A stretch of 64,000 bases of DNA, taken from assembly GCA_023380475.1 (NCBI GenBank), contig JAMCRD010000003.1, positions 28,397 through 92,396 of the forward strand, in the 5' to 3' direction. The notes beneath the pieces were generated by a model. That model was not told the DNA's origin. It worked only from the letters and a program-made list of their open reading frames with translations, and ran no database searches. Shown one piece after another: positions 1-64,000 of this stretch. The stretch's first letter is position 1, and each line of letters starts with the position of its first letter. The stretch comes from Patescibacteria group bacterium (GTDB lineage Bacteria; Patescibacteriota; Minisyncoccia; UBA6257; Colwellbacteraceae). A program made the position numbers and the translations under genes.

Positions 1-24
1 AGGTTAGAAAACATCGCCGGTTAG
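1..24 (+). CDS. 3' end of an upstream ORF (partial), possibly ribosomal protein L29
   Basis: The frame ...RLENIAG* stops at 22-24, immediately upstream of rpsQ. Its position in the S10/spc-type cluster suggests rpmC, but 7 residues are not diagnostic. Confidence 0.2.
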   Translation, partial: RLENIAG

Positions 25-35
25 AAGGAACGGTT

Positions 36-266
36 GTGTCAGACAAGATGTCGAAGACGCGGGTTGTTGAGGTTGTCCGCTCAAAATTCCACCCCAAATA
101 TCGTAAGCACTACACCGTCAGTTCTAAGTTTAAGGCTCATGACGAGAAGAACGTATACAAAGTCGGCGACCATGTTCTTATTGAGGAAACTAGGCCGATT
201 TCACGCGACAAGTATTTCAGGATTATAGGAAAAGTAGGTGAGACCCCAACTAAAGACAGTGAATAA
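36..266 (+). CDS. rpsQ: 30S ribosomal protein S17
   Basis: The translation KTRVVEVVRSKFHPKYRKHYTVSSKFKAHDEKNVYKVGDHVLIEETRPISRDK matches the uS17 OB-fold pattern. The track start is GTG at 36; an ATG at 48 is an alternative. Confidence 0.9.
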   Translation: MSDKMSKTRVVEVVRSKFHPKYRKHYTVSSKFKAHDEKNVYKVGDHVLIEETRPISRDKYFRIIGKVGETPTKDSE

Positions 267-272
267 ATCAAA

Positions 273-638
273 ATGATCCAGGAACGTTCTATCTTAAAAG
301 TTGCTGATAACTCCGGAGCCAAGGTGGTAAGATGCTTCCGTGTTTTGGGCAGCAGTCGTAAGCGTTACGCACGCTTGGGCGAAACCATCATCGCTTCAGT
401 TCAAGTAGCTGAACCGCGCAAGACCATCAAAAAGAAAGATATTGTTCATGCTTTGGTCATAAGAACCACAGCTCCGATTCGCCGGCGTGACGGCAGTTAT
501 GTTCGTTTCGATGAAAACGCGGTTGTTATAGTCGATAAAAACGAGCCGATAGCTACTCGTATTTTCGGTCCTCTGCCTCGCGAGCTTAAAGAGCTTGGCT
601 ATGATAAGGTTATTTCCTTAGCCCAAGAAATAGTTTAA
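273..638 (+). CDS. rplN: 50S ribosomal protein L14
   Basis: MIQERSILKVADNSGAKVVRCFRVLGSS is a classic uL14 N-terminus. Gene order is S17-L14-L24. Confidence 0.92.
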   Translation: MIQERSILKVADNSGAKVVRCFRVLGSSRKRYARLGETIIASVQVAEPRKTIKKKDIVHALVIRTTAPIRRRDGSYVRFDENAVVIVDKNEPIATRIFGPLPRELKELGYDKVISLAQEIV

Positions 639-643
639 TTACA

Positions 644-952
644 ATGAATATAAAGAAAGGCGATCAAGTTAAGATACTGAAGGGCAAGGACCGAGGTAAA
701 TCGGGTAAGGTTATTAAGGTAAACGTTTCGTACGGCCTGGTGACAGTGGAGGGATTGAACATACATCAGAAAAACGTACGAGCTAAAAATGCCGGCGAGA
801 AGGGGCAAGTGGTCAAATTGCCTACCCCTCTACACGTTTCAAATCTAGCTGTAGTTTGTCCGGCTTGCGGCAAGAGTACCAGAATAGGTTACCGTCGTTC
901 GACTGGTGGCAATAAGGAAAGATATTGTAAACAATGCAACGCAACCATTTAG
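644..952 (+). CDS. rplX: 50S ribosomal protein L24 with a C-terminal CxxC...CxxC zinc-ribbon
   Basis: It has the KOW motif KKGDQVKILKGKDRGKSGKV and lies at the uL24 position. The C-terminal tail is CPACGK...CKQCN. Confidence 0.85.
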   Translation: MNIKKGDQVKILKGKDRGKSGKVIKVNVSYGLVTVEGLNIHQKNVRAKNAGEKGQVVKLPTPLHVSNLAVVCPACGKSTRIGYRRSTGGNKERYCKQCNATI

Positions 953-1413
953 AAAAAATTGTAGTCTCGATAGGCGTAGGTAAGCTTCGCCAAAATCAGC
1001 AGTTTGAAGAGAAGATGCTACCTGCCATAGTAGAAGAGTTGGGGCTTATCACCGGCCAAAAGGCGGCTACACGTTCAGCTAAAAAATCGATAGCGACGTT
1101 TAAGTTGCGTCAAGGCGATATCGTCGGCCTGGTGGCAACGCTTCGCGGTCAGAGAATGGAAGACTTTTTGAAAAGAATGGTTAATGCAGCTCTGCCTCGA
1201 GTACGAGATTTCCGAGGGATAGACCTCAAAAATTTTGACCAGCACGGTAATTTGACAGTAGGCTTCCGCGAGCATACTGTTTTCCCTGAAATAAACGCCG
1301 AGACATCCAAGGTCAACTTTGGATTGGAAGTTACTTTGGTAGCCAATACCAAAAATAAAGAAGAAGGTATATCTTTCTTCCGTAGCTTGGGTCTACCTAT
1401 TAAATCTAACTAA
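934..1413 (+). CDS. rplE: 50S ribosomal protein L5 (N-terminally short)
   Basis: [15 protein letters not shown]...[15 protein letters not shown] and the C-terminal FFRSLGLP fit the uL5 family. It overlaps the L24 stop by 19 nt, so the true start is uncertain. Confidence 0.8.
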
Positions 1414-1418
1414 GTGAA

Positions 1419-1604
1419 ATGGCTAAAACATCAGTGAGAGTCAGAGCAAAGAAGAAACCCAAATATTCCACACGCGTTGTGCGGCGTTGCTGGCGTTGCG
1501 GCCGTAAACGTGGTTATATGCGCGACTTCGGGTTGTGCCGTATATGCTTTAGAGAATTAGCTCAATTGGGTCGCATACCTGGCGTTAAAAAATCTTCTTG
1601 GTAA
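1419..1604 (+). CDS. rpsZ: 30S ribosomal protein S14 type Z (zinc-binding)
   Basis: A 61-aa protein with [20 protein letters not shown] (a C-x2-C-x12-C-x2-C motif), located between L5 and S8. Confidence 0.92.
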
Positions 1605-1605
1605 C

Positions 1606-1989
1606 ATGATTTACAACGCACTTTCCAGAATCAATAACGGTCTAGCCAGAAAAGTAAGCAGGGTGAAAATCCCATTCTCTAAAGCCGATATGGCGATGTT
1701 GGAGGCTTTGGTCAAATATGGCTATGTGGCGTCAGTCGAGCGTAAGGGACGAGGGGTGAAGAGAATAATTGACGTTAACCTAAAGTACAATGAGGATGGG
1801 CGTTCGGCCATTAAAGGTATTAAGCTTGTCAGCAGGCCATCGCGCCGCGTTTATATGGGTTATCGCGATATAAAACCGTCCCGGCGCGGAAGAGGTCGTT
1901 ATATCATTTCCACTCCAGTGGGCTTAAAGAGTAATCACGATGCACGAAGGGAAAAACTGGGCGGTGAAGTACTTTTTGAAATTTGGTAA
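1606..1989 (+). CDS. rpsH: 30S ribosomal protein S8
   Basis: MIYNALSRINNG...VSTPVGLKSNHDARREKLGGEVLFEIW is a typical uS8 sequence and end. Confidence 0.9.
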   Translation: MIYNALSRINNGLARKVSRVKIPFSKADMAMLEALVKYGYVASVERKGRGVKRIIDVNLKYNEDGRSAIKGIKLVSRPSRRVYMGYRDIKPSRRGRGRYIISTPVGLKSNHDARREKLGGEVLFEIW

Positions 1990-1991
1990 CC

Positions 1992-2555
1992 ATGTCTAAG
2001 ATTGGCAAAAAATTGATAACCATACCCGAGGGGGTCAAGATACAAGTCGTTGACGGCTTGGTTAAGGTTGAAGGATCTAATGGGAACACAGACATGAAAG
2101 TTTTAAAGGGGATTACACTGAAGATTGATGGTAACACTTTGAGTGTGGTGCCTGACAATGAATCCAAGCAAATCCGTAGCAACTGGGGAACCATGCGGGC
2201 TCTTATCCAAAATGCCGTGACTGGTGCCAAAACGGACTTCGGTAAGGAATTAGTTATCGAAGGTATCGGTTTTCGAGCTGAGGTTCAGGGAACTGATTTG
2301 GTATTGAATCTAGGTTTGTCCCACCAGGTTCGTTTCCCAATTCCGATAGGGATAAAGATCGTAACCGAAAAAAATGTCATTAAGATATCCGGTCATGACA
2401 AAGCGCAGGTAGGGGATACCGCCGCCCATATCCGTAAGTTAAAGAAACCAGAACCATATAAAGGCAAGGGTATACACTATGCTAATGAAACAGTACGTCG
2501 CAAGGCTGGTAAGAAAGCAATCAGCACGTCTGGCGGCGGTGCAGCTAAAGGTTAA
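1992..2555 (+). CDS. rplF: 50S ribosomal protein L6
   Basis: MSKIGKKLITIPEGVKIQV...VKVEG is a uL6 N-terminus. The ATG is at 1992; the track lists a TTG start at 1983. Confidence 0.9.
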   Translation: MSKIGKKLITIPEGVKIQVVDGLVKVEGSNGNTDMKVLKGITLKIDGNTLSVVPDNESKQIRSNWGTMRALIQNAVTGAKTDFGKELVIEGIGFRAEVQGTDLVLNLGLSHQVRFPIPIGIKIVTEKNVIKISGHDKAQVGDTAAHIRKLKKPEPYKGKGIHYANETVRRKAGKKAISTSGGGAAKG

Positions 2556-2570
2556 TCTATTTACAAAGCA

Positions 2571-2927
2571 ATGAAACAGAAGCAGAAAAACGTTATTCGC
2601 AAGAGAAGAGCCATAAGAACGAGAACTAAAATCGTGGGCACTGGAGAAATCCCAAGGCTTTCGGTGTTTCGTAGCAATCGTCACATCTATTTGCAATTGA
2701 TTGATGATACCAAAGGGGTGACTGTCCTTTCGGCGTCGACTAAAGTATTAAAACCAACTAAAGGATTAAAGAAGACTGATCAAGCTCAGGCGGTCAGTGA
2801 ACTGTTGGCCGAGAAGGCCAAACAAGCCGGTATAAGATCGGTGGCTTTTGATAGAGGCATGTACCGTTATCACGGTCGAATCAAAGCCGTAGCTGATGTT
2901 ATGCGTAAGGAAGGCATAAAAATATAA
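2571..2927 (+). CDS. rplR: 50S ribosomal protein L18
   Basis: RLSVFRSNRHIYLQLIDDTKGVTVLSAST...AVSELLAEKAKQAGIRSVAFDRGMYRYHGRIKAVAD is a uL18 signature. Confidence 0.9.
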   Translation: MKQKQKNVIRKRRAIRTRTKIVGTGEIPRLSVFRSNRHIYLQLIDDTKGVTVLSASTKVLKPTKGLKKTDQAQAVSELLAEKAKQAGIRSVAFDRGMYRYHGRIKAVADVMRKEGIKI

Positions 2928-2928
2928 A

Positions 2929-3456
2929 ATGAGAGAACCTAGATTAACGGTAAAAGACGAGTTTAAAGACGAGACATTGGAAACAAGGCGTGTCACAAGG
3001 GTTATGGCTGGTGGGAAACGGTTCCGTTTTCGTTCGACTGTTGTTATCGGTGATATGAAAGGCAGAGTCGGTGTGGGCATTGGTAAAGGAGTCGATCTGC
3101 AGCAGTCCATTCAGAAGGCTAGGCATAATGCCAAGAAGAGCCTTATAAGTGTAGCTCTCAAAGAAAACACTATTCCTCACGAAACTTATGCCAAATTCAG
3201 CGCAGCCCGAGTTATCCTTAAACCCGCTCGTCTGGGGCATGGCTTGATGGCTGGAGGCGCTGTACGTATCGTCCTAAAGTTAGCTGGAATTCGTGATGCT
3301 ACAGCTAAATGTTTGGGTACTACCACTAATAAACTGACGACGGCTATGGCTACCATTAAAGCCCTTGAGTCTCTGAGTCTGCCTTACAGCAAGCTCTCAA
3401 ATGCAAAAGAAGGGTTGGTTGAATCGGCCAGCCAAGGTGATAAAGTGAAGGAATAA
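2929..3456 (+). CDS. rpsE: 30S ribosomal protein S5
   Basis: RRVTRVMAGGKRFRFRSTVVIGDMKGRVGVGIGKG shows the uS5 dsRBD and C-terminal domain pattern. Confidence 0.9.
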   Translation: MREPRLTVKDEFKDETLETRRVTRVMAGGKRFRFRSTVVIGDMKGRVGVGIGKGVDLQQSIQKARHNAKKSLISVALKENTIPHETYAKFSAARVILKPARLGHGLMAGGAVRIVLKLAGIRDATAKCLGTTTNKLTTAMATIKALESLSLPYSKLSNAKEGLVESASQGDKVKE

Positions 3457-3743
3457 TGCAGCTACATGATTTAAAACCTAGGCATGCCCGTTTTCTCAAG
3501 AAGCGTGTGGGTCGTGGCGGTAAGCGCGGGACTTTTTCTGGCAGAGGGACCAAGGGCCAGCGTGCTAGAGCTGGACATAAGATTCGTCCAGCCGAGCGAG
3601 ACTTTATCCAGCGCTTGCCTAAACTACGTGGTGTTGGCAATAGGACAAATGGTGTGAGCCAAGCCAGAGAGCTAATGCGGCAGCGTGCCAGACACCGTGC
3701 CTTGCGTATGGCTCGTAAGACCCCCCATGGAAAGAATTCTTAA
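3456..3743 (+). CDS. rplO: 50S ribosomal protein L15 (short, 95 aa)
   Basis: The N-terminus LKPRHARFLKKRVGRGGKRGTFSGRGTKGQ...RLPKLRGVG matches uL15. The C-terminal globular domain is absent, and it follows S5 directly with no L30 gene. Confidence 0.7.
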   Translation: MQLHDLKPRHARFLKKRVGRGGKRGTFSGRGTKGQRARAGHKIRPAERDFIQRLPKLRGVGNRTNGVSQARELMRQRARHRALRMARKTPHGKNS

Positions 3744-4998
3744 TATATTTAGGATAAAAGACCTGCGCAACAAGGTGCTGATAGTGGCAGGTCTCTTGGT
3801 GTGTTCACGAGTACTGGCAGCAATTCCTCTCCCAGGCATTCAGCAAGCTGCCCTGAAAAATTTGTTAGCCGGGAATCAATTACTTGGTTTTCTGAATATA
3901 TTCTCGGGTGGAGCTTTGTCGACCATGTCCATCGCCATGCTCGGTTTGGGGCCGTATATCACCTCTACCATCATCATGCAACTTCTAACAATGGTTTTCC
4001 CTTCATTGAAAGCCATGTATTACGAAGAGGGTGCAGTAGGTAGGTCTAAATTCAACCGTTATACCCGTTATCTGACGGTACCTCTAGCCGTACTACAGTC
4101 TTACGGTTTTCTGCGTTTGCTGGCTTCCCAAGGCGTGATCACTAATCTTAGCCTTGCTCAGGAGATTATAAACGTGATAGTAGCTACAGCTGGCTCGCTT
4201 GTCCTGGTGTGGTTTGGTGAATTGATAACCGAGCAGAAAATAGGCAACGGTATATCACTGCTTATATTTGCCGGCATAGTCGCTGGTTTACCGACATCTT
4301 TCAGGAATGCCATTCTTACTTACACTCCGGGATCTATGCCGTTCTACATATTATTCTTATTGTTGATACTGGCAGTCACTGCTGCCATGGTGCTGATGAA
4401 CGAAGGGGTACGTAAAGTTGCCGTTTCTTACGCTAAACGCATCCGCGGTAACAGGGTTTACGGCGGCGTGTCGACCTACCTGCCTCTGAAAGTAAACCAG
4501 GCCGGCATGATCCCGATCATATTCGCCATATCAGTACTACTGGTTCCCCAGTTTATAGGACAAGTGCTAGCTGGCTTTTCGACACATTTTGCCACGACGA
4601 TTAACAGCTGGGTCAATAGTTTTATGAACAATCAGCTGCTCTACGGCGTAGTTTATTTCGTTTTGGTATTTGCGTTTACTTACTTTTATACAGCTATCAC
4701 CTTCGATCCGAACGAAATTTCTAAGAACTTGCAACGAAGTGGGGGATTTATCCCTGGGCTGAGGCCTGGTGAACCAACAGCGCAATACCTCAGCAAAGTT
4801 ACGTCTCGGATAACCTTTTTTGGAGCGCTATTTTTGGGATTAGTAGCCATCTTGCCGCTGATTATTCAGGCTTTTACTCACACCCAATCTCTGACGATAA
4901 GTGGTGCAGCCATGCTGATCGTCGTTGCAGTGGCTCTTGAGGTAGCTCAGCAGATTGATTCACAGCTTACAGTTCGCGAATACGAGGGCATAAGGTAA
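3727..4998 (+). CDS. secY: preprotein translocase subunit SecY
   Basis: MERILNIFRIKDLRNKVLIVAGLLVCSRVLAAIPLPGI plus 10 TM segments, at the canonical position after L15. The track start at 3685 is probably too early. Confidence 0.9.
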   Translation: MERILNIFRIKDLRNKVLIVAGLLVCSRVLAAIPLPGIQQAALKNLLAGNQLLGFLNIFSGGALSTMSIAMLGLGPYITSTIIMQLLTMVFPSLKAMYYEEGAVGRSKFNRYTRYLTVPLAVLQSYGFLRLLASQGVITNLSLAQEIINVIVATAGSLVLVWFGELITEQKIGNGISLLIFAGIVAGLPTSFRNAILTYTPGSMPFYILFLLLILAVTAAMVLMNEGVRKVAVSYAKRIRGNRVYGGVSTYLPLKVNQAGMIPIIFAISVLLVPQFIGQVLAGFSTHFATTINSWVNSFMNNQLLYGVVYFVLVFAFTYFYTAITFDPNEISKNLQRSGGFIPGLRPGEPTAQYLSKVTSRITFFGALFLGLVAILPLIIQAFTHTQSLTISGAAMLIVVAVALEVAQQIDSQLTVREYEGIR

Positions 4999-5002
4999 AA
5001 TA

Positions 5003-5662
5003 TTGTTGATGAGAGCTGTCATCATCTTTGGTTCCCCCGGCGCCGGCAAGGGTATGCAGGCCACGTTATTGGAACATGCCTACGGTTTTATACATTTTGA
5101 TACTGGTAAATACATCGAGCGGGAAGTTCATGGCCCTCGTGTATCACAGAGCCATACTCTTCGCCACGAACGTAAGTTGTTCGATAGCGGCTTTCTGAAT
5201 ACCCCGTCATGGGCTTTCGGAATTGTTAAGCGTGAAGTAATCAGGATGTCTGAGGCCAGGGAAGACTTAGTGTTCAGCGGTTCGCCTCGGACGCTATTTG
5301 AGACGGAACATTTGGTGCCTTTGCTCGAGCGGCTCTATGGCCGAAAGAATATCAGTTTCTTTCATTTGTCCGTTCCCAAAGAAACTGCCGTCAAGCGTAA
5401 TCTGGCACGTCGGATATGTTCAGTTTGCGGTGCAGTGATTATAGATCCCCGCACTAGTTTCAAACGCTGCCCCATATGCAGAGGCAGGTTGACCAAGCGG
5501 ACTCTGGATAATAAACAAGCTCTGGTAAGACGTTTTGAGCAGTATGTCGATCGTACCAAACCTATCTTTGAATATCTTAAAGGACGCGGCTATAAGATAA
5601 TTAAGATAGATGGAACACCTTCTCCGGAAATCGTGTTTGCCAAGATAAGCAAGCATATTTAG
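5003..5662 (+). CDS. adk: adenylate kinase with a Zn lid
   Basis: It has the P-loop GSPGAGKG. The LID domain reads CSVCGAVI...CPICRG (a C4 zinc motif). Confidence 0.88.
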   Translation: MLMRAVIIFGSPGAGKGMQATLLEHAYGFIHFDTGKYIEREVHGPRVSQSHTLRHERKLFDSGFLNTPSWAFGIVKREVIRMSEAREDLVFSGSPRTLFETEHLVPLLERLYGRKNISFFHLSVPKETAVKRNLARRICSVCGAVIIDPRTSFKRCPICRGRLTKRTLDNKQALVRRFEQYVDRTKPIFEYLKGRGYKIIKIDGTPSPEIVFAKISKHI

Positions 5663-5682
5663 ATTTCTGAGCCATCACGACG

Positions 5683-6450
5683 TTGCTTATGACATCTTAT
5701 GTAAAAACTGAAGAGGAGATCCAGCGCATTCGGCGATCGGCCAAGATATTGGCCGCCGTTCTTCGTAGACTGACCGCGGTTTCTGCTCCAGGGGTTACCC
5801 TGATCGAATTGGATACGATGGCTAGAGGACTTATTGAGACCGCCGGTGGTAAGCCAGCCTTTTTAAACTATCGTCCTTACGGTGCGAGTAAAGGATTCCC
5901 TTTCACTCTTTGCGCTTCAGTAAACAACGTTATCGTGCACGGTCTGCCGTCAGGTTATGCCTTGAAGTCAGGCGACCTATTGAAGTTGGACCTCGGGGTC
6001 GATTGGGAAGGAGGAATAAGCGATTCAGCCATTACGATACCCATAGGGCGAGTAGACAGCGAGGGACTTCGGCTTACTAAAGTTACCAAACTGGCTCTCC
6101 GGGAAGGGATAAGGGCTGCCAAAGATGGCAATAAAATAGGGGATATAGGATTTGCTATCGAGCGGGCTGCCAGCGCCGCTGGGTTCAAGGTAGCCGAAGG
6201 CCTCACGGGCCACGGCGTAGGGAATGAACTACATGAGGAACCTACTATATATAACTATGGCAAGCCGCACACTGGAGTTCCCCTCAAGAACGGCATGGTT
6301 ATAGCCATAGAACCTATGATTAACATCGGCAGCGCGGCGATAAAACAACTCAAAGATGACAGTTACGTAACCGCTGATGGAAGTCTTTCAGCTCACTTTG
6401 AGCATACCGTCCTGATTACTAGAACGGGAGGTGAAGTGCTCAGCGCTTAG
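5683..6450 (+). CDS. map: type I methionine aminopeptidase
   Basis: The peptidase M24 fold has its metal ligand residues in context (D...D...H...E...E). It sits at the canonical position after adk. Confidence 0.85.
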   Translation: MLMTSYVKTEEEIQRIRRSAKILAAVLRRLTAVSAPGVTLIELDTMARGLIETAGGKPAFLNYRPYGASKGFPFTLCASVNNVIVHGLPSGYALKSGDLLKLDLGVDWEGGISDSAITIPIGRVDSEGLRLTKVTKLALREGIRAAKDGNKIGDIGFAIERAASAAGFKVAEGLTGHGVGNELHEEPTIYNYGKPHTGVPLKNGMVIAIEPMINIGSAAIKQLKDDSYVTADGSLSAHFEHTVLITRTGGEVLSA

Positions 6451-7766
6451 TTGGTTATGGTATAGCTGAAAAGTCCTTCTGGAGTAACGTAATAAACGGT
6501 ATCGTTGGCTGCGTTATAGTCAAACTGGCTGACATTGTGCGAAATTATATCGCTGTTTACGGGAGTGCCGGATGCTACTTCGATAAAACTTAAATCACTG
6601 CCCTGCAAGACAAAGAGATGTGAGTTGTCTTTGTACCACTTCAGACTGTTTATGGCCGGACCGGAGTTGATCAAAGTAATGTAACTATCGTTGTTCGTAT
6701 TGTAGACTGACAGTTTACCGTCGTTGTTACCAAAGGCAATGTACTTGGAATCGCCTGAGAAAGCGGTCAAATTGGCGCTGTTGGCAATACCGACGAGACT
6801 ATTGGTACCGGCATCGAACAGGTACAGCTTACCAGTTCTGTTGATAACAGTTATCAAGGATCGCGAAGGGGACTCGTTAAGGCTCACCGGCGAGATAGCG
6901 GTGTCGGTGGCGAACTTTAAGACGGTTGTCGTTGCATTAAGAACTAGGTTATATCTCCACAAACCTGTGTTGTCGGCCCAAATGAGCTGATCGTAACTTG
7001 CAGCGAAATCGGCCACTTTAGTGGCGATCCGGTCAAGCTGCAGGTTAGTTGTATCCATGACATACAGGCCATCTGTGGCGTTTATGATTACGCTAGAGTC
7101 ATCGAAGGGATTAAAAGCTATTTTGCTTATAGCTACTCGTCCCGCTAGATGCAGCTGGGATACTCTAAGTTCCGATAATAACGACGTTAGATTGAGGCTC
7201 GAACTGGCGTTGGATAAATCAACCAGGTGATACGCTGTGCCTGCATTGTTGCTGGTTATAACGCGGCCAGCTTGCGAGGAAGCGACAACCCTGGCCCCCG
7301 GTATTGGGCGGCTATTAAATAAGATTGACCCGTTTTTAATTGTCAGTAGTTGTCCATCGGCTATAGTAAATCCCGTGGCATTCTTACTAATCAACTTGCC
7401 TGAGTTTGTTGTAGGCAGAAGGATTATGTTGTCGAATACAGTTACCTCGCTGGATTTCACCTCAGCTGTTTTCGCCCAAGAAGTGTATCCGTTATCACTG
7501 ATGGTCAGATAGTAACTCCCTGGTACAAGCTCCGAGATCAATGTCCCCGACTGGAGCAGGCCAGACTGGTTCTTGACTGGCTTGCCATCCAAAGTTATGC
7601 TCGCGTCCGAAGGGGTGCTGTTTATATATACGCCTCCAATTACCTGAAACGAACCGGTCTGGAAATCGAAACGCCACCCCTGAGAATATAAGACTATTAT
7701 TGTACCGAGTATCAAAAATACGACTACGAATATATAGAAGAGGAGTCTTCTAGTTCCTAGAGACAT
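6447..7766 (-). CDS. membrane-anchored PEGA-domain and beta-propeller repeat protein
   Basis: The N-terminal TM is LLFYIFVVVFLILGTIIVLY, followed by a PEGA-like stretch DASITLDGKPV...LVPGSYYLTIS. Repeated blades of about 45 aa, each containing L(F/Y)..D, make up the rest. Confidence 0.5.
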   Translation of the reverse strand: MSLGTRRLLFYIFVVVFLILGTIIVLYSQGWRFDFQTGSFQVIGGVYINSTPSDASITLDGKPVKNQSGLLQSGTLISELVPGSYYLTISDNGYTSWAKTAEVKSSEVTVFDNIILLPTTNSGKLISKNATGFTIADGQLLTIKNGSILFNSRPIPGARVVASSQAGRVITSNNAGTAYHLVDLSNASSSLNLTSLLSELRVSQLHLAGRVAISKIAFNPFDDSSVIINATDGLYVMDTTNLQLDRIATKVADFAASYDQLIWADNTGLWRYNLVLNATTTVLKFATDTAISPVSLNESPSRSLITVINRTGKLYLFDAGTNSLVGIANSANLTAFSGDSKYIAFGNNDGKLSVYNTNNDSYITLINSGPAINSLKWYKDNSHLFVLQGSDLSFIEVASGTPVNSDIISHNVSQFDYNAANDTVYYVTPEGLFSYTITN

Positions 7767-7786
7767 TATCCCCTATAATAGGCAAG

Positions 7787-9055
7787 ATGAAATTCGTTGT
7801 AAATGGAGGCAAAGAACTGAACGGCGAGATCGAAGTTCGTGGTTCGAAGAACGCCGCGACCCCCATCATAGCCTCGACCCTTTTGACATCAAGACCCTGC
7901 ATAGTAGAAAACATACCGCTCATAAGCGATGTTTTTACCACTCTCCAGATCCTGGAAAGTATGGGTTCGGAAATAAGCTGGCTAGGCGAAAGAAAAGTAA
8001 GGATAATTAATAGAGACATAGACCCTACCAGAGTTGACCAGCGCTTAGTGCGCAAAATAAGATCTTCCATTCTTATTCTTGGGCCGCTTTTGGCCAGATA
8101 CGGGGAGGTTGTTATAGCCACTCCGGGTGGCTGCCAAATAGGCACACGTTCCATCAGTGCTCACCTTGAAGCCATAAAAGATTTAGGTGGGGTTGTCGCC
8201 TATGATCCTAAAGAGGATCTGTATGAAATAACTAAACCAGTTGGGCAATGGGGTAATGGAGTTGTACTTAAGGAGTTTAGTGTGACGGCCACTGAGAACA
8301 TAATGATGCTGGGAGCGTTGTCTGCCCCACTTAAAATAGAGTTATGCGCCGCTGAGCCTCATGTTCAAGAGTTGGGATATTTTATGAATATTCTAGGGGC
8401 TGACTATCGCGGTCTAGGTACTCACGAGATTGTCATAACCCGCGGCATTGAGAATCGTAACCAAGAAATCAGTCACCGTATCGCAAGCGACTATCTTGAG
8501 GCTGGAACTTTCATGGCTCTGGCGGCGATGATTGGCGACAAGGTCAGGATTAAAAACGTCCCTATCGATTACTTGACCGCTGCTATCCAAAAACTAAGAG
8601 AGTTCGGTGTTTTGCTGAGCATAAGCGGCGACAGTATACTAATCACCGGCGACCGAAAGCGTTTGACAAGCACGAACGTGCAAACCTTGCCGTATCCTGG
8701 CTTCCCAACTGATCTTCAAGCGCAATTTGGAGCCATGGCAACTCAATGTCAGGGTGACAGCCTTATTTTTGACACTCTTTACGAGGGAAGATTAAAATAC
8801 ATTGAAGAGCTAGTTAAAATGGGTGCACGGGCTAAAATTCTTGACCCTCACCGTGCGCTAATATCTGGTCCGACCAAGCTGCACGGAGCCGAAATCGAGA
8901 GCCTCGACCTGCGGGCCGGAGCCACATTGGTTATAGCAGCTTTGGCGGCCAGTGGCGTAAGTTCTTTGGGGGGCATTGAGCAGATTGACCGCGGTTACGA
9001 GCATATTGAAGAACGTTTGAAGTTATTAGGTGCGGAGATAGAAAGAAACAATTAA
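7787..9055 (+). CDS. murA: UDP-N-acetylglucosamine 1-carboxyvinyltransferase
   Basis: MKFVVNGGKELNGEIEVRGSKNAATPIIASTLL is the characteristic MurA N-terminus. Confidence 0.88.
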   Translation: MKFVVNGGKELNGEIEVRGSKNAATPIIASTLLTSRPCIVENIPLISDVFTTLQILESMGSEISWLGERKVRIINRDIDPTRVDQRLVRKIRSSILILGPLLARYGEVVIATPGGCQIGTRSISAHLEAIKDLGGVVAYDPKEDLYEITKPVGQWGNGVVLKEFSVTATENIMMLGALSAPLKIELCAAEPHVQELGYFMNILGADYRGLGTHEIVITRGIENRNQEISHRIASDYLEAGTFMALAAMIGDKVRIKNVPIDYLTAAIQKLREFGVLLSISGDSILITGDRKRLTSTNVQTLPYPGFPTDLQAQFGAMATQCQGDSLIFDTLYEGRLKYIEELVKMGARAKILDPHRALISGPTKLHGAEIESLDLRAGATLVIAALAASGVSSLGGIEQIDRGYEHIEERLKLLGAEIERNN

Positions 9056-9061
9056 ATTTTT

Positions 9062-10069
9062 ATGTTCACGAATAGGATAGGCATAGATTTAGGTACAACT
9101 AATACGGTTGTTTTTGTGCCCGGACGAGGTTTTGTGGTTAATGAGCCGACCATTGTCGCTCTCAGTCTGCCGGACAACAACGTTATGGCCGTCGGCAGAG
9201 AGGCTAAAGAAATGATCGGCAGAACTCCGGGGGATATAGCTGCCTATCGGCCATTAAAGGACGGTGTGGTTGCTGACTACTATATCACCAGAGCTATGCT
9301 TAAGTATTTCATAAACAAGGCCACGGGGCCTTGGAACTTGGTTAAACCGGATGTTGTCATATCGGTACCGGCAGGGATTACGGCTACAGAGCGACGGGCG
9401 GTTATCAATGCTGCCCAGGAAGCAGGAGCCAAAAACGCCTATGTTGTGCGCGAGCCGCTGCTGGCCGCCCTTGGCGCAGGGATAGCCATTAATTCATCTT
9501 CAGGGAATATGATCATTAATATCGGCGGCGGAACTTCTGAAGTCGCCGTTATTTCCTTGGGAGGGATAGTTTGCTGGTCCAGTATAAGAGTGGCTGGCAA
9601 TAAATTTGACGAGGCCGTCATGGGCTACATTAAGAAGAAATATGGTGTAGCTATAGGAGAACAGAGTGCTGAAGCTATAAAGATATCAGCCGGTTCAGCT
9701 ATGCCTCTTAAGACCAAGCTTGAGGTTAACTTCCGTGGCCGAGATTTGGTGAGTGGCCTACCTAAGGACCTGACGATAAATTCCAACGAGATAGCAGAGG
9801 CTTTAAACCCTTATCTGGCCGATATAGCAGCGGCGGTCCAGGGGGTTTTCAACCAAACCCCTCCGGAACTGGTGGCAGACGTCATGGAAAAGGGGATTAT
9901 TTTGTCAGGCGGAACAGCCAACCTGCGCCACATTGACGGATTCTTCGAACGAATCTTTAACGTGCCAACGTACGTCGCTGAGGATTCAATTTTATGTGTA
10001 GCTAAAGGCTCCGGGATAATCATCGATCACCTTGATGTCTATAAAAGAACGCTCCTCAACAAGAGATAG
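9062..10069 (+). CDS. mreB: rod shape-determining protein MreB (paralog 1)
   Basis: IGIDLGTTNTVVFV...NEPT...MIINIGGGTSEVAVIS shows the actin-fold phosphate-1 and phosphate-2 motifs. Confidence 0.88.
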   Translation: MFTNRIGIDLGTTNTVVFVPGRGFVVNEPTIVALSLPDNNVMAVGREAKEMIGRTPGDIAAYRPLKDGVVADYYITRAMLKYFINKATGPWNLVKPDVVISVPAGITATERRAVINAAQEAGAKNAYVVREPLLAALGAGIAINSSSGNMIINIGGGTSEVAVISLGGIVCWSSIRVAGNKFDEAVMGYIKKKYGVAIGEQSAEAIKISAGSAMPLKTKLEVNFRGRDLVSGLPKDLTINSNEIAEALNPYLADIAAAVQGVFNQTPPELVADVMEKGIILSGGTANLRHIDGFFERIFNVPTYVAEDSILCVAKGSGIIIDHLDVYKRTLLNKR

Positions 10070-10082
10070 GGCGCCTAAACCT

Positions 10083-10907
10083 ATGGCAGGTTACGACCGG
10101 CTTTGGGGCACTTTTGTTGAAAAGGCTGACAATCACAGTCTTTTTCACGGTTATATCTTCTTTGGAGAACAGGGGGTCGGCAAGTTCACTTTTGCTAATT
10201 GCTTGGCCAACTATCTTGAGTTCGACCGCATGGATAAACAGGACACGCCTCGCAGCGAAACCTTAATGGTTAGCGTTGGCAATGGGAAAGAAAGTATAGG
10301 CATAGATACGATTCGAGACATAAAATATTTTCTATCTGAGCAGCCATCAGCCTCAGCTTATCGAACGGTACTAATCGACGGGGCTGATAATCTTACCGAC
10401 CAAGCTCAGAATGCTCTATTAAAGGTATCAGAAGAACCCCCGGCGCATGGACTATTGATATTGATTACCAATGATCTCGATAATCTCTTGCCCACCCTTC
10501 AATCGCGCTTCCACAAGATTTACTTCCCAAGGCTCTCTAAAAACGAGATAGCTAAGCATTTAGAATCAATACTGAAATTGGATAAAGAAGCGGCTGAGAA
10601 AATAGCTAAGATTTCTTTTGGCAAAATGGGACGCGCTTTACAGTTGGCTGCAGGTGACGAACTAGATGCAAGACAAAAGGCCAGGAAGGCACTCAAAGAT
10701 CGACTTGCGGCTAGGAAATTGCTGGCTGACGCCGTAGACGATCCAGAGCAGCTTAATGCTATTATTAAAGAGTTACTGGCCGAGTTAGCCTTAAACCCTC
10801 AGCAGAATCTCACAACCATTAAAGAGCTATTGCGTAGGAATACGTTGAACAACTCGCTCAACACCAACAAGAGACTACAATTGGAAGCTGCCCTATGGAC
10901 TATATAA
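10083..10907 (+). CDS. holB: DNA polymerase III delta' subunit (clamp-loader AAA+)
   Basis: It has GYIFFGEQGVGKF, a box with VLIDGADNLTDQAQNALLKVSEEPP, and SRFHKIYF. The ATG is at 10083; the track start at 10032 overlaps mreB. Confidence 0.75.
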   Translation: MAGYDRLWGTFVEKADNHSLFHGYIFFGEQGVGKFTFANCLANYLEFDRMDKQDTPRSETLMVSVGNGKESIGIDTIRDIKYFLSEQPSASAYRTVLIDGADNLTDQAQNALLKVSEEPPAHGLLILITNDLDNLLPTLQSRFHKIYFPRLSKNEIAKHLESILKLDKEAAEKIAKISFGKMGRALQLAAGDELDARQKARKALKDRLAARKLLADAVDDPEQLNAIIKELLAELALNPQQNLTTIKELLRRNTLNNSLNTNKRLQLEAALWTI

Positions 10908-11428
10908 AAGAATTAGAAAAAAAGTTTGCCGCCGCCGCCGCCGAGCTTAAGGAGACGCTGTCGTCTTTTCGAACAAATCGCCCTACGCCTAAGTTGGTGG
11001 AAAACATCAAAGTACCTTATTTAGATCAAACAATGTCGGTTAAGCAATTGGGGTCAATAACAGTTGAACCACCCCGCGATTTAGTTATATCAGTTTGGGA
11101 CAGGAACAGTTTGCCGGCTGTGGCTAAGGCCATCGAATCAGAGAATATAGGACTTAGCGTTGCCCCCCAAGGCAATGTAGTTAGAGTGCGTCTGCCTGAA
11201 CTCACTGAAGAAAGGCGCCACGAGCTGGAAAAGTTGGTAAAATCTTCCATTGAAGAGACTAGGATAAAAATGCGAGTGGAGCGTGACGCAGTCAACAAAA
11301 ATATAAATGCCGAAAGCGATAAGGATACCAAGTTCAGGTCAAAAGAAGAAGTGCAAAAATTGGTTGATAAGTTTAACGGCGTAATTGAAGTAATGCTGAA
11401 GGACAAGCTAAGCGAGATCCTTAGCTAG
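10895..11428 (+). CDS. frr: ribosome recycling factor
   Basis: FRTNRPTPKLVENIKVPY...PELTEERRHELEKLVK is a typical RRF sequence. Confidence 0.88.
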   Translation: MDYIKELEKKFAAAAAELKETLSSFRTNRPTPKLVENIKVPYLDQTMSVKQLGSITVEPPRDLVISVWDRNSLPAVAKAIESENIGLSVAPQGNVVRVRLPELTEERRHELEKLVKSSIEETRIKMRVERDAVNKNINAESDKDTKFRSKEEVQKLVDKFNGVIEVMLKDKLSEILS

Positions 11429-11429
11429 G

Positions 11430-12473
11430 ATGTTGTCAGCCATAGTAGCGGCGATAGTATTTTTACTTATCTTGGTTATCGGCCACGAGCTTGGTCATTT
11501 TTTGATGGCTAAACTTATGGGAGTTACGGTTTTGGAATTTGGTTTCGGCTTTCCGCCTAAGATAGTTTCCAAGCGCTTTAAGGGAACGGAGTATAGCCTT
11601 AACACCCTGCCGTTCGGAGGATTTGTAAGAATATACGGCGAGAAAGAGGCCTTGAGACCAGAACCAGGCGTAGAGCCAGGCACTACTTTAGTGAGTTTCA
11701 AAGACCTGTCGGCACCCAAGCAGGTATTGATAGCTGTTGCTGGGATAATCATGAACTTGCTGATAGCTTGGGTAGCCTTATCGGTCGTATTTATGATCGG
11801 TACTCCGTCGACAGTGGTAGTAACCGCCGTGGAACCTAATAGCCCAGCCGCAGCAGCGAAGATCATGCCCGGGGACGAGATTCTCAATTTTAACAGCCCC
11901 AATGCTTTCAATACTTTCATAGATAAAAATCTAGGTCATCAAATCTCTTTCGAAGTGAATCGGGACAGCAAGCAGATAGATATCGAGGTATCGCCTCGTT
12001 CCAATCCGCCTGCTGGCGAGGGCCATTTAGGTGTTGTCCTGGCAGGTGCCGGTATAGCCAAAGAAAACGTATTTAGCTCTATAGTGGACGGAGCAAAACT
12101 TACAGCTGAGACAACCGCTTTGGTGGGCATGGCGCTGTGGGAACTGTTGGCAGGCTTAGCCACCGGGCACTGGGGAGTTTTGGCAGGGGTTACCGGTCCA
12201 GTCGGCATAGTATCTATTGTAGGGCAGGCCACAACTCAAGGCATACCTTATCTGCTGTATCTTTTAAGTTTGATATCAGTTAACTTGGCTATCATAAATA
12301 TCGTACCCTTCCCGGCCTTGGATGGAGGCAGAATTATCATGATCGGGATAGAAAAGGTATTCGGCCGCAAAATTGAGCCCAAGATTGAAGCCTGGATCAA
12401 CGGCATAGGCATGCTTCTTTTGCTATTTTTAATGGTCCTGATTACTATAAGAGATATAGGTAGATTGTTATGA
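11430..12473 (+). CDS. rseP: RIP metalloprotease RseP (site-2 protease)
   Basis: It has HEXXH (GHELGHFLMA), a PDZ segment, the LDGG motif (PFPALDGGRI) and multiple TM helices. Confidence 0.85.
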   Translation: MLSAIVAAIVFLLILVIGHELGHFLMAKLMGVTVLEFGFGFPPKIVSKRFKGTEYSLNTLPFGGFVRIYGEKEALRPEPGVEPGTTLVSFKDLSAPKQVLIAVAGIIMNLLIAWVALSVVFMIGTPSTVVVTAVEPNSPAAAAKIMPGDEILNFNSPNAFNTFIDKNLGHQISFEVNRDSKQIDIEVSPRSNPPAGEGHLGVVLAGAGIAKENVFSSIVDGAKLTAETTALVGMALWELLAGLATGHWGVLAGVTGPVGIVSIVGQATTQGIPYLLYLLSLISVNLAIINIVPFPALDGGRIIMIGIEKVFGRKIEPKIEAWINGIGMLLLLFLMVLITIRDIGRLL

Positions 12474-13687
12474 AACAGAGTGAATTATTTACTAAGACCT
12501 TGCGAGAAGCGCCAAAGGACGAAGATGCCGTGAACGCTCAGTTGCTTATACGAGCCGGCTTTATAGATAAGTTGATGGCTGGTGTGTACACGATGCTGCC
12601 GCTGGGGCTCATGGTGCGCAATAAGATTGAACAGATTGTCCGTGAAGAGATGGCTAAGATAGGAGGCAACGAGATAGTTATGCCGGTACTGCAGCCTATG
12701 GCCAACTGGGAAAAGACCGGTCGTTGGAATAGTCTAGACGTCCTTTTTAAGTTCACAAGCTACTACACTAAAAACGATTACGCTCTTGGACCGACACATG
12801 AAGAAGTGATCTCGCCTTTGTTAAAGAAGTTCATTCTTTCTTACAAAGATCTGCCTAGATACGTTTTCCAGATCCAGAATAAATTCAGGGATGAACCACG
12901 CTCCAAATCCGGTCTACTGCGAGGCAGAGAATTCTTGATGAAAGATCTATATTCTTTTCACGCCAACCAGAAAGATCTGGATAAATATTATGAGTTGGTA
13001 ATCAAAACTTATATGAAGATGTATAAACGCCTTGGATTGGGGGGTAATACATACGTTACCTTTGCTTCAGGTGGAACTTTTTCCAAGTATTCTCATGAGT
13101 TTCAGACGGTAGCTGATGCTGGCGAAGACACTATATATATATGCGATAAATGTAAGATAGCCGTAAATAAAGAGATAATCAAAGAACAAAAGGTATGTCC
13201 CAAGTGTGGTGGAAGCAAGTTAAGGGAAGCCAGATCGATTGAGGTTGGGAATATATTCAAGCTTAGCAACAAGTTTTCGGCACCATTCGGGCTTTCATAT
13301 CGAGATGAGCGTGGGAATATGAACGACGTAGTAATGGGTTGCTATGGTATGGGGATAAGCCGTCTAGTTGGTACTATCGTGGAAGTCTCTCACGATGACC
13401 GGGGAATTATATGGCCGGAGAGCATTGCCCCATTCCGTTTTCATCTTGTCGAGCTTAGGAAAGGAATAGGGCGTGACCTTTATAGGCGTTTGCAAGCCAA
13501 AGGAGATAATGTACTCTATGACGACAGGGAACTTTCAGCGGGGGAGAAGTTTGCTGATGCGGACCTAATCGGCATCCCTTACAGACTGGTGGTCAGCGAG
13601 AAGACCGGTAAGAAGATTGAGGTCAAGAAAAGGGATAGTAAGAACACAAAATTAGTGGGTTATGGCACTATTTCGAAACTTTCATAA
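12470..13687 (+). CDS. proS: prolyl-tRNA synthetase, minimal form with a Zn-ribbon insertion
   Basis: Class II motif 2 (FRDEPRSKSGLLRGREF) and motif 3 (GCYGMGISRLVG) are present. A C-terminal anticodon-binding domain ends the protein. CDKC...CPKCGG sits where the INS editing domain would be. Confidence 0.8.
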   Translation: MKQSELFTKTLREAPKDEDAVNAQLLIRAGFIDKLMAGVYTMLPLGLMVRNKIEQIVREEMAKIGGNEIVMPVLQPMANWEKTGRWNSLDVLFKFTSYYTKNDYALGPTHEEVISPLLKKFILSYKDLPRYVFQIQNKFRDEPRSKSGLLRGREFLMKDLYSFHANQKDLDKYYELVIKTYMKMYKRLGLGGNTYVTFASGGTFSKYSHEFQTVADAGEDTIYICDKCKIAVNKEIIKEQKVCPKCGGSKLREARSIEVGNIFKLSNKFSAPFGLSYRDERGNMNDVVMGCYGMGISRLVGTIVEVSHDDRGIIWPESIAPFRFHLVELRKGIGRDLYRRLQAKGDNVLYDDRELSAGEKFADADLIGIPYRLVVSEKTGKKIEVKKRDSKNTKLVGYGTISKLS

Positions 13688-14708
13688 GAACGTAGGTATA
13701 GATCTAGGCACAGCTAACTTCCTTATTTATTTGGGTGGGCAAGGCATTGTGGTTAATGAACCGACTTTGGTTGCTTTGAATAATCGTACCGGTCAAATAC
13801 TGGTGATCGGCAATGAAGCCAAAAAAATGCTGGATCGCTCGCCAGCTCATATTAGTTTGATCAAGCCTCTTATCGGTGGCGTAATATCCGATTTTGAGAT
13901 GACGGAAGCCATAATAAAATACTTCCTAAGGAAAGTCGGTGGAGAGGGATTGTTCACTCGCTACAATCTCGCTGCCATATGTGTTCCAACCAACCTTACC
14001 GAGGTGGAACGTAAATCAGTTGAGGATGCAGCTGTATCCGCCGGGATATCCAAAACGCTGCTAGTCGAAGAACCGATAGCTTCAGCTATTGGCGGTCGGT
14101 TGCCCATCGAAGAGCCTACCGCTAATATGATTGTCGATATCGGCGGAGGTACAAGTGAGATATCCATAATCTCGGCTGGCGGAACAGTCATTTCCAAGAG
14201 CCTTAAGGTAGCTGGTCAAAAGCTTAACGAAGATATAGTTCGCTATATAAGAGATGAATTCAAATTGATGGTTGGTGAACCTACCGCTGAAGAACTTAAG
14301 ATAACTATCGGCTCAGCCATACCTCAAGATGAAAAATTGGAGATGACCATCCGTGGCAGGGACATGTCTACTGGTCTGCCGAAAGAGATAACCGTGAAAA
14401 GCGGCCACGTCCGAGTAGCCATGCAAAAATCGCTGAAAACCATTGTCGAAGCTATACGTGAGATAATCGAGGAGGCCCCACCGGAGCTCGTCGGCGATAC
14501 GTTAAAACGGGGTATTTATCTCTCGGGAGGTGGCAGCTTGCTTATGGGGCTGGACCAATATATTGAGAGGGAAACTACGGTCAAGACCAGGTTGGTGGAC
14601 GATCCTCTGACTTGCGTTGTCCGCGGCTTGGGGATAATCGTTGAAGATTTACCCAAGTATGAAACCATACTATCTAATCAGCCGAAAGCTAAAGTGGTGA
14701 ATATATAA
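13662..14708 (+). CDS. mreB: rod shape-determining protein MreB (paralog 2, in the mreBCD operon)
   Basis: VGIDLGTANFLIYL...NEPT...MIVDIGGGTSEISIIS. It lies directly upstream of mreC. Confidence 0.88.
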   Translation: MALFRNFHKNVGIDLGTANFLIYLGGQGIVVNEPTLVALNNRTGQILVIGNEAKKMLDRSPAHISLIKPLIGGVISDFEMTEAIIKYFLRKVGGEGLFTRYNLAAICVPTNLTEVERKSVEDAAVSAGISKTLLVEEPIASAIGGRLPIEEPTANMIVDIGGGTSEISIISAGGTVISKSLKVAGQKLNEDIVRYIRDEFKLMVGEPTAEELKITIGSAIPQDEKLEMTIRGRDMSTGLPKEITVKSGHVRVAMQKSLKTIVEAIREIIEEAPPELVGDTLKRGIYLSGGGSLLMGLDQYIERETTVKTRLVDDPLTCVVRGLGIIVEDLPKYETILSNQPKAKVVNI

Positions 14709-14710
14709 AT

Positions 14711-15385
14711 ATGAGGCGGGCCTTTGCCTTAGTGGTCATTGCTCTGGCGGTAATCGTGTTCATAGTACACAGCCAGTTCGCAACCGAAGGCAAGTCGTTG
14801 GGAACGGCAGCTATAGGGGATATAGCTGCCGTCGTAAGTTCGTCTAACTCTAGCGTGAGTAATGAGTTGACAGCATTGCAACAAGAGAACGCCGCCTTAA
14901 GGGTGCAACTGTTTAACCAAAGCCTGTACAGCCCGACAAATACAGTTGAAGTTTATTCAGACTATCCCTTGAACAGCGAGCAGGAAATAGCTATTGCCGC
15001 TGGCAGTCGGGAAGGGGTTAAAGTCGGGGACATTGTCACGTGGGGGAGCAGCGTTCTGATAGGTAAAGTTACGGCGGTGATGGATGACGCCAGCATTGTC
15101 TCCACGATTTTTGACCCATCTTGGCAAATGGCTGTTAGAATAGGTAACTCGCAAGCAGACGGATTGCTTCAAGGTGGCGTATCGCCAACCGTCACTCTCA
15201 TACCCCAGAATGGGCAGATCAATGTCGGTGATATGGTCATAACAGCCACAACGGGTTTCCCATACGGTTTAGAGGTCGGGGTCGTAAAGACAATCGAAAA
15301 CACTCCGAATAGCGTTTTCCGTCAAGCTACCATTCAGACCGAAATAGACATACCGCATCTGACCAATGTTACGGTTCATTATTAA
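14711..15385 (+). CDS. mreC: rod shape-determining protein MreC
   Basis: An N-terminal TM is followed by a coiled-coil (LQQENAALRVQL) and a beta domain (GVKVGDIVTWGSSVLIGKVTAV). It follows mreB. Confidence 0.75.
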   Translation: MRRAFALVVIALAVIVFIVHSQFATEGKSLGTAAIGDIAAVVSSSNSSVSNELTALQQENAALRVQLFNQSLYSPTNTVEVYSDYPLNSEQEIAIAAGSREGVKVGDIVTWGSSVLIGKVTAVMDDASIVSTIFDPSWQMAVRIGNSQADGLLQGGVSPTVTLIPQNGQINVGDMVITATTGFPYGLEVGVVKTIENTPNSVFRQATIQTEIDIPHLTNVTVHY

Positions 15386-15806
15386 TTTGATTCTAATAAT
15401 AGTTGCTGGGTTACTGCAGTCCGCAACATGGTTCACGCTTGCTGGCGTCAAGTCTGATCTGGTCATGGTCCTAGTGCTGGTCATGCTTATGATTGATCAC
15501 GACTGGCTGGATCGTTTGGCTTTGATTCTTTTAGGAGAATTAATGCTCCAGTTTGGTCCTCGTCCCGACATATACAGCATCATCTTTTTAGGTTTAATGG
15601 TAATAAGCGCGCTGGTCATCGACTTGGTTAGTCTGCAACCCTACTTAACTTTGGGATCCGTAGTGGTCGCAGCAACCATCTTGATGAACGTCTACGGTCA
15701 CATACCGTGGAGCATCATCCTGACAGAATCGGCCTACAACCTCGTGCTAGCCATTTTGTTCTACACCGTGTTAAAACGACCTTATGGCCAAAAGATATCT
15801 AAATAA
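15366..15806 (+). CDS. mreD: rod shape-determining protein MreD (putative)
   Basis: A 146-aa polytopic membrane protein between mreC and pbp2. The call is positional. Confidence 0.55.
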   Translation: MLRFIINLILIIVAGLLQSATWFTLAGVKSDLVMVLVLVMLMIDHDWLDRLALILLGELMLQFGPRPDIYSIIFLGLMVISALVIDLVSLQPYLTLGSVVVAATILMNVYGHIPWSIILTESAYNLVLAILFYTVLKRPYGQKISK

Positions 15807-17640
15807 AAATATAGATCTGGACGAGACGGTGGCGGATAGCGCCTTTCAAGGGCTAAACCCGAAAGAACAACCCTTGCACTCGCGTGTCTTCTGGCTATTG
15901 CTTCTACTCGCCCTTATGTTTGCCTTAGCTACCTCGATACGCCTCATCACCATGGGGACTTTGAACTATACCCATTACAGCCTCTTGGCTGAAGAAAATG
16001 CCAACGAGATTACACCCATTGTTGCTCCCCGCGGTGTGATAACCGACCGCTTTGGTACTTCTTTAGCTGAGAACCAGCCGGTTTTCAGCGCTTATTTGAA
16101 TGTAGCCGACATGATTAAGAACAGCCAGAGAGATGCTGTGTTCAACGCTGCTCAAAATATCTTGGGCGTAGATAGCAGTAAACTGTCTTCCGAGGTAGGC
16201 GGGGTCAATTTTGAACAAGGGGGACAAATTCTTCTGTTGCGCGATCTCAGCCGCGAACAGCTAATAGCCTTGCAAAGTTTGAATATCTCCTCAATTAAAA
16301 TCGAGAATGACTATGAACGTCTTTATCCGAATGATTCCCAAGCCTTCTCAACGGTTATTGGCTATGTCGGTCAAACCAGCAGTAGCAATCGGCTCCAAGG
16401 ATTAGCCGGATTAGAAAGCTACTATAACGCCACTCTTCAAGGAACAGATGGTGAAACCGTCACGCCTAGGAATGCCCAAGGTCAGATTGAAGGTCAACCG
16501 ACAACCATAGCGCCTCAAGCTGGGCAGAACCTTCAGACGACCATCGATGGCCCATTTCAAGACTACTTTTATAACCGCATGTTGTCTGGCTTACAGCAGC
16601 TTAACCGCACCAATGGCATCGGTCTAGCTATAAATCCACAAAACGGGCAGGTGTTGGCCATGATAAGTTTCCCAACCTATGATCCTAATAACGTCGCCGC
16701 GGCGCTTAACAACCCCAACCAGCCGTTGTTTAACCGAGCCGTCAGCGGCCAGTACAGTCCCGGTTCGACCATAAAACCGCTGGATGCCGTAGCTGTCTTA
16801 AAAAGCGGCAACATAAGCCCAACCCAACAGATCATGTCGGTAGGCTATATGTACGTGCCCAATCCATATAATCCCTCTAGCCCCAGCAAGTTCATGGATT
16901 GGCGGCCTCAAGGCCTTGTTGACCTCTATTCAGCTATTGCTCGCTCTTGCGATGTTTACTTCTACATCACGGTCGGCGGTTCGCCGGCGCGGACGACGCC
17001 CTTGCTCAACGACCCTAGTGACTATGGCGTCACGGGGATCGGCCCCGGAAGCTTATATGAATGGTGGCAAAAGTTCGGCTTAGGCAAGCCAACTGGCATA
17101 GATATGCCTGGAGAAACGGCCGGCTTTCTGCCTAACCCCACTACCTACGAACAGACCACTGGCCGCCCGTGGTTGTTGGGTGACACCTATAACGTCGCCA
17201 TTGGTCAAGGTGACCTGCAGGTCACGCCCTTACAGCTAATGGACTACATTAGTGCCATTGCCAACAATGGCGTAGCTTATCAGCCGAGCTTATTACTGAA
17301 CGCTACTCCAACCAAGATCTTAGATCTGTCGAGTCTTTCGCCCCAGATCAAACAGGTTCAGCAAGGCATGATCGAAACCGTAGCCAAATCTTATGGGACA
17401 GCTTATCTCCTGCATACCCTGCCATTTTCGGTCGCCGCCAAAACAGGCAGTGCTCAAACTAACAACAACAGCCGAGTCAATGCTATTTTTGTTGGCTATG
17501 CTCCGGCCACCAACCCTCAGATTGAGGTCGTGATTCTGATAGAAAATGGCTATGAAAGTATTTTGAACGCTGTCCCGATAGCTAAGGATGTACTGTCGTG
17601 GTACTATGAAAATCGAATAGCCAAAAACAGCAACAGTTAA
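15784..17640 (+). CDS. mrdA: penicillin-binding protein 2 (elongasome transpeptidase)
   Basis: An N-terminal TM, the SxxK motif (STIKP), SxD/N (SCD) and KTG (KTGSAQ). It sits in the mreBCD-pbp2 arrangement. Confidence 0.85.
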   Translation: MAKRYLNKNIDLDETVADSAFQGLNPKEQPLHSRVFWLLLLLALMFALATSIRLITMGTLNYTHYSLLAEENANEITPIVAPRGVITDRFGTSLAENQPVFSAYLNVADMIKNSQRDAVFNAAQNILGVDSSKLSSEVGGVNFEQGGQILLLRDLSREQLIALQSLNISSIKIENDYERLYPNDSQAFSTVIGYVGQTSSSNRLQGLAGLESYYNATLQGTDGETVTPRNAQGQIEGQPTTIAPQAGQNLQTTIDGPFQDYFYNRMLSGLQQLNRTNGIGLAINPQNGQVLAMISFPTYDPNNVAAALNNPNQPLFNRAVSGQYSPGSTIKPLDAVAVLKSGNISPTQQIMSVGYMYVPNPYNPSSPSKFMDWRPQGLVDLYSAIARSCDVYFYITVGGSPARTTPLLNDPSDYGVTGIGPGSLYEWWQKFGLGKPTGIDMPGETAGFLPNPTTYEQTTGRPWLLGDTYNVAIGQGDLQVTPLQLMDYISAIANNGVAYQPSLLLNATPTKILDLSSLSPQIKQVQQGMIETVAKSYGTAYLLHTLPFSVAAKTGSAQTNNNSRVNAIFVGYAPATNPQIEVVILIENGYESILNAVPIAKDVLSWYYENRIAKNSNS

Positions 17641-17645
17641 GTTTC

Positions 17646-18629
17646 ATGGCGCAATCGGAGTTAAGACAGGATGTGGTTTCAGGAGATTGGGTTCTGCTGG
17701 CCCCGGCCAGAGGGAGCCGCCCCCATCAGTTGGTAAACAAAACCAAACCCAAGATACCTTCTAAAAAGGGATGTATTTTTGAGAACCCGGAGAAAGCTGG
17801 AGGTTCACCGATAATAGTGAGTTCTCCTAAAAACAGTCCGTGGGTTCAAATCGTACCTAATAAATTTCCGGCTGTTAGTCACAGCAGGATCATGGCAGTT
17901 ATCGCCAAACAGGGGCCATTTTTCGTCCTGCCAGGGGTAGGCCACCACGATCTGGTCGTAACCAGAGATCACCGAAAGAATTTCCCCAAGTTGCCCTTGG
18001 AAGAAGCCAGGCTGCTGGTGCAGATGTTCCAACGCCGCTACAAGACCTTGGCCCAGGATCCTTACGTAGCTTACATATCTGTATTTCATAATTGGGGCAT
18101 ACGAGCCGGAGCGTCCATCTACCATCCTCATTACCAGATAATAACCATGCCGATAATACCCCCTACGGTGGAACATTATCTGGCCGGATCAGCTAAGTAT
18201 TTTCGCGATAACGCCCATTGCGCCTACTGCACGTCGATCAAGTGGGAAAGGAAATATGAGAAGCGGGTTATCTATGAAAACGATGAGGCGATAGCTTTTG
18301 CGCCCTTTGTTTCCAGATATCCTTTTGAGATACAAGTTTTCCCGAAGAAACACCTTCCTTTCTTCGAAGACACAGACGCAGCTACCCTTAACAGCGTGAC
18401 GGAAGTCCTTCATCGGTCGCTGCGAATGATCGAGAGAAAATTTAAACAACCGGATTACAACTTTTTCTTTGATACAGCTCCGACAATAGACAAGAGCAAG
18501 AATAAACACTATCACTGGCATATTGAGATCCGGCCGAAATTCAAAGTCGACGGCGGTTTCGAGTCGGATACCGGCATAGAAATCAATACCGTCGATCCCG
18601 ATCTAGCCGCGAAGTTTCTGAGGAGGTAA
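17646..18629 (+). CDS. galT: galactose-1-phosphate uridylyltransferase family (HIT superfamily) protein
   Basis: It has GHHDLVV and the HPHYQ histidine motif. The size and two-half architecture match GalT. Confidence 0.75.
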   Translation: MAQSELRQDVVSGDWVLLAPARGSRPHQLVNKTKPKIPSKKGCIFENPEKAGGSPIIVSSPKNSPWVQIVPNKFPAVSHSRIMAVIAKQGPFFVLPGVGHHDLVVTRDHRKNFPKLPLEEARLLVQMFQRRYKTLAQDPYVAYISVFHNWGIRAGASIYHPHYQIITMPIIPPTVEHYLAGSAKYFRDNAHCAYCTSIKWERKYEKRVIYENDEAIAFAPFVSRYPFEIQVFPKKHLPFFEDTDAATLNSVTEVLHRSLRMIERKFKQPDYNFFFDTAPTIDKSKNKHYHWHIEIRPKFKVDGGFESDTGIEINTVDPDLAAKFLRR

Positions 18630-18645
18630 AACCATCCGAACGACT

Positions 18646-19254
18646 ATGGGTTTTTCGCTTCTTTCGGAAATATCGGCCTTTATTCTGGCGGTAGTATCCA
18701 GCCTCGGCTACTGGGGAGTATTCATCCTCATGGTTTTTGAAAGTCTGGACATACCTATCCCTTCCGAAGTTGTGCTGCCTTTCGCTGGCTTTCTGGTTTA
18801 CCTAGGCAAGTTTGATATTGTAGCCGTCATTCTAATCGCGGCCACGGGTAATTTGGTCGGCTCATTGATCAACTACTGGCTGGCTTATAGGTATCGAGAC
18901 GGTGCGGCGGCGCTGATTGAAAAGTGGCACCTGGTTGGCGTTAAGGAAATAAACTGGGCTTACCGTTGGTTTGAGACAAGGGGATTGATTGTAGTGTTCC
19001 TGGGACGTTTATTGCCCATAGTAAGAACCTTCATTTCCTTCCCAGCCGGATTCTTTAAGGTCAGCCTGAAGCACTTCGCCTTACTTACTTTCATTGGCTC
19101 GTTTATATGGGGAGCAGCCTTAACATATATAGGCTATGTAGCTGGCTATAACTGGATGACGCTCGAACCATACTTCCGGCAATTCGATTATCTTATATGG
19201 GGCATAATTGCCATTGCTATAATCTGGGAGATAGCGCGGAGGATTCGCAAGTGA
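18646..19254 (+). CDS. DedA/SNARE-associated family membrane protein
   Basis: VLPFAGFLVYLGKF...GNLVGSLINYWLAYRYG is the DedA signature. Confidence 0.75.
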   Translation: MGFSLLSEISAFILAVVSSLGYWGVFILMVFESLDIPIPSEVVLPFAGFLVYLGKFDIVAVILIAATGNLVGSLINYWLAYRYRDGAAALIEKWHLVGVKEINWAYRWFETRGLIVVFLGRLLPIVRTFISFPAGFFKVSLKHFALLTFIGSFIWGAALTYIGYVAGYNWMTLEPYFRQFDYLIWGIIAIAIIWEIARRIRK

Positions 19255-19290
19255 GGACTCCGCAATAAAATAGTGCTAAAATTTCTAAAG

Positions 19291-19998
19291 ATGATTAAGT
19301 TACTTGTCGCTAACTGGAAAGCCAACCCCGAGACGTTAACCGAAGCAGTTAGGCTAGCTAAAAATATAGACTACACTGGTGTAGTCATTGCACCTCCCTT
19401 CCCATTTCTAGATGGTGTTAGAAAAGTTATACACAAAGCAAAATTGGCTGCTCAGAATGTGTTTTGGTCTGATGGGCCATACACTGGAGAAGTTTCAGCA
19501 AACCAACTTAAGAAGTTGGGCGTAAGATACGCAATAATCGGCCACTCTGAACGCAGAAGAAATCTGAATGAGATCGATGCGATCATAAATAAGAAAGTTA
19601 CAGCCGCCTTAAACAATAGTATCAAGCCGATATTATGTGTAGGCGAAGGGCCGGAACTCCATAAAAGCGGGGATCACTCGAAAGTCCTAAGGTTTATAGA
19701 CAATCAACTTAAACTTGACTTGCATGGCATACGCAATCCCAGAGGGGTAATAATTGCTTACGAACCAATATGGGCGATTGGTACGGGGAATAGCGACTCG
19801 ACTGAACATGTATCTAAAGTAGTAGCGCTTATTAAAGAAAGATTGGGCAGCGTATCTATTTTATACGGTGGGTCTGTGAATCCAAATAACGCTGACAAAT
19901 TTATGTCTATTGCCGGCATATCAGGCGCGCTGATAGGCGGGGCAAGTTTAAAGTCGAGTGAATTCAAGAAGATTATTTCGATAAGCAAACGCTATTAA
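19291..19998 (+). CDS. tpiA: triosephosphate isomerase
   Basis: LVANWKAN, IGHSERR and AYEPIWAIGTG motifs are present. The ATG is at 19291; the track start at 19273 is GTG. Confidence 0.88.
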   Translation: MIKLLVANWKANPETLTEAVRLAKNIDYTGVVIAPPFPFLDGVRKVIHKAKLAAQNVFWSDGPYTGEVSANQLKKLGVRYAIIGHSERRRNLNEIDAIINKKVTAALNNSIKPILCVGEGPELHKSGDHSKVLRFIDNQLKLDLHGIRNPRGVIIAYEPIWAIGTGNSDSTEHVSKVVALIKERLGSVSILYGGSVNPNNADKFMSIAGISGALIGGASLKSSEFKKIISISKRY

Positions 19999-20023
19999 AC
20001 AACAATTGTTGTATAATTAAGCT

Positions 20024-20767
20024 ATGCAAAACAATTTATACCAAGGCGCAAAATTAGTTCTAGTCATAGTAATAATAATCGCAGCCTGTGCGGCAGTGTA
20101 TGGATTGGTAAGTTGGGGAAATTCACTGACTCCAGCTAAAACCATGACCGTCACGGCGGACGCTCAAACCAATGTCTCACCAGATCTAGCAACAGTGTCT
20201 TTCTCTGAAGTGACGATAGGCAGTGACCCTACCAAAATTGAGGCTGCGAATGCAACTCAAATCAACAGCGCTATAAATTTTGTAAAACAGGAGGGTATAA
20301 GCTCTGAAGATATCGCTACCACTAACTATAACTTGTCGCCGAATTATGACTACACTCGCAAAGACGGTAAGGTATCAATAATAAGTTACACGATAACTGA
20401 GACAGAAACGCTTAAAATCAAAGACTTCACTAAGATCGCACCGATATTAGCAGGACTGGTAAACCTCGGCGTAAACCAAATAGGTCAGGTTACATTCAGC
20501 GTCGAAGATCCAGATAGCCAACTAGCCAGCGCGAGAAAAGAAGCCTTCGCCAAAGCTCAGTTAAAGGCTCAACAGATGGCGGTGGATAATGGCGTCAAAT
20601 TAGGGGGGATAATAAGTGTATCAGAGAATACTAATAACATAGGCCCATTACCAATCTATAATACTATGTCGGCCGCCGGCGTCAGTGGTAGAGCCGTTAC
20701 TCCGACCATAGAACCAGGAACCCAGCAACTAACGGACTACGTAAGCATTACTTATGCCATACAATAA
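20024..20767 (+). CDS. SIMPL (DUF541) domain periplasmic protein
   Basis: N-terminal TM, then TNYNLSPNYDY...VTFSVEDPDSQLASARKEAFAKAQLKAQQMA...GVKLGGIISVSE, matching the SIMPL/BP26 family pattern. Confidence 0.75.
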   Translation: MQNNLYQGAKLVLVIVIIIAACAAVYGLVSWGNSLTPAKTMTVTADAQTNVSPDLATVSFSEVTIGSDPTKIEAANATQINSAINFVKQEGISSEDIATTNYNLSPNYDYTRKDGKVSIISYTITETETLKIKDFTKIAPILAGLVNLGVNQIGQVTFSVEDPDSQLASARKEAFAKAQLKAQQMAVDNGVKLGGIISVSENTNNIGPLPIYNTMSAAGVSGRAVTPTIEPGTQQLTDYVSITYAIQ

Positions 20768-20780
20768 ACGAGGGATTGAG

Positions 20781-22196
<1,416 letters not shown>

Positions 22197-22302
22197 TGGT
22201 TGCTTATTTCTTAGTTCTGTGTTATATTCTGAATTAGAGTGAGTGGTGAACAGCCCTCGGCGATGATATCGATCGAGGATTGTCCCTTAGCACTGTTTGG
22301 TC

Positions 22303-22328
22303 AAAACCCCTTCTTCGGAGGGGGTTTT
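22303..22328 (+). terminator. rho-independent terminator hairpin
   Basis: aaaaccccttcttcggagggggtttt is a GC stem with a T-tract. It lies inside the 5' extension of the track ORF 22239. Confidence 0.6.
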
Positions 22329-22346
22329 GGTTGTTATAATAGAAGC

Positions 22347-23408
22347 ATGACTTATTTGCTAAGGGTTAATCTCGACATTGAAGACAAAGATCCAACCGGC
22401 TCGCAGCGCTTTAAAACGGCTGTAAGCACGATAAACTACATTCTTAAAGGCGGGCATAAAGTAGTAATCCTCAGCCATTTTGACCGCCCCTCGAAGTATG
22501 ATCGCAGGCTTAGCTTGTCGCGTTTTCAACCGTTTCTGCAGAAGAAGTTGGGTAAGACGGTGGTTTTCTTTCCGCAGTTTGATTTCCCTAAAATTAGAAG
22601 GAGTATCCTTACTTCCGAAAATCACGTCTTCCTGCTGGATAATCTCCGATTTCTGCTTGGCGAAACTAAAAATGATCCCGCGACCGCATCACAATTGGCC
22701 TCCTTGGGAGACAGGTACATAAACGACGATTTTGCTACTGCTCACCGCGAAGCAGCCTCGACCGTAGCTATAACAAAACTAATGCCCAGTTCTCCCGGAC
22801 CGACGCTTTTAAGTGAAGTAGCCCATCTTACTAAAGTGACAGTTCATCCCCGAAAGCCAGTTACATTAATAATCGGCGGCGAGAAAATGAAAGACAAAAT
22901 AGGCGTGGTACACCACATGCTAAATAAGATAGATCATGTTCTTATTGGCGGAGGACCCGCTAACACATTTCTGTTGGCTGAAGGCAAGAACATTAAGAAG
23001 TCAATCTGCGAACCGGATATGCTAGCGGAAGTTAAAAAACTTATGAAAAATAAGAAAATCGTAACACCAATGGATTCGCGATGGGGTAGCGACAAAATCT
23101 TGGATATCGGTCCGAAAACAGCAAAAGAGTTCTCAAGTATTATCAGAAAATCAGCTACCGTAATCTGGGGCGGGCCCATGGGTTACTTTGAAAATCCGCA
23201 TTTCGCCAAGGGTTCGTACGATATAGCTAGAGCCTTAGCTGCTTCACATTCATTTTCAGTTGTTGGAGGCGAAGAAACAGGGATGGTAATAAATCACCTT
23301 AAACTCAACAACAAGATAAGTTTTCTGTCGACTGGCGGCGGCGCCATGTTGGATCTCTTAGCCGGCGAAAGAATGCCTGGTCTGAATGCGTTAAAGATTA
23401 GGTATTAG
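22347..23408 (+). CDS. pgk: phosphoglycerate kinase
   Basis: LRVNLDIED...VILSHFDRPSK...NDDFATAHREAAS. The ATG at 22347 follows the terminator and a tataat box; the track start at 22239 is too early. Confidence 0.85.
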   Translation: MTYLLRVNLDIEDKDPTGSQRFKTAVSTINYILKGGHKVVILSHFDRPSKYDRRLSLSRFQPFLQKKLGKTVVFFPQFDFPKIRRSILTSENHVFLLDNLRFLLGETKNDPATASQLASLGDRYINDDFATAHREAASTVAITKLMPSSPGPTLLSEVAHLTKVTVHPRKPVTLIIGGEKMKDKIGVVHHMLNKIDHVLIGGGPANTFLLAEGKNIKKSICEPDMLAEVKKLMKNKKIVTPMDSRWGSDKILDIGPKTAKEFSSIIRKSATVIWGGPMGYFENPHFAKGSYDIARALAASHSFSVVGGEETGMVINHLKLNNKISFLSTGGGAMLDLLAGERMPGLNALKIRY

Positions 23409-23410
23409 CT

Positions 23411-24220
23411 ATGTCCTCGGAACCGCAAATAGCAGTTTTGTATCACAAAGACTGTTTAGACGGATTCGGTGGCGCTTGGGCTGCCTACAAGAAGTTTGGC
23501 AACAAGGCCAGATATATAGCCGTGGAGCATGGTTTAGCGCCCCCTCCTGGGTTGGATGGCAAGACAGTATACTTAATTGATTTTGCATACTCGCAATTGA
23601 AGACCGACTCAATAGCAAAGAAAGCTAAGAAGTTAATAATATTAGATCATCATATCAGCGCTAAGGATGTCGTAAAAAGTTACGACGGCAGCATATTTTC
23701 TAATAACCGTTCCGGATCGGTTCTCGCTTGGTCTTATTTCCATCGCGGAACCAAAATCCCAAAGCTGCTTTTATACATTCAAGCTATCGACTTATGGCGC
23801 TTTAACTTACCATGCACCAAAGAAATAACCGCTTTCCTGCGTAACATCGACTATACTTTTAAAGTATGGGACCGGTTGGCCGTCAGTTTCGAGAGTAAGA
23901 AAAAGTTCGTGGTGTACGTGCAACGGGGAGAGTTGTTATTGAGTTACGATAATTTGATGATAGGTAACCTTATCGCTGACGGCTATGAAACTAACTTCGA
24001 TGGCCATAGGGCTTTTGTGGTCAACTCCCCCGTTCTTAACTCTGAAATAGGAGCTGCTATAGTCAAGCGCGGATATCCCGTAGCCATGATATGGTGTATT
24101 AAAGGTGGGATTGTCCATGTATCGCTTAGATCATCTGGCAAGGTTGATGTTTCCAAACTTGCGTTAAAGCGAGGCGGAGGCGGACATCGCGCCGCAGCAG
24201 GTTTCGAGGTAATCGTATAA
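23411..24220 (+). CDS. DHH/DHHA1 phosphoesterase (NrnA-like nanoRNase or pAp phosphatase)
   Basis: It has the DHH motif (ILDHHISA), N-terminal DxD metal ligands and the DHHA1 motif GGGHRAAAG. Confidence 0.7.
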   Translation: MSSEPQIAVLYHKDCLDGFGGAWAAYKKFGNKARYIAVEHGLAPPPGLDGKTVYLIDFAYSQLKTDSIAKKAKKLIILDHHISAKDVVKSYDGSIFSNNRSGSVLAWSYFHRGTKIPKLLLYIQAIDLWRFNLPCTKEITAFLRNIDYTFKVWDRLAVSFESKKKFVVYVQRGELLLSYDNLMIGNLIADGYETNFDGHRAFVVNSPVLNSEIGAAIVKRGYPVAMIWCIKGGIVHVSLRSSGKVDVSKLALKRGGGGHRAAAGFEVIV

Positions 24221-24243
24221 ACCGACTGTAAGTATTCATATTC

Positions 24244-24855
24244 ATGGCTACCAAGAATAACTTCTATGCATATCTTATTCCCGGGGGACCCAAAGGGGTA
24301 ACCGACAAATGGCAGACTTGCGAGAGTATCGTGAAAGGCGTCGAAGGCGCACGCTATAAAGGTTTTAAAAATAAAGAAGAGGCTAGCGACTGGCTAGCCA
24401 GTGGAGCTAGTTATGGATCTAAGACTAAAAAGAAACTTACACCTGGGATATATTTTGATGCAGGGACGGGGAGGGGCAAGGGGGTAGAAATAAGTGTGAC
24501 TGATGAAAGGGGAGTTGATCTGTTATATAAGGGAATGCCTAAGAAAAAGTTAAACCGCTTTGGTAAATACCTCATTAAAGACAAGATGGCAACCAATAAC
24601 TACGGGGAGCTGCTTGCATTGAACTATGCAATTAAGATCGCTGGCAAAAGTAGAACAAGAAATATCTTTGGAGACAGTAGCCTAGTAATAAACTTCTGGT
24701 CCAAGTGGATAATGAAACGGGATTATTTACCGGAAGACACCATAAAACTTGCCAAAGAAGTATCGATGTTGCGCTCAAAGTTCGAGAAGGGAGGTGGATC
24801 AATCAAACATATATCAGGAGACGATAATCCAGCGGATTTGGGATTCCACAAGTAG
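24244..24855 (+). CDS. rnhA: ribonuclease HI with an N-terminal hybrid-binding domain
   Basis: The HBD reads FYAYLIPGGPKGVTDKWQTCESIVKGVEGARYKGFKNKEEASDWL. The catalytic DEDD is spread over GIYFDAGTG, YGELLALNYAI, IFGDSSL and GDDNPADLGFH. Confidence 0.8.
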   Translation: MATKNNFYAYLIPGGPKGVTDKWQTCESIVKGVEGARYKGFKNKEEASDWLASGASYGSKTKKKLTPGIYFDAGTGRGKGVEISVTDERGVDLLYKGMPKKKLNRFGKYLIKDKMATNNYGELLALNYAIKIAGKSRTRNIFGDSSLVINFWSKWIMKRDYLPEDTIKLAKEVSMLRSKFEKGGGSIKHISGDDNPADLGFHK

Positions 24856-24873
24856 TATAATCAATAAGTAGAA

Positions 24874-27800
24874 ATGCTAACCATTGATTGTATGTCTAAA
24901 GTCAGATTAAGTAGGGCACTAAAGATATTTCTACTAACAGCATCCATAATAATAGCCGCTGGCGTTTTCCCGTCTGCATCTTTTGCTTCTCAAATAATAA
25001 CCGTAGCTTTCAACTATACCGGTACAGTACAGTCGTGGACTGTACCTACTGGCATAACTTCTATTACGATCTCCGCCTCAGGCGCGGGAGGCGGCAGCGG
25101 TGGAGCTGGAGGAACCGCCACGGGGACTTTAACTGTAACTCCAGGGGCTACCTACTACATTCTAGTCGGCGGTGGCGGAGGTAATGTACCTTGGTGCACT
25201 TCCACAGGTGGAGCTGGTGGGTATGGCGGCGGAGGAGCTGGCGGATCTTCTAACTGTAGCCAAGGTTATAGTGCCGGTGGAGGAGGCGGTGGTATGACAT
25301 GGTTCGCCCCGAATAACACATTTAATACGTCATTGGTCATTCTTGTAGCCGGAGGCGGAGGTGGAGGTGCAGGACGCTCTGGGGGAGCGTCCGGTGGTGG
25401 CTCTGGCGGAGGAACGAGCGGTGGCAATGGGGCTAATTATACTGGATTCGTAAACCCTGATGGAATAGGTGGCACACAAACTGCCGGAGGAGCAACTGGA
25501 GGTTCGGCTGGGCAAGGTGGAGCAGGCGGTTCGCTTGGGAACAACGGCAACGGTGGTGGTGGAGGAGGAGGTGGATATTATGGTGGCGGAGGTGGTGTAC
25601 TAAACAATGGTTGGATTATCAACCCTGGTGGAGGAGGTTCATCTTATTTGTCCCCATCCCTTACTTTAGCGACCACAACGGTTGGAACTGGCGTAACTAG
25701 CGGAAACAATGGATATCTAAACATATACTACACTCTATCCTTGCCGACAGTTTCCTCTTTAACAGTTACAAATGCTACCACCTATACCAGTGCTACCTTA
25801 GGCGCCAACGTGACGTCTGACGGTGGTGCTAGTTTGACATCTGTAGGAATATGCTGGGGGCTTTCTTCATCATCTATGTCTAATTGCAGCGCAGATAGCA
25901 GTGCTACTACAACTGGTGCTTATTCAATGAGTATTACTGGTTTGCCAAGCAATACCACCATTTACTTCGAAGGTTATGCTACGAACGCAGTTGGTACGGG
26001 ATACTCCACTTATGGGACGTTCACCACTAATCATATTTTCCTAAACTCGGGCACTTCGTGGACCGTCCCTTCAAACTGGAATAATGCCAGTAATACCATT
26101 GAAGTAATAGGGGCAGGGGGCAACGGAGGTACATCAGGCTACGCATATGGTGGTGGAGGTGGTGGAGGTGCATACTCTAGAGTTACAAACCTGGCTTTAA
26201 CTCCAGGAAATTTGGTCCAGTACAATGTTGGGCAAAATAGCGGAACCAGAGATACGTGGTTTAACGGTACATCGCTATCTTCAGCATCTGTATCTGCTCA
26301 AGGCGCTTCAGACGGTCAGTATTTTGCTAATGGTGGCGGAAGTGGCGGGCAAGCGTCGAGTGGTATAGGTTCAATAAAATACTCTGGCGGTAGCGGAGCA
26401 GCTGGTGGAGGCGGAGGAACGCAATCTGGTGGCGGGGGTGGAGGTACAGCTGGACCAAACGGCCATGGTAATAGCGGGTCTGTCGGTGGTGGTGGATTAG
26501 GAGGAATTGGTGGGTCGGCAGACGCGGGATACGGCGGCGGAGGTGGTAGCGGTGGTATACCAACTGGTGCCGGTGGGAATGGTGCAGAGTACAACTTCTT
26601 CTTTGGCAGCGGAGGAGGCGGTGGAGGAGCCGGTTCGTTAACTAATACCACAAATTCAGGTAGCGGCAGTGGTGGTCTATATGGTGGCGGAGGAGGCGGT
26701 GGAGGTGTAGATGGTGGTCCTTGGTCAGGACAAAACGGGCTAATAGTAATTACTTACTCGCCGCCTCTTCCAGTTCCTACAGTTACAGCTATATCACCGA
26801 ACAATACTCAAAACAATGCGACCACGACAGTATCTTCGGTAACTGGTACGAACTTCCAATCAGGAGCAACTGTCATGCTAACCATGAGCGGCCAGTCTAA
26901 CATAAACTGTACTGGGTTTACTTTCACTAACTCGACTACATTATCAAATGGCACCTGCCCAACCAACGGTGCAGCAGCTGGCAATTGGAATGTTGTCGTT
27001 ACTAACCCTGACACACAGACAGGAACTTTAGCTAATGGTTTTACTGTGTTCGTTTATACTCCCGCTGCTAACGGTTCGCTTGTCTCCAATATCTTCGATA
27101 CCGGTTACTCGAGTGGCGTAGCTTTCAATTCAATAATGTGGCAAGGATCTCTAGGGGTTGGCTCTTCTACAGTGCAGTTTCAATTTGCGGCATCCAACTG
27201 TCAAAATGGAGCGTCGAACTACCCAAGTTGCACTGGTAGTTCCGGCATCATTTCAGGACCAATCGATTCCACCAACTACTGGGGTTGGAATGACACGCTT
27301 GGCTGGCTGAACTTCTCAACCGCCGCCGTGGGATCAAGCCACCTGACAGGCTGGGCCACAGTCCAGTCGAATGGCGACTACATCGCCCTTGATTGCTCGA
27401 CATTGCCACCCAGCAATAGCAACAACTGCTCCGGCACAGGCAATTTCACCGTGTCCGACAATAGCAATAACTTGGCCGGATGGGGCTGGAACGATACCTA
27501 CGGTTGGATCAGCTTCTGCGGCGATTCTTCAGGTAACTATTCCACCTGGAATGGCACCAATTGGGTTTGCCCCTCTAACCCAACGTATGAAGTGACTGTC
27601 AATCCCTCTACGGGGCAGTTCCACGGATTTGCTTGGAATGACATATTAGGCTGGATTTCATTCAACTGCGCGGACGTAAACGGCGGGACATGCAGCCCAA
27701 GTTATTACGTACAAGTCGACAATGCAAGCTCTGTTTGGAGCTTCACCGGCCCAGACGACACGTCTAACACGTATTACACAGCCGGTCCAAACACTCCGAT

Positions 27801-27921
27801 TCCATTAGTTGGGTCGTACTACGATAATAACCGTTACTACCGCTACGAGATATTTATAAACAAGGCAGCTGGGGCTACTACTCCTGTAGTTAATAGCATT
27901 ACGGTCAATTGGAGCCCATAA
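24874..27921 (+). CDS. large secreted glycine-rich protein (signal peptide, two Gly_rich-like modules, 4x W/C-rich GWNDxLGWxSF repeats)
   Basis: The signal peptide ends ...PSASFA. The modules read QSWTVPTGITSITISASGAGGG and TSWTVPSNWNNASNTIEVIGAGGNGG. The C-terminal repeats are GWNDTLGWLNFS, GWGWNDTYGWISFCGD and FAWNDILGWISFNCAD. Confidence 0.65.
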   Translation: MLTIDCMSKVRLSRALKIFLLTASIIIAAGVFPSASFASQIITVAFNYTGTVQSWTVPTGITSITISASGAGGGSGGAGGTATGTLTVTPGATYYILVGGGGGNVPWCTSTGGAGGYGGGGAGGSSNCSQGYSAGGGGGGMTWFAPNNTFNTSLVILVAGGGGGGAGRSGGASGGGSGGGTSGGNGANYTGFVNPDGIGGTQTAGGATGGSAGQGGAGGSLGNNGNGGGGGGGGYYGGGGGVLNNGWIINPGGGGSSYLSPSLTLATTTVGTGVTSGNNGYLNIYYTLSLPTVSSLTVTNATTYTSATLGANVTSDGGASLTSVGICWGLSSSSMSNCSADSSATTTGAYSMSITGLPSNTTIYFEGYATNAVGTGYSTYGTFTTNHIFLNSGTSWTVPSNWNNASNTIEVIGAGGNGGTSGYAYGGGGGGGAYSRVTNLALTPGNLVQYNVGQNSGTRDTWFNGTSLSSASVSAQGASDGQYFANGGGSGGQASSGIGSIKYSGGSGAAGGGGGTQSGGGGGGTAGPNGHGNSGSVGGGGLGGIGGSADAGYGGGGGSGGIPTGAGGNGAEYNFFFGSGGGGGGAGSLTNTTNSGSGSGGLYGGGGGGGGVDGGPWSGQNGLIVITYSPPLPVPTVTAISPNNTQNNATTTVSSVTGTNFQSGATVMLTMSGQSNINCTGFTFTNSTTLSNGTCPTNGAAAGNWNVVVTNPDTQTGTLANGFTVFVYTPAANGSLVSNIFDTGYSSGVAFNSIMWQGSLGVGSSTVQFQFAASNCQNGASNYPSCTGSSGIISGPIDSTNYWGWNDTLGWLNFSTAAVGSSHLTGWATVQSNGDYIALDCSTLPPSNSNNCSGTGNFTVSDNSNNLAGWGWNDTYGWISFCGDSSGNYSTWNGTNWVCPSNPTYEVTVNPSTGQFHGFAWNDILGWISFNCADVNGGTCSPSYYVQVDNASSVWSFTGPDDTSNTYYTAGPNTPIPLVGSYYDNNRYYRYEIFINKAAGATTPVVNSITVNWSP

Positions 27922-27942
27922 ATAAAGGGAATTTTCTTGTAT

Positions 27943-27970
27943 TGACAGTGCCTGTCAAATATGGTATAAC
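27943..27970 (+). promoter_or_regulatory. sigma70-type promoter (TTGACA-N16-TATAAC) with an overlapping palindrome TTGACAGtgcCTGTCAA
   Basis: cttgtaTTGACAgtgcctgtcaaatatggTATAACt lies 100 nt upstream of the ATG at 28074. Confidence 0.5.
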
Positions 27971-28073
27971 TTACTCAGTCCTTTTAATCATAGGAGAGGG
28001 TAATTCAGCTCAAGGTCGGTATCCTCTCAGTTCAATTAACCGCAACCCCAATTCATAAGGTTGCCGGTCAATT

Positions 28074-28343
28074 ATGAACACTCTCAAGAAATGGTTGTCT
28101 GGTCGCCACACGACAGTGACAATGGCGAAGGTGGGCATCATCGCTTATCTTACGGGAGTATTTACCAAGAATCTCTTGGTTAAATATATTATCGGTTCGA
28201 AAGCGTATGAGGCTGTCTTCGGAAATGGGCACAATCTCGCCATTCTGCTTGTCGCGATAGCGATTACAATCTTCATCGCCCGCAAATGGACGGCCAAGAA
28301 TTCGGACAATCGGAGCATGAGTTTAGCTCCCCACTCTAACTAA
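28074..28343 (+). CDS. small membrane protein (hypothetical)
   Basis: An 89-aa ORF with 2 TM segments downstream of the consensus promoter. No recognisable family. Confidence 0.4.
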   Translation: MNTLKKWLSGRHTTVTMAKVGIIAYLTGVFTKNLLVKYIIGSKAYEAVFGNGHNLAILLVAIAITIFIARKWTAKNSDNRSMSLAPHSN

Positions 28344-28403
28344 CAGGGGAGAATATGAAAGGGGCAGCCTCACGGGTTTGCCTCTTTTCTTTTATTCAAA
28401 AGT

Positions 28404-28412
28404 TGATATAAT
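28404..28412 (+). promoter_or_regulatory. extended -10 promoter (TGaTATAAT) for rnpB
   Basis: ttgatataat lies 7 nt upstream of the first base of the P1 helix. Confidence 0.45.
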
Positions 28413-28417
28413 AATCC

Positions 28418-28826
28418 TCGCCAATCCAGACGGTAGCTCTATCACATCCCACGAGCCCTTATGATAGCTCTTTATATCGGGAATGGATGGAGAGGAAAGT
28501 CCGGACACTCTCTTGCCGCAAGGCGAGATAAAAACTATACGGGCTAACTGCCCGCCGCAGCAATGCGAGAGGTGCGAACAGAAACGTTCCGATCCGAAAG
28601 GACCAGGAGGACCCAATCCCAACGTTGAAGGTCTAGTTCCGTTATAGGGACAAAAAGACGGAAATGAAACGACTAAATCCTTATGGAGTGCAAGGCCGAG
28701 TCCTGAAAGCGTAAAGCCAACAGGAAGTGCCGCTAGATCCTGAGAGCAATCGATGGACCAGACAAATTGCCGTCTCCTCTGGCATAACGTCGGAGCAGAC
28801 AGAATCCGGCTTACGGATTGGCTATT
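28418..28826 (+). ncRNA. rnpB: RNase P RNA (bacterial type A-like)
   Basis: The 5' P4 strand GAGGAAAGTCCGGAC is at 28492-28506 and the 3' ACAGAATCCGGCTTA at 28797-28811. P1 pairs GCCAATCC (28420-27) with GGATTGGC (28815-22). The spurious minus ORF 28392..28850 overlaps it. Confidence 0.8.
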
Positions 28827-28827
28827 C

Positions 28828-28859
28828 AAAATAACCTTGGTTAATACCAAGGTTATTTT
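28828..28859. terminator. bidirectional rho-independent terminator
   Basis: aaaataaccttgg-ttaata-ccaaggttatttt is a 13-bp perfect stem flanked by A- and T-tracts. It sits between rnpB and the convergent minus-strand gene. Confidence 0.75.
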
Positions 28860-28877
28860 GAAATCCGACTATGCCAG

Positions 28878-29636
28878 TTAACAGCTTTCCTCTTTCGACC
28901 TGGCCCCCCAGTAAGCACAGTAATCACAATCCTCGGACGAAGTTGGTAAAGTATCTTTCTCCAACACCTTTCGGGCTTCGGCCAGCATACCTTGAATCCA
29001 CGAGTCATCTCCTTCGTACGGGATCAATTTCACATTGAACTCCAATCTGGCATCGAAAGCCTTAGCGTCTGCTTTGCCATTCACGTAGACGAAATAGGCC
29101 GTAGGGGAGACATCAAAATCGTTCTTGCGGAACAGCCACTGATACACTTCTACTTGCCGCTTGTAGCTATTCTGCCAATCCGCGTCCAAGCTTACCTCGC
29201 CGCTCTTAGCGGTAGCCTTATAGTCCACGACTATCAGCTGGCCTTTAGAATTGACCCAGACATCGTCGATGCCTCCGGTAACTCTGAAATTCGTCTCAGG
29301 ATCAATGTATTCAACCCCGCCTCGTCTTGATTCCCGCCAAAGCTCCAGATATTCGTGCCTGAAAGGTACGGCATCTATCCCGTAACTTTTCATCAACGGG
29401 TGCGGGTTGCCTTTAGCTCGATAGGCATCGAATTCCTTTTTAAGTAGGGCGTCCACAGCCGTGTTAAGTGTGAGAGGGTAACCTGGAGGCTGGGCTATAC
29501 CCAAACGCAGGTCCAGATAGAAACAACGCCGGCACTTTATAAATAATTCGATCTTGCTGCGGCTCAATCTGAAAGGCTCACTCGACTGCGGATCAAACAA
29601 CCCTCTTGTTCTTTTGGCGTTATAGTATTCGGACAT
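28878..29636 (-). CDS. Cas4-like PD-(D/E)xK nuclease with an Fe-S cysteine cluster (standalone)
   Basis: Motif II is GGIDDV, motif III is VVDYKATAK, and the QxxxY motif is RQVEVY. The cysteines are N-terminal KCRRC plus C-terminal CDYCAYWGARSKEESC (C-x2-C-x6-C). Confidence 0.65.
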   Translation of the reverse strand: MSEYYNAKRTRGLFDPQSSEPFRLSRSKIELFIKCRRCFYLDLRLGIAQPPGYPLTLNTAVDALLKKEFDAYRAKGNPHPLMKSYGIDAVPFRHEYLELWRESRRGGVEYIDPETNFRVTGGIDDVWVNSKGQLIVVDYKATAKSGEVSLDADWQNSYKRQVEVYQWLFRKNDFDVSPTAYFVYVNGKADAKAFDARLEFNVKLIPYEGDDSWIQGMLAEARKVLEKDTLPTSSEDCDYCAYWGARSKEESC

Positions 29637-29651
29637 AGGCAGTATGATAAC

Positions 29652-30245
29652 CTAGATGGCGTCTTTAGGTAAGGACCAGATATAAATTCCTATCAGAAGG
29701 CAGATGGCCGCCATAATTATAAACAATACCGGGAATCCCAGCTCTTCAATGATCAATCCTCCGATGAGAGCTGATAAACCAACAGCGATGGAGGTCACAC
29801 CCTCATAGCGGCTCCACTGTTTGAGAGACCGTTCGCTGTCGGTATTCTTGGTATAAAGCGAGTCAAAGGCCGGCGCGCCGACAGCTGCGCCTATACCCCA
29901 CAATAGTTGGGTCACAATAAGCTGAGGGAGATTGGTCATAAAGGCATAACTCACGAATACAGCTCCTCGAATGACATAACCTAGGGCTACCAAGCGTTCC
30001 CTGTGATGAAAAACTCGCAGTCCCCAGTCCGAAAACACCAAGACCAAAACGCCGGATACAATCGAGAACACGCTCCAAGAGATACCAGCGAAGATTACAC
30101 CGCCCCCTATTTTCTCTATGAATAGAGCATAGAATGGCGAAAACAAGCCCGTCGCGAATACAATAAAGGTGTTTACGGTCAGAAGTATCTTTAAACCGCG
30201 GCTAAATATTGACTTGCTGTAGATATGCCCAACTAAATCGTCCAT
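29652..30245 (-). CDS. 6-TM membrane protein (MFS half-transporter-like)
   Basis: A 197-aa protein with 6 predicted TM helices and a GLRVFHHRERLVALG loop resembling MFS motif A. It is co-oriented 15 nt upstream of the Cas4-like gene. Confidence 0.4.
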   Translation of the reverse strand: MDDLVGHIYSKSIFSRGLKILLTVNTFIVFATGLFSPFYALFIEKIGGGVIFAGISWSVFSIVSGVLVLVFSDWGLRVFHHRERLVALGYVIRGAVFVSYAFMTNLPQLIVTQLLWGIGAAVGAPAFDSLYTKNTDSERSLKQWSRYEGVTSIAVGLSALIGGLIIEELGFPVLFIIMAAICLLIGIYIWSLPKDAI

Positions 30246-30392
30246 GATCGTTTATACATTACAGCTTAACATTAATATCTTAGCAAAAAAGTAATTGCCT
30301 GGTCTCCACCGCGATAAACAGAGCATTTACGCAGCAGCGGATATCTGATAATATGGCGTGGGGCCCGAGAGGGCCTTTTAATCTATAAACCT

Positions 30393-32204
30393 ATGGAACT
30401 GCGCAATATAGCCATAATAGCCCACGTTGACCACGGCAAAACCACATTGGTTGATGCCCTATTAAAGCAATCCGCCAGCTTTAAACAGAAGAGTGGAGCA
30501 ATAAACGAGTTGATAATGGACACCAATGAACTAGAGCGGGAACGGGGGATCACCATCTTCTCCAAAAACGCGGCTATTATCTACAACGACATCAAGATAA
30601 ATATAGTCGATACGCCGGGGCACGCGGATTTCGGAGGAGAAGTTGAGCGCATAATGCGTATGGTTGACGGCGCGTTGCTTTTGGTCGATGCCAAAGAAGG
30701 GCCGATGCCTCAGACAAAATTCGTATTGAAAAAAGCTATCCAGGCCGGTCTGAAAATAATCGTAGTCATAAACAAGATCGACAAGCCTGACGCCAGGCCA
30801 ATGTGGGCTTTGGAACGAACCTTCGATCTGTTTGTCGATCTGGGCGCTTCCGAAGAGCAAGCCGACTTCCCGGTTATTTATGCGTCAGGCGTTAACGGCA
30901 AAGCTGGATATAACCACAACCTGAGCGAAATGAAAAATATCAGCCCATTGTTTGATGCCATTATCAAATACATCCCTCCGCCAAAAGTTGACCTTTCTAA
31001 ACCGCTCCAGATGCTGACCTTCAGTCTTTTGCAAGATAACTTCAAAGGGAAAATCGCTGTTGGTCGCATCTATTCCGGAACTTTAAAGAAAGGCATGGAG
31101 GTTGGTTATATCAATAGGGCGGGAGCGCTGAAGAAAGCTTACCTAAGCTCGGTGATGGCTTTTGATGGTCTTAACCGAGTGGAGACCGAAGTAAGTACGC
31201 CCGGTGACATCGTGGCCATAGCCGGTATACCCGATATATCTATCGGTGAAACCATAACTGATTTCAACAATCCACAACCACTGCCGCCGATAAGCATCGA
31301 CGAACCGACGGTAAAAATAAATTTCTTGGTAAACGACTCTCCCTTTGCCGGTAAGGAAGGAACATACTCTACTTCGATCAATCTCCGTGATAGGTTAAAA
31401 CGGGAACTGGATACTGATGTGGCGCTGCGCGTTGAGTCAACTGATTCGCCAGACAGATGGATTGTATCCGGTCGGGGAGAACTGCACTTATCTATACTCA
31501 TCGAGAAGATGCGCCACGAGGGTTATGAGTTCCAAGTGTCACGCCCCCAGGTTATCTTGCATGAAACGGATGGCAAAAAAACTGAACCAATCGAACGTCT
31601 ATCAATCGAAGTGCCGGAAACATACACCGGAACAGTGATCGAGCAGGTTGGCTCGCGCAAGGGTCTTATGGTCGATATGCGGGTCGATAAAGGTACGGCT
31701 TATCTAGAATTCCTCATACCCACCCGGGGCCTTATAGGTTTCCGTAATCAATTCATGACCAGTACCAAGGGACTCGGTATCATGAACTCTATCTTTGAGA
31801 AATACGAGGATTACAAAGGAGACTTCGATTCGAACCCCCATGGCTCGTTGGTGGCCAGCGAAACTGGTGCTACCAGAACCTATGGCCTCCTCAACGCCGA
31901 GGGCAGGGGAGAGCTGTTTGTTGGACCAGGAGTTAAGGTTTACGAAGGCATGATCGTCGGCCAAAACGCTAAAACAAATGACATACGCGTCAACGTCTGC
32001 AAAGAGAAACAGCTATCCAATATGCGAGCCAAATCCGACGGTGCCATGGAGTTCCTAAAAGTTCCCAGAACTTTGACTCTCGAAGAGGCAATTGAATTCA
32101 TCGGCAATGATGAACTGGTTGAAATAACGCCCCAATCGATCAGGCTGCGCAAGTTATGGCTGAAAGAGGGCGATGAAAACCGTTCCAAAAGGGGACTGCT
32201 CTAA
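30393..32204 (+). CDS. typA: translational GTPase TypA/BipA
   Basis: [34 protein letters not shown] and NKIDK form the G-domain. The 603-aa length matches BipA. Confidence 0.9.
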
Positions 32205-32227
32205 GCACAAAAGGTATAATTACTAGT

Positions 32228-32608
32228 ATGGATGAAAATCAGCCTGTAGCTGTGGCTACCTGCCCAAAGTGTCATCAATCAGTGCTGCCCCAATACTATT
32301 TCTGCCCCAACTGTGGCCAAGCCTTGAGAGAGCCACCACTCCCAACGTCGGCCTTGGCCCAAATCAAGCTCTATGCTTTCACCTTGATTCTCATGCCATT
32401 GACCTGTTATCTCATCTACCGGCGCTGGCTGGGGGTAAAATACCTAAGATCACAGGATCCAAAAGCAAGACAGATAGGCATCGTGTCTATGATCCTTCTT
32501 ATCGTTTCAGTAGCCCTCGTTATATGGCTAATCTGGGCGGCAATTATATGGGCCGAACAGTACGTTCAGGCTCAAGAGAACAGCCTGAACAGTTTGAGCG
32601 GCTTATAA
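32228..32608 (+). CDS. zinc-ribbon plus 2-TM membrane protein (hypothetical)
   Basis: An N-terminal CPKC...CPNCG ribbon followed by two hydrophobic helices. Confidence 0.45.
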   Translation: MDENQPVAVATCPKCHQSVLPQYYFCPNCGQALREPPLPTSALAQIKLYAFTLILMPLTCYLIYRRWLGVKYLRSQDPKARQIGIVSMILLIVSVALVIWLIWAAIIWAEQYVQAQENSLNSLSGL

Positions 32609-32623
32609 ACTACAGGTGTACAG

Positions 32624-33301
32624 CTAGCGCAAGAATCTAAACGTACCGACTATATTGTCCAGGACAGAAGTGGCTTGGATCTCGTCAAACGGTTTTAGAT
32701 TGTATGAGGCCGGGTAATTCATTATCTGGCTGGAGTGAAGAGTATATTCAATGGCGAAACACTGATTGTTGTGCACCGCACGATAGCTAGTTGTTTGGTA
32801 ATAATTACCGGCGCCAGCATCGCTGGAATGGAAGACTGTAAATTCAATGCCGTTGACAATAATGCTGCTCGAAGTAGCTGCGGTTGGATTAGTGGGATCC
32901 GGCACCATACACTGAGCCACCGCCGTTCCGTCGTTACTGGCCCCGACTGTCAGGGTCGCATCATCAAAGTTAGTCTGCGGCTCAAACACTCTGGGGATCG
33001 TCAGGGTAAGATATTTTATTCCTTGGGTGCCATTGGAGTTGATACGCCAATCAGTCGAAGGCGTAGCTAGGTAGTTATCGTCAACTTGAAAATCTAGAGG
33101 GTAGGCTATACTAAACGTCCCACCACTGGTATCTGTTTGCCACTCCGCTACATCGCTATAGTAGTTATTTAATGAAGTGGCTTTGCTATTGGTCTTTTGA
33201 CTTTGACCATAATGCTCCCCGATATAAAACCCTGCGACAGCCAAAACGATCATGACGATGACCATTATCAACTTGGCATACCAACCTGACTTATTGTTCA
33301 T
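32624..33301 (-). CDS. membrane-anchored secreted protein (hypothetical)
   Basis: The N-terminal TM is AKLIMVIVMIVLAVAGFYIG. The rest is hydrophilic with no recognisable family. Confidence 0.4.
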   Translation of the reverse strand: MNNKSGWYAKLIMVIVMIVLAVAGFYIGEHYGQSQKTNSKATSLNNYYSDVAEWQTDTSGGTFSIAYPLDFQVDDNYLATPSTDWRINSNGTQGIKYLTLTIPRVFEPQTNFDDATLTVGASNDGTAVAQCMVPDPTNPTAATSSSIIVNGIEFTVFHSSDAGAGNYYQTTSYRAVHNNQCFAIEYTLHSSQIMNYPASYNLKPFDEIQATSVLDNIVGTFRFLR

Positions 33302-33420
33302 TTGTTGTTATAAATATTTTACCTTAGCTTGTGTTACTATATACTATATAACAACTGGTTGTTCTGCGATATTCTCCTGGGACAACAGTGCAATCAACAT
33401 AAAAAAACCAAAACAAACTC

Positions 33421-35865
33421 ATGGAAGCACATAATAACGTCGACCGGCCAAGTCCGGCCGTGGCCCAGTGGGAAATGATTGTTAAGACTGTCTCCAAAGT
33501 AGCGCTTATTTTATTGGGTCTAGTGCCTCTGATAGTAGACGGCTACGTCATCTTCCCTTACATATCCGGGAAGATGATTGCTATCCGCATAGCTGTCACT
33601 CTTGTTTTATTATCAATCTCGCTCGGTCTTATTATTTCAAGACGTTTCAGGCATGAACTGTACGCGCGAGTAAGGAAACTGATCCATAATCCAATATTCT
33701 TAACTGCCAGCGCCTTCATGCTTTCTATAGGCTTAAGCGCTATTTTCGCTGTGGATAAATACCGGGCCTTTTGGGGGAATGTCGAAAGAGCCGAGGGTTT
33801 TGTCGGCATATTCTCTTACTTTATATTCATACCGCTAGCTTACCTCATCTTCAGCCGCAAGGACTGGCTATGGTTTTTCAAAACTAGCTTAGGCGCAGGC
33901 ATAATCCTCTTTATAAACGAGGTCATGTCTTTGCCGACCGATCCGACCGCGGCCAGGCCAGGATCGTTCACCGGAAACCCGTCTTTTTTGGCAGGTTACC
34001 TCCTATTCGTGATCGCCTCAGCGATCATCATCGTCTACAACGCCAAGCGTGAAGACCGCGCCTCCAGCGAATGGTCTGTAATAGCTCTATTAGCTTTGGT
34101 GGGCGTATTTCTAACCACCGGCGCGGTGAGCGGTTGGCTTGGACTGACCCTCACAATCGTTCTCACACCGGCAGCTATTGCTCTCATAGCCGTATATAAC
34201 AAGCGGGTAGAAGGCAAGATATCGAGATTGTTCTGGCAAGCTATCCCTTCTTTAACGATCGCAGCCGCAATAGTAGGCATGTTCTTAACCCAAACCAGAG
34301 GGACTCTCCTAGGGCTGGCTGCGGGTTTCGTCATACTGGCTATCTACTGGGCTATTAAAGGCAAACACATAACTGTATTTCGTAAACTAAGCTTAAGGAG
34401 AGCCGCCATTTTACTCATGGTTATTTTGGTTGCTTTCGCAGCTGTATTTTTCGTAACAAGAAGCGACTCATTCTGGCAAAAGATACCGGGAATGAACAGA
34501 TTCGCCCAACTCAGCCTAGACCATATCATCAATGATCCTACTGTCCAGACAAGGCTGATCTCCGATGGCATAGGGTTGAAAGCCATGAACCCGGTCTCCG
34601 TCGGTTACCTACGGCTAGTATTCGGCTGGGGGCAGGAGAACTTCGGCATAGCCTACAACTCTTACTACAACCCTCGCTACTTCGAATTTGAACAGGAATG
34701 GTTTGATCGAGCTCACGATAAGTTGATGGATGTCTTGGTTATGAACGGGGTCATTGGCCTGATATCATATCTCGCCCTATGGATGTCCTTCATATGGGTA
34801 GGATTCAAGAAAAAAGAGTTCTCCGTTGAGAAAATGGCACTGTTGTTCTTTGGGGTCGCTTTCTTCGTGAATCTTCTGTCGTTGTTCGATCAAGTATCCA
34901 CCTATATACCCTTATTCGCCGCACTCGGCTTAATGGCTTATCTTCGCGACGAAGAACACCATGAGAGCGAAGCCACTCCGCCGCCGCGCGGCAATTCTGT
35001 GTTCTCTTATATTCTGTATACGGTCGTCGGCGTTATTTCCTTGTTCATGCTTTATGTGCTTGTGGTTAGTATGACCGCATACGTCCAAATGCATGAATAC
35101 ATTGGCCTGCTACAAAGTCAGGATCTGGTTCAGATAGAAAATGGTCTAGATGGCGTGACATCCCCTTACAACTATGCCCAGCAGGACATACGAGGAGAAC
35201 TCTTGTCAGCTGTGACCGCGCGATACACGTCTACTAGTGTTTCGTACTTGCAGCCGCTCATGGACAAGGCCATAGGGTTGGAAGAACAAGTTGTAAATAT
35301 GGATCCGTATGACCCAAGACAATCGCTAATTATCGCAACCGCTTACGACACTGAAGGCATTGCCGCCACGAGTACCGCCGCAGCCACAACCTATTACCAA
35401 GAAGCCGAACAGTACTACCGTAGGGCCTATCAACTGGCTCCAGAGAGACAAGATGTAATTCTACCCCTGGTTCAGAATCTGTTCTACCAGCGACAGAACA
35501 GCGAAGCACTGGCTTTGTTGATACAATGTTACCAAGAGGATCCCAATGTCGTGGTGTCCAACTATGAGCTAGGCTATGTTCTTAGTCTGACCAGCAGCAG
35601 CTACTATTCCGAGGCTCTGCCACTGCTGAACTTTACACTTGATCATTACGCCTCAAACCTAAGCCAGCTCGGGAACATAGAAAATGTAATCAAAGTCTAC
35701 GAATCGTTCGTCAGTTACTTCTACAACACTAAGAATGCGGCCGATTTTGCAGAGACAATGCACGGTTTGACCATACTCGAGCCTTATAACTCGGCTAATT
35801 TTAGTGCTGCCGCCACAGCGGCTCAAACAGGGAACTGGTCAGCCATTAACCTAAAATCAATTTAG
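33421..35865 (+). CDS. O-antigen ligase/Wzy_C family polytopic membrane protein with a C-terminal TPR-like soluble domain
   Basis: At least 10 TM helices. The FLTQTRGTLLGLAAGFVILAIYW loop is typical of the WaaL/O-antigen-polymerase family. A C-terminal region of about 300 aa is helical and repeat-like. Confidence 0.5.
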   Translation: MEAHNNVDRPSPAVAQWEMIVKTVSKVALILLGLVPLIVDGYVIFPYISGKMIAIRIAVTLVLLSISLGLIISRRFRHELYARVRKLIHNPIFLTASAFMLSIGLSAIFAVDKYRAFWGNVERAEGFVGIFSYFIFIPLAYLIFSRKDWLWFFKTSLGAGIILFINEVMSLPTDPTAARPGSFTGNPSFLAGYLLFVIASAIIIVYNAKREDRASSEWSVIALLALVGVFLTTGAVSGWLGLTLTIVLTPAAIALIAVYNKRVEGKISRLFWQAIPSLTIAAAIVGMFLTQTRGTLLGLAAGFVILAIYWAIKGKHITVFRKLSLRRAAILLMVILVAFAAVFFVTRSDSFWQKIPGMNRFAQLSLDHIINDPTVQTRLISDGIGLKAMNPVSVGYLRLVFGWGQENFGIAYNSYYNPRYFEFEQEWFDRAHDKLMDVLVMNGVIGLISYLALWMSFIWVGFKKKEFSVEKMALLFFGVAFFVNLLSLFDQVSTYIPLFAALGLMAYLRDEEHHESEATPPPRGNSVFSYILYTVVGVISLFMLYVLVVSMTAYVQMHEYIGLLQSQDLVQIENGLDGVTSPYNYAQQDIRGELLSAVTARYTSTSVSYLQPLMDKAIGLEEQVVNMDPYDPRQSLIIATAYDTEGIAATSTAAATTYYQEAEQYYRRAYQLAPERQDVILPLVQNLFYQRQNSEALALLIQCYQEDPNVVVSNYELGYVLSLTSSSYYSEALPLLNFTLDHYASNLSQLGNIENVIKVYESFVSYFYNTKNAADFAETMHGLTILEPYNSANFSAAATAAQTGNWSAINLKSI

Positions 35866-35866
35866 T

Positions 35867-36913
35867 CTATTCGGCAGCGGCTTCCGTTTTATTACCTTCA
35901 AGCATATCGAAAGTCTTGCGGCTCATCACCACGTCCTCAGCCATATTTTTAAGATCTTCTTCGCTCTCGTCCGGATAGCGGAATTTTAGAAGCTCGGTAT
36001 TGGCTTCTATCTCCTGTTGCGTGGCAAAAATATTCTCCGTCTTTTGGATTTCGCTTATCACGAACTGGGCCCGCAATTGATCCTCTGTGAAAACCCGCTC
36101 TTCCTTAGCCAAACTTTCTACCGTCTTTCCGGATTCCTTTAAATATTGCTCCAGCGAGAAACCGGCTGCCTTAATATTGGCATCACGCTGAACCTTAAAT
36201 CTTTCCAGTTCCTGGTCCACCAACAGAGCCGGTACGGTGAGCTTTGCCATTTTGACTATCTCGCGCAGCGTTTCATCCCGCTTGGCTTCGTGCTGCTTAG
36301 CCAGCTTATTCTCACCAAGTTGTTTCTTTAACTCGTCTTTGAATTCAGCAACGTTTTGGAAAGGACCAGCCTTTTTGACGAGATCGTCCGTCAGCTCCGG
36401 CAGGTTATTGGTTGGTTTGCTCTTCTCCTCATCGCTTATCAGCATCCGTTGCACTTGTTCAACGGCCTGCTGCAATTCCTTATCGCTTATCTCGCTGTCT
36501 TCTTTACGTTCAAATATAGCTTTGGCTATTTGCTTGTAATCTGGTAGTACAATCGCTGGGTAAAGAGCCACCTTAACCCTGAATACAATCGGGCTGCCAA
36601 CGGTTATCTTCTCCAGAGAAGCTGCAGGCGAACCAACTACCCGCAACTCGGAATCGATAACGATCTCCCTTATAGCATCATTGAGAGACTGGTTGGCCGC
36701 CTCTTCAAAAAGATGCATCGGATCGACATGCTCCTTCACGATACTTCCCGGTATCTTGCCCTTTCTAAAGCCCGGCAGCTCAAGCGTCGATCCTATCTCA
36801 ACCAACACTCTAGCTGTATTTTCTTCTATCACCTTGAGGGGTATCTCAGCCTCGAATTCCACCTCACTGTCACGCTGCCTGAGTTTCTTGAGCTTAGTAT
36901 ATGATTTATCCAT
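35867..36913 (-). CDS. tig: trigger factor lacking the PPIase (FKBP) domain
   Basis: The ribosome-binding signature GFRKGKIP sits in the N-domain. The C-terminal arm domain is conserved. The 348-aa protein joins the N and C domains directly. Confidence 0.75.
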   Translation of the reverse strand: MDKSYTKLKKLRQRDSEVEFEAEIPLKVIEENTARVLVEIGSTLELPGFRKGKIPGSIVKEHVDPMHLFEEAANQSLNDAIREIVIDSELRVVGSPAASLEKITVGSPIVFRVKVALYPAIVLPDYKQIAKAIFERKEDSEISDKELQQAVEQVQRMLISDEEKSKPTNNLPELTDDLVKKAGPFQNVAEFKDELKKQLGENKLAKQHEAKRDETLREIVKMAKLTVPALLVDQELERFKVQRDANIKAAGFSLEQYLKESGKTVESLAKEERVFTEDQLRAQFVISEIQKTENIFATQQEIEANTELLKFRYPDESEEDLKNMAEDVVMSRKTFDMLEGNKTEAAAE

Positions 36914-37000
36914 AAAAGCTACTTAGTTTAGCCGGTGGTAAGTGATATTGCAATTGATTGCTATCTACATGGTTCCAGCTGGTACTTTATGTTATAGTTA

Positions 37001-37273
37001 ATGCAAATGACGGCACTGACTATAGCTGAGACTGTGTTCTACATAGTGGTTTCATTAGCCATAATAGCTTTGGGCGTGTTCTGTTGCGTCGTGACTTACG
37101 AGCTGGTCAAGATAACCAAGAATCTGAGAATCATCTCCGAAAACTTGTCCTCAATGTCAAAAGACACCGAAGAAAAAGTAAAGGAGATGTTAGACAGGCT
37201 ATCTGTTTCGCCAATACTGTCCTTTTTCATGAAAAGGGGCAAAGCATCATCCAAAGGTCGCAGCAGCAAGTAA
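37001..37273 (+). CDS. small membrane protein (hypothetical)
   Basis: A 90-aa ORF with an N-terminal TM and a charged C-terminus. Confidence 0.4.
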   Translation: MQMTALTIAETVFYIVVSLAIIALGVFCCVVTYELVKITKNLRIISENLSSMSKDTEEKVKEMLDRLSVSPILSFFMKRGKASSKGRSSK

Positions 37274-37281
37274 TCATATTT

Positions 37282-37629
37282 ATGGCCAAGAAAAAAGTGG
37301 CTAGCAAACACGCTGATTATCTTATGGAGGGCGCTGTGATCGGCGCTGCCCTAGGGATAGCCACAACCCTTTTAGCTGATTCCAAAAGCGGCAAGAAGAT
37401 GGGTCGGAAGGTACGACAAGGAGTGAGACATGAATCTCTAGAGTTCTACCGCTACATCACTCCCAAGATAAAGAAAGCGAAGAGGTTAGGTGAAACCCAG
37501 TACAAGACCATGGTCAAAAAGACGGTAGCGGCCTATGGTCGAGACAGAAAATTATCCGCGAAGGAGATGGCGCTTCTCTTAAAGGAGGCCCAATCGCTCT
37601 GGGCTCATCTGAAAAGGGCAACCAAATAG
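37282..37629 (+). CDS. small YtxH/DUF948-like protein (hypothetical)
   Basis: MAKKKVASKHADYLMEGAVIGAALGIATTLLADSKSGKK, with the ATG at 37282. The track ORF 37084 is a 5' extension in the same frame. Confidence 0.4.
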   Translation: MAKKKVASKHADYLMEGAVIGAALGIATTLLADSKSGKKMGRKVRQGVRHESLEFYRYITPKIKKAKRLGETQYKTMVKKTVAAYGRDRKLSAKEMALLLKEAQSLWAHLKRATK

Positions 37630-37647
37630 AACCCTGGATTCTTTTTT

Positions 37648-37680
37648 ATCAAAAAACAGCCTAGATGGCTGTTTTTTGAT
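37648..37680. terminator. bidirectional rho-independent terminator
   Basis: atcaaaaaacagcc-tagat-ggctgttttttgat lies between convergent genes. Confidence 0.7.
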
Positions 37681-37687
37681 AAACCAA

Positions 37688-39280
37688 TCAGTACATTCCT
37701 TCCTTCTTGCTACGTAGGAAAGTGTCGAGGTTTTCGATGAACAGCACCAACACTTGAAACGGGACATCAAACAAGGCAAATACTATGACCAGAATTTTTA
37801 TCTTGCTTAGACCGTAAATGGCGAACTTTCCAATGGTAACGAACGGCATGAAGATCAGGTCGCCGAGAAACGACCAAACTGAGGCTTTGGCTGGTTCCAC
37901 GCTTATGTCCTTAGCCCGATTGTTAACTCTAACACCGGTCGCAGCCACTATGGAAGTAAACAGGATTAAGACTATCGAGCTGGCTACAGAGAACTTGAGC
38001 AATTGCAGTAACCGCCACGTTTCCCATAGAACAAAAATGGATACTGCGAAGAATAGGATGTTAACCATGGCCCGGCCGAACCGTTTCTTGCTCTCAGGCA
38101 ACATCATTAGATACTTCTTACGATGTTCATTGTAAACGGCCGCTTTTATCTCAGTTTGGACAAGATCAAGATTGTGCTTGGAAGGCATGCGGATGACAGC
38201 CAGCAAGAACGTCATAAGCAGGGGAGGGAAGATGATACTTGCCACCGTGTTAGCCAAAATAAAAGTATGAAGAGCGTTGTCGAGCGGTATCTCAATAGCC
38301 AAAGCGATTATGACTTTTGTAATAAAAAGCGAGACTACGCTGAAAAAAGCTAGATTCTTGAGACGACTCTTCTGCTGTTCAAAACGTCTGTTGTAAGCCG
38401 AAACTATAGCCGGAATTAGTTTATGCTCATCACTGAAAATTTCCTCTACAGCTTCCGGTGCCTTGCCACCGTCAAAGACAATATCCCCCAATAGTAGGAA
38501 AACGGTATTAAATTGATTGCATAGTTTGAAAAAATAAGACGATAGGGGATTTCTAGCATAACCATCTAACTCCCGCTTCACGGTCAAGAGATTGCTTGCC
38601 AACCATTCGAACCGCTCATCGGTTGGATCGTCCCAGTAAGGGTAGAACTGTTTGAGCAAGCGATAAGCCAGCTGATCCTCGTCAACGCGCAGCAAAGCTC
38701 TCTGGATGGCTATAAACAGCTGTATGTCTCTATCCCGATCATCAACCTTTCCACCCGATATGACCATATTCTCCCGCAGAGCCAAAAACATTGCTCCTGC
38801 CATCGCTCGATCCTTAAACGGCGGGTCTAAAAATTCTTCGATAGCCGATGCTGTGACCGAGATCAGCCAAGAGGCCAGATCATCCTGACGGTAGGTTCTA
38901 TTGTCTTTAGACTTATCTATAAAAAGAGTGAGATTGTTTATCAAACCCTGCACATGAGCCACCTTGGTTTCTGGGATTTGATCGTTAGGGAAATATCCTG
39001 AGCGGATCATTTCCTTTATAAGCACTTCGGCGACGTTGTTCCGACGGTGCAACCGTATATCTATCTTAAGAGCCCGTGAAATGCTGTGCTGGCGAATCAG
39101 GTGTTCCTCGTAATAATCAACTATGCTCCGTATTTGCTCGTAGGCCTTAGCAAACTTGGAAGCTACTTCGTCAACGTGAATGCATACCGTGGTTTCCGAA
39201 GACGGCTTGTTTAAATTAGAGTTATCCTTGTAACTCTTTAAGAGGTAACGAATTGCTTCTGATAGCATAATGGTGGTCAA
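37688..39280 (-). CDS. hypothetical protein: about 310-aa cytoplasmic N-domain plus 6 C-terminal TM helices
   Basis: A 530-aa ORF with no recognisable motif. The C-terminal third is strongly hydrophobic. Confidence 0.45.
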   Translation of the reverse strand: MTTIMLSEAIRYLLKSYKDNSNLNKPSSETTVCIHVDEVASKFAKAYEQIRSIVDYYEEHLIRQHSISRALKIDIRLHRRNNVAEVLIKEMIRSGYFPNDQIPETKVAHVQGLINNLTLFIDKSKDNRTYRQDDLASWLISVTASAIEEFLDPPFKDRAMAGAMFLALRENMVISGGKVDDRDRDIQLFIAIQRALLRVDEDQLAYRLLKQFYPYWDDPTDERFEWLASNLLTVKRELDGYARNPLSSYFFKLCNQFNTVFLLLGDIVFDGGKAPEAVEEIFSDEHKLIPAIVSAYNRRFEQQKSRLKNLAFFSVVSLFITKVIIALAIEIPLDNALHTFILANTVASIIFPPLLMTFLLAVIRMPSKHNLDLVQTEIKAAVYNEHRKKYLMMLPESKKRFGRAMVNILFFAVSIFVLWETWRLLQLLKFSVASSIVLILFTSIVAATGVRVNNRAKDISVEPAKASVWSFLGDLIFMPFVTIGKFAIYGLSKIKILVIVFALFDVPFQVLVLFIENLDTFLRSKKEGMY

Positions 39281-39521
39281 TCCCGTATTTACCAGCTGGT
39301 TTCGCTGACTCTAGCTAGCTGGCCGGCAAGGCGGTTTGGGTAGCATTTCAAGCCATATCTCGCCCAATAGACCTTATTAGGTCTACTATAGATAACGCCA
39401 AATATCAAATTGACCGCTGTGGCAGGGGACTTGATACCAGCAGAATTATATGTATACTCATCTGAGTTGAGTTAAAGGAGGAGACTAGGTCGAGTTTTCC
39501 AAAGAAGAAAAAGATAAAATT

Positions 39522-39719
39522 ATGAAAGGAACCATCAAAAAGCTCACGGACAGAGGATTCGGTTTCATCGCTCGCGAAGGCGAGACGAAGGATCTGTTCT
39601 TCCACTCTAAAGAGCTAAAGGGTGTCACGTTCGACGAATTAAAAGTCGGCGACGCTGTCACATTTGATGTGGTCGACACCGATAAAGGTCCGGCCGCTAC
39701 GAACGTAAGCCGCGCTTAG
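39522..39719 (+). CDS. cold-shock protein (CspA family)
   Basis: MKGTIKKLTDRGFGFIAREGETKDLFFH carries the RNP1-like GFGFI and RNP2 motifs. Confidence 0.88.
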   Translation: MKGTIKKLTDRGFGFIAREGETKDLFFHSKELKGVTFDELKVGDAVTFDVVDTDKGPAATNVSRA

Positions 39720-39745
39720 AACGAACTCTAAACGTAACTAACTAG

Positions 39746-39776
39746 AAAAACCACCGCTTTAGGGCGGTGGTTTTTC
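39746..39776 (+). terminator. rho-independent terminator
   Basis: aaaaaccaccgc-tttag-ggcggtggttttt. Confidence 0.75.
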
Positions 39777-39852
39777 TATCTTCGCTTCAAAAATAAGAAT
39801 TTACGTTGTATAATTTTTATTAGTAAAGAGTCGAAAAACAGCAAACTAACAA

Positions 39853-40014
39853 ATGTGGAAACAATGGGCCAATGCGCTCCTGGGAATCGTCGTAATAGTA
39901 TTTGCTTTTACCGGAGCACACGTCATTAGGTTTGTTATCGCCGGCGCACTAATACTCATCTTGGCCGTTTGGTCGGCATTAGAAAAAAAGCCGACGGCTC
40001 CAACCCAGCAATAA
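39853..40014 (+). CDS. small 2-TM membrane protein (53 aa, hypothetical)
   Basis: MWKQWANALLGIVVIVFAFTGAHVIRFVIAGALILILAVWSALEKKPTAPTQQ. It is absent from the ORF track because it is under 60 aa. Confidence 0.3.
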   Translation: MWKQWANALLGIVVIVFAFTGAHVIRFVIAGALILILAVWSALEKKPTAPTQQ

Positions 40015-40105
40015 AGTAGTCTAGTAATTAGGTAGTCTATTATAAGTGGCTATAATCCAGTAAAAGCGGCAATAGTCGTAGGCCGTCAGTTGTCACCTAA
40101 AAATC

Positions 40106-40273
40106 ATGACATCATACAAATGTCCACAGTGTGGTGCTGTATCCACACAACCTGGGAATTGTTCCAAATGTAACGTTCCTATGGTGGCGGTAGAAGAGCA
40201 AGTCGGTGCTGACGCGCCGCAGCAAAAAGAGCAAACACCGCAAGAGCCGCAGCCGCAGCAACCCCAGCAGTAA
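40106..40273 (+). CDS. small zinc-ribbon protein (55 aa, hypothetical)
   Basis: MTSYKCPQCGAVSTQPGNCSKCNVPM... followed by a PQ-rich tail, with a terminator directly after it. Confidence 0.35.
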   Translation: MTSYKCPQCGAVSTQPGNCSKCNVPMVAVEEQVGADAPQQKEQTPQEPQPQQPQQ

Positions 40274-40283
40274 GCTTGCGCTA

Positions 40284-40334
40284 CAGTAACAAAAACACCT
40301 CGCTTTTAGTTCGAGCGAGGTGTTTTTGTTACTG
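40284..40334. terminator. bidirectional terminator: 20-bp perfect inverted repeat
   Basis: cagtaacaaaaacacctcgc-ttttagttcga-gcgaggtgtttttgttactg lies between convergent genes. Confidence 0.75.
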
Positions 40335-40335
40335 C

Positions 40336-41451
40336 TTATTCATACTGGATGAAACTAGGTTGAGGTGAAAGTTTCAGGATTTCTTCCGGCGTCATTAAGG
40401 CACTGCCAGGCTGCAGTACATCATTCTTGTAGAAAAGCTTGAAACCAGTAAATTGAATAGGCTTAGTTGCTACCACACCATCGTAGGTTTTTATCTTCTG
40501 AGCTTGCGTACCAAAACCATCCATATCCATAACAATCTCTACCTGAGGCAATGGTTTAATCTTATCCCAGTTCGTAACCATCTGATTAGTGAATATGTGA
40601 ATAACCAGTATCTTCGGCGGCAAATTATTTTCTTTAACAATCTGCGCTAGATATTGTGCAGCATAATTAATATCTGCAGCATCCATAGTGCCTATCCTTG
40701 TACCTGGATAACCACCATCACGCATAGAGAATTCTGGATCGAGTGCTAGCTCGACTTGAGATAGCTTCAAATATTTTGCAAGTAACGGTAATTCGGTTTC
40801 GACAGCACTTAAACCAATTTGTACGTCCAAGACAACAAGCCCATTGACACTTTCAGCCAAACTTATAGCTTTATCAATCTGGCTCGACGGCATTCGTAGG
40901 CTATACAACCCATCCGACCCAGGGGTATTCTGCGCAGCGACAGCAATATAGTCTATAGCTGGTATAACTGGCGTTGAGGTATCCACCGCTTGCCACTCAT
41001 CGACCGCATTTTTAAGCATGCTAATCATCTGACCGGGGGGATATTCGCCCAATACTCCCATCTGCTTAGAATAGAAATTACCGTAATAAGCAACGATCCT
41101 GCTAAACGGTAAAATGGCACCTCCCAACGGGTATACCGTTTTGACTGGCCAAGAACTCGGCGTCGAGGTTGCTACAAGCTCTGTAGATGTAGTAGAGGAT
41201 ACAGTAGATGAAGCGATCGCAATCCTAACATAGTGAATTGGGATATTAGCTAACTCTTCCAATTTTGCATTATAGGCAGCTATATCTAAAGGTGGATAGG
41301 TAAATGGAATCGAAGTGGCTTGTTTGGGAACATCTTTGCCGTCGCTTAATACAAACATTGGTTGATAGTAGATAAACGTTGCAGCCACGGCTACAAACAA
41401 CAAAATTCCAAAAACAATAAAGGCTTGCCTTACCCTACTTTTACTCTTCAC
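40336..41451 (-). CDS. membrane-anchored secreted protein (hypothetical)
   Basis: N-terminal TM ILLFVAVAATFIYY plus a 340-aa extracytoplasmic domain of unrecognised family. Confidence 0.45.
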   Translation of the reverse strand: MKSKSRVRQAFIVFGILLFVAVAATFIYYQPMFVLSDGKDVPKQATSIPFTYPPLDIAAYNAKLEELANIPIHYVRIAIASSTVSSTTSTELVATSTPSSWPVKTVYPLGGAILPFSRIVAYYGNFYSKQMGVLGEYPPGQMISMLKNAVDEWQAVDTSTPVIPAIDYIAVAAQNTPGSDGLYSLRMPSSQIDKAISLAESVNGLVVLDVQIGLSAVETELPLLAKYLKLSQVELALDPEFSMRDGGYPGTRIGTMDAADINYAAQYLAQIVKENNLPPKILVIHIFTNQMVTNWDKIKPLPQVEIVMDMDGFGTQAQKIKTYDGVVATKPIQFTGFKLFYKNDVLQPGSALMTPEEILKLSPQPSFIQYE

Positions 41452-41509
41452 CTTATTTTCCGAATTATTCTGATCCAGGGGTCTTTAATTTACACAATAA
41501 TTGACCTTG

Positions 41510-41581
41510 CTGCGGGGCTAGGAGTCGAACCTAGAATTCCTGCTCCAAAGGCAGGCGTGTTACCAATTGCACCACCCCGCA
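41510..41581 (-). tRNA. tRNA-Gln (anticodon UUG)
   Basis: The reverse complement UGCGGGGUGGUGCAAUUGGUAACACGCCUGCCUUUGGAGCAGGAAUUCUAGGUUCGACUCCUAGCCCCGCAG folds as a cloverleaf. It has U1-A72 and G73 (Gln identity elements), a TTCGA T-loop and a CUUUGGA anticodon loop. No CCA is encoded. Confidence 0.8.
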
Positions 41582-41812
41582 ATAACTTAGACTAAACTCT
41601 AACTTAACTTAAAATAATTTGCCACTCCATCGACCCATCCTGCTATCCTTCTGTTTAGGGCGGAACTCGCTTTTACTCTAATTCTCAATAATCCAAAGTA
41701 CGATTTGCCTACATTTTCCCAGTTGTTCGGAAACCAATCTTTATTAAGGTCTCATCCTACTATTGGACGTCTAGACGCCCCAAATATAAAACTGGAGTCG
41801 GGTAGCCACAGA

Positions 41813-42922
41813 CTACTTTTTTAGATTCTCTATTATAGCGATCTCCAAGGGTACAACAGCAAATGGGCTGTAACGCATTTCGCTATACGCTCGGATAAGT
41901 GATTTTATAATCGCGATCAACTTCACATCGTCCTTGATCATAGCTCCATGTTTCTTAATCAAAGATATTTCCTCACCAGTCAACTCGCGCTTGAAGACGT
42001 CCTCAAGATCTGGATCGAACCTGAGCGAGAGAACTCTTCTAAAATAGTGAATCAGGTCGCGAGTAAGCTGGACCAAGTTAAAACCTGCTTCATTGATATC
42101 GGCCAGATAACTCAAGGCGGCTTGCAAATCGCCTGCCAGTATGTAGCCCGCCAGTCCCGAGGTGCGGGTGAGACCTACCTTACCCAACAGTCTCTCGACA
42201 TTCTCCAGCGTCGTCCCGCTCCCCATGGACACAACTTGTTCCAACAGAGATTCGGCGTCCCGGAAACTGCCGTCGGCCGCCGTGGCGATAAGTTCCAGAG
42301 CAGCGCTGTCGATATCAAATTTTTCTTCAAGAACTATCTTGTTCAGTTTTTGCAATATTTCCTGAGTTGGCACGCGGCGGAAATGGAAACGCTGGGTACG
42401 CGAGGTTATGGTTGGCGGGAGTTTATCCACCTCAGTCGTAGCCAAAATGAAGATGGCGTGGGCGGGCGGCTCTTCCAAAGTTTTCAAAAGAGCATTCGCT
42501 GCCTCCTTAGTAAGCTGGTGGGCTTCGTCGATTATAAACACCTTATAGCGATTGGAAGTAGGGGAAAGTTTTATGCCTTCCTTCAAGCTTCTTATCTCAT
42601 CGATTCCTCGGTTAGAGGCGGCATCGATCTCGATCACGTCCAAGGCATGCCCTTCGTCTATCTCTCGGCAAGCGCGGCATTTATTACACGGTTCGCCGGT
42701 CGCCCTGAACTTCGGGTCGCTGGCCCGGGTCTCACAGTTAGCTATCTTGGCAATCAATCTTGCCGCCGTCGTCTTGCCGGTACCCCTCGGGCCATAAAAA
42801 AGGTAAGCATGACTCAACTTGTCCTCGCGGGCTGCATTCTTTATGACCTCAACTACCAGGTTCTGTCCAATCAATTCGGACAGGAGTTTGGGCCGGTATT
42901 TCCTGTATATCGCCAGAGCCAT
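41813..42922 (-). CDS. dnaX: DNA polymerase III subunit gamma/tau (short form, AAA+ clamp-loader ATPase)
   Basis: YRKYRPKLLSELIGQ, GPRGTGKTT, the Zn module CNKCRACREI, DEAH, and SRTQRFHFRR (sensor 1 and the arginine finger). The ATG is at 42922. Confidence 0.85.
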   Translation of the reverse strand: MALAIYRKYRPKLLSELIGQNLVVEVIKNAAREDKLSHAYLFYGPRGTGKTTAARLIAKIANCETRASDPKFRATGEPCNKCRACREIDEGHALDVIEIDAASNRGIDEIRSLKEGIKLSPTSNRYKVFIIDEAHQLTKEAANALLKTLEEPPAHAIFILATTEVDKLPPTITSRTQRFHFRRVPTQEILQKLNKIVLEEKFDIDSAALELIATAADGSFRDAESLLEQVVSMGSGTTLENVERLLGKVGLTRTSGLAGYILAGDLQAALSYLADINEAGFNLVQLTRDLIHYFRRVLSLRFDPDLEDVFKRELTGEEISLIKKHGAMIKDDVKLIAIIKSLIRAYSEMRYSPFAVVPLEIAIIENLKK

Positions 42923-43020
42923 CGCTTTAATTATATGTGGAAACGACATAAAATGAAGCGTCAAAACATAAACCCTGAGTTACCCCGATAAACAGAAGGG
43001 GAATTGCCCGCCCGCACATC

Positions 43021-43737
43021 ATGAGTGACTACGAACTGAAGCTTCCCGAGTTCCAAGGCCCGATAGACAAGCTGCTTGAGCTGATTGAGGCCAAGCAGCT
43101 TGAGATAAACCGAGTCAGCTTAGCTGAAGTTACAGCTGACTTCATCCAGTACCTGGAAACCATCAAGAACGTTTCAGCTTCGACTTTGGCCGATTTTATC
43201 TCTGTAGCTGCAAAACTGATTCTTATAAAGTCACACACCCTTCTGCCATCTTTGCCAGTAACAGCTGAAGAAGAATCGGAGATGGCCGAGTTGGAGCATC
43301 GGCTGGCTATATACCGTGAACTAAGGAACGCTGAAAGAAACATCCATAAGATTTGGGGTAAGAACGTTGCTCTAAACAGAGAGTTTTTGGCCAACGTGCC
43401 TGAAGGGTTTTACCTAAGCCAGCCTCTCCAGCCCAATGAGCTGTTAGCGGTAATGAATAAGCTGAACCAGGAAGTGACGACTTTCCTGCCGCAGGAAGCC
43501 TCCGAAAAAGTCAAAATTGTAAGTCTGGAAGAAACTATCCGTGGATTGGCTGCAACGATAAACAAGGTTATGTCGACCAGCTTCGACAGATTGACCAAAG
43601 GTAAAGATAAAAAAGAGATAGTGGTTCTTTTCCTAGCTTTGCTGCATTTACTCAAAGACAATATAATCCAAGTGGATCAACCAGGAATATTCGAGAGTAT
43701 AAATATAGTTTTCCAAAACAATGCCAAGCAATCTTAA
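43021..43737 (+). CDS. scpA: segregation and condensation protein A
   Basis: LPEFQGPIDKLLELIEAKQLEINRVSLAEVTADFIQYL is a ScpA N-terminus. It lies upstream of scpB. Confidence 0.8.
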   Translation: MSDYELKLPEFQGPIDKLLELIEAKQLEINRVSLAEVTADFIQYLETIKNVSASTLADFISVAAKLILIKSHTLLPSLPVTAEEESEMAELEHRLAIYRELRNAERNIHKIWGKNVALNREFLANVPEGFYLSQPLQPNELLAVMNKLNQEVTTFLPQEASEKVKIVSLEETIRGLAATINKVMSTSFDRLTKGKDKKEIVVLFLALLHLLKDNIIQVDQPGIFESINIVFQNNAKQS

Positions 43738-44278
43738 AGCAGCTATCGAGGCTCTTCTCTTCGTATACGGCGAGCCGGTCAAAATAAAGAAACTCGCTCA
43801 GATAAACCAGACTGACGAAGAAACCGTAAACAAAGCCTTGGAAGAAATAAAATCGTCTCTCCAAGCCCAAGAGGGAGGACTAAGTCTGATGGTTTATGAC
43901 GGCGAAGCGGTTCTAACCACCAAGCCGGAACTAGCCAGTCTACTGCAAAATGTGATCAAGGAGGAAATGGATTCAGAGCTGACTCCGGCAAGCCTCGAGA
44001 CCCTAACCATCGCATCTTACTTAGGGCCGTGCAGCCGAGCCGAAATAGACTATGTCCGTGGCGTAAACTCTGCCATCATCTTAAGAAGCTTAAGCGTGCG
44101 GGGACTGGTTACCCGTAAGCCGGATCCTGAAAGAAGCAATAGCTACCTCTATCAAGTGACGGGGGATTTCTTACGCCATATCGGTCTAGGCTCACCAGAA
44201 GATTTGCCCGAATACAGCAAGTACCACGAACTTATCAAAAAACTTCGGGAAATAAATGAGGCTCCCGAAAATAAGTAA
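43721..44278 (+). CDS. scpB: segregation and condensation protein B
   Basis: LKAAIEALLFVYGEPVKIKKLAQI is a wHTH pair typical of ScpB. Confidence 0.8.
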   Translation: MPSNLKAAIEALLFVYGEPVKIKKLAQINQTDEETVNKALEEIKSSLQAQEGGLSLMVYDGEAVLTTKPELASLLQNVIKEEMDSELTPASLETLTIASYLGPCSRAEIDYVRGVNSAIILRSLSVRGLVTRKPDPERSNSYLYQVTGDFLRHIGLGSPEDLPEYSKYHELIKKLREINEAPENK

Positions 44279-45188
44279 GAGCAGACTGTCGCTCGCCATC
44301 ACTGGGCTGGCAGTGCTAGCTATAGCCGCTGGCTTAGTTATCTCAAGAGAACAATATATTTTCAGCTATCCATCAAATCGTCTGACAACGACCTCTTCAG
44401 AACCAACCAGTGCTTACAGCGACACGGCAACGGCGCTAAAGTCCGTTTCTTCGATCTACCAGTATACCTCGAGCACCGATGCAGCCACGGCGGCTGTCTA
44501 TTCGCTCCAAGACGGTACTGAAATCCTAGGATGGAATGATGGCAAGCAGTGGCCTATAGCTTCCCTGACCAAATTGATGACAGCCTTGGTGACCAGCCGC
44601 CTGCTGCCATCCGATCAGCTGGTAACTGTAAGTTCAACCGACGAACAGTACCTCACCGCAGCCCAAGCTGCACCAACTTTCAAGGTAGGGGATACGCTCA
44701 CTGTCCGAGATCTCATTACCTCAATGATGATTGTTTCTTCAGACGATGCTGCCGAAGCTCTGGCAGATTACTACGGTCGCGATAAATTTCTGCAGGTCAT
44801 GAATGATACTGCAAAGAGTCTCAACATGGACGATACGAGATTCGTGAGTCCTTCTGGCCTCTCACCCCAAAACTTATCAACAACCTCCGACTTGTTCCAG
44901 TTGGTAAAATTCATATGGTCCACTGACCCGAACCTCCTCGCTCTAACCCGCCAAAAACAAGCTAGGGTCACGGTATACGAGGGAGGTGCGGCTACTTTCA
45001 GATATCTCACCAATATCGACCAGTTCGCTGGAGCAGCGAACTTCCTTGGCGGTAAAACAGGAACCTTGCCAGTCAGCGCTCAAAACATCATCTCCATTTT
45101 TGAGAGCGGCGGCGCGGCGAAAGTTATAATTGTTCTTGGATCCACCAATCGCTACGCCGAAGCCACTAAACTACTAACTACACTATGA
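44256..45188 (+). CDS. D-alanyl-D-alanine carboxypeptidase (peptidase S11-like)
   Basis: A TM anchor, then SxxK (ASLTKLM), a second serine motif (VSSDDAA) and KTG (GGKTGTL). Confidence 0.7.
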   Translation: MRLPKISKSRLSLAITGLAVLAIAAGLVISREQYIFSYPSNRLTTTSSEPTSAYSDTATALKSVSSIYQYTSSTDAATAAVYSLQDGTEILGWNDGKQWPIASLTKLMTALVTSRLLPSDQLVTVSSTDEQYLTAAQAAPTFKVGDTLTVRDLITSMMIVSSDDAAEALADYYGRDKFLQVMNDTAKSLNMDDTRFVSPSGLSPQNLSTTSDLFQLVKFIWSTDPNLLALTRQKQARVTVYEGGAATFRYLTNIDQFAGAANFLGGKTGTLPVSAQNIISIFESGGAAKVIIVLGSTNRYAEATKLLTTL

Positions 45189-46234
45189 TAACTACTGTCC
45201 TCCAAGCCATAAGAGTTTTCACTTTTGCAATCGTAGCTTTTTTGCTGGCCTTGTCATTGACGCCAACTCTTTTGGACTTTCTCAAGCGGATAAACGCTCG
45301 GAAACAGATACGCTCCAGCGAGGCCGCCCCGATATATTCCCGACTTCACGCCAACAAGGCTGGCACCCCCACTATGGGTGGCGTCATCATCTGGGGCACA
45401 GTCATCGTCTTGGCCTTGGTATTCGCCATACTTAACCTATTGTTCAACGGTTTCTTTAAATATCTTAACTTTATAGACCGTGCTCAGACCTATCTGCCGC
45501 TAGCCGCACTGCTAATCGCAGCCATTCTAGGATTAGCCGATGACATCGTAGGCATATTGAAAATCGGCCCGAAGGGCGGCGGGCTGACGGTGCAATACAA
45601 ATTACTGGTCTACTTTGTCTTGTCGGCCATCGGTGCTTGGTGGTTCTACTACCGTCTCGGCTGGAACACGCTTTACATTCCATTCGTCGGCAATGTTGCT
45701 ATCGGCCTCTGGTACATACCGATATTCATATTTGTCGTCGTCGCCACCGCTTTCTCGGCTAACGAAACCGATGGTCTAGATGGCCTGCTAGGCGGTGTTT
45801 CTTTGTTCGCCTTCGGGGCATTGACCACTGTAGCTTTTGTGCTGGGGCGTTATGACCTCGCAGTGATGGGTGGAACAATGGGTGGAGCACTGTTGGCTTT
45901 CCTTTGGTTCAACATCCACCCTGCCAAATTATTCATGGGTGACACGGGCAGCATGGCTATCGGCATAACCTTGGGCATCATGGCCTTGCTCACCAACACA
46001 GCACTGTTCCTGCCCTTGTTTGCTTTCATAATGGTCATTGAATCACTGTCGGTAATCATTCAGCTGATCAGCAAGAGGCTTTTTAAGCATAAAATATTCC
46101 TCTCTACGCCAATTCATCACCATTTCGAGGCTCTGGGCTGGCCGGAATACCAGGTTACCATGCGTTTCTGGATAATATCAGTCGTGTTTGCCGGGTTGGG
46201 CCTAATCGTTTTCTTCCTGGCTAGGATCCTGTAA
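45185..46234 (+). CDS. mraY: phospho-N-acetylmuramoyl-pentapeptide transferase
   Basis: KAGTPTMGG, NETDGLDGL and PAKLFMGDTGSMAIG are MraY signatures. Confidence 0.88.
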   Translation: MITTVLQAIRVFTFAIVAFLLALSLTPTLLDFLKRINARKQIRSSEAAPIYSRLHANKAGTPTMGGVIIWGTVIVLALVFAILNLLFNGFFKYLNFIDRAQTYLPLAALLIAAILGLADDIVGILKIGPKGGGLTVQYKLLVYFVLSAIGAWWFYYRLGWNTLYIPFVGNVAIGLWYIPIFIFVVVATAFSANETDGLDGLLGGVSLFAFGALTTVAFVLGRYDLAVMGGTMGGALLAFLWFNIHPAKLFMGDTGSMAIGITLGIMALLTNTALFLPLFAFIMVIESLSVIIQLISKRLFKHKIFLSTPIHHHFEALGWPEYQVTMRFWIISVVFAGLGLIVFFLARIL

Positions 46235-46292
46235 GGATTCCGGAAACAATAAACGTCTCTCGGGCTAATAGAGAGGTGCTATAATTCAGAGA

Positions 46293-47777
46293 ATGAGCCT
46301 GCTTATAAAAGGCGTCCAAGTGGTGGACGGTGAAGGGAAGCCACCATATTTGGCTGATGTTCTCGTCCAAAAGAATGTGATTGGCGCCATTGGCAACTTT
46401 AAAAACAAACAGACCGATGAAGTCATAGACGGCCTAGGCAACTATCTCATGCCTGGTTTCATAGATGTCGACACCGATTCCGACCACTACCTGGATATAT
46501 TCACTCATCCATCCCAGACCGATTTTACATCTCAAGGAGTAACTACCATTATTGGCGGCCACTGCGGTTCATCGCTGGCACCGCTGCTCTACGGCACGCT
46601 CGAGGGATTGGACAAATGGGCTGACCCATCGACTATCAACGTGAATTGGCACACCATGGCTGAATTCCTATCATCTTTGGACAAACTCAAGCTAGGGGTT
46701 AATTTTGGATCCCTGGTCGGATACTCAACCGTACGTCGAGCTTTAACCGGAGATAACGAACGCGCCCTGACTCACAGCGAGTTGGCCATCTTTAAAGAAG
46801 TTGTCAGTCGGGCTTTACGGGAAGGAGCCTTCGGTCTGTCGACCGGCCTAGGTTACGTCCACGGCCGCACGGCCAAACCGGAGGAGATAAAAGAGCTGGT
46901 CAGCATCCTTAAAAACTTTGACGCTGTGTATGCCACCCATCTGAGAAATCAAACCGATCGTCTTCTGGCCTCAGTTAGAGAAACAATTGACGTTGCTTCA
47001 GCCACCGGCGTCCAGACTCTGATAAGCCACCTCCGCCCCCTGAAAGGGTATGAAGATCAATATATCAAGGCTCTCGAATTGATCGAGCACAGTGCCGCCC
47101 AAGCCAGCATTTTCTTCGATGTCTATCCCCACGACACGAGCATCTACTCGCTGTACTCGCTCCTACCACGCGAAGCCCAGAAGAGGAGCGCCGAAGCAAC
47201 GTTGGAGCACATAGCCAAACCCAAGAACCTCAAGACGATAGAAAAAAATCTGGCCGAACTTGATCCGGATAATATGCAGATTGCCAGCGCCCCTAAATAT
47301 GATCATTTAGTAGGCAAAACTATCCGCAACGTCGCCGAAGACAAAGGCATCACCCCTGCCAAAGCTCTACTGGAACTGATGAGGCTTACCTCACTAAAAG
47401 CCACTGTCTTCTATAAAGACGTTAACCTGGACTTACTAACTCAAGCCATGGTCAGCGACCGTTGTTTCATAGCCTCCAACGGCCACTCGCCGCTCCCTGG
47501 AAAATTTATGAAGCACGAGCGTTCGACCAATACCTTCCCTAAATTCCTGGAGATGGCAAGCAAGCTCAACCTGATGCCGATAGAAAAAGCTGTAAAAAAG
47601 ATAACCTCCTTGCCGGCCAAATATTTCGATCTCAACGACAGGGGAGCGATCAAAGAAGGCAAAATCGCCGACCTGGCCCTGGTCGGCAAGGATGATCTCA
47701 AAGTGAAAGAAGTCGTCGTTGGCGGGGAACGCCGAGGTGCAATCCTTCGCCACCAAAATCACAAAGGCAAGAAGTGA
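46293..47777 (+). CDS. D-aminoacylase-family amidohydrolase (divergent; HxH replaced by DxD)
   Basis: PGFIDVDTDSD stands where GFIDxHTH is expected. GGHCGSS, YATHLRN, ISHLRP and the C-terminal TSLPAKYFDLNDRGAIKEGKIADLALV match the N-acyl-D-amino-acid deacylase architecture. Confidence 0.6.
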   Translation: MSLLIKGVQVVDGEGKPPYLADVLVQKNVIGAIGNFKNKQTDEVIDGLGNYLMPGFIDVDTDSDHYLDIFTHPSQTDFTSQGVTTIIGGHCGSSLAPLLYGTLEGLDKWADPSTINVNWHTMAEFLSSLDKLKLGVNFGSLVGYSTVRRALTGDNERALTHSELAIFKEVVSRALREGAFGLSTGLGYVHGRTAKPEEIKELVSILKNFDAVYATHLRNQTDRLLASVRETIDVASATGVQTLISHLRPLKGYEDQYIKALELIEHSAAQASIFFDVYPHDTSIYSLYSLLPREAQKRSAEATLEHIAKPKNLKTIEKNLAELDPDNMQIASAPKYDHLVGKTIRNVAEDKGITPAKALLELMRLTSLKATVFYKDVNLDLLTQAMVSDRCFIASNGHSPLPGKFMKHERSTNTFPKFLEMASKLNLMPIEKAVKKITSLPAKYFDLNDRGAIKEGKIADLALVGKDDLKVKEVVVGGERRGAILRHQNHKGKK

Positions 47778-48877
47778 TGCGCCAGAGAGGTCATGCCGAC
47801 TACATAATCCTCGTAACGTTTATCATTCTGGTAGCTTTCGGCTTCATGATGCTGGCCTCAGCCTCATCAGACTTAGGGAAGACCAACTTCAACAACCCTT
47901 ATTACTATATTGAACACCAGATAATGTACGGTTTTAGTTTAGGCGTCGTCGGCTTCTTAATCGGATTGCTGGTGCCGTATAAGTTCTACAAGAGATACGC
48001 TCTACTTTTCTTGATAGCCACAATAGCACTACTGGTGATAGTCTTCGTGCCTCATATCGGTGTATCCAGCGGCGGAGCTCAACGCTGGATAAATGTTGGC
48101 CCGTTAACCGTACAACCTGGAGAAGTTACTAAACTGCTTTTTATAATGTATCTGGCTGCGTGGCTGTCGTCGGCGCGCAAAGACAGACGCACTCGAACAG
48201 TAACCGAAGGGCTTATACCTTTTTGGGTCACAACCGGCTTGGTAGCCGTGTTGCTCCTTTTGGAGCATTCCACCAGTTCAGTTTTTATCGTCCTTGCCGG
48301 GGCTTTAACTGTTTACTTCGCAGCCGGTGCCAAGAAATTTTTCTTGTTAGCCACCTTCGTCCTGGGAGGGCTGTTGGTCGGCGCTTTTATCCTTATCACC
48401 CCTTACAGACTGGCTCGCATTGATGCCTACCTCAATCCTTCGGCCCAGAACGTATACGGCTCAGGCTACCAGATTAACCAATCGCTTCTGACCATTGGTT
48501 CCGGCAGTTTGTTTGGGGTAGGTTACGGCAATTCCGTTTCTAAAAGGTATCTACCAGCTAGGCTGGATGACGCCATTTTTGCCATCATCGCCGAGGAGTT
48601 CGGCTTTATAGGTTCTGTGGCCGTGGTTGCTCTTTTCTTTACCTTAGTCGGTCGGGGATTGATCCTAGCCAAGAAAATGTCTGATCCCATGGGTAAGTCA
48701 ATACTGGTCGGCTTCTCAACGATAATCGGCGTCCAGGTTTTCCTGCATATAGGTTCGGTATCCCAGCTGATCCCGCTGACCGGTGTGCCACTGCCTTTCA
48801 TAAGTTACGGTGGTACGGCTTTAGCTGTATTTATGACCATGGTGGGCATAATGTTAAACATAAGCAAGTATGTCTAA
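47774..48877 (+). CDS. ftsW: SEDS-family peptidoglycan glycosyltransferase FtsW/RodA
   Basis: 10 TM segments, the VGPLTVQPGE loop, and PFISYGGTALAVFMTMVG at the C-terminus. It lies between mraY and murG. Confidence 0.8.
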   Translation: MMRQRGHADYIILVTFIILVAFGFMMLASASSDLGKTNFNNPYYYIEHQIMYGFSLGVVGFLIGLLVPYKFYKRYALLFLIATIALLVIVFVPHIGVSSGGAQRWINVGPLTVQPGEVTKLLFIMYLAAWLSSARKDRRTRTVTEGLIPFWVTTGLVAVLLLLEHSTSSVFIVLAGALTVYFAAGAKKFFLLATFVLGGLLVGAFILITPYRLARIDAYLNPSAQNVYGSGYQINQSLLTIGSGSLFGVGYGNSVSKRYLPARLDDAIFAIIAEEFGFIGSVAVVALFFTLVGRGLILAKKMSDPMGKSILVGFSTIIGVQVFLHIGSVSQLIPLTGVPLPFISYGGTALAVFMTMVGIMLNISKYV

Positions 48878-50024
48878 GTTGAGAGTATTGATGACTGGCG
48901 GCGGGACAGGCGGGCATATTTATCCGCTGGTCTCGGTTGCGGCTGAGCTTCAAGTATTGGCCGCCGAGAAGAAAATCAGCTTGGATATCCATTACCTCGG
49001 TGCCTTCGGACCGTTCCAAGAACTGCTCGAGCTAAACGGCTTGAAAGTAGGCCGCATCGCCGATAGCAGACTGAGACGTTATTTTTCGATGCGCAATTTC
49101 ATAGACGTTCCGAAATTTGGCTACAGCTTATTGCAAGCTGCCTTCAAGATGTTTTGGTTCATGCCAGATGTAGTTTTCTCGAAAGGCGGACCCGGAGCGC
49201 TGGCAGTTGTCTTGATTGCTCGCTTCTACCGGATACCGGTAATAATCCATGAGTCCGATTCTGTGCCAGGACTTACTAACCTTATCTCCGGTAAGTATGC
49301 CAATGTAATCGCGACTTCTTTCGAGTCCGCTTCGGTCTATTTCCCAAGCGATAAAATAGTGCTGACCGGCAACCCCATCCGCCGCTATATGCTGGAAGAT
49401 TTTAAAAAGGAATCGGTTAGCCGTAACAAGGGATTCCTCGGCTTCGATCCTTCTTTGCCTCTCATAACCGTGATGGGTGGTTCGCAAGGAGCTGCGGCTC
49501 TAAACGACTTCGTCATCGGACATCTGCGGGAGATATTGAATATAACGCAGGTTTTGCACCAAACAGGAACGGCCAACTACGACGATGTTGTGTCTAAACT
49601 TGAATCAGCCTCGGCGGGAATCGATAACGATCTGCTCAAACGCTACCGTCCCGTCGCTTATCTCAAAAATGATCTACGAGCTGCCTTTATCGCTTCTGAT
49701 TTGGTAGTCAGCCGCGCCAGCGGCGGCGGCATATTTGAACTGGCCGCTTTTGGAAAACCATCTATCCTCATACCACTGCCGTCGGACGTGGCCGCCGGAG
49801 ACCACCAGACCAAGAACGCTGCCGATTACTGCCAGACCGGTGCGGCTGTGATGGTGAAGCAGGACGAAATGCCCAGCCGTCTACTCAAAGAGGTTCAAAG
49901 ACTGCTAGCATCGCCGGCGGAATTAAATCAAATGAGTCAGGCAGCCACACGTTTTTCTAAGCCTGAGGCCGCTTTAAATATAGCCGAAACCGTCCTAAAA
50001 TTAGGAGGTTATGGTGAGAGTTAG
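48870..50024 (+). CDS. murG: UDP-GlcNAc:undecaprenyl-PP-MurNAc-pentapeptide GlcNAc transferase
   Basis: VLMTGGGTGGHIYPLVSVAAEL is the MurG N-terminal G-loop. Confidence 0.88.
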   Translation: MSKLRVLMTGGGTGGHIYPLVSVAAELQVLAAEKKISLDIHYLGAFGPFQELLELNGLKVGRIADSRLRRYFSMRNFIDVPKFGYSLLQAAFKMFWFMPDVVFSKGGPGALAVVLIARFYRIPVIIHESDSVPGLTNLISGKYANVIATSFESASVYFPSDKIVLTGNPIRRYMLEDFKKESVSRNKGFLGFDPSLPLITVMGGSQGAAALNDFVIGHLREILNITQVLHQTGTANYDDVVSKLESASAGIDNDLLKRYRPVAYLKNDLRAAFIASDLVVSRASGGGIFELAAFGKPSILIPLPSDVAAGDHQTKNAADYCQTGAAVMVKQDEMPSRLLKEVQRLLASPAELNQMSQAATRFSKPEAALNIAETVLKLGGYGES

Positions 50025-51402
50025 ATTCGCGCCTTCTCCGACAGGTTCATTGCATATCGGAGGAGCGCGCACAGCGCTATTTAACTGGCTGCACGCGAAA
50101 TCGCAGGGCGGTCATTTTATCCTTCGGATTGAAGACACGGACCGCGAGCGGTCCACCCCTGAGTCCGAGGCGGACATTTTGGAGGGGCTGTCTTGGCTAG
50201 GGATAACCTGGGACGAGTTCTACCGCCAGAGCGATCGGATTGGGATCTATCGCGAGTATCTTAAAAAACTTATTGATGACGACAAAGCGTATTACTGCTT
50301 CTGTTCCAAGGAAGACCTGGAGGCTGAACGGCAGGCGTTGGTAGCTCAAGGTTTTCCTCCCAAATATTCCGGCCGATGTCGCGCCCTCTCAAAAGAAGAG
50401 GTAGTCAAACGACTTAACGAAAATAAAGAACACGTCATCCGTTTCAAAGTACCCGAAAGGGAAGTGGTGTTTAAGGACTTAATAAGAGGCCAAGTGAAGT
50501 TCGACGCCTCGCTGTCGGGCGACGTCATAATCGCCAAAAATCTGGACCAGCCACTGTACAACTTTGCGGTAACTGTCGACGACTTTCTGATGGGTATAAC
50601 ACATGTGATCAGGGGAGAGGAGCACCTCTCGAACACGCCTAAACAGATACTGCTGGCTGAGGCTATGGGCATGAACGCACCGCAATTCGCACATCTTCCT
50701 CTCATCTTAAATACTGACCGCAGCAAGATGTCCAAGCGTATGTCTGACGTCGCCTTGCATGACTATCGTAACAAAGGCTATCTACCGCAAGCGATAGTCA
50801 ATTTTATATCCTTCCTAGGATGGCATCCCAGGGAGGACAAAGATATGATGAGTCTCGACCAGATCACATCCGAATTTGAGCTTAACCGCGTTCAGAAAGG
50901 CGGAGCTATATTCAATGTAGATAAATTGGATTGGCTGAACGCTCACTATATCAACAGCCTGACTCCTGAAGAGCTAGCCGGGATGGCTAAGCCCTTCATG
51001 CCTGAAGGGTACGAACTGACAATCGCGATGGCGGCCAGTGTAAAAGGGAGAATAAAAACCTTGGCTGAGATACAAGGCATAGTTGATTTGTTCTTCAAGC
51101 TGCCGGCGTATGATACTGAATTATTAAAATGGAAAGACATGCCGCTTTCACAGGTGACCTCTAACCTGGAGTCAGCTTTAACCGTGCTAAATAAAATAGG
51201 CGAGAGTGACTACAACCAAGCTAATCTCGAGAAGGTTTTATCACCGCTGGCACCGGAAGGGAATAGGGGAGAACTCTTCTGGCCGCTAAGAGTTGCTCTC
51301 TCGGGCAGTAAAGCTTCTCCCGGTCCATTCGAGATAATGGAAGTCTTGGGTAAACAGGAAAGCCTCTCCAGAATAGAGAAAGCCATCACTAAAGCTAGAT
51401 AA
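50011..51402 (+). CDS. gltX: glutamyl-tRNA synthetase
   Basis: RFAPSPTGSLHIGGARTALFNWL (HIGH) and KMSKR are class I motifs. Confidence 0.9.
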   Translation: MVRVRFAPSPTGSLHIGGARTALFNWLHAKSQGGHFILRIEDTDRERSTPESEADILEGLSWLGITWDEFYRQSDRIGIYREYLKKLIDDDKAYYCFCSKEDLEAERQALVAQGFPPKYSGRCRALSKEEVVKRLNENKEHVIRFKVPEREVVFKDLIRGQVKFDASLSGDVIIAKNLDQPLYNFAVTVDDFLMGITHVIRGEEHLSNTPKQILLAEAMGMNAPQFAHLPLILNTDRSKMSKRMSDVALHDYRNKGYLPQAIVNFISFLGWHPREDKDMMSLDQITSEFELNRVQKGGAIFNVDKLDWLNAHYINSLTPEELAGMAKPFMPEGYELTIAMAASVKGRIKTLAEIQGIVDLFFKLPAYDTELLKWKDMPLSQVTSNLESALTVLNKIGESDYNQANLEKVLSPLAPEGNRGELFWPLRVALSGSKASPGPFEIMEVLGKQESLSRIEKAITKAR

Positions 51403-51404
51403 AC

Positions 51405-52682
51405 ATGGTTCGTAAAATCATCCATAGCAGAGAAATGGCCAAGTTCCTGACCGCGACGGTTCTGCTGGTTAATCTCGCTACGCCTTTTACAGCGGCAGCT
51501 CAAACCGTGACGACTCAACCCACAGCTGCCTCCACCGCATCCCTGCAATCCGAGATCGACGCCAACAATCAGGCAATAGCTAACCTAAATGCACAGATAG
51601 CCCAGTATCAAGCTGAGATCCAGCAGGCTGGAGAAAACAAGAAGACTCTTCAGGCAGCCATCAATTCCCTCAACCTGCAACGCAAAAAGATACAAACACA
51701 AATATACGTCACTAAAGCCCAGATTAGTACCACCAACATCCAGATCCAGCAACTCGGCGACAGTATAGCCAGCACTACACAGATAATCGCCTCCGAGCAG
51801 GAAGCACTAGCCGCAGATATGCGTCTCTTAGAACAAGCTGATAATCAGGAACCACTAGCGATAATATTGTCTTCCGGCACTCTAGACCAAGCCTGGACCA
51901 ACGCTAACGCGGCTCTTCAAATTCAGGAAGCGATTCAAGAAAAGATGACTGCACTTAGGGCTCAAGAAGATAGCCTTACGACTTCCCAAACTGCTTCCCA
52001 AGTTAAACAGGCGACGCTTTCTTCACAGCAACAAACCCTGACCAAACAACAGCAGACCCTGACTGATACAGAAAAATCTAAGACTCGGCTGTTGTCCGAA
52101 ACGAACGCGCAAGAGTCCGTGTATGAACAACTCCTTGCCTCAGCCGAAGAGCAACTCAACAGCATTTCAACATTTTCAAAAAACGCTGGGGGATCAGGAA
52201 TCCTAGGAGATCAAACCCGATGCGATGCTTGGGGGTGCTATTATAACCAGCGCGATGCCGCCTGGGGCAGCGATCCGCTGGACGGCACGAGCTATACTCT
52301 CGCCAGCGATGGTTGCCTAGTAACTTCGGTGGCCATGGTCCTGACTCACTACGGCTATCACAATGTCACACCCGTGACTATAAATACCAACCCCAACAAC
52401 TTTGCGCCATACTTCCCAGCTTATTTGCTGACCACCATAAACGTTGATGGGACTACAGTCACCAGAGTCAGAGCGGCGATTGATGCCACACTGGCCACCG
52501 GTAACCCGGTGATAGTTGGCTTGCATGCCTACGGCGGCACCCACTTTGTAGTTTTGGTGAGCGGCAGCAAGGGTAATTACATCATGCGCGACCCATACAT
52601 AGAAAACGGCGACAATATTCTATTTGCAGATCACTATTCCCTAAGGAGCGTCTTTGCGGTAACCAAGGTACAAATAAGCTGA
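51405..52682 (+). CDS. secreted coiled-coil protein with a C-terminal C39-like cysteine peptidase domain (PcsB-like architecture)
   Basis: A signal peptide, about 230 aa of Q/A-rich coiled-coil, then DGCLVTSVAMVLTHYGY and HAYGGTHFVVLVSG (a Cys/His papain-like pair). Confidence 0.5.
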   Translation: MVRKIIHSREMAKFLTATVLLVNLATPFTAAAQTVTTQPTAASTASLQSEIDANNQAIANLNAQIAQYQAEIQQAGENKKTLQAAINSLNLQRKKIQTQIYVTKAQISTTNIQIQQLGDSIASTTQIIASEQEALAADMRLLEQADNQEPLAIILSSGTLDQAWTNANAALQIQEAIQEKMTALRAQEDSLTTSQTASQVKQATLSSQQQTLTKQQQTLTDTEKSKTRLLSETNAQESVYEQLLASAEEQLNSISTFSKNAGGSGILGDQTRCDAWGCYYNQRDAAWGSDPLDGTSYTLASDGCLVTSVAMVLTHYGYHNVTPVTINTNPNNFAPYFPAYLLTTINVDGTTVTRVRAAIDATLATGNPVIVGLHAYGGTHFVVLVSGSKGNYIMRDPYIENGDNILFADHYSLRSVFAVTKVQIS

Positions 52683-52719
52683 TTTCCCATTTAAGACTAT
52701 ATATGCTATACTCTGTCAA

Positions 52720-52872
52720 ATGGGTTTGCAGACGCTGATAAACAATGTGACATCCACCGCTGCTACCATAATTGGTCCGGCCAAAACTATTCTCGTGTCT
52801 GTAACTCAGATCATCGTACAGATATTGCAATACATTGTTTACCTTCTTAATTTACTGATATCTAAGCTATAG
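52720..52872 (+). CDS. small hydrophobic peptide (50 aa, hypothetical)
   Basis: MGLQTLINNVTSTAATIIGPAKTILVSVTQIIVQILQYIVYLLNLLISKL, followed by a terminator. It is not in the ORF track. Confidence 0.25.
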   Translation: MGLQTLINNVTSTAATIIGPAKTILVSVTQIIVQILQYIVYLLNLLISKL

Positions 52873-52891
52873 CAAGATACCTACAAATAAC

Positions 52892-52920
52892 AAAACAGTC
52901 CTCCAAGAGGGGACTGTTTT
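52892..52920 (+). terminator. rho-independent terminator
   Basis: aaaacagtcctccaagaggggactgtttt. Confidence 0.7.
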
Positions 52921-52940
52921 TAGTATGGTATGATAAACCA

Positions 52941-53618
52941 ATGTTCACTCCTATAAGGAAAGTAAACGGGATATCTTATGAAAGAATAGCTGTTAAGACA
53001 CATCTGATAAGATTCGGGGAAAATCTTATAGGACTCCTCAAAAAATATGTTTCACCTGTTTTGAAGCCGGGGGATTGGTTAGCACTTTCTGAAAAAGTTG
53101 TGTCGGTAACGCAAAACAATATCCGCCATATTTCGACTGTAAAAGTTAGTTGGCTAGCCAAATTGATTGTGAGGGGAGTGAAGAAATACCCCGATGACAA
53201 AGGATGGGACAATCCTGAGAAAATGCAGGTAGCAATAGAAATGGCTGGTTATCCAAGAGCTATCCTAGCAATGTTGCTCGGCGGCATCGGGAAGGTGTTC
53301 CATATCCGTGGCATCTTCTGGACTGTCTTAGGGCACCGCGCTGGAGAACTTGATGGCTTCAATCCAGTGGTTCTTCAACCGTATCGAGAAAACGTCGCTC
53401 TACCGCCATCGCATCCAAGAGAAATGTGCGAAAGGATTGAACGAGAATTGGGCGCACCGGCAGTGATCATAGACGGCAATAACATCAATGTTAAAGTCAT
53501 CGCGATGAGCCACGGCATGCCAGTAAACACTAAGTTCGCTAGATTGGTGCTCTTGGACAATCCCATGGGGCAGGAAGATGAACTAACCCCCTTCATAATT
53601 GTGCGTAAGAAAGATTAA
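52941..53618 (+). CDS. CofE-like (F420-0:gamma-glutamyl ligase family) protein, putative
   Basis: KPGDWLALSEKVVSVTQNN and IIDGNNINVKVIAMSHG resemble the CofE-fold pattern. The match is modest. Confidence 0.35.
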   Translation: MFTPIRKVNGISYERIAVKTHLIRFGENLIGLLKKYVSPVLKPGDWLALSEKVVSVTQNNIRHISTVKVSWLAKLIVRGVKKYPDDKGWDNPEKMQVAIEMAGYPRAILAMLLGGIGKVFHIRGIFWTVLGHRAGELDGFNPVVLQPYRENVALPPSHPREMCERIERELGAPAVIIDGNNINVKVIAMSHGMPVNTKFARLVLLDNPMGQEDELTPFIIVRKKD

Positions 53619-54226
53619 TGATAATCACCTGGGCCGGCGTAAAGCCTATTTTTGCCATTCTCAGTTTGATCACCACCTTATGGGCTGTACTCCCGTATCT
53701 ACGCGACATATTTCTCAAAAAGACGAAGCCCCATGCTTACACTTGGTTGATCTGGACCATAACCCAAGGCACTGCCGCCGCTGGATTGATATATGGCAAG
53801 GGAGGATGGGGAGGCTTAGAACTGGTTGTTGGTACGGCATTGGTATTCATAATATTTCTTCTGTCTCTAAAATATGGCACACGCAGTATAACTAAAAGTG
53901 ACACCGTGGTGCTCATATTCGCGCTGCTAGCGATTGTAATATGGTGGCAATTACATAACCCGTTCCTTGCCGTGATCATGGTGTCAGCCATAGATTTTGC
54001 CGGCTATATACCAAGTTTCAGAAAAACATTTTATGAACCATGGACCGAGACACCATCTTCTTGGGCAATATTCTCGTTGGGCAATATTTTAAACATACTT
54101 GCTCTCAGCCAATATAATTTCCTGACGCTTACTTATCTTATTACGATTATTATTGCTAACGCAGTACTCTTGGCGGTCTGTCTTATAAGGAGACAAGTTG
54201 TACTCCCTGACGCACCTACTAAATAG
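53618..54226 (+). CDS. polytopic membrane protein (hypothetical)
   Basis: A 202-aa protein with 6 TM helices. Its start overlaps the stop of the CofE-like gene (ATGA). Confidence 0.45.
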   Translation: MIITWAGVKPIFAILSLITTLWAVLPYLRDIFLKKTKPHAYTWLIWTITQGTAAAGLIYGKGGWGGLELVVGTALVFIIFLLSLKYGTRSITKSDTVVLIFALLAIVIWWQLHNPFLAVIMVSAIDFAGYIPSFRKTFYEPWTETPSSWAIFSLGNILNILALSQYNFLTLTYLITIIIANAVLLAVCLIRRQVVLPDAPTK

Positions 54227-54494
54227 GGGACTTATCTCAACAACCCATTCGGATTTTATATTTACGAAACTCCACGCAGATCTTTTCAGTTCAATTTACT
54301 TTTTCAGAATGTTATGTTGAGCTAACGTTGCTCATCCACATCGGCACGCCTCGCTGACTCTGCTAGAATAGCTACAGGGGAGCAGGTTAAGAACCTAATA
54401 TCAATCGTCGTATAATGGCTTTTATACGGCAAATTGCCCAAAAGAAAGCCACTTCTACTCCCCCCTAGGACAACTTAACACGAATATATGCCAT

Positions 54495-54520
54495 CCCGAC
54501 CTGAAAAGGTCGGGTTTCTT
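54495..54520 (+). terminator. terminator-like hairpin at the left edge of the phage region
   Basis: cccgacc-tgaaaa-ggtcggg followed by tttctt. Confidence 0.5.
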
Positions 54521-54545
54521 GGTTTAGAAAGGAAAAAACAATAAG

Positions 54546-54668
54546 ATGGATCGCAACAAAGTCAAGCAGCTAATCGGAGGGCTTACCTTCCTAGCTGCCT
54601 TTTTAATTCTTTCGTACGGTCTGCTGGTCGAGTTGGCAATTCTTAACGCAAGATGGTCTGTAAGATAA
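54546..54668 (+). CDS. small single-TM protein (40 aa; holin-like, speculative)
   Basis: MDRNKVKQLIGGLTFLAAFLILSYGLLVELAILNARWSVR, preceded by aaagga as an RBS. Confidence 0.25.
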   Translation: MDRNKVKQLIGGLTFLAAFLILSYGLLVELAILNARWSVR

Positions 54669-54895
54669 AGGAAAAGTCCAACCTGTGCATCCACGGCTAT
54701 ACCTATGGATATTGCCCAGGGGGGTGCACGCAGTTCGTCGATACAAGGGAATATCTCAAAGAAAAGCGCCGAGAGTTCCTGAAGTTATGGGGTCCCAAAG
54801 ACTGGACTGACCCTATGACCAAAAAAACAATTTGTCTCAGATTAGTTAATTACGACAGATTGATCCGGATGGCGCCAGGAGTCGAAGCAAATTAA
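54653..54895 (+). CDS. hypothetical Cys-containing small protein
   Basis: An 80-aa ORF carrying CIHGYTYGYCPGGC, with no recognisable family. Confidence 0.35.
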   Translation: MVCKIKEKSNLCIHGYTYGYCPGGCTQFVDTREYLKEKRREFLKLWGPKDWTDPMTKKTICLRLVNYDRLIRMAPGVEAN

Positions 54896-55019
54896 CAACG
54901 GTCTCAATCGGGAGGGATGCGATCCCCCTCTAAGCGCTTCATAAGAGTGCCGGGAAGACTAGGAAGTTTAATCGGAGACGGTTGGCTTCCTCTCTCCCGA
55001 TTACCAAGATTAAAAGCAA

Positions 55020-56012
55020 ATGAAAACATACACATACGAACCAACAAAACATCCTAGGCTCTTTCGCGTGGTAGACCGCGAGGGGAATTGGGAAAGGTAT
55101 TTCCTGACCGACCTTGTACCTGAAAAGGGCCGAGAAATATCGACCATGGGCGGAGTTTATCTTCGTGGCGTTACTACCATCCTTGATAAGGGATACGCCA
55201 AAGGAGAAGGTCTGTTACGCTTTCTGTCGCAGCATACCGAATCGGAAAGAGATGAGATCCTAAAGTCGGCTGGCGAGAGAGGTGACAAAGTTCACCGCGC
55301 TATTGCCATGCTCAGCGAAGGCTTAGGAACTCTCAACAAAACCGATGGGGTCTATAACCGTGAGATCAAAGAATACGAACCCTTGAGCAATGAGGAATGG
55401 GATTGTCTATTGGCTTTTGAGAGTTTTTGGAGAAGGCACGAACCGATAGTGTTGCAATCAGAAGCACCACTCTATTCGTTGGAAGGAGGGTACGCTGGGA
55501 CAGCCGATAAGATTTGGATCTTAACGAAAGCCTGTGATGTCAAGATGTGCCCTTGCAAGGACTGGATAAACCTCATCGGTCTGAACGATTACAAGACCAG
55601 TTCTGGTATTTACCCGAGCTACTGGGCTCAAGTCGGAGCCTACGCTAAAGCTGAGAACATCAAAGAGTATCTCCCAACGGGCAGAGTGATTGACTACACC
55701 TCGATCCTGCGGCTTGGCACAAACCACAAAACAACGGGAGGTTATGAGTTTCGGGTCAGCAACAGGCTCGGGGCTCAATATGAGTTGTTTGGGGCAGCCA
55801 AGACGATAGCCAACTATGAGAGCAATGAGTTCGATCCCTCCAAAGAGGTTCAAGAAATTCCTGATTCAATCACCATTGAATTGAAAAAGATGCCGGAGTC
55901 CGTCGAAACTCCCAAAGTCGAAAAGAAAAATGGAAAAGGTAAAAGAAATCAACCAAAAGCTGGGCGTAGTGCCAAAGCTAAGGCTGGGCACGCAGCAACC
56001 AGCCAAAAGTAA
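55020..56012 (+). CDS. RecB-family PD-(D/E)xK nuclease (phage-type exonuclease)
   Basis: GDKVHRAIA (motif I His), GTADKI (D), LNDYKTS (DxK) and QVGAYAKA (QxxxY). The C-terminal tail is K-rich. Confidence 0.55.
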   Translation: MKTYTYEPTKHPRLFRVVDREGNWERYFLTDLVPEKGREISTMGGVYLRGVTTILDKGYAKGEGLLRFLSQHTESERDEILKSAGERGDKVHRAIAMLSEGLGTLNKTDGVYNREIKEYEPLSNEEWDCLLAFESFWRRHEPIVLQSEAPLYSLEGGYAGTADKIWILTKACDVKMCPCKDWINLIGLNDYKTSSGIYPSYWAQVGAYAKAENIKEYLPTGRVIDYTSILRLGTNHKTTGGYEFRVSNRLGAQYELFGAAKTIANYESNEFDPSKEVQEIPDSITIELKKMPESVETPKVEKKNGKGKRNQPKAGRSAKAKAGHAATSQK

Positions 56013-56421
56013 GGACGGCAAGATCTACAACGCCATTGTTCCTAATGGTCCGCATCGATTAAAGTTTTTGGACGAACCAGTCGTCATTATAGCTAACATC
56101 AACGGTAAACCTGGGAAGGTCTTGAAATTCACAGTCGAAGAGAACGGCCAGAAGTTTCGTTGGATAGTAAAAATACTAAACGCCGAGGGACAGCCCAATT
56201 ATCTATTGGAACATCTTGAGCCTGTTATGGTCGGCGAGGAAAGAATAGTGGAGATGAAAAACAAGGGCGCTCGCAAGTTCATCGAGATCAGGAAGGTTGG
56301 AGAGGAATCAGCCTCGGAGGATGAAACCGATGAGATAGTCGATTACAAGGAGGATGAGGGATTGTCCGAAGACGAACTCAACGAGATGAGTCGCAGGGCC
56401 AAAGAAGATCTGAAAGAATGA
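55930..56421 (+). CDS. hypothetical phage protein with an acidic C-terminus
   Basis: A 163-aa ORF overlapping the nuclease gene by 83 nt in another frame. Its true start may be a downstream non-ATG codon. Confidence 0.35.
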   Translation: MEKVKEINQKLGVVPKLRLGTQQPAKSKDGKIYNAIVPNGPHRLKFLDEPVVIIANINGKPGKVLKFTVEENGQKFRWIVKILNAEGQPNYLLEHLEPVMVGEERIVEMKNKGARKFIEIRKVGEESASEDETDEIVDYKEDEGLSEDELNEMSRRAKEDLKE

Positions 56422-56603
56422 AAGCCTATCTCATACAAATTGAAGTGCGTCTTTCCTCCAAATCATATTTTCAGACACTGGGAGAGTCGCGACAGAATTG
56501 CAGCTCAGCGGAGACCGCCTCCAGTAGGGCTTTGAGAGAACTCAGACATGAATTGAAAGGTCGGAGGATAGCCGAGTACAAGATCCATATCACCAAGTGC
56601 TAG
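56418..56603 (+). CDS. hypothetical small protein
   Basis: A 61-aa ORF with an ATGA overlap with the upstream gene. Confidence 0.25.
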   Translation: MKAYLIQIEVRLSSKSYFQTLGESRQNCSSAETASSRALRELRHELKGRRIAEYKIHITKC

Positions 56604-56702
56604 TTATCTGACTGGGGCGTCCGGGCCAGATTAAGATCAACACTCCAAGTATCTCGATCTCATCGGCGTCTTGGTCAAGGAGAATAAGCAAAAGGGGAAG
56701 CG

Positions 56703-57185
56703 ATGTACTACATAAATATATCAAACGGTCTGCTTAAAGATTCCCACCGTACAAGGATGGGAGAGGCTATTTGGGAGTTCATGTGGTTATTGGATCGTAT
56801 GACTAGCGAGAGCGAGGATGGCATAGGGAAAGTCTTGGGGGGCAGGCCGATAAAGATTGATGAAATAGCCTGTGGATTTCCTGTGCATAGGACAACGGTG
56901 ATCCGCAATCTCAAACGCTTGGAGAATGAAGGATACATCAACGTTATTCGGGCTCCTTACGGATTAGTGATAACTGTGAATAAAGCCAAGAAAAAGCTAG
57001 TGAGAGATGTTGCGAGTTTGCACAGAGATATAGCGGATACGCAACATCTAATTAGATATAGCAAAGACGCAACATCTAATAATACTAAACACTACTTAAC
57101 AAAGACTAAACAGTCGGCACGCCCTGCGGGCGTCGATGTTAAACCCCTTGAAGGCGTAAGAGGGGGAGGATTAAGGCATATATGA
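56703..57185 (+). CDS. winged helix-turn-helix DNA-binding protein (phage regulator or replication-organiser-like)
   Basis: GFPVHRTTVIRNLKRLENEGYINVIR is a classic wHTH, followed by a basic tail. Confidence 0.5.
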   Translation: MYYINISNGLLKDSHRTRMGEAIWEFMWLLDRMTSESEDGIGKVLGGRPIKIDEIACGFPVHRTTVIRNLKRLENEGYINVIRAPYGLVITVNKAKKKLVRDVASLHRDIADTQHLIRYSKDATSNNTKHYLTKTKQSARPAGVDVKPLEGVRGGGLRHI

Positions 57186-57279
57186 ACCAAATGCCCGAAA
57201 AATACGTTACGGGCAGTTAACAAAACTCTAGGCGGTTCGTCGATGCCGATTAATCAAGAATCAAAAGTCAAAAAACAAA

Positions 57280-57756
57280 ATGAACAAAAACGACATAAAC
57301 AACAACTGGGTAGAAATAGGATACAAGCAAATCCCCCAAAAGGTTTTCGACAAATACGGAGTCAAGCCGTTCGAGATAATGAAACGGAAGATGCGCAAAA
57401 AAGAGGGTCAAGTCTGGAACCTCATCTCTTACAATGACGCCAAAGAAGAAGCCGAGCGACGGGGCTGCCGTCTTCCCTCCGTTCAGGAGATGCTGGTACT
57501 GCTCGAATGGTACAAGCACGAGAAGGGGAACAAGGCGAATATCAGAGACAATCAATTTCTGGGCATAGAGGAGCTTTCATATAAGGAGTTTGTCTATCTG
57601 GAATGGGTGGAAGGACTAATTCCGTACCTTCGCGGTGGCGATTGGGGTAATGGCTCGGGTGGTGGGCCGTTCACGTTGAACCTGGATTGGGGCGCGGGCA
57701 CTACGAGCACCTATGTGGGTTTCCGCTGTGCCCGCAGCCGTAGAAATCCGAAATAA
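57280..57756 (+). CDS. FGE-sulfatase (SUMF1-like) domain protein, short form
   Basis: GCRLPSVQEMLVLLEW resembles RLPTEAEWEYA. YLRGGDWGNG and the C-terminal VGFRCARS are the family hallmark. Confidence 0.5.
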   Translation: MNKNDINNNWVEIGYKQIPQKVFDKYGVKPFEIMKRKMRKKEGQVWNLISYNDAKEEAERRGCRLPSVQEMLVLLEWYKHEKGNKANIRDNQFLGIEELSYKEFVYLEWVEGLIPYLRGGDWGNGSGGGPFTLNLDWGAGTTSTYVGFRCARSRRNPK

Positions 57757-57763
57757 AACGAAG

Positions 57764-58153
57764 ATGGAGCTTAAATTGACCCAACACGACATAATCAGGA
57801 ACTACCTCGACGGGAAGGGATGGGTGTACGAGTACAAAATCCGAGGGCTGGACACCGAGTGGGGCTTCATCGGGGCCAGAGGGGACAGGGACGTAAGGCA
57901 GATGATAAGGAACGGGGAACTGGAAGCCTCCTTTAACGGCAAATACCGAATAGTCAGATTGAAAAGGTCGCCGAGTCCAAGAGAACTAGCGGATGAACTC
58001 AACCAAGAAATTGAGGAGAAAGGCGGACAGGTTGTGGCAGATAAAATGCCAAGCCCTATCAAAGAGGTGTCTGGTATGCGGACGGCCGACGCAGGTATGC
58101 CATCACTTTTTCCCGAAGAGCATAGCGGCATCTCTTCGCTACGACATTTCTAA
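57764..58153 (+). CDS. hypothetical phage protein
   Basis: MELKLTQHDIIRNYLDGKGWVYEYKIRGLDTEWGF... It overlaps the HNH gene by 160 nt in another frame. Confidence 0.3.
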   Translation: MELKLTQHDIIRNYLDGKGWVYEYKIRGLDTEWGFIGARGDRDVRQMIRNGELEASFNGKYRIVRLKRSPSPRELADELNQEIEEKGGQVVADKMPSPIKEVSGMRTADAGMPSLFPEEHSGISSLRHF

Positions 58154-58370
58154 CGGCGTTCCGTTATGCAACGTTTGCCATTTCAAGCTGCACAACGGAG
58201 ACCCCACCGTGGGGGCGAAGATACTGGAATTGAGGGGAGCAAAATGGCTGGAGGGATTGGAAGAGCGGCGCAAGGGGAAGGTCAGACCGACGGTGGGATA
58301 TTTCGAGAAAGTCATCGCCGACCTGTCTAACGAGACTGACGAGAAACAAAGAAAGGACAAAGAAAAATGA
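57993..58370 (+). CDS. HNH endonuclease
   Basis: CLVCGRPTQVCHHFFPKS...NGVPLCNVCHFKLH is a CxxC...HH...N...CxxC...H HNH Zn-finger nuclease motif. Confidence 0.65.
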   Translation: MNSTKKLRRKADRLWQIKCQALSKRCLVCGRPTQVCHHFFPKSIAASLRYDISNGVPLCNVCHFKLHNGDPTVGAKILELRGAKWLEGLEERRKGKVRPTVGYFEKVIADLSNETDEKQRKDKEK

Positions 58371-58522
58371 AACAAAAAATGAAGAGGCTCACGGTGTGGG
58401 TAACGACGGAGAATCTGAAGCAGCTCGCCAAACTCGCCAGGGAGTCCAACAAGTCTCGGGTAATCAGGGGTTTAATCGTAAAGGCCGCAGGTGGGGGTTC
58501 CCAGTCGGAAAAGGTACGGTAA
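58367..58522 (+). CDS. ribbon-helix-helix (CopG/Arc-like) small DNA-binding protein
   Basis: MKQKMKRLTVWVTTENLKQLAKLARESNKSRVIRGLI follows the beta-alpha-alpha RHH pattern. Its ATG overlaps the HNH stop (ATGA). It is not in the ORF track. Confidence 0.45.
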   Translation: MKQKMKRLTVWVTTENLKQLAKLARESNKSRVIRGLIVKAAGGGSQSEKVR

Positions 58523-58562
58523 AGACAAAAACAAAAGAGATGGACGATAATAAATTAGAAAA

Positions 58563-59009
58563 ATGAGGCAAATTAAATCAGCATTGGGAGAAGTATTGAA
58601 ACTCCTCAACAAGTCCTATAAAGATCAGGAAATCCGTGTTTGCGACAACTGTGGAGTCCCATTGATATGGACTTTTTGTTGGGCGTATCGCGAGAGATAC
58701 TGTCTCAACTGTGGGATAAGTGGCGCAATGCTGGGGACTGGCGAAGATGTGGAATTAACCAGCGAATTGAAGTATGAGGCAAGGGTGATAGATGACATCT
58801 GGAAAGCAATCTACAAAAATCTAGTGCCGCGTTCATCTTACAAACGGAATGGATGTAAGAAGTGTGAGGGAGAAGATCATAACAAACACCTCTCAAGGTC
58901 CGAAATTTTTAGAGATAAAACAGCGACGGAAATTCTCAAAAAATTAGCGGAGGGCTTCACCGTTAAAAGAGAAATTTTAGAAAGAGGATTATATCAGGGA
59001 CAAGTTTAG
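58563..59009 (+). CDS. zinc-ribbon hypothetical phage protein
   Basis: CDNCG...CLNCG plus CKKCEGEDH suggest two Zn-binding knuckles. Confidence 0.35.
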   Translation: MRQIKSALGEVLKLLNKSYKDQEIRVCDNCGVPLIWTFCWAYRERYCLNCGISGAMLGTGEDVELTSELKYEARVIDDIWKAIYKNLVPRSSYKRNGCKKCEGEDHNKHLSRSEIFRDKTATEILKKLAEGFTVKREILERGLYQGQV

Positions 59010-59042
59010 GAACTGTCCGGAAAACATAATTAAGCCGAAAGG

Positions 59043-59249
59043 ATGGTAAAAACCGTTTACGGCATGAAATCTAAAATGACCGACCAAGAGTTCAAGGAAA
59101 AATGTGAGAAACATAGGGAAAAGCTTAAGGTGCTATTGAACTCCGGCTTCTTTGAGCTCAAAAATACCAAGGTCGAGGTGAACTTCGGGCCAAAGGGAGA
59201 GATAGGGGATTGGTCTATTGTCCGGCAGAGTGTGTACAAACGACCATGA
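59043..59249 (+). CDS. hypothetical small protein
   Basis: A 68-aa ORF with no motif. Confidence 0.25.
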   Translation: MVKTVYGMKSKMTDQEFKEKCEKHREKLKVLLNSGFFELKNTKVEVNFGPKGEIGDWSIVRQSVYKRP

Positions 59250-59340
59250 ATATGCTATAATACTCAAAACTGAATAAGTAAAAGTCCCAAGCGATAATAA
59301 GCCGGACATCTCGCAATGAGGTGGCCGGTATTTCATTTTT

Positions 59341-59778
59341 ATGGGAGCACCAAAGGGAAATCAATACGCAAAAGGAAATAAGGGAGGGCGCCCTCCGAAA
59401 GTAGAGCCGCAAAATCTTCCCGCGTTCGGTGAAGAACTGGTGTCATGGGCAACTCGGAAATACCAGACGCTTCTTTCGGCGCCCGACAAGGAGGCAAAAA
59501 TGCCCTTCTTCATCAAGACGTTCTGTCGGGAGTATAAAATATCGGAAGACACGCTCCAAGCGTACAGGGAGGCAAATAAAGAGTTTTCCGCCTCGTATAA
59601 GCAGGCAAGACAGATTATTGCTGAAGCACTCATGGTTGGAGCACTCAAGGGATGGTGGCATCCGACCGCTTTTATCTTCATCGCCAAGAATGAAACCGAA
59701 ATGAGAGATAACTCGTCGGTTGATCTCACATCGGGCGGAGAAAAGATTACGGTCAACCTGGTCGAATTCAAAAGATGA
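59341..59778 (+). CDS. terminase small subunit
   Basis: MGAPKGNQYAKGNKGGRPPK is an N-terminal signature common to phage TerS HTH domains. It sits upstream of terL. Confidence 0.55.
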   Translation: MGAPKGNQYAKGNKGGRPPKVEPQNLPAFGEELVSWATRKYQTLLSAPDKEAKMPFFIKTFCREYKISEDTLQAYREANKEFSASYKQARQIIAEALMVGALKGWWHPTAFIFIAKNETEMRDNSSVDLTSGGEKITVNLVEFKR

Positions 59779-60314
59779 AACTCTCGGTTTTAATCTGTTC
59801 TTTGTCTTCACGAGGCGAGCATCTCGCCAAGTTGCTTTCGATCTTGTTTCCCCAAATTCAGGAGGAGACTGAAATTATCGTTTCCATTGACGACGGAGGA
59901 CAAAAAATAGGTGTCAAACGCAATAGGTTGATGGCATCGGCACTGGGCCAGTATGTCTGTTTTATCGATGACGATGACGAGGTGAGCGACGACTATATTG
60001 CCCAGATTATGACCGGCATCGAATCCGGTGCCGACCACGTGGCAATAGGCGGCATTATGACGACGAATGGCAGAGAACCACACGAATTCAGAAGCTCGAA
60101 GGATTATGTCTGGCATGAAAAAGACGGCGTCTATTATCGCGGCGTCCAGCATCTGGGAGTGATTAAGCGTGATCTGGTACTTCAATGTCCCTTCCCTCCG
60201 ATCAGTTTCGGGGAAGACCGCGAATTCAGCGAGAGGGTAACGCCGCTAATCAAGACAGAGTACCAAATCCAAAAGCCGATTTACTTCTATCGATACCGGA
60301 ACCCGAAATGCTGA
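59775..60314 (+). CDS. family 2 glycosyltransferase (short, 179 aa)
   Basis: LSVLICSL...EIIVSIDDGGQ...YVCFIDDDDEV shows the GT-A fold with a DxD motif. Confidence 0.6.
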   Translation: MKLSVLICSLSSRGEHLAKLLSILFPQIQEETEIIVSIDDGGQKIGVKRNRLMASALGQYVCFIDDDDEVSDDYIAQIMTGIESGADHVAIGGIMTTNGREPHEFRSSKDYVWHEKDGVYYRGVQHLGVIKRDLVLQCPFPPISFGEDREFSERVTPLIKTEYQIQKPIYFYRYRNPKC

Positions 60315-60964
60315 GTGTCATAATGCCGGTCTATAATCACGTTCTCTACACCTATCGGGCCGTAGAGTCGCTCCTTGAACACACTGCTGCGCCAGCTAGG
60401 CTCATTATGATTGACGATGGCTCGACCGATGATACGCATGATTACGCTATGGAACTTTCGGATCGGCTGAAAGAGAGATTTTATTATGGCCGAAACCAAA
60501 AGAATGAGGGTGTCCACTACAGCTGGAATGCAGGACTACGCGCCGCTTTCGACCAGAATTCAGATTATATCGCCATTGTGAATAACGATGTCCTCTTCAC
60601 AAAGAACTGGGATTCGCCCCTCATCAATGCCCTAAAAACGAAGAAGCTTGTGAGTCCATATCATACGGATGGCTCATTGCCGGATGATTGGCCGTCCGGG
60701 AGCCGCAGGATTGCGAACCAGGGTAACTTGCCGATTCTGGGCGCTTGTTTCATGGCACAAACGCAGACATTCAGGGATGTGGGCTTTTTCCCCGAACAAA
60801 TGCGGTACTACTTCGGAGACAACTGGCTGGTGCGACAGGTCGGGGAACAGCAATGTACCCAGGTGCCCGAAAGCTACATCCATCACTATTTCTCGAAAAC
60901 AACGAGTGAACTTCAGAATGATTTTTGGTTCAAAAAAGACCAAGAAGAATACTTGCGGCTATGA
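60308..60964 (+). CDS. family 2 glycosyltransferase
   Basis: MLSVIMPVYNHVLYT...LIMIDDGSTDDT...YIAIVNNDVLF. Its ATG overlaps the upstream stop, and its own stop overlaps the terL ATG. Confidence 0.65.
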   Translation: MLSVIMPVYNHVLYTYRAVESLLEHTAAPARLIMIDDGSTDDTHDYAMELSDRLKERFYYGRNQKNEGVHYSWNAGLRAAFDQNSDYIAIVNNDVLFTKNWDSPLINALKTKKLVSPYHTDGSLPDDWPSGSRRIANQGNLPILGACFMAQTQTFRDVGFFPEQMRYYFGDNWLVRQVGEQQCTQVPESYIHHYFSKTTSELQNDFWFKKDQEEYLRL

Positions 60965-62241
60965 CAATTCAATTCCCCACCCAAGAATTTATCGACTCTA
61001 TACGACCTTACCAATCCGAGTACCTTTCGTCTCCCCAGAAGAATAACGTGCTTATGTGGCACAGAGGCAGCCGCAAGACCACGACACTGCTCCAAAAATT
61101 GCTTATTTCAGCGCATCGCGAGGTTGGTCTCTACTGGTATATCGGGCCCTATCTTACCCAGGCGCGATCGACGATATGGACAGACCCAGCAACGCATATT
61201 TTCCGATGGATACCATCGGACTATCTGAAGCGGTTACGCGTCAATAACAGCGAGATGTCGATAACATTCCCGAACGGAAGCGTCTTGCAGGCCAAGGGAA
61301 TGGACAATCCGAATGGACTCCGTGGCCCTAAACCGAAGGGGGTTGTGCTCGACGAATACGGTGAAATGGCGAAGCGGTGGGGCAGCGAACCTCGTGAAGC
61401 CATCATTGAGCCGTCCATGCTCTCGTCGGGGGGCTGGACTGACTACGCGGGGACGCCGAAAGGAAACAATGATCTTGCGCACCTTTTACGGCGGCAGGAT
61501 TATTTCGCGTCTCTCAAAACAGTCGAAGATACGGGTGTGTATTTGCCGGAGCAGATTGAGGAATTGAAGCGGAATGCCGTCAATATAGATTTCTTTTGGC
61601 AAGAATACTACTGCAAAATCATCGAGGGAGCCTCAAGCGTTTTCAAAGACATCGAGAATGCCGTCTCGGGAGAACTGGAGAAGCCGCAGAGTGGCGAGGA
61701 GTATCTTTTTGGAATTGATTTAGCGCGGAGTTTTGACGCGACTGTCCTCGTCGGTTTCAAAATATCCACCAATCATCTCGTGTACTACGAGAGGATAAAA
61801 GATAGAACGTGGGAAGCGCAGAAAAACCTCATCGCCGGTACGCTCGCTTCGTACCATGGCGCGCGGGCTATTGTTGACGCAACGGGTGTGGGCGATAGTT
61901 TCACAGAAGAGTTGATGAGGATGGGACTCAATATCATGCCTCTTAAGATCGCCAATAACCTCATTAAGCGGAATCTGGTCGAAAAACTCGGTTCTTACCT
62001 TGAAAACAGATACATCACCATTCCCAGCATTCAAGAAATGATTGACGAATTGAAAAATTACGAGTATGTGCTTACGGCAAGTAACAATATCGTTTACTCG
62101 GCCCCATCCGGCAAGCACGACGATGTCGTAATGGCGTTGGCGCTGGCAGTTTCAGCTCTCAATCCCACGCCTTTCGTTGTTTCCCAAAATGCTTTTGTTC
62201 CGCCGGTTACTATCGACCCCAGAACGGGTTATATTGTATGA
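60961..62241 (+). CDS. terminase large subunit
   Basis: Walker A-like HRGSRKTTTL and Walker B VVLDEYGE sit in the ATPase domain. The nuclease domain carries FGIDLA...DDVVMALALA. Confidence 0.7.
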   Translation: MTIQFPTQEFIDSIRPYQSEYLSSPQKNNVLMWHRGSRKTTTLLQKLLISAHREVGLYWYIGPYLTQARSTIWTDPATHIFRWIPSDYLKRLRVNNSEMSITFPNGSVLQAKGMDNPNGLRGPKPKGVVLDEYGEMAKRWGSEPREAIIEPSMLSSGGWTDYAGTPKGNNDLAHLLRRQDYFASLKTVEDTGVYLPEQIEELKRNAVNIDFFWQEYYCKIIEGASSVFKDIENAVSGELEKPQSGEEYLFGIDLARSFDATVLVGFKISTNHLVYYERIKDRTWEAQKNLIAGTLASYHGARAIVDATGVGDSFTEELMRMGLNIMPLKIANNLIKRNLVEKLGSYLENRYITIPSIQEMIDELKNYEYVLTASNNIVYSAPSGKHDDVVMALALAVSALNPTPFVVSQNAFVPPVTIDPRTGYIV

Positions 62242-62432
62242 ACGAAGAACTACGTTGCAAATTATGCGGTAAATTGTTGGGCAAGGGATTGCAGTTAGGG
62301 GGCATTGTAGCCATCAAGTGCCATCGGTGCGGTACCATCACGGAGTTCGGGAATAAAATCGTCCACTATATCGTTCGTACCGAAGCGGGCGAGGAGTTAG
62401 GGCTCTTGACACTGAAAAATAAAAAGATATAA
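62238..62432 (+). CDS. Mu Com-like zinc-finger protein
   Basis: LRCKLCGKLLGKG...IKCHRCGT parallels Mu Com (IRCKNCNKLL...IRCPRCK). It has an ATGA overlap with the terL stop. Confidence 0.6.
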   Translation: MNEELRCKLCGKLLGKGLQLGGIVAIKCHRCGTITEFGNKIVHYIVRTEAGEELGLLTLKNKKI

Positions 62433-62433
62433 T
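62406..62433 (+). promoter_or_regulatory. consensus sigma70 promoter TTGACA-N16-TATAAT
   Basis: cTTGACActgaaaaataaaaagaTATAATga has a -10 box overlapping the com-like stop codon. Confidence 0.5.
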
Positions 62434-62468
62434 GACAATATAAAATAATAAGTTTTGAGTGCCTTTGA

Positions 62469-62491
62469 GCGCCAGAAGTGGCGCTTTTTTT
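62469..62491 (+). terminator. rho-independent terminator hairpin in the leader of the portal gene
   Basis: gcgcca-gaag-tggcgc followed by ttttttt. The T-tract runs into the portal ATG at 62489. Confidence 0.65.
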
Positions 62492-64000
62492 GTTGTATGA
62501 AAAAACCATCGGCACAAGAAATACTCAATCAATTTCGCATCGAGAAACAGGCAGCCTCGAAGACTCGGCAGTCGAAGATGTCCCATTGGCTCCAAAATGA
62601 GGAGCTTCACAATGGCGTTATTCAGCGAACTCTTTTGACGAAATCAAATCTTCATGTCCCGAAAGTGTTTGAGGGGGTACAAGATATGGCGTCCCGTCTC
62701 GGGGAGTTACCGACTATCGAATACGACACAAAGCCGGAAGGCGATGAAAATGCAGCAGATCTCATGAAGCATCTGTTCTTGTATGACGGCAGGAAATCAG
62801 ATTTGGAACACTTATGGGAACTGTCAAAAATCGAAGCGGGTCTCTATGGGCGTCCCATTTACAAACTGTTTCCATCACCGAACGGCGTCGCTTTCCAGCT
62901 TATCGATACGATGAGTTTTCTCATTTCTCCGCTTTCGCCGACGATAGATTCCGCGCTTTATTGCGGTCAGCAATTCATCTATAAGACGGCAGCGCAGCTG
63001 ATGGAGGAGGCCGAAGAATACGGTTACGACAAGAAAGAGGTGATGAAGGCTCGCAAAGCCGTGGCCGAAACCATCTCATCGGAAAATCCGGAAGTGAGCC
63101 AGCGCAACCTGCGGCTTGCCTATCTCGGTTTTGACAATGTGAACCTCGCAGGAGCGAAAGTCATCGAACTCACGGAATGGTACACGCATCTTGTGAACGA
63201 AAAGGGGTTGCCGGAAAAATATCTTCTCACCGTCGCGAACGACCAGTTCCTGCTTCGCGCCATTCCGATAACTGAAGCGGGGTTTGAGGATAAATTCCCG
63301 TTTATTTCGCGGGCGCTTTTCCCGCGTCTCGTCTCGTTCTGGGTTCCGTCAGTCGCGGATATCTATCGCGATCCGAACTTGGCGATGGATGTGATTATGA
63401 ATCAGAACATCGACAATAATACCTACCGCAATTTCGGGATGCTCTTTGTCGATTCGGCCAGCGGTCTCAAGCAATCCGCTGTCGTTCCGCGCCCCCTCGG
63501 CGTTGTACCGATCAATGTCGGAGCGAAATCGGTTAAGGACGCCGTGCTGCCATATAATCCGCCGGATATTTCGCAATCTACCGCCTTATCCAGCCAGATT
63601 GAAACGCTCTCTGACAATGCGGCCGGTCTCGGTTTCGTGCTTCCCATGGGACGGGCAAAAATGTCGGTCTCCCAATTAAACCTCGAAATGTCGCTCATTG
63701 AACAGCGATTAAGCACGTCAAAGATGAACCTCATCGCGATGGCAAAGGATATGGGCCAGATGTACGCCGATCTCATCAAGAAGAACCTTACGACTCCCCG
63801 GGCAGTCAAAACCTTCGGCATGAAAGACCTCACTATCTCAGGAGTTACGAAAGCGAACTTTAAGGGCGTTGACTTCATTGCAAAGGCGACTGCGAAGGAG
63901 AATGTCCAGCAAAACAAGGCGCTCTGGCAGAAATCAATTCAGGCTCTCTTCGCGATGTTCAAGGACGACCAGAACATCCCCAATCAGCGCTATCTCCGCG
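62489..64000 (+). CDS. probable portal protein (5' partial view; ORF continues past the window end)
   Basis: At least 504 codons are open from the ATG at 62489, in frame through base 64000. It lies immediately downstream of terL/com. The assignment is positional. Confidence 0.4.

What the first reader, a model, noticed from the sequence alone, without database searches (positions are those of the whole stretch)
46293..47777. The murD slot between mraY and ftsW is occupied by a divergent D-aminoacylase-family amidohydrolase with HxH replaced by DxD
In the conserved dcw order mraY-murD-ftsW-murG, the gene at the murD position has no Mur-ligase motifs (no GxxGKT). It matches N-acyl-D-amino-acid deacylase architecture (GGHCGSS, YATHLRN, ISHLRP, and a C-terminal beta-sandwich ending KIADLALV). 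The first metal-binding HxH is replaced by DVDTDSD. D-aminoacylases act on N-acyl-D-Glu and D-Asp, and D-Glu addition is what MurD performs. This placement is therefore suggestive of an altered route for D-amino-acid or peptidoglycan-stem metabolism. A pseudo-enzyme is also possible.
Basis: partly seen in the sequence, partly recalled or inferred. Interest (0 to 1): 0.5.

Follow-up and report, generated by a model that had tools for sequence, protein, structure and literature searches.

The report
Disabled D-aminoacylase homologue beside ftsW
The gene between mraY and ftsW in this ultra-small (Patescibacteria) bacterium is a D-aminoacylase-fold protein that has lost its catalytic base and one metal site; it is kept immediately upstream of ftsW across a whole bacterial class, so it is probably a non-enzymatic, undescribed part of the cell-wall and division gene cluster, not a replacement for MurD.

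Summary
ORF 46293-47777 (494 aa) lies between mraY and ftsW-murG. It has no Mur-ligase features and is a clear D-aminoacylase homologue (PDB 1m7j E 7e-45; AF2 model pLDDT 91.5, TM 0.80-0.85). HxH is replaced by DxD.

The placement is not chance. About 30 Patescibacteria (Paceibacteria) loci keep X-ftsW-murG-gltX, with X ending 0-43 bp from ftsW. All 37 non-CPR homologues keep every catalytic residue. No clade member among 139 keeps both His or the Asp. Of the 150 most similar 50%-identity representatives, 61 have also lost beta-site ligands, and two such copies (L098, L020) sit at the same position.

X did not take murD's place. A related lineage has mraY-murL-murD-X'-ftsW, where X' keeps the Asp. 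A complete Nealsonbacteria genome has mraY-murL-murD-ftsW with no X. The window's clade therefore lacks murL-murD at this locus.

I could not determine whether murD lies elsewhere in this genome. My best reading is a pseudoenzyme acting as a binding or scaffold partner of FtsW/MurG/MraY.

The parts
46293..47777 (+). X: a D-aminoacylase-fold protein (494 aa) with a disabled active site.
   Evidence: PDB 1m7j E 7e-45. AF2 pLDDT 91.5, pTM 0.91. Foldseek TM 0.80-0.85 to 9gv8, 1m7j, 3gip and 9kb4. Pfam Amidohydro_1 and Amidohydro_3 only.
46470..46478 (+). Codons D60-T61-D62, which replace the HxH motif (His67/His69, alpha-metal ligands).
   Evidence: Alignment to 1m7j. In 139 clade members position 60 is N, D or H and position 62 is D, S, N or T. 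In 37 of 37 non-CPR homologues both are H.
46482..46487 (+). The D64-H65 'DH' motif. H65 is a gain specific to the clade and is kept even in copies that lost all metal ligands.
46563..46565 (+). Cys91, equivalent to Cys96 of 1m7j (beta-site/bridging ligand), retained.
   Evidence: 138 of 139 close and GTDB clade members have Cys. Codon checked.
46938..46940 (+). His216, equivalent to His220 (beta-metal ligand), retained.
47028..47030 (+). His246, equivalent to His250 (beta-metal ligand), retained. It is followed by the clade-specific insertion P249.
47478..47480 (+). Asn396 in place of the catalytic general base Asp366.
   Evidence: HMMER alignment 'fiaSNGhs' against 'migSDGlp'. In the clade the residue is N 105, H 17, S 11, L 2 and others 4 of 139, and none is D. 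In the outgroup it is D in 36 of 37.
47124..47126 (+). Tyr278, equivalent to Tyr283 of 1m7j (carboxylate 'c-site'), retained.
   Evidence: Residue role from PMC12149444. Conserved in 123 of 139.
47520..47522 (+). Arg410, equivalent to Arg377 of 1m7j (carboxylate 'c-site'), retained.
   Evidence: Conserved in 117 of 139.
45185..46234 (+). mraY, 58 bp upstream of X.
   Evidence: PF00953 and PF10555. Directly upstream of X in about half of the relatives.
47774..48877 (+). ftsW. Its start (GTG 47774 or ATG 47777) overlaps the X stop codon TGA at 47775-47777.
   Evidence: PF01098 E 2e-83. Sequence 'AAGAAGTGATG'. The X-to-ftsW distance is 0-43 bp in all annotated relatives.
48870..50024 (+). murG, overlapping the end of ftsW.
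   Evidence: PF03033 and PF04101.
50011..51402 (+). gltX (glutamyl-tRNA synthetase), overlapping the end of murG. It is a conserved member of the block.
   Evidence: PF00749 E 5e-107. Follows murG in all loci long enough to show it.
43021..45188 (+). Upstream genes of the same tightly packed co-directional block: scpA (43021-43737), scpB (43721-44278) and an S11 D-Ala-D-Ala carboxypeptidase (44256-45188).
   Evidence: The same order appears in L005, L007, L088, L090 and L098.
51405..52682 (+). C39-like peptidase-domain protein that closes the block. Relatives carry an M23 peptidase at this position.
   Evidence: PF13529.. A terminator-like hairpin lies at 52899-52911 (the scan as a whole is not above chance).

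Best explanation
**What it is.** X is a pseudoenzyme derived from an N-acyl-D-amino-acid deacylase.
- It keeps the whole fold.
- In this genome it also keeps the Cys91/His216/His246 (beta) zinc site and the Tyr188, Tyr278 and Arg410 residues. In real D-acylases these hold the acyl group and the free alpha-carboxylate of an N-acyl-D-amino acid.
- It has lost the two alpha-site histidines and the aspartate that activates water, so it should bind but not hydrolyse such a ligand.

**How it probably works.**
- The natural ligands of that shape in this gene cluster are the L-Ala-D-isoGlu unit (free alpha-carboxylate) or the C-terminal D-Ala of UDP-MurNAc-peptides and lipid I/II.
- X is made from the same operon as FtsW, with stop and start codons overlapping, alongside MraY and MurG.
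- I infer that it works as a non-catalytic accessory protein of that machinery, either a scaffold or a regulator that reads the precursor.

**History.**
- The gene's home position is upstream of ftsW, not in murD's slot. Relatives have mraY-murL-murD-X'-ftsW.
- The window's clade has no murL-murD at this locus.

**Shown:** homology, fold, residue losses, the erosion series and the synteny states.

**Inferred:** zinc and ligand binding, lack of hydrolysis, and partnership with FtsW/MurG/MraY.
For: - Family and fold: 1m7j E 7e-45. The AF2 model has pLDDT 91.5, and Foldseek gives TM 0.80-0.85 to five solved D-acylase-family enzymes.
- Selective loss of catalytic residues:
  - His67/His69 are replaced by D60/D62 and Asp366 by N396.
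  - In 139 clade members none keeps both histidines or the Asp. All 37 non-CPR homologues keep both histidines and 36 of 37 keep the Asp, the other being gapped.
  - Asp366 is the proposed general base, and 1rjq is the D366A mutant.
- Binding residues kept in the close clade: C91 138/139, H216 137/139, H246 138/139, Y188 132/139, Y278 123/139, R410 117/139. Their roles are taken from PMC12149444.
- Erosion series among the 150 best 50%-identity representatives:
  - 23 are X'-type (Asp and beta site kept).
  - 49 are X-type (Asp lost).
  - 61 have the beta site broken, and Y188, Y278 and R410 also decay in them.
- Orthologues with all ligands lost occupy the same position:
  - P0247 in L098 reads ...dacA-mraY-nudix-X-ftsW-murG-gltX-M23.
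  - L020 shows the same.
- Purifying selection: X diverges about as fast as FtsW and MurG between genomes. Against L098, X is 42.5% identical, FtsW 48% and MurG 47%. P0247 still scores 626 bits against the family profile.
- Linkage: X-ftsW-murG-gltX holds in all of the roughly 30 Patescibacteria loci, with an X-ftsW gap of 0-43 bp and overlapping codons in the window.
- X is not in murD's place:
  - L100/L101 read mraY-murL-murD-X'-ftsW.
  - L102 reads mraY-murL-murD-ftsW.
  - MurD scores 323 bits on TIGR01087, and MurL matches PF26299/PF26298 and NF041275 at E 5e-79.
Against: - No experiment or structure shows zinc or ligand binding, or any contact with FtsW, MurG or MraY.
- The beta site is perfectly conserved in the 120 closest relatives. 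That would also fit a still-active mononuclear enzyme using another base, for example the gained His65.
- E. coli NagA works without HxH (own knowledge).
- If ligand binding mattered, the fully degenerate orthologues should not exist. The 'binder' part may therefore hold only for this subclade and 'scaffold' for the family as a whole.
- The NJ tree behind the erosion order is weak. The exact clade was recovered in 1 of 30 bootstraps.
- Residue calls in very divergent representatives depend on hmmalign.
Confidence: 0.5

Rival explanations
1. X is still an enzyme. It would be a mononuclear (Cys/His/His) zinc hydrolase or isomerase acting on an N-acyl-D-amino-acid-like cell-wall metabolite, for example cleaving L-Ala-D-Glu in recycled or scavenged stem peptides, with another residue (His65, or His/Ser at position 396) taking over as base.
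For: - The beta-site ligands are kept in 120 of the 120 closest relatives, and the c-site and n-site residues are largely kept.
- His65 is gained in the sequence classes that have lost the Asp.
- The sister form X' keeps the Asp and lies next to murL-murD, so the ancestor was probably an active enzyme of D-Glu or stem-peptide metabolism.
- D-aminoacylase is activated by the beta-site metal alone (citing Lai et al. 2004).
Against: - The strand-8 Asp is the proposed general base in D-acylases. It is absent from all 139 clade members, and its replacement varies (N, H, S, L, G), which is not what a working catalytic residue looks like.
- 61 of the 150 representatives, including orthologues in the same position (L098, L020), have no metal site at all.
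- His65 is kept in those metal-free copies too, so it is not simply a replacement base.
Confidence: 0.27
2. X functionally replaces MurD (or MurD plus MurL). On this view the clade has no MurD, and X, alone or with a partner, installs D-Glu on UDP-MurNAc-L-Ala by a non-canonical route.
For: - X lies where murD normally is.
- No MurD or MurL was found in the 64-kb window or within about 10 kb of mraY, X, ftsW, murG, murC or murE in about 30 clade loci.
- The MurD product is itself an N-acyl-D-glutamate, the ligand class of this family.
- MurC and MurE exist in the clade, so the step is needed.
Against: - In L100/L101 a homologue coexists with murL-murD and sits after them, so its position is not murD's.
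- X has no nucleotide-binding motif or domain.
- Its active-site residues are variable or absent across orthologues, which cannot sustain an essential ligase.
- murC, murE, murF, murB and ddl are also missing from the window, so the absence of murD there says little.
- Only a small part of any clade genome was seen.
Confidence: 0.04
3. X is an unrelated metabolic gene or a decaying relic that merely sits in the cluster and has no role in the cell wall.
For: Active-site erosion is what a decaying gene shows. The genes just upstream of X vary between genomes: LigT-like, NUDIX, ComEC or TraG-like.
Against: - The ORFs are intact, full length and about 490 aa in all loci.
- Close relatives average 53-59% column identity.
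- X diverges at a rate comparable to FtsW and MurG.
- Its position immediately upstream of ftsW is kept across lineages whose MraY is only 43-47% identical, in genomes under strong reduction.
Confidence: 0.08

Closest known systems
[quoted passage not shown]
   Same: - Same fold and domain layout: TIM barrel, composite beta-sandwich and mobile alpha/beta insert (TM 0.80-0.85, 25-27% identity).
- Same Cys/His/His beta site.
- Same Tyr/Arg carboxylate site and PYP-type hinge.
   Different: - The alpha-site HxH and the general base Asp are gone.
- There are clade-specific gains: His65, the Pro249 insertion and a conserved W109/N116/W119 loop.
- It has a fixed position upstream of ftsW in a cell-wall cluster.
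- Many orthologues lack any metal ligand.
Catalytically dead amidohydrolase-superfamily proteins: CRMP/DPYSL (dihydropyrimidinase-like) proteins and the inactive dihydroorotase-like PyrC' subunit of Pseudomonas aspartate transcarbamoylase (own knowledge)
   Same: - They have the same kind of history: an amidohydrolase fold kept after loss of metal and catalytic residues, then reused as a binding or structural partner.
- PyrC' is encoded next to its partner gene.
- CRMPs are the next-best structural matches after the D-acylases (TM about 0.55).
   Different: - They belong to different subfamilies, the dihydropyrimidinase and dihydroorotase branches.
- No partner has been demonstrated for X.
- The window's copy still has a complete beta-metal site.
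X' of related Paceibacteria (P0292; L100 10001-11575)
   Same: - It is the closest relative outside the clade: 34% identity and 473 bits against the family profile.
- It shares the conserved KW..IN.NW loop.
- It has the same position immediately upstream of ftsW-murG-gltX.
   Different: - It keeps His69, the beta site, the Asp and the Arg, so it is probably an active hydrolase.
- It is about 30 aa longer.
- It lies directly after murL-murD.
[quoted passage not shown]
   Same: Only the genomic neighbourhood and the chemistry of the ligand class (N-acyl-D-glutamate) are shared.
   Different: There is no sequence or fold relation, no ATP-binding motif and no Mur-ligase domains.

Membership tests
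D-aminoacylase / N-acyl-D-amino-acid deacylase family (structural family) | Significant full-length sequence homology to characterised members. | tested here: met
   phmmer against PDB gives 1m7j 7.3e-45, 9g5m 1.8e-42 and 3gip 9.3e-37, in two stretches covering residues 4-281 and 336-463. NCBIfam PRK09061 matches over the full length at E 4e-21, below its cut-off.
D-aminoacylase / N-acyl-D-amino-acid deacylase family (structural family) | Fold: (beta/alpha)8 barrel with an N/C-terminal beta-sandwich and an inserted alpha/beta domain. | tested here: met
   AF2 pLDDT 91.5. Foldseek TM 0.80-0.85 with about 515 aligned columns to 9gv8, 1v4y, 1m7j, 9kb4 and 3gip.
D-aminoacylase (as an active enzyme, EC 3.5.1.81/82/83) | Strand-1 HxH alpha-metal ligands (His67/His69). 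| tested here: not met
   The residues are D60/D62. They vary across the clade.
D-aminoacylase (as an active enzyme, EC 3.5.1.81/82/83) | Beta-metal ligands Cys96, His220, His250. | tested here: met
   The residues are C91, H216 and H246. Metal occupancy itself was not tested.
D-aminoacylase (as an active enzyme, EC 3.5.1.81/82/83) | Strand-8 general base Asp366. | tested here: not met
   The residue is N396. It is never Asp in 139 clade members and is Asp in 36 of 37 outgroup sequences.
D-aminoacylase (as an active enzyme, EC 3.5.1.81/82/83) | Carboxylate (c-site) Tyr283/Arg377 and n-site Tyr192. | tested here: met
   Y278, R410 and Y188 are present.
D-aminoacylase (as an active enzyme, EC 3.5.1.81/82/83) | Hydrolysis of N-acyl-D-amino acids. 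| not testable with these tools
   This needs an enzyme assay.
Mur ligase / MurD | Mur_ligase_M and Mur_ligase_C domains, MurD-like N domain, and ATP-binding P-loop. | tested here: not met
   No Pfam or NCBIfam Mur hit. No P-loop. tblastn with E. coli MurD finds nothing at this locus.
[quoted passage not shown] | MurL_N and MurL_epimerase_C domains (PF26299/PF26298). | tested here: not met
   The Pfam scan of X lists only Amidohydro_1 and Amidohydro_3. phmmer with a Paceibacteria MurL finds nothing in the window.
Pseudoenzyme (operational definition) | Homologue of an enzyme family that lacks residues essential for catalysis, yet is conserved under purifying selection. | tested here: met
   The general base and alpha site are lost. 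61 of 150 representatives lack the beta site. ORFs are intact and synteny is conserved. Divergence is similar to FtsW and MurG. Actual inactivity was not tested.

The most novel reading that the evidence does not exclude
The window's clade (Colwell-, Wolfe-, Liptonbacteria and relatives) has lost murD and murL altogether. On this reading X is part of a non-canonical way of putting (D-)Glu on UDP-MurNAc-L-Ala, or of bypassing that step. X would be the remnant of a D-Glu-handling enzyme that once stood next to murL-murD, perhaps working with neighbours such as gltX or another ligase.
Probability: 0.04. Interest if true: 0.95.

Novelty: new variant of a known kind. Interest (0 to 1): 0.6.

Why it matters
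- **A new cluster member.** The dcw cluster is one of the most conserved gene arrays in bacteria, and its members are nearly all known. This gene is an extra member. It is conserved across a class of Patescibacteria, wedged against ftsW and translationally coupled to it, and it derives from a D-amino-acid enzyme but is disabled. My ten full-text searches, of which five targeted it directly, found no description of it.
- **If it is a partner or regulator.** If it works with the FtsW/MurG/MraY machinery, it would be a lineage-specific divisome or lipid-II factor in organisms that lack many canonical division regulators.
- **As a case study.** It offers a natural series of pseudoenzyme evolution: X', then X, then the fully degenerate copies.
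- **A by-product.** The murL-murD pair in Paceibacteria suggests that the alternative L-Glu/epimerase route to D-Glu operates in the candidate phyla radiation. That bears on how these auxotrophic cells obtain D-Glu.

Tried and rejected
**Searching for murD in this genome or clade**
- Pfam and NCBIfam scans of all large window ORFs found no Mur ligase.
- tblastn and phmmer with E. coli MurD found only MurC and MurE. The search covered about 100 loci.
- The same search with Paceibacteria MurD and MurL found hits only in L100/L101. A later lookup with a MurD hit as the query retrieved murL-murD in L102/L103.
- A metagenome scan with a clade MurE gave 3 loci and no murD.
- A protein search with L100 MurD returned 120 top hits, all at least 57% identical and from the Nealsonbacteria/Parcubacteria group. 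None lay on contigs whose lengths match X-bearing contigs, so it says nothing about the window's clade.
- Extending the window was not possible. The contig starts near the window's 5' end, and the 3'-end protein is not on record.
- Viral-contig scans for X and for MurD found nothing.

**Literature**
- Ten searches found no description of this gene or of murD loss in the candidate phyla radiation.
- The Parcubacteria core-gene table lists murE and murF but neither murC nor murD, so it is uninformative.

**Other ideas tested**
- A CofE-like gamma-glutamyl ligase in the window (52941-53618) was considered as a candidate substitute for MurD. It appears near the cluster in only 2 of about 25 genomes, so it is not linked to it.
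- The promoter and terminator scan was not above chance.
- The NJ phylogeny shows X' nearest the outgroup and degenerate copies scattered among the X-type copies. Exact-clade bootstrap support is negligible (1 of 30), so I use it only as a description.
Full report
**1. What is at the coordinates**

The ORF 46293-47777 (+) encodes 494 aa. It lies in a tightly packed co-directional block:

| Gene | Coordinates |
|---|---|
| scpA | 43021-43737 |
| scpB | 43721-44278 |
| S11 D-Ala-D-Ala carboxypeptidase | 44256-45188 |
| mraY | 45185-46234 |
| X | 46293-47777 |
| ftsW | 47774/47777-48877 |
| murG | 48870-50024 |
| gltX | 50011-51402 |
| C39-like protein | 51405-52682 |

- Most neighbouring genes overlap by a few bases.
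- mraY and X are 58 bp apart.
- The X stop codon TGA overlaps the ftsW start in 'GTGATG'.
- X has no Mur-ligase domain and no P-loop.
- The window comes from a Patescibacteria MAG (GCA_023476555.1).

**2. Family and fold**

- X matches solved D-aminoacylases at E 7e-45 (1m7j) down to 9e-37 (3gip, N-acyl-D-Glu deacylase).
- An AlphaFold2 model built from a 70-sequence alignment has pLDDT 91.5 and pTM 0.91.
- Foldseek places the model with the D-acylase family (9gv8, 1v4y, 1m7j, 9kb4, 3gip) at TM 0.80-0.85. The next matches are dihydropyrimidinases and the dead CRMP proteins at about 0.55.

**3. The active site**

The positions below are in register with 1m7j. The codons were checked.

| Role in D-aminoacylase | 1m7j residue | X residue | State |
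|---|---|---|---|
| Alpha-metal ligand | His67 | D60 | lost |
| Alpha-metal ligand | His69 | D62 | lost |
| Beta-site / bridging ligand | Cys96 | C91 | kept |
| Beta-metal ligand | His220 | H216 | kept |
| Beta-metal ligand | His250 | H246 | kept |
| General base | Asp366 | N396 | lost |

- Asp366 is the proposed water-activating base, and 1rjq is the D366A mutant.
- The residues that hold the substrate's free carboxylate are present as Y278 and R410 (Tyr283 and Arg377 in A. faecalis numbering). The residue that holds the acyl group (Tyr192) is present as Y188.
- Taken alone, the window's protein therefore looks like a natural 'substrate-trap' version of a D-acylase. The metal and pocket are intact and the chemistry is removed.

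**4. The pattern is specific to a clade and is ancient**

- A protein search gave more than 2000 relatives. The 120 best are 47-75% identical. Those that carry a taxon name are labelled Colwellbacteria, Patescibacteria group bacterium or simply 'bacterium'.
- A scan of one genome per species shows a sharp gap. Patescibacteria hits are 38-75% identical and everything else is at most 31% (full-length hits).
- All 37 non-CPR homologues keep H, H, C/D, H, H and D. None of the 19 CPR ones does.
- In 139 clade sequences the catalytic and beta-site positions are as follows:
  - position 60 is N, D or H;
  - position 62 is D, S, N or T;
  - position 396 is N (105), H (17), S (11), L (2) or another residue (4), and never D;
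  - C91, H216 and H246 are kept in 137-138 of 139.
- The other residues conserved across the whole family are kept too. The clade has also gained His65, a Pro249 insertion and a conserved W109/N116/W119 loop.

**5. Beyond the close relatives the site erodes completely**

An exhaustive profile search of 1.84 billion representatives gave 3658 hits below 1e-30. I classified the 150 best, which are mutually at most 50% identical:

| Class | Count |
|---|---|
| Canonical (all catalytic residues kept) | 2 |
| X'-type: one His, the beta site and the Asp kept | 23 |
| Beta site and Asp kept, no His at position 62 | 3 |
| X-type: beta site kept, Asp lost (the window's type) | 49 |
| Beta-site ligands broken | 61 |
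| Partial or gapped | 12 |

- In the 61 with a broken beta site, the ligand-holding Tyr, Tyr and Arg also decay.
- These are not stray paralogues.
  - P0247 has lost every ligand. It sits in dnaX | DUF4015-scpA-scpB-dacA-mraY-nudix-X-ftsW-murG-gltX-M23 (L098).
  - The degenerate Wolfebacteria copy L020 is also immediately upstream of ftsW-murG.
  - P0247 still scores 626 bits against the family profile.
- Between genomes X diverges about as fast as FtsW and MurG.
- This is how a pseudoenzyme behaves when its conserved role does not need catalysis and, across the family, does not even need the metal.
- An NJ tree puts the X' sequences next to the outgroup and scatters the degenerate copies among the X-type copies. 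Bootstrap support is negligible, so I treat it as descriptive only.

**6. Genomic context**

- X-ftsW-murG-gltX is present in every Patescibacteria locus long enough to show it, about 30 loci.
- The distance from X to ftsW is 0-43 bp.
- mraY lies directly upstream in about half of the loci. In the others, small genes (LigT-like, NUDIX) or unrelated ones (ComEC, MBL-fold, TraG-like) come between them, or mraY is elsewhere.
- The fixed link is therefore between X and ftsW, not between mraY and X.

**7. X is not in murD's place**

Three arrangements exist among Paceibacteria:

| State | Gene order | Where seen |
|---|---|---|
| A | dacA-mraY-murL-(103-aa ORF)-murD-ftsW-murG-gltX, no X | Complete Nealsonbacteria genome CP061210.1 (L102) |
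| B | dacA-mraY-murL-murD-X'-ftsW-murG-gltX-M23 | L100/L101 |
| C | mraY-X-ftsW-murG-gltX | The window's clade |

- In state B, MurD scores 323 bits on TIGR01087, above the cut-off. MurL matches PF26299/PF26298 and NF041275 at E 5e-79.
- X' keeps the Asp, the Arg, the beta site and one His.
- By MraY and GltX identity, the state B lineage is closer to state A than to the window's clade (63% and 60% against 43% and 47%).
- This gene family therefore has its own slot between murD and ftsW. State C is that arrangement without murL-murD.
- The neighbourhood does suggest that the ancestral, active enzyme dealt with a D-Glu-containing or stem-peptide metabolite. The MurD/MurL product is itself an N-acyl-D-glutamate. 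That is an inference.

**8. Is murD elsewhere in the window's clade? Not settled**

- No MurD or MurL is present in the 64-kb window or within about 10 kb of mraY, X, ftsW, murG, murC or murE in about 30 clade loci.
- MurA is in the window. MurC (TIGR01082, 397-413 bits) and MurE (TIGR01085, 360 bits, next to a FemAB gene) occur in clade relatives, so the clade needs a Glu-adding step.
- The window also lacks murC, murE, murF, murB and ddl, so the absence of murD from it carries little weight.
- A search with the Paceibacteria MurD saturated at 57% identity or more, within the Nealsonbacteria-like group, and says nothing about the window's clade.
The decisive test is an HMM search of the complete assemblies named under next steps.

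**9. Mechanism, as far as I can commit**

- *Most likely (about 0.5).* X is a non-catalytic derivative of a D-acylase. In this subclade it still binds zinc and an N-acyl-D-amino-acid-type carboxylate, either the L-Ala-D-isoGlu unit or the terminal D-Ala of UDP-MurNAc-peptides and lipid I/II. It works as an accessory or scaffold of the MraY/MurG/FtsW machinery with which it is co-translated.
  - Shown: homology, fold, residue pattern, the erosion series and synteny.
  - Inferred: binding, inactivity and the partner.
- *Main rival (about 0.27).* X is still an active mononuclear enzyme using a different base.
- *Minor rivals.* A neutral passenger or relic (about 0.08), and a MurD substitute (about 0.04).

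**10. Comparison with known systems, and novelty**

- By fold and ancestry X belongs to the D-aminoacylase structural family. As an enzyme it fails two defining features, HxH and the general base.
- It behaves like the known dead members of the amidohydrolase superfamily, the CRMPs and the PyrC' subunit of Pseudomonas ATCase (own knowledge), but it comes from a different branch and sits in a different cellular context.
- My ten full-text searches found no paper describing it.
- I rate it a new variant of a known kind and moderately high in interest. It is a conserved, undescribed dcw-cluster gene of a major uncultured lineage, and its function can be tested directly.

Noticed in passing
L100 7019-9728; L101 5797-8506; L102 7978-11353 (Candidatus Nealsonbacteria CP061210.1): [quoted passage not shown] This suggests that the alternative L-Glu/epimerase route to D-Glu operates in the candidate phyla radiation. 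The 2021 minireview lists the pathway only for some Gamma- and Alphaproteobacteria and rare actinobacteria.
   Followed up: partly
window 52941-53618 (+); L011 19685-20371: A 225-aa protein of the F420-0:gamma-glutamyl ligase (CofE) family (PF01996, E 4.5e-9) lies just downstream of the cluster. It is an odd find in a genome with so little cofactor metabolism. It appears near the cluster in only 2 of about 25 relatives.
   Followed up: partly
window 50011-51402 and all related loci: gltX (glutamyl-tRNA synthetase) always follows murG directly and often overlaps it, in genomes with or without X and with or without murD at the locus. This looks like a Paceibacteria-specific extension of the dcw block.
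   Followed up: partly
window 60925-62241 (+): A terminase large subunit (PF03237/PF17289) lies among short unannotated ORFs at 55-64 kb. The stretch looks like a prophage. In relatives murC lies in this region downstream of the gltX/peptidase genes.
   Followed up: no
window 7787-17640: A full elongation-machinery neighbourhood is present in a tiny genome: murA (7787-9055), two MreB paralogues (9062-10069 and 13662-14708), likely mreC/mreD (not scanned in the window; named by the order seen in L091), and a PBP2-type transpeptidase (15784-17640).
   Followed up: no
window 41813-42991: ORF 41948-42991 (+) has no family hit and lies entirely within dnaX on the opposite strand (41813-42964), so it is probably not a gene. 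Relatives carry a DUF4015 gene between dnaX and scpA that the window lacks.
   Followed up: partly
L090 17962-20218 / L093 9082-11338: A FemAB-family transferase overlaps the start of murE, just after the M23 peptidase gene, in a clade member. This hints at a branched or bridged stem peptide.
   Followed up: no
window about 52720-52872; L001 16428-16580; L005 16693-16842; L007 16436-16588: A roughly 50-aa ORF recurs after the C39/M23 peptidase gene in several relatives. It has no family hit.
   Followed up: no
window 24874-27921, 20754-22196, 37688-39280 (-), 40336-41451 (-): Four large ORFs (1015, 480, 530 and 371 aa) have no Pfam hit at E <= 0.001.
   Followed up: no

What the first reader, a model, noticed from the sequence alone, without database searches (positions are those of the whole stretch)
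54230..64000. Phage or prophage module with an HNH-TerS-TerL-Com-portal backbone in an apparently Patescibacteria-like genome
Right after a host membrane-protein gene (end 54226) and a hairpin at 54495-54520, gene content switches to co-directional phage functions. These are a RecB-family nuclease, a wHTH protein, an FGE-domain protein, an HNH endonuclease, an RHH protein, TerS (GNQYAKGNKGGRP), TerL (Walker A/B plus a DDVVMALA nuclease), a Com-like Zn finger and a long ORF in portal position. The host backbone looks reduced (no L30, truncated L15 and TF, minimal ProRS). Phages of such reduced-genome lineages are very poorly characterised. Neither an integrase nor att repeats fall in the window, so integrated versus episomal status is open.
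Basis: partly seen in the sequence, partly recalled or inferred. Interest (0 to 1): 0.7.

Follow-up and report, generated by a model that had tools for sequence, protein, structure and literature searches.

The report
Integrated podophage in a Patescibacteria genome
The last 9.6 kb of the window is the left third of an intact-looking 29.5-kb prophage inserted by an integrase just upstream of murC in a tiny-genome (Patescibacteria) bacterium, and its late genes seem to be switched on by a Mu Com-like zinc-finger protein acting on three copies of an RNA hairpin element.

Summary
From about 54.4 kb the window switches to co-directional phage genes. HMMs support the exonuclease, DnaD-like protein, HNH, TerS, TerL, Com-like zinc ribbon and portal. 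The portal is also supported by an AlphaFold model whose best PDB match is the phage SU10 portal. The FGE and RHH calls are weak, and two GT2 glycosyltransferases between TerS and TerL were missed.

Extending the sequence with identical public contigs settles the open question. This is an integrated prophage of 29,547 bp. An 11-bp core, GTCGTATAATG, lies at 54407-54417 (attL) and again 29.5 kb downstream (attR). A tyrosine integrase sits beside attR, and murC follows it. A related Saccharibacteria genome has the uninterrupted attB upstream of murC. The host is Patescibacteria.

A new point: a promoter, a GAGUGCC-N2-4-GAGCGCC box and a terminator hairpin occur three times. The copies precede the portal, adaptor and putative lysis operons. 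The element co-occurs perfectly with the Com-like gene in relatives. It matches the published Com RNA-binding motif, which suggests Com-dependent read-through.

Patescibacteria prophages are already reported. The phage itself is therefore a new member of a known kind, and the regulatory element is a new variant.

The parts
54407..54417 (.). attL core GTCGTATAATG. It contains a TATAAT and is the left boundary of the prophage. The dyad CGTATAA-N6-TTATACG spans 54409-54428.
   Evidence: The same 11-mer occurs at attR (composite 83954-83964). The empty site in L006 shares AATC plus the core with attL, and the core plus 20 nt to the right with attR.
54495..54514 (+). Terminator-like hairpin in the phage P' arm. 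In the circular phage it would follow int and attP.
54653..54895 (+). 80-aa Cys-rich ORF of unknown function
   Evidence: No Pfam or PHROG hit.
55020..56012 (+). PD-(D/E)XK (RecB/Cas4-like) exonuclease
   Evidence: phrog_298, 4.6e-19. D...DYK...QxxxY motifs are visible in the translation.
55969..56421 (+). 150-aa protein with an acidic C-terminal tail. Function unknown; SSB-like is only a guess.
   Evidence: No HMM hit.
56703..57185 (+). wHTH / DnaD-like replication organiser
   Evidence: phrog_7498, 2.5e-25. Pfam HTH hits are below cut-off.
57280..57756 (+). 158-aa protein with an FGE-sulfatase-like C-terminal motif (weak)
   Evidence: PF03781, E 0.0059, below cut-off. phrog_2889, 1.5e-7.
57764..58153 (+). 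129-aa ORF of unknown function. It overlaps the HNH ORF by 160 nt.
57993..58370 (+). HNH endonuclease
   Evidence: PF01844, 1.7e-6, above cut-off. Twelve PHROG HNH/NinG families also hit.
58379..58522 (+). 47-aa putative RHH protein (unverified)
   Evidence: No HMM hit.
58563..59009 (+). 148-aa CxxC-rich protein of unknown function
   Evidence: No HMM hit.
59341..59778 (+). Small terminase subunit
   Evidence: phrog_606, 4.5e-9. PF16677, 6.9e-5, below cut-off.
59775..60314 (+). GT2 glycosyltransferase (moron slot)
   Evidence: PF00535, 5.7e-9. phrog_8858, 8.5e-35.
60323..60964 (+). Second GT2 glycosyltransferase
   Evidence: PF00535, 1.8e-22. Gene call.
60961..62241 (+). Large terminase subunit
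   Evidence: PF17289 and PF03237 above cut-off. phrog_2, 7.4e-34. PDB 5tge/5m1f, 1e-23.
62238..62432 (+). Com-like CCCC zinc-ribbon protein (64 aa), proposed RNA-binding regulator of the three cassettes
   Evidence: PF10122, 27.2 bits, above cut-off. All 7 orthologues hit it, best 8.4e-12.
62406..62433 (+). Perfect sigma-70-type promoter TTGACA-16-TATAAT of cassette 1, inside the 3' end of the Com-like ORF
   Evidence: 12/12 match. Conserved in relatives.
62457..62496 (+). Cassette 1 RNA element. It comprises GAGTGCC-TTT-GAGCGCC (a bipartite Com-type motif), the hairpin 62467-62486 and a T-run ending one base before the portal ATG.
62497..64000 (+). Portal protein. It runs on to composite 64212 and is 571 aa.
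   Evidence: PF23899, 3.8e-15. AF2 plus Foldseek match the SU10 portal at 2.9e-15.

Best explanation
Window 54407-64000 is the left end of a 29,547-bp temperate tailed phage. It is podovirus-like, with an SU10-type portal and adaptor and an HK97-fold capsid protein. It is integrated in the chromosome of a Saccharibacteria-related Patescibacteria bacterium.

Integration. A phage tyrosine integrase at the far right end recombined an 11-bp core, GTCGTATAATG. The core lies within a dyad-symmetric site immediately upstream of murC.

Gene order from attL:
- small ORFs
- recombination/replication module (PD-(D/E)XK exonuclease, DnaD-like protein)
- HNH
- TerS, two GT2 glycosyltransferases (a variable moron slot), TerL, Com-like zinc ribbon
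- portal, scaffold-like protein, capsid, connector and fibre genes
- adaptor, then 507-aa, 325-aa and 1308-aa virion proteins
- two minus-strand genes
- ATP-grasp-like protein and a C1 peptidase with a PG-binding domain (probable lysin)
- integrase, then attR

Inferred control of late genes. Three late transcription units start with the same cassette. They are the portal/head unit, the adaptor/tail unit, and the ATP-grasp/lysin unit. Each cassette has a sigma-70-type promoter, a short A-rich leader, the box GAGUGCC-N2-4-GAGCGCC, and a GC-rich hairpin with a U-run that ends 5-15 nt before the start codon.

By default the hairpin terminates transcription, occludes the start region, or both. The Com-like protein is made from the preceding TerS-TerL operon. 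It is proposed to bind the CC(N)2-4GAG loop of a weak alternative hairpin. That hairpin uses the 5' arm of the terminator, so binding would allow read-through and translation of the late operons.

Shown: gene identities, boundaries, att sites, the empty site, the three cassettes and their co-occurrence with Com. Inferred: that the prophage is inducible, and that Com binds the cassettes and acts by anti-termination.
For: Extension and identity.
- The exact TerL lies on Logan contig SRR10278331_26449. That contig is identical to the window over 13,040 nt.
- NCBI contig SCLI03000438.1 overlaps it with 0 mismatches and carries the rest of the phage.

Structural module.
- MCP: phrog_1357, 2e-50.
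- Gp80 fibre-like protein and Laminin_G_3.
- The adaptor is 75% identical to a protein that passes PF24175.
- Portal fold matches SU10, VP1, N4 and T7 portals.

Integration.
- Integrase: PF00589, 8.2e-18; phrog_1, 1.4e-25.
- The core 11-mer is present at both ends.
- Relative L006 has GluRS, a peptidase, then murC, a 253-aa gene and bPH_2, with an intact attB. Its left 15 nt equal attL. From the core onward it is identical to attR for 31 nt and stays homologous into murC (score 186 against a null of 17).

Host. NCBI naming and the nearest GluRS loci, and no L30.

Family. At least 138 portal and 194 TerL relatives, many on 27-39 kb contigs. One TerL relative is on contigs longer than 1 Mb.

Cassette.
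- Three copies here, at the same positions in relatives.
- The covariance model finds only these, plus two new ones in L164 and L165, in 343 kb. None is in host DNA or in Com-less phages.
- The Com HMM hits only cassette-bearing phages.
- The Com-less relative L161 has the normal terminator-then-promoter order.
- SELEX for Com gave a bipartite GAG(N)2CC motif and a CC(N)2-3GAG loop (PMC6483171).
- The regex hits only the 3 cassettes in 91.8 kb, against 0.49 expected.
- The alternative hairpin has the same geometry as the Mu mom target.
- The motif is about 70-fold enriched next to Com-like genes in 79 IMG/VR loci.
Against: Prophage.
- No repressor or excisionase was identified.
- No read-depth data or attP junction reads are available, so activity is untested.
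- The left flank of attB is not conserved between this genome and L006. The empty site is therefore anchored mainly on the murC side plus 15 nt.

Cassette.
- The hairpin stems are nearly invariant. Covariation support is limited to a few G-U/G-C changes.
- The element could act at the DNA level.
- The scan tool did not flag copy 3 as a terminator.
- Com family membership rests on a short zinc-ribbon HMM. Other zinc-ribbon families also match weakly.
- No Com-RNA binding has been shown for this protein.
Confidence: 0.85

Rival explanations
1. The three cassettes are ordinary punctuation or DNA operators. They would be late promoters plus terminators, or binding sites for a DNA-binding repressor or activator on the repeats GAGYGCC / GAGCGCC / GGCGCTC. 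The Com-like protein would be unrelated to them.
For: - The stem sequence is conserved rather than merely complementary.
- Three half-sites spaced about one helical turn apart could fit a DNA-binding oligomer.
- No direct evidence of RNA binding exists.
Against: - The order is always promoter then hairpin, which is the wrong way round for simple punctuation. The Com-less relative L161 uses terminator then promoter at the same junction.
- Loop length and sequence vary from 4 to 6 nt, and G-U pairs are tolerated.
- A U-run follows every copy.
- Co-occurrence with Com is perfect.
- The motif equals the experimentally selected Com RNA motif.
- The motif is enriched next to Com genes in unrelated phages.
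Confidence: 0.3
2. The element is a defective or domesticated prophage remnant that no longer forms infectious particles.
For: - No repressor or excisionase was recognised.
- The HNH ORF overlaps its upstream ORF by 160 nt, which may reflect a frameshift.
- No induction or coverage data are available.
Against: - All modules are present with uninterrupted ORFs from attL to attR.
- The att cores are identical, 11 of 11.
- Relatives with 75-97% amino-acid identity occur in other samples and in IMG/VR viral contigs.
Confidence: 0.1
3. The host-phage junction is an assembly chimera, and the phage is really free or belongs to another host.
For: MAG contigs can be chimeric. The window itself ends inside the phage.
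Against: - Two assemblies agree base for base across attL, and one crosses attR into murC.
- NCBI holds portal M1295_01430 and peptidase M1295_01530 on one 120,197-nt contig.
- The junctions carry the B-O-P' / P-O-B' signature relative to an independent genome.
Confidence: 0.02

Closest known systems
Bacteriophage Mu Com-mom translational control (Com zinc finger, PF10122)
   Same: - It is a small CCCC zinc-ribbon protein encoded immediately upstream of its RNA target.
- The target contains GAG(N)2CC boxes and a CC(N)3GAG loop on a 4-bp stem.
- The target overlaps an inhibitory hairpin next to a start codon (PMC6483171).
   Different: - Here there are three targets per genome, not one.
- They precede the virion and lysis operons, not a DNA-modification gene.
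- The inhibitory hairpin is a promoter-proximal intrinsic terminator with a U-run, not only a translation-inhibition structure.
- Binding is untested.
Lambda PR'-tR' / Q late-gene antitermination
   Same: A strong constitutive-looking late promoter is followed within tens of nucleotides by a terminator. The regulator gene sits directly upstream, and late structural genes lie downstream.
   Different: - No Q homologue is present.
- The proposed regulator is a 64-aa RNA-binding zinc ribbon.
- The conserved element lies in the transcript rather than in promoter DNA.
- There are three such units rather than one.
SU10 (Kuravirus)-type and other podophages; Bacillus megaterium podophages Page, Pony and Pascal
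   Same: - Portal fold: SU10 7z44, E 2.9e-15.
- SU10-type adaptor, shown through a 75%-identical relative.
- Gp80 fibre-like domain.
- MCP is about 32% identical to Pascal and Pony.
- No tape-measure, tube or sheath protein was found.
   Different: - TerL is at most 30% and MCP about 32% identical to any GenBank phage.
- The genome is smaller, at 29.5 kb.
- The phage is temperate.
- The host is from another phylum.
Prophages reported in Patescibacteria/CPR MAG surveys (e.g. PMC12455944)
   Same: These are integrated tailed-phage genomes in ultra-small genomes. Some carry glycosyltransferase genes.
   Different: - Those are Paceibacteria prophages of about 44 kb predicted by pipelines.
- Here the att core, the empty site and the integrase are defined at base resolution.
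- This lineage is Saccharibacteria-related.

Membership tests
Integrated temperate tailed phage (Caudoviricetes prophage) | Terminase large subunit with ATPase and RNaseH-like nuclease domains | tested here: met
   PF03237 and PF17289 above cut-off. PDB TerL nuclease, 1e-23.
Integrated temperate tailed phage (Caudoviricetes prophage) | Portal protein | tested here: met
   PF23899, 55.8 bits. The AF2 model matches SU10, VP1, N4 and T7 portals with probability 1.0.
Integrated temperate tailed phage (Caudoviricetes prophage) | HK97-fold major capsid protein | tested here: met
   phrog_1357, 2e-50, and PF25209. The gene lies outside the window at composite 65237-66214.
Integrated temperate tailed phage (Caudoviricetes prophage) | Integrase, flanking direct repeats (attL/attR) and an empty attB in a relative | tested here: met
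   PF00589, 8.2e-18. An 11-bp core is present at both ends. L006 carries attB upstream of murC.
Integrated temperate tailed phage (Caudoviricetes prophage) | Excision, induction and particle formation | not testable with these tools
   No reads or cultures are available.
Mu Com family (PF10122) RNA-binding regulators | N-terminal CCCC zinc ribbon matching the family HMM above the gathering score | tested here: met
   27.2 bits against 22.9. All 7 orthologues match, best 8.4e-12. The four Cys are invariant.
Mu Com family (PF10122) RNA-binding regulators | Cognate RNA site with GAG(N)2CC / CC(N)2-3GAG next to the regulated start | tested here: met
   Three sites in the prophage, which are the only such sites in 91.8 kb. 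The hairpin geometry equals that of Mu mom.
Mu Com family (PF10122) RNA-binding regulators | Regulated gene is mom or a DNA-modification gene directly downstream | tested here: not met
   The downstream genes are the portal, the adaptor and an ATP-grasp-like gene.
Mu Com family (PF10122) RNA-binding regulators | Demonstrated RNA binding and activation | not testable with these tools
   This needs EMSA, SHAPE or reporter assays.
Lambda Q-type late antitermination | Promoter-proximal terminator in front of late genes | tested here: met
Lambda Q-type late antitermination | Q-family antiterminator protein | tested here: not met
   No Q family appeared among the Pfam or PHROG hits of any prophage ORF.
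Patescibacteria (CPR) host | Ribosomal protein L30 absent between S5 and L15; taxonomic naming and nearest relatives | tested here: met
   S5 stops and L15 starts at 3456. NCBI name. GluRS is 75-80% identical to Saccharibacteria MAGs.

The most novel reading that the evidence does not exclude
A Com-type zinc-ribbon protein is the master late switch of a widespread lineage of Patescibacteria podophages. It would act as an RNA-binding anti-terminator (and translational activator) at three promoter-proximal terminators that gate the head, tail and lysis operons. Com proteins are so far known only as translational activators of a single DNA-modification gene. This would therefore be a new mode of phage late-gene control, and the first regulatory circuit defined for a CPR phage.
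Probability: 0.4. Interest if true: 0.7.

Novelty: new variant of a known kind. Interest (0 to 1): 0.55.

Why it matters
Phages of Patescibacteria are known almost only from pipeline predictions. This report gives one at base resolution: its ends, attachment site, integrase and a complete gene map. It also places the phage in a family of more than 100 relatives, some sitting in genomes of about 1 Mb. That provides a concrete lysogen-phage pair, and an attB sequence, for anyone trying to detect induction or build genetic tools for these uncultivated episymbionts.

The three-copy Com-box/terminator cassette yields a small and directly testable hypothesis for how the late genes are timed. The test needs only a 64-aa protein and a 35-nt RNA. 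If confirmed, it would extend the Com-RNA paradigm beyond mom.

The two glycosyltransferases in a variable slot are candidates for lysogenic conversion of the cell surface. That surface is central to the episymbiotic lifestyle.

Tried and rejected
- Genome-contig scan with the 507-aa tail protein found nothing. The source genome is not a GTDB representative.
- Exact look-up of TerL with the TTG start at 60925 failed. The ATG at 60961 is the called start.
- I first thought the phage carries a copy of the murC leader upstream of the core. This was rejected: local alignments of the 200 nt upstream of attL, attR and attB score at the shuffle mean.
- No arm-type repeats were found in the reconstructed attP.
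- The att dyad pattern in IMG/VR gave 8 unrelated contigs with no integrase or relatives, so it is a common palindrome.
- Integrase relatives in IMG/VR: none.
- Rfam found nothing at attB, attR or the cassettes.
- PDB sequence searches with the portal, singly and as a profile, and with the MCP found nothing. Fold search was needed instead.
- The 14-base cassette pattern in IMG/VR was swamped by chance matches. Only L090 (= L025) was real among 120.
- The first covariance model, R1, was built with a mis-registered structure and was discarded for R2.
- An outer stem GUGCC...GGCAC around copies 2 and 3 is not conserved in other relatives, so it is not part of the model.
- tblastn of the Com-like protein against GenBank phages found no match.


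Full report
**1. Observation**

ORF listing and HMM scans confirm a change in gene content after the membrane-protein gene that ends at 54226. All substantial genes from there on are on the + strand and are phage-like.

| Coordinates | Assignment | Support |
|---|---|---|
| 55020-56012 | PD-(D/E)XK exonuclease | phrog_298, 4.6e-19 |
| 56703-57185 | wHTH / DnaD-like protein | phrog_7498, 2.5e-25 |
| 57993-58370 | HNH | PF01844 above cut-off |
| 59341-59778 | TerS | phrog_606, 4.5e-9 |
| 60961-62241 | TerL | Terminase_6N and 6C above cut-off; phrog_2, 7e-34; PDB Thermus-phage TerL nuclease, 1e-23 |
| 62238-62432 | Com zinc ribbon | PF10122, 27.2 bits against 22.9 |
| 62497 to window end | portal | PF23899 SU10_portal, 55.8 bits against 30 |

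The open frame that runs off the window starts at ATG 62497.

An AlphaFold model was built on 30 homologues (pLDDT 71.5, pTM 0.64). Its best solved-structure matches are the portals of SU10 (7z44, E 2.9e-15), VP1, Pan3, Pa223, N4, T7 and P22.

- The FGE call is below the Pfam cut-off.
- The RHH call has no HMM support.
- Two GT2 glycosyltransferase genes (59775-60314 and 60323-60964) sit between TerS and TerL and were not mentioned.

**2. Extending the sequence**

The exact TerL protein is on Logan contig SRR10278331_26449 (34 kb). That contig is identical to the window over 13,040 nt and continues 8.2 kb further. A tail protein from that extension led to NCBI contig SCLI03000438.1, from assembly GCA_004028595.3, with 0 mismatches in the overlaps. 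From these I built a 91.8-kb composite in continued window coordinates.

NCBI names the identical portal (M1295_01430) and peptidase (M1295_01530) as 'Patescibacteria group bacterium' proteins. Both are on one 120,197-nt contig.

Genes beyond the window, in composite coordinates:
- rest of the portal, to 64212
- a 109-aa protein
- a 219-aa scaffold-position protein
- major capsid protein, 65237-66214 (phrog_1357, 2e-50)
- small connector-position ORFs
- a Gp80 fibre-like protein
- a Laminin_G_3 protein
- a K1-lyase_C-like protein
- an adaptor, 70620-71369. It is 75% identical to a relative that passes PF24175 SU10_adaptor.
- 507-aa, 325-aa and 1308-aa proteins
- two minus-strand genes, one with a PG_binding_1 domain
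- an ATP-grasp-like protein
- a 98-aa protein
- a Peptidase_C1 plus PG-binding protein, a likely lysin
- two small ORFs
- a tyrosine integrase, 82730-83575 (PF00589, 8.2e-18; phrog_1, 1.4e-25)

No tape-measure, tube or sheath protein was found. Together with the portal and adaptor type, this points to a podovirus-like virion.

**3. Integration**

After the integrase and a 55-aa ORF come murC-like, 253-aa and bPH_2 genes.

A related genome, L006 (annotated 'Candidatus Saccharibacteria', GluRS 75% identical), is colinear with the window for 10 kb up to GluRS. It then has a peptidase, two small genes, and the same murC / 253-aa / bPH_2 trio with no phage.

The only 11-mer shared by the two junction intergenic regions is GTCGTATAATG, at 54407 and 83954. 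L006 carries ...AATC-GTCGTATAATG-TATGTTATACGACATATATA... 29 nt upstream of murC. Its left 15 nt equal attL. From the core onward it is identical to attR for 31 nt and stays homologous into murC, with a local score of 186 against a shuffle mean of 17. This is the B-O-P' / P-O-B' pattern of site-specific integration.

The prophage is 29,547 bp long. The core contains a TATAAT and lies in a CGTATAA-N6-TTATACG dyad. At attL it forms a promoter-like site, TTAAGA-18-TATAAT, that now faces the prophage.

Two ideas did not survive testing. An apparent similarity upstream of the core failed a shuffle test. No arm-type repeats were found.

**4. Host**

- S5 ends and L15 begins at 3456, with no L30 gene between them. 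L15 is only 95 aa.
- The closest GluRS loci are Saccharibacteria or Colwellbacteria MAGs at 74-80% identity.
- GC content does not change across the junction.

**5. Relatives**

- Close relatives with 70-97% amino-acid identity occur in other assemblies and in IMG/VR.
- At least 138 portal and 194 TerL homologues exist. Many are on contigs of 27-39 kb. One TerL relative, at 60% identity, is on contigs longer than 1 Mb.
- No GenBank phage exceeds 30% identity for TerL or 34% for MCP.
- The TerS-TerL interval is a variable slot. It holds GT2 x 2 here and in L161 and L165, and other genes in L023 and L025.

**6. A repeated regulatory cassette**

The promoter scan found a perfect TTGACA-16-TATAAT at 62406-62433, inside the end of the Com-like ORF. 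A terminator-like hairpin follows at 62467-62486, and its T-run ends one base before the portal ATG. This interval is conserved in five relatives.

The box GAGTGCC-N2-4-GAGCGCC occurs three times in the prophage:

| Copy | Box position (composite) | Gene that follows |
|---|---|---|
| 1 | 62457 | portal |
| 2 | 70576 | adaptor |
| 3 | 79082 | ATP-grasp-like gene |

Each copy lies after a promoter-like site, and the hairpin and U-run lie directly in front of the gene start. The same positions carry the element in L003, L022 and L023.

Tests of specificity and of the link to Com:
- A covariance model searched over 343 kb finds only these sites, plus two new ones in L164 and L165. It finds none in 54 kb of host DNA, in host relatives, or in Com-less phages.
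- An HMM of the Com-like proteins hits exactly the cassette-bearing phages.
- L161 has a portal 82% identical and carries the same GT2 pair. It lacks both Com and the cassettes, and it has the ordinary terminator-then-promoter order in the TerL-portal gap.

Published SELEX with a Com zinc finger gave GAG(N)2CC, mostly as a bipartite pair. It also defined CC(N)2-3GAG in a hairpin loop as the recognition element. The Mu mom site is GAAUGCCUGCGAGCAUCC (PMC6483171). The cassette box is that same motif.
- The regex GAG..CC.{2,5}GAG..CC hits only the three cassettes in 91.8 kb on both strands, against 0.49 expected.
- The box can form a 4-bp, 6-nt-loop hairpin with the same geometry as the Mu target. 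That hairpin (-3.9 kcal/mol) uses the 5' arm of the terminator (-11 to -17 kcal/mol).
- In 79 IMG/VR loci with Com-like genes, the motif occurs 22 times in the 31.8 kb from com to +300 nt. It occurs 9 times in the other 898 kb. In the Mu-like loci it is followed by an SD and an ATG, without a terminator.

My inference is as follows. Com binding stabilises the alternative hairpin and relieves termination, occlusion of the start region, or both, at three late operons. I put this at about 0.55.

Caveats: covariation is minimal because the stems are nearly invariant, and binding has not been tested.

**7. Verdict**

The finding is real and correctly interpreted. I resolve it as an integrated, apparently complete temperate podophage of a Saccharibacteria-related bacterium. 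Prophages in Patescibacteria are already reported (PMC12455944), so the phage as such is a new member of a known kind. The multi-copy, terminator-fused Com cassette is a new variant of a known regulatory system and is the most testable lead.

Noticed in passing
window 57713-58370: The HNH ORF (57993-58370) overlaps the preceding 129/146-aa ORF (ending 58153) by 160 nt in another frame. The Logan gene caller did not call the HNH ORF at all. This could be a genuine overlap, a frameshift or a sequencing error.
   Followed up: no
L028 end = composite 83983 (attR core starts at 83954): The Logan contig stops exactly 30 nt (k-1 for k=31) after the first base of the attR core. That is what a de Bruijn graph does if another sequence in the sample shares the attB right half. 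The 31 nt from the core onward are identical in L006. This hints at an unoccupied or related attB in the same community.
   Followed up: partly
window 59775-60964; L025 1266-1649; L023 2639-3197; L161 7172-8370; L165 255-896: The interval between TerS and TerL is a variable cargo slot. It holds two GT2 glycosyltransferases here and in L161 (L165 begins inside the slot and shows one GT2). L025 has a 127-aa gene there, whose homologue in this phage sits near the lysin. L023 has unrelated small genes.
   Followed up: partly
window 54409-54428; L006 14344-14363; L029-L036: The att dyad GTCGTATAA-N6-TTATACGAC is a perfect palindrome containing TATAAT. It also occurs in 8 unrelated IMG/VR contigs, so it may be a common operator or promoter motif rather than a phage-specific site.
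   Followed up: partly
window 2929-3743: S5 is followed directly by a 95-aa L15 whose 3' end overlaps the SecY ORF. There is no L30 gene.
   Followed up: partly
L037, L038 (P0021 TerL, 60% identical): A sister lineage has TerL abutting the portal, with no Com gene and no cassette. It is found on 23 contigs, including several longer than 1 Mb. These are probably prophages in complete genomes of about 1 Mb.
   Followed up: partly
composite 77828-79019 (L027 7033-8224, minus strand): The only two minus-strand genes of the prophage are a 54-aa ORF and a 329-aa protein with a PG_binding_1 domain and a coiled coil. They diverge from cassette 3 and are candidates for genes expressed in the lysogen.
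   Followed up: no
L236 102-150; L213 931; L211/L212 about +345 nt after com: Other IMG/VR phages with Com-like genes also carry the bipartite box fused to a hairpin and T-run, away from the com gene. An example in L236 is GAGCGCCTTTGAGCGCC...GGCGCTATTTTTATG. Terminator-fused Com boxes may therefore not be confined to this clade.
   Followed up: no
window 55000-60000: The early region is strongly purine-rich on the coding strand. AT skew is 0.20-0.26 and GC skew 0.13-0.18, higher than anywhere else in the window.
   Followed up: no
window 52720-52872 and L004 12637-12876: A small hydrophobic ORF after the C39-peptidase gene is conserved between this genome and the closest Saccharibacteria relative. 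The next two genes here, CofE-like 52941-53618 and the membrane protein 53618-54226, are absent from the stretch of L004 and L006 downstream of GluRS that was fetched.
   Followed up: no

What the first reader, a model, noticed from the sequence alone, without database searches (positions are those of the whole stretch)
59775..60964. Two translationally coupled GT2 glycosyltransferase genes wedged between terS and terL
terS and terL are normally adjacent. Here two GT-A-fold DxD glycosyltransferases (179 and 218 aa) sit between them with ATGA/ATGCTGA overlaps on both sides. That implies co-translation with the packaging genes. Possible roles are glycosylation of virion proteins, modification of a host surface receptor (seroconversion or superinfection exclusion) or a nucleotide-sugar step. 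None of these is established here.
Basis: seen in the sequence. Interest (0 to 1): 0.65.

Follow-up and report, generated by a model that had tools for sequence, protein, structure and literature searches.

The report
Phage glycosyltransferase pair inside packaging operon
A prophage in a Patescibacteria (CPR) genome carries two intact, soluble sugar-adding enzymes spliced between its two DNA-packaging genes; one belongs to a large phage enzyme family that includes an enzyme from the operon mycobacteriophages use to sugar-coat their particles, so it most likely decorates the virus particle, though this is not shown.

Summary
terS (59341-59778), GT-A (59775-60314, 179 aa), GT-B (60308-60964, 218 aa) and terL (60961-62241) are joined by ATGA / ATGCTGA / ATGA overlaps. 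Both enzymes are intact GT2 proteins with a GT-A fold (pLDDT 96 and 94) and family-invariant catalytic residues, so they are not pseudogenes.

The element is a podovirus-like prophage (SU10-type portal) in a Patescibacteria MAG. The terS-GT-GT-terL order holds in at least five related metagenomic phages. Sister phages with 74-78% identical terL lack the pair and carry other small ORFs in the same place, so the pair is accessory cargo in a variable slot.

GT-A belongs to a large phage family (about 2,060 50%-identity clusters at E<=1e-30). The family includes the GT domain of Che8 gp108 and LittleE gp15. GT-A-like and GT-B-like domains are fused in Gordonia phage Keelan gp122 and in metagenomic proteins.

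Neither enzyme is GtrB-like: no TM segments, and no GtrA in the 14-20 kb of relatives read. No hydroxymethylase was seen.

- Best reading: late-expressed glycosylation of virion proteins (about 0.45).
- Main rival: TarP-like modification of host wall polymer (about 0.3).

No substrate is shown. Interest is moderate.

The parts
59233..59261 (+). Promoter-like site (TGTACA-17-TATAAT with an upstream TG) about 80 nt before terS. It is a candidate start of the terS-GT-GT-terL-com transcription unit.
   Evidence: Consensus scan, (10 of 12 matches). This is a pattern match only, and the region holds 17 such sites against 11.8 expected by chance.
59341..59778 (+). Small terminase subunit (terS), 145 aa.
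   Evidence: phrog_606 4.5e-9. PF16677 GP3_package scores 23.4 bits, below its 29.4 cut-off. It is 83% identical in L014 and has a homologue in L109.
59775..60314 (+). GT-A: a soluble 179-aa GT2 glycosyltransferase with a GT-A fold. It belongs to the phage family that contains the N-terminal domain of Che8 gp108, LittleE gp15 and the N-terminal domain of Keelan gp122.
   Evidence: PF00535 36.6 bits; phrog_8858 8.5e-35. BLASTP against Che8 gp108 residues 10-183 gives 31.5% identity and E 4.6e-30. Invariant residues include D65-D68, E147-D148, K48 and R49. AlphaFold pLDDT is 96.2. Foldseek finds TarS, TarP, SpsA and AvpGT at TM 0.70-0.75. No TM segment.
60308..60964 (+). GT-B: a soluble 218-aa GT2 glycosyltransferase with a GT-A fold, from a small family. 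It is related to the C-terminal domain of Keelan gp122.
   Evidence: PF00535 81.2 bits. Invariant residues include D36, D37, N92, D94, H192 and H193. AlphaFold pLDDT is 94.2. Foldseek finds WrtF, ppGalNAc-T and heparosan synthase. hhalign against Keelan gp122 residues 278-410 gives probability 97.5% and E 5e-12. No TM segment.
60961..62241 (+). Large terminase subunit (terL), 426 aa.
   Evidence: Terminase_6N 25.9 bits and Terminase_6C 31.3 bits, both above cut-off; phrog_2 8.8e-34.
62238..62432 (+). Com-like zinc-ribbon protein, 64 aa. It overlaps the terL stop codon and is the last gene of the unit.
   Evidence: PF10122 Zn_ribbon_Com 27.2 bits against a 22.9 cut-off. Conserved in L014-L016 and absent in L006 and L012.
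62467..62486 (+). G+C-rich hairpin followed by a U-run. It is either the terminator of the packaging unit or a 5' structure of the portal mRNA.
   Evidence: Terminator scan. RNA fold. The stem is conserved and the loop varies in L014 and L016.
62498..64000 (+). Start of the SU10-type portal gene, which runs off the end of the window.
   Evidence: The identical DNA in L004 encodes a 585-aa PF23899 SU10_portal protein. Scaffold-like, major capsid (Phage_capsid_4), Gp80 fibre, Laminin_G_3 and K1-lyase_C genes follow it.

Best explanation
The two genes are an accessory two-enzyme glycosylation cassette. It sits in the variable slot between terS and terL of a temperate, podovirus-like phage of a Patescibacteria (CPR) bacterium.

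Shown: the cassette is transcribed and translated as part of the late packaging unit (terS, GT-A, GT-B, terL, com), immediately upstream of the portal, scaffold and capsid genes. Both products are small, soluble, cytoplasmic, metal-dependent-type enzymes with a GT-A fold. They must use host nucleotide sugars, because no sugar-nucleotide synthesis genes accompany them.

Inferred: during late infection the two enzymes act in sequence. One attaches a sugar and the other extends it, building a short O-linked glycan on a virion protein (capsid, head fibre or tail protein) before or during assembly. This would resemble what the Che8 gp108-110 operon does in mycobacteriophages. The glycan would change the particle surface, for example its stability, stickiness or recognition. 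The substrate, the donor sugar and the order of action are not known.
For: 1. GT-A is a full-length homologue of the GT domain of Che8 gp108 (31.5% identity, E 4.6e-30), Che9d gp109, LittleE gp15 and Keelan gp122. All 61 isolate-phage hits are actinobacteriophages. Che8 gp108 lies in the gp108-110 GT operon at the right genome end, just before cos and the terminase genes. Cluster F phages of this type carry glycans on capsid and tail-tube subunits, made by phage GTs (PMC11256854; PMC12619734; PMC12363180).
2. In LittleE the homologue sits with three more GTs between the major capsid and head-tail connector genes.
3. In the window the pair is embedded by overlapping start and stop codons in the packaging unit. 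There is no intergenic space for a promoter of its own. A promoter-like site lies before terS and a hairpin with a U-run lies after com.
4. The arrangement is conserved in L006/L007, L012 and L014-L016, with GT-A at 50-75% and GT-B at 53-79% identity.
5. Catalytic residues are invariant from the CPR phages to the actinophages, and the fold predictions are confident.
6. Fusion proteins link the two families. Keelan gp122 has a GT-A-like N-terminal domain and a GT-B-like C-terminal domain. The metagenomic proteins P0157, P0231, P0115 and P0129 carry both domain types.
7. Among 72 IMG/VR loci with a GT-A homologue, a recognisable terL lies on the same strand 4-15 genes downstream in 23 and 2-10 genes upstream in 9. 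Extra GTs and methyltransferases often lie between them.
8. A distant GT-B homologue lies among nucleotide-sugar genes, ClpP and terL in a 99-kb phage.
9. Neither enzyme has a TM segment.
Against: - No substrate is shown.
- The GT reported as essential for Che8 capsid glycosylation is gp110, a GT25 enzyme (PMC12363180; Pfam). Neither window enzyme resembles it. Che8 gp108 carries a TylF-like O-methyltransferase domain that has no counterpart here.
- The capsid ends in a hydroxyl-rich tail (GATL-S/T-G-S/T-x-A) in all phages that carry the pair. Relatives without the pair have similar tails (TLSTSNA, TLNGTTA), so there is no clean association.
- The closest solved structures are wall-teichoic-acid and polysaccharide GTs, not protein O-GTs, for GT-A.
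- The phage is a prophage, which is the typical setting for host-surface conversion genes.
- Freeman et al. 2023 could not be read here. The roles of individual Che8 GTs rest on secondary citations.
Confidence: 0.45

Rival explanations
1. Host envelope modification. The two soluble GTs would add sugars to a host wall glycopolymer or lipid-linked precursor on the cytoplasmic face, as the prophage-encoded TarP does for S. aureus wall teichoic acid. This would change the receptor. The effect could be superinfection exclusion or lysogenic conversion, or protection of progeny from sticking to cell debris.
For: The element is integrated next to host genes in three assemblies. The best structural matches of GT-A are TarS and TarP (TM 0.72-0.75), with SpsA, AvpGT and WrtF also listed. 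Profile hits are to polysaccharide and teichoic-type GT2 enzymes. TarP-type enzymes need neither TM segments nor a flippase. The pair is accessory within the clade, as conversion genes usually are.
Against: The pair has no promoter space, terminator or att-proximal position of its own. It is locked by overlaps into the late packaging unit, which is not expected to be expressed in a lysogen. GT-A lacks the C-terminal oligomerisation domains of TarS and TarP and shares only 15-19% identity with them. The GT-A family sits inside structural modules of other phages, such as LittleE, and in large, presumably lytic phage contigs. All NCBIfam equivalog scores are far below cut-off.
Confidence: 0.3
2. 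DNA glycosylation. The GTs would add sugars to modified bases (5-hmC or 5-hmU) on phage DNA just before or during packaging, to evade restriction.
For: The position next to the packaging enzymes fits this reading. Phage GTs that hypermodify DNA are diverse (Pyle et al. 2024, as cited in PMC12619734). One distant GT-A homologue lies 5.5 kb from a thymidylate-synthase-family gene. A Com-like protein, which in Mu controls the DNA-modification gene mom, follows terL.
Against: No thymidylate-synthase or hydroxymethylase-family gene appears in the visible early region (55.0-59.3 kb), nor in the 14-20 kb of relatives that was annotated. The characterised homologues (the Che8 operon) act on proteins. 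The com gene is followed by the portal gene, not by a mom-like gene.
Confidence: 0.07
3. Neutral or selfish cargo. The pair would be one of several interchangeable inserts in a recombination-prone terS-terL junction, with a role unrelated to the virion or the host surface (for example a small-molecule or host-protein target) or with no current role.
For: The junction holds unrelated small ORFs in L109 (97 and 83 aa) and L019 (127 aa), and nothing in L108, L107 and L110.
Against: Catalytic residues are invariant. The pair is kept together across relatives down to about 50% (GT-A) and 53% (GT-B) identity with the same order and coupling. That argues for purifying selection on a joint function.
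Confidence: 0.15

Closest known systems
Mycobacteriophage virion glycosylation operon (Che8 gp108-gp110; also Corndog and Myrna; Freeman et al. 2023, Cell Host Microbe 31:1216, known here only through citing papers)
   Same: GT-A is a full-length homologue of the GT2 domain of Che8 gp108, Che9d gp109 and LittleE gp15 (31-35% identity, E about 1e-28 to 1e-32 in a small database). In both cases several GT genes are linked by overlaps. In both cases they lie next to the packaging or head module: the right genome end before cos and terS in cluster F, and between capsid and connector genes in LittleE. All are soluble enzymes with a GT-A fold.
   Different: There is no counterpart of gp110, the GT25 enzyme reported as essential, nor of gp109. 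There is no O-methyltransferase domain. The host is a CPR bacterium, not an actinobacterium. The virion is podovirus-like (SU10-type portal and adaptor), so the tail-tube target known from Che8 does not exist here. The genes lie between terS and terL. Glycosylation has not been demonstrated.
Gordonia phage Keelan gp122 (443-aa annotated glycosyltransferase, uncharacterised)
   Same: One polypeptide holds a GT-A-like N-terminal domain (residues 3-186, 37% identity) and a GT-B-like C-terminal domain (residues 278-410, hhalign probability 97.5%). It has the same two families in the same order as the window's two genes.
   Different: It is fused, not split. It lies in the right arm among early or non-structural genes. 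Its function is unknown.
GtrABC O-antigen seroconversion modules of temperate enterobacterial phages
   Same: Both involve a GT2 catalytic core in a temperate phage. GT-B gives a weak phrog_841 (GtrB-like) hit (1.6e-6, residues 2-95 only).
   Different: GtrB is about 310 aa with two C-terminal TM helices. It works with the flippase GtrA and the membrane GT GtrC, next to the attachment site, and is expressed in lysogens (established knowledge). Here there are no TM segments and no GtrA-like gene in the regions read, and the genes lie in the late operon.
TarP / TarS wall-teichoic-acid GlcNAc-transferases (TarP is prophage-encoded in S. aureus)
   Same: These are the best structural matches of GT-A (TM 0.72-0.75). 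They are soluble, cytoplasmic GT2 enzymes and are carried by prophages.
   Different: Identity is 15-19%. GT-A lacks the C-terminal trimerisation and acceptor domains (179 aa against 327-573 aa). The genomic context is different.
T4-type DNA glucosyltransferases
   Same: They are phage-encoded GTs that act late on a phage macromolecule.
   Different: The T4 alpha- and beta-GT have a GT-B fold and need 5-hmC DNA (established knowledge). Here the fold is GT-A and no hydroxymethylase was seen.

Membership tests
GT2 / GT-A-fold glycosyltransferases (PF00535) | Pfam score above the gathering threshold. | tested here: met
   GT-A scores 36.6 bits and GT-B 81.2 bits against a 23.3 cut-off.
GT2 / GT-A-fold glycosyltransferases (PF00535) | GT-A fold. 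| tested here: met
   AlphaFold pLDDT is 96.2 and 94.2. Foldseek gives probability 1.0 to many GT2 and GT27 structures at TM 0.65-0.75.
GT2 / GT-A-fold glycosyltransferases (PF00535) | Nucleotide-binding Asp after strand 2, and a DxD-type metal-binding motif. | tested here: met
   GT-A has D39 (at least 90% conserved) and D65-D66-D67-D68 (invariant). GT-B has D36-D37 invariant, but its DxD position reads N92-N93-D94, invariant in its family. That is a single-Asp variant.
GtrB-like bactoprenol glucosyltransferase (seroconversion) | Protein of about 310 aa with C-terminal TM helices. | tested here: not met
   The proteins are 179 and 218 aa. The maximum Kyte-Doolittle 19-residue mean is 1.03 and 0.86, so there is no TM segment. 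The phrog_841 match covers residues 2-95 only.
GtrB-like bactoprenol glucosyltransferase (seroconversion) | GtrA flippase and GtrC partner genes adjacent. | tested here: not met
   The neighbours are terS and terL. No such Pfam family appears in 20 kb of identical DNA (L004) or in 10 kb downstream of the capsid gene in L105. The far end of the prophage was not seen.
Actinobacteriophage virion-glycosylation system (Che8 gp108-110 type) | A GT homologous to the gp108 GT2 domain. | tested here: met
   GT-A against Che8 gp108 residues 10-183: 31.5% identity, E 4.6e-30. phrog_8858 8.5e-35.
Actinobacteriophage virion-glycosylation system (Che8 gp108-110 type) | A gp110-like GT25 enzyme, reported as essential for capsid glycosylation. 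| tested here: not met
   Che8 gp110 matches PF01755 (GT25). There is no BLAST hit from either window GT. hhalign of GT-B against gp110 gives probability 0.15%.
Actinobacteriophage virion-glycosylation system (Che8 gp108-110 type) | A sugar O-methyltransferase domain or gene in the cassette. | tested here: not met
   Che8 gp108 carries a TylF / Methyltransf_24 domain. The window cassette has none. Many IMG/VR cassettes with a GT-A homologue do have methyltransferases.
Actinobacteriophage virion-glycosylation system (Che8 gp108-110 type) | Glycans attached to virion proteins (C-termini of capsid and tail tube). | not testable with these tools
   There is only sequence context. The capsid C-terminus is GATLSGSTA, but phages that lack the pair have similar tails.
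TarP/TarS-type teichoic-acid glycosyltransferases | GT-A catalytic domain plus a C-terminal oligomerisation or acceptor domain, with sequence-level family membership. | tested here: not met
   The similarity is structural only (15-19% identity). GT-A ends after the catalytic domain. The PDB profile E-value is 3e-8 over the core only.
Phage DNA glycosyltransferases (T4 alpha/beta-GT type) | GT-B fold, and a co-encoded base hydroxymethylase. | tested here: not met
   The fold is GT-A. No Thymidylat_synt-family gene appears in the annotated parts of the phage or its relatives. The whole prophage was not seen.
Terminase small / large subunit pair | terL with ATPase and RNaseH-like nuclease domains, and terS upstream. 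| tested here: met
   terL matches PF03237 and PF17289 above cut-off. terS matches phrog_606 at 4.5e-9 but is below the Pfam cut-off.

The most novel reading that the evidence does not exclude
Virion glycosylation would not be confined to phages of Actinobacteria. Under this reading a minimal two-enzyme cassette glycosylates the particles of phages that infect CPR/Patescibacteria. The GT-A family (about 2,060 50%-identity clusters, mostly in uncultured phages and often beside terL, extra GTs and methyltransferases) would mark a widespread, overlooked habit of phages sugar-coating their own capsids.
Probability: 0.35. Interest if true: 0.65.

Novelty: new member of a known kind. Interest (0 to 1): 0.42.

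Why it matters
Glycosylated phage particles have so far been shown only for mycobacteriophages. That work reported little sign of the trait in other phages (my recollection of the abstract of Freeman et al. 2023; the paper could not be opened here).

This locus ties one enzyme family of that system to a prophage of a CPR bacterium and to hundreds of uncultured phages, where it usually sits in or beside the packaging and structural module. If the enzymes do decorate virions, this would give:
- a sequence marker for finding glycosylated phages in metagenomes;
- a very small (two-gene) system to reconstitute in the laboratory;
- a rare functional clue about the phages and surfaces of Patescibacteria, whose biology is largely inaccessible.

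If instead the enzymes modify the host wall, they would be one of the first candidate lysogenic-conversion functions in a CPR prophage. Either way, the present evidence is comparative only.

Tried and rejected
1. Capsid-tail test. I compared the capsid C-terminal tail (GATL-S/T-G-S/T-x-A) between phages with and without the GT pair. Those without it have TLSTSNA, TLNGTTA, TLEGGNA and TYNLATVAGK, so the association is not clean and I dropped it as evidence. The Pro/Ala/Ser/Thr-rich C-terminus of the portal aligns in L019 and L109, which lack the pair, so it is not informative either.

2. Partner genes of distant GT-A homologues. I asked whether the 219-230 aa genes that follow distant GT-A homologues (L008, L009) are GT-B relatives. 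They are not. GT-A and GT-B are not detectable paralogues of each other by BLASTP.

3. Che8 comparisons. The C-terminal domain of Che8 gp108 is not GT-B-like; it is a TylF-type methyltransferase. GT-B is unrelated to Che8 gp109 and gp110 beyond the shared fold.

4. A 'terS-like' gene in IMG/VR loci. A 92-aa gene lies upstream of the GT cassette in about 21 loci. My HMM was seeded with it, and BLAST against the window terS gives only E of 2-6. PHROG calls it unknown (phrog_11043). I therefore do not claim a second terS-GT-terL lineage. I claim only a GT cassette immediately upstream of terL.

5. Literature. Freeman et al. 2023 could not be opened by PMC id or DOI. A full-text search for Patescibacteria + prophage + glycosyltransferase + terminase found nothing.

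6. Other libraries. NCBIfam gave only far-below-threshold equivalog hits. Rfam found nothing in the region. PHROGs found nothing for eight flanking ORFs.

7. The far end of the prophage (integrase, lysis genes, any further sugar genes) could not be reached with the allowed look-ups.
Full report
**1. What is in the sequence**

Four co-directional ORFs occupy 59341-62241:
- terS, 59341-59778, 145 aa.
- GT-A, 59775-60314, 179 aa.
- GT-B, 60308-60964, 218 aa.
- terL, 60961-62241, 426 aa.

Reading the bases directly confirms the overlaps: ATGA at 59775-59778, ATGCTGA at 60308-60314 and ATGA at 60961-60964.

Profile searches confirm the identities:
- GT-A: PF00535 at 36.6 bits; phrog_8858 8.5e-35.
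- GT-B: PF00535 at 81.2 bits.
- terL: Terminase_6N and Terminase_6C above cut-off; phrog_2 8.8e-34.
- terS: phrog_606 4.5e-9, with a sub-threshold PF16677 hit.

Automatic gene callers on identical DNA start GT-B 15 nt later (213 aa). The 60308 start is better supported, for three reasons. It restores the conserved first beta-strand seen in six homologues. It matches Pfam model position 1. It forms strand 1 in the AlphaFold model. ATGA overlaps are frequent throughout this window, so the coupling shows a shared operon and nothing unusual.

**2. Setting**

The exact GT-A protein is deposited as 'MAG: glycosyltransferase [Patescibacteria group bacterium]'. Two other assemblies, a Logan contig and GCA_023476555.1, carry the same junction between host genes and the phage genes. 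The host genes are a class-I Glu/Gln-tRNA-synthetase-type gene, murG, a C39-like peptidase and a membrane protein ending at 54226.

The phage part of the window starts between 54.2 and 55.0 kb. It encodes an exonuclease, a DnaD-like protein and an HNH/NinG-like nuclease before terS.

Downstream, on the identical contig L004 and the relative L105, come:
- a Com-like zinc ribbon;
- an SU10-type portal;
- a scaffold-like protein;
- a Phage_capsid_4 major capsid protein;
- a Gp80-like fibre protein;
- Laminin_G_3 and K1-lyase_C proteins;
- an SU10-type adaptor.

This is a podovirus-like structural module. No GtrA-like, polyprenol-linked or nucleotide-sugar genes were found there.

A promoter-like site (59233-59261) precedes terS, and a hairpin with a U-run (62467-62486) follows com. 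Together they suggest a discrete terS-GT-GT-terL-com unit. These are pattern matches only.

**3. The enzymes are intact**

An alignment of GT-A with 32 homologues, which reaches the actinobacteriophage proteins, keeps D65-D68, K48, R49, D87, H126 and E147-D148 invariant. The 13-member GT-B family keeps D36, D37, N92, D94, H192 and H193 invariant. Its 'DxD' therefore reads N-N-D.

Both fold confidently as GT-A-fold domains (pLDDT 96.2 and 94.2). The Foldseek matches are generic GT2 and GT27 enzymes. GT-A finds TarS, TarP, SpsA and AvpGT. GT-B finds WrtF, polypeptide GalNAc-transferases and heparosan and chondroitin synthases. PDB and NCBIfam profile hits are far below any equivalog level.

Neither protein has a TM-like segment.

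**4. Conservation and dispensability**

The order terS-GT-A-GT-B-terL-portal-capsid recurs in L006/L007, L012 and L014-L016. In these, GT-A is 50-75% and GT-B 53-79% identical. L014 has four-base overlaps at all three junctions.

Phages with essentially the same structural module lack the pair:
- L109 (terL 74% identical) has two unrelated small ORFs (97 and 83 aa) between terS and terL.
- L019 (terL 78% identical) has a 127-aa ORF before terL.
- L108 has terS overlapping terL directly.
- L107 and L110 have a different terL type next to terS.

The terS-terL junction is thus a variable slot, and the pair is accessory cargo. It has been kept together and intact wherever it is present.

**5. Family relations**

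In isolate phage genomes, GT-A finds only actinobacteriophage genes (61 records). They include the N-terminal domains of Che8 gp108 and Che9d gp109 (cluster F), LittleE gp15 (cluster J) and Gordonia phage Keelan gp122.

Che8 gp108-110 lie at the right genome end, directly before cos and terS-terL. LittleE gp15, 17, 18 and 21 lie between the capsid and the head-tail connector genes.

Citing papers state the following:
- Che8-type phages carry glycans on the capsid and tail-tube subunits.
- These glycans are made by phage GTs.
- gp110 is essential (PMC11256854; PMC12619734; PMC12363180).

The primary paper could not be opened.

Pfam shows gp108 to be GT2 plus a TylF-like O-methyltransferase, and gp110 to be GT25. 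Neither window enzyme resembles gp110 or gp109. The window therefore shares one component family with the Che8 system, not the whole system.

GT-B finds almost nothing in isolate phages, and its close family is small (12 proteins at E<1e-30). It does align with the C-terminal domain of Keelan gp122 (probability 97.5%, E 5e-12), whose N-terminal domain is GT-A-like. Among the 150 best representatives of the GT-A family, 100 are longer than 240 aa. Four of these (P0157, P0231, P0115, P0129) carry a near full-length GT-B-profile domain next to the GT-A-type domain. These fusions argue that the two enzymes work in one pathway.

**6. How widespread the family is, and where it sits**

An exhaustive profile search finds about 2,060 50%-identity clusters at E<=1e-30. 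A single peptide pattern recovers at least 487 IMG/VR loci.

In 72 analysed loci:
- 61 have a second GT-like gene within a few genes of the homologue, directly upstream in 37. These genes fall in the same BLAST cluster as the GT-A homologues; the cluster representative matches phrog_14945.
- Methyltransferases commonly follow it.
- A recognisable terL lies on the same strand 4-15 genes downstream in 23 loci and 2-10 genes upstream in 9.

Many of these loci belong to one clade, so the number of independent events is small.

More distant homologues lie in multi-GT and methyltransferase clusters of large phages, near ClpP-type proteases, tail fibres or terL. A distant GT-B homologue lies among dTDP-sugar and NDP-sugar enzymes, ClpP and terL. 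The general pattern is a glycan-building cassette inside or beside late and structural genes.

**7. Interpretation**

*Virion-protein glycosylation.* Late, virion-directed protein glycosylation best fits four observations: the homology to the Che8 and LittleE family, the operon position, the solubility of the enzymes, and the contexts across the family. I put it at about 0.45.

*Host wall modification.* The main rival is TarP-like cytoplasmic modification of a host wall polymer, at about 0.3. It fits the prophage setting and the structural neighbours. It fits poorly with a gene pair that has no regulatory space of its own inside a late operon.

*DNA glycosylation.* This is unlikely, at about 0.07. 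The fold is GT-A, no hydroxymethylase is visible, and the characterised relatives act on proteins.

*GtrB-type seroconversion.* This fails its defining features.

I looked for a substrate signature. The capsid ends in a hydroxyl-rich tail whose Ser and Thr interchange among phages that carry the pair. Relatives that lack the pair have similar tails, so this is inconclusive.

**8. Verdict**

The feature is a new member of a known kind: a phage-encoded GT2 cassette related to the actinophage virion-glycosylation genes. Its placement (a variable terS-terL slot) and its host (CPR) are unusual. Interest is moderate, because everything about the substrate remains inference.

Noticed in passing
window 62238-62520: A Com-like zinc-ribbon gene (PF10122) overlaps the terL stop codon. 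After it come a perfect TTGACA-16-TATAAT promoter-like site (62406-62433), a G+C hairpin with a U-run (62467-62486) and the likely portal ATG (62498). In the predicted fold, an outer stem (GUGCC...GGCAC) encloses that ATG. Promoter, stem and ATG are conserved in L014 and L016, while the loop differs. This could be Mu Com/mom-like translational control of the portal gene. com is absent in relatives L006 and L012.
   Followed up: partly
window 1-54226 versus 54650-64000; L004, L005: The window is mostly host chromosome, labelled Patescibacteria/CPR by NCBI, with a prophage starting between 54.2 and 55.0 kb. No integrase lies at this end. The NCBI MAG contig breaks inside terL. The other prophage end, att sites and integrase were not seen. 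tRNA-Gln at 41509-41581 (-) is 13 kb away and is probably unrelated.
   Followed up: partly
L109:7460-9281: In a relative that lacks the GT pair, the major capsid gene matches in two pieces (residues 1-85 and 20-325) separated by about 670 nt. This suggests an intron, an intein-like element or a homing-endonuclease insertion, or a duplication. LittleE also has a capsid gene annotated with a group I intron.
   Followed up: no
L019, L108, L109, L107, L110 (terS-terL junction): The junction between the small and large terminase genes is a variable slot in this phage group. It holds the GT pair, two small ORFs (one with Cys pairs that suggest a zinc ribbon), a 127-aa ORF with an HExxE motif (HELIE), or nothing.
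   Followed up: partly
window 57280-57756: A 158-aa phage protein whose C-terminus matches phrog_2889 (1.5e-7) and gives a weak FGE-sulfatase / tail-protein-like hit. It sits among the early genes and its function is unknown.
   Followed up: no
L025-L104 (IMG/VR): Many uncultured phages carry a cassette of a GT (phrog_14945), a GT-A homologue and two or three methyltransferases (FkbM-like and others) directly upstream of terL. A 92-aa protein (phrog_11043, unknown function) precedes the cassette. Its N-terminus carries a GRPKG motif like that of small terminases, but homology to the window terS could not be shown.
   Followed up: partly
L008 / contig of P0008: A distant GT-A homologue lies next to an anti-Pycsar Apyc1-like metallo-beta-lactamase-fold gene, a peptide deformylase and a C1 peptidase, in a 42.6-kb contig that looks like a phage. 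This is counter-defence and auxiliary-gene context, not followed up.
   Followed up: no
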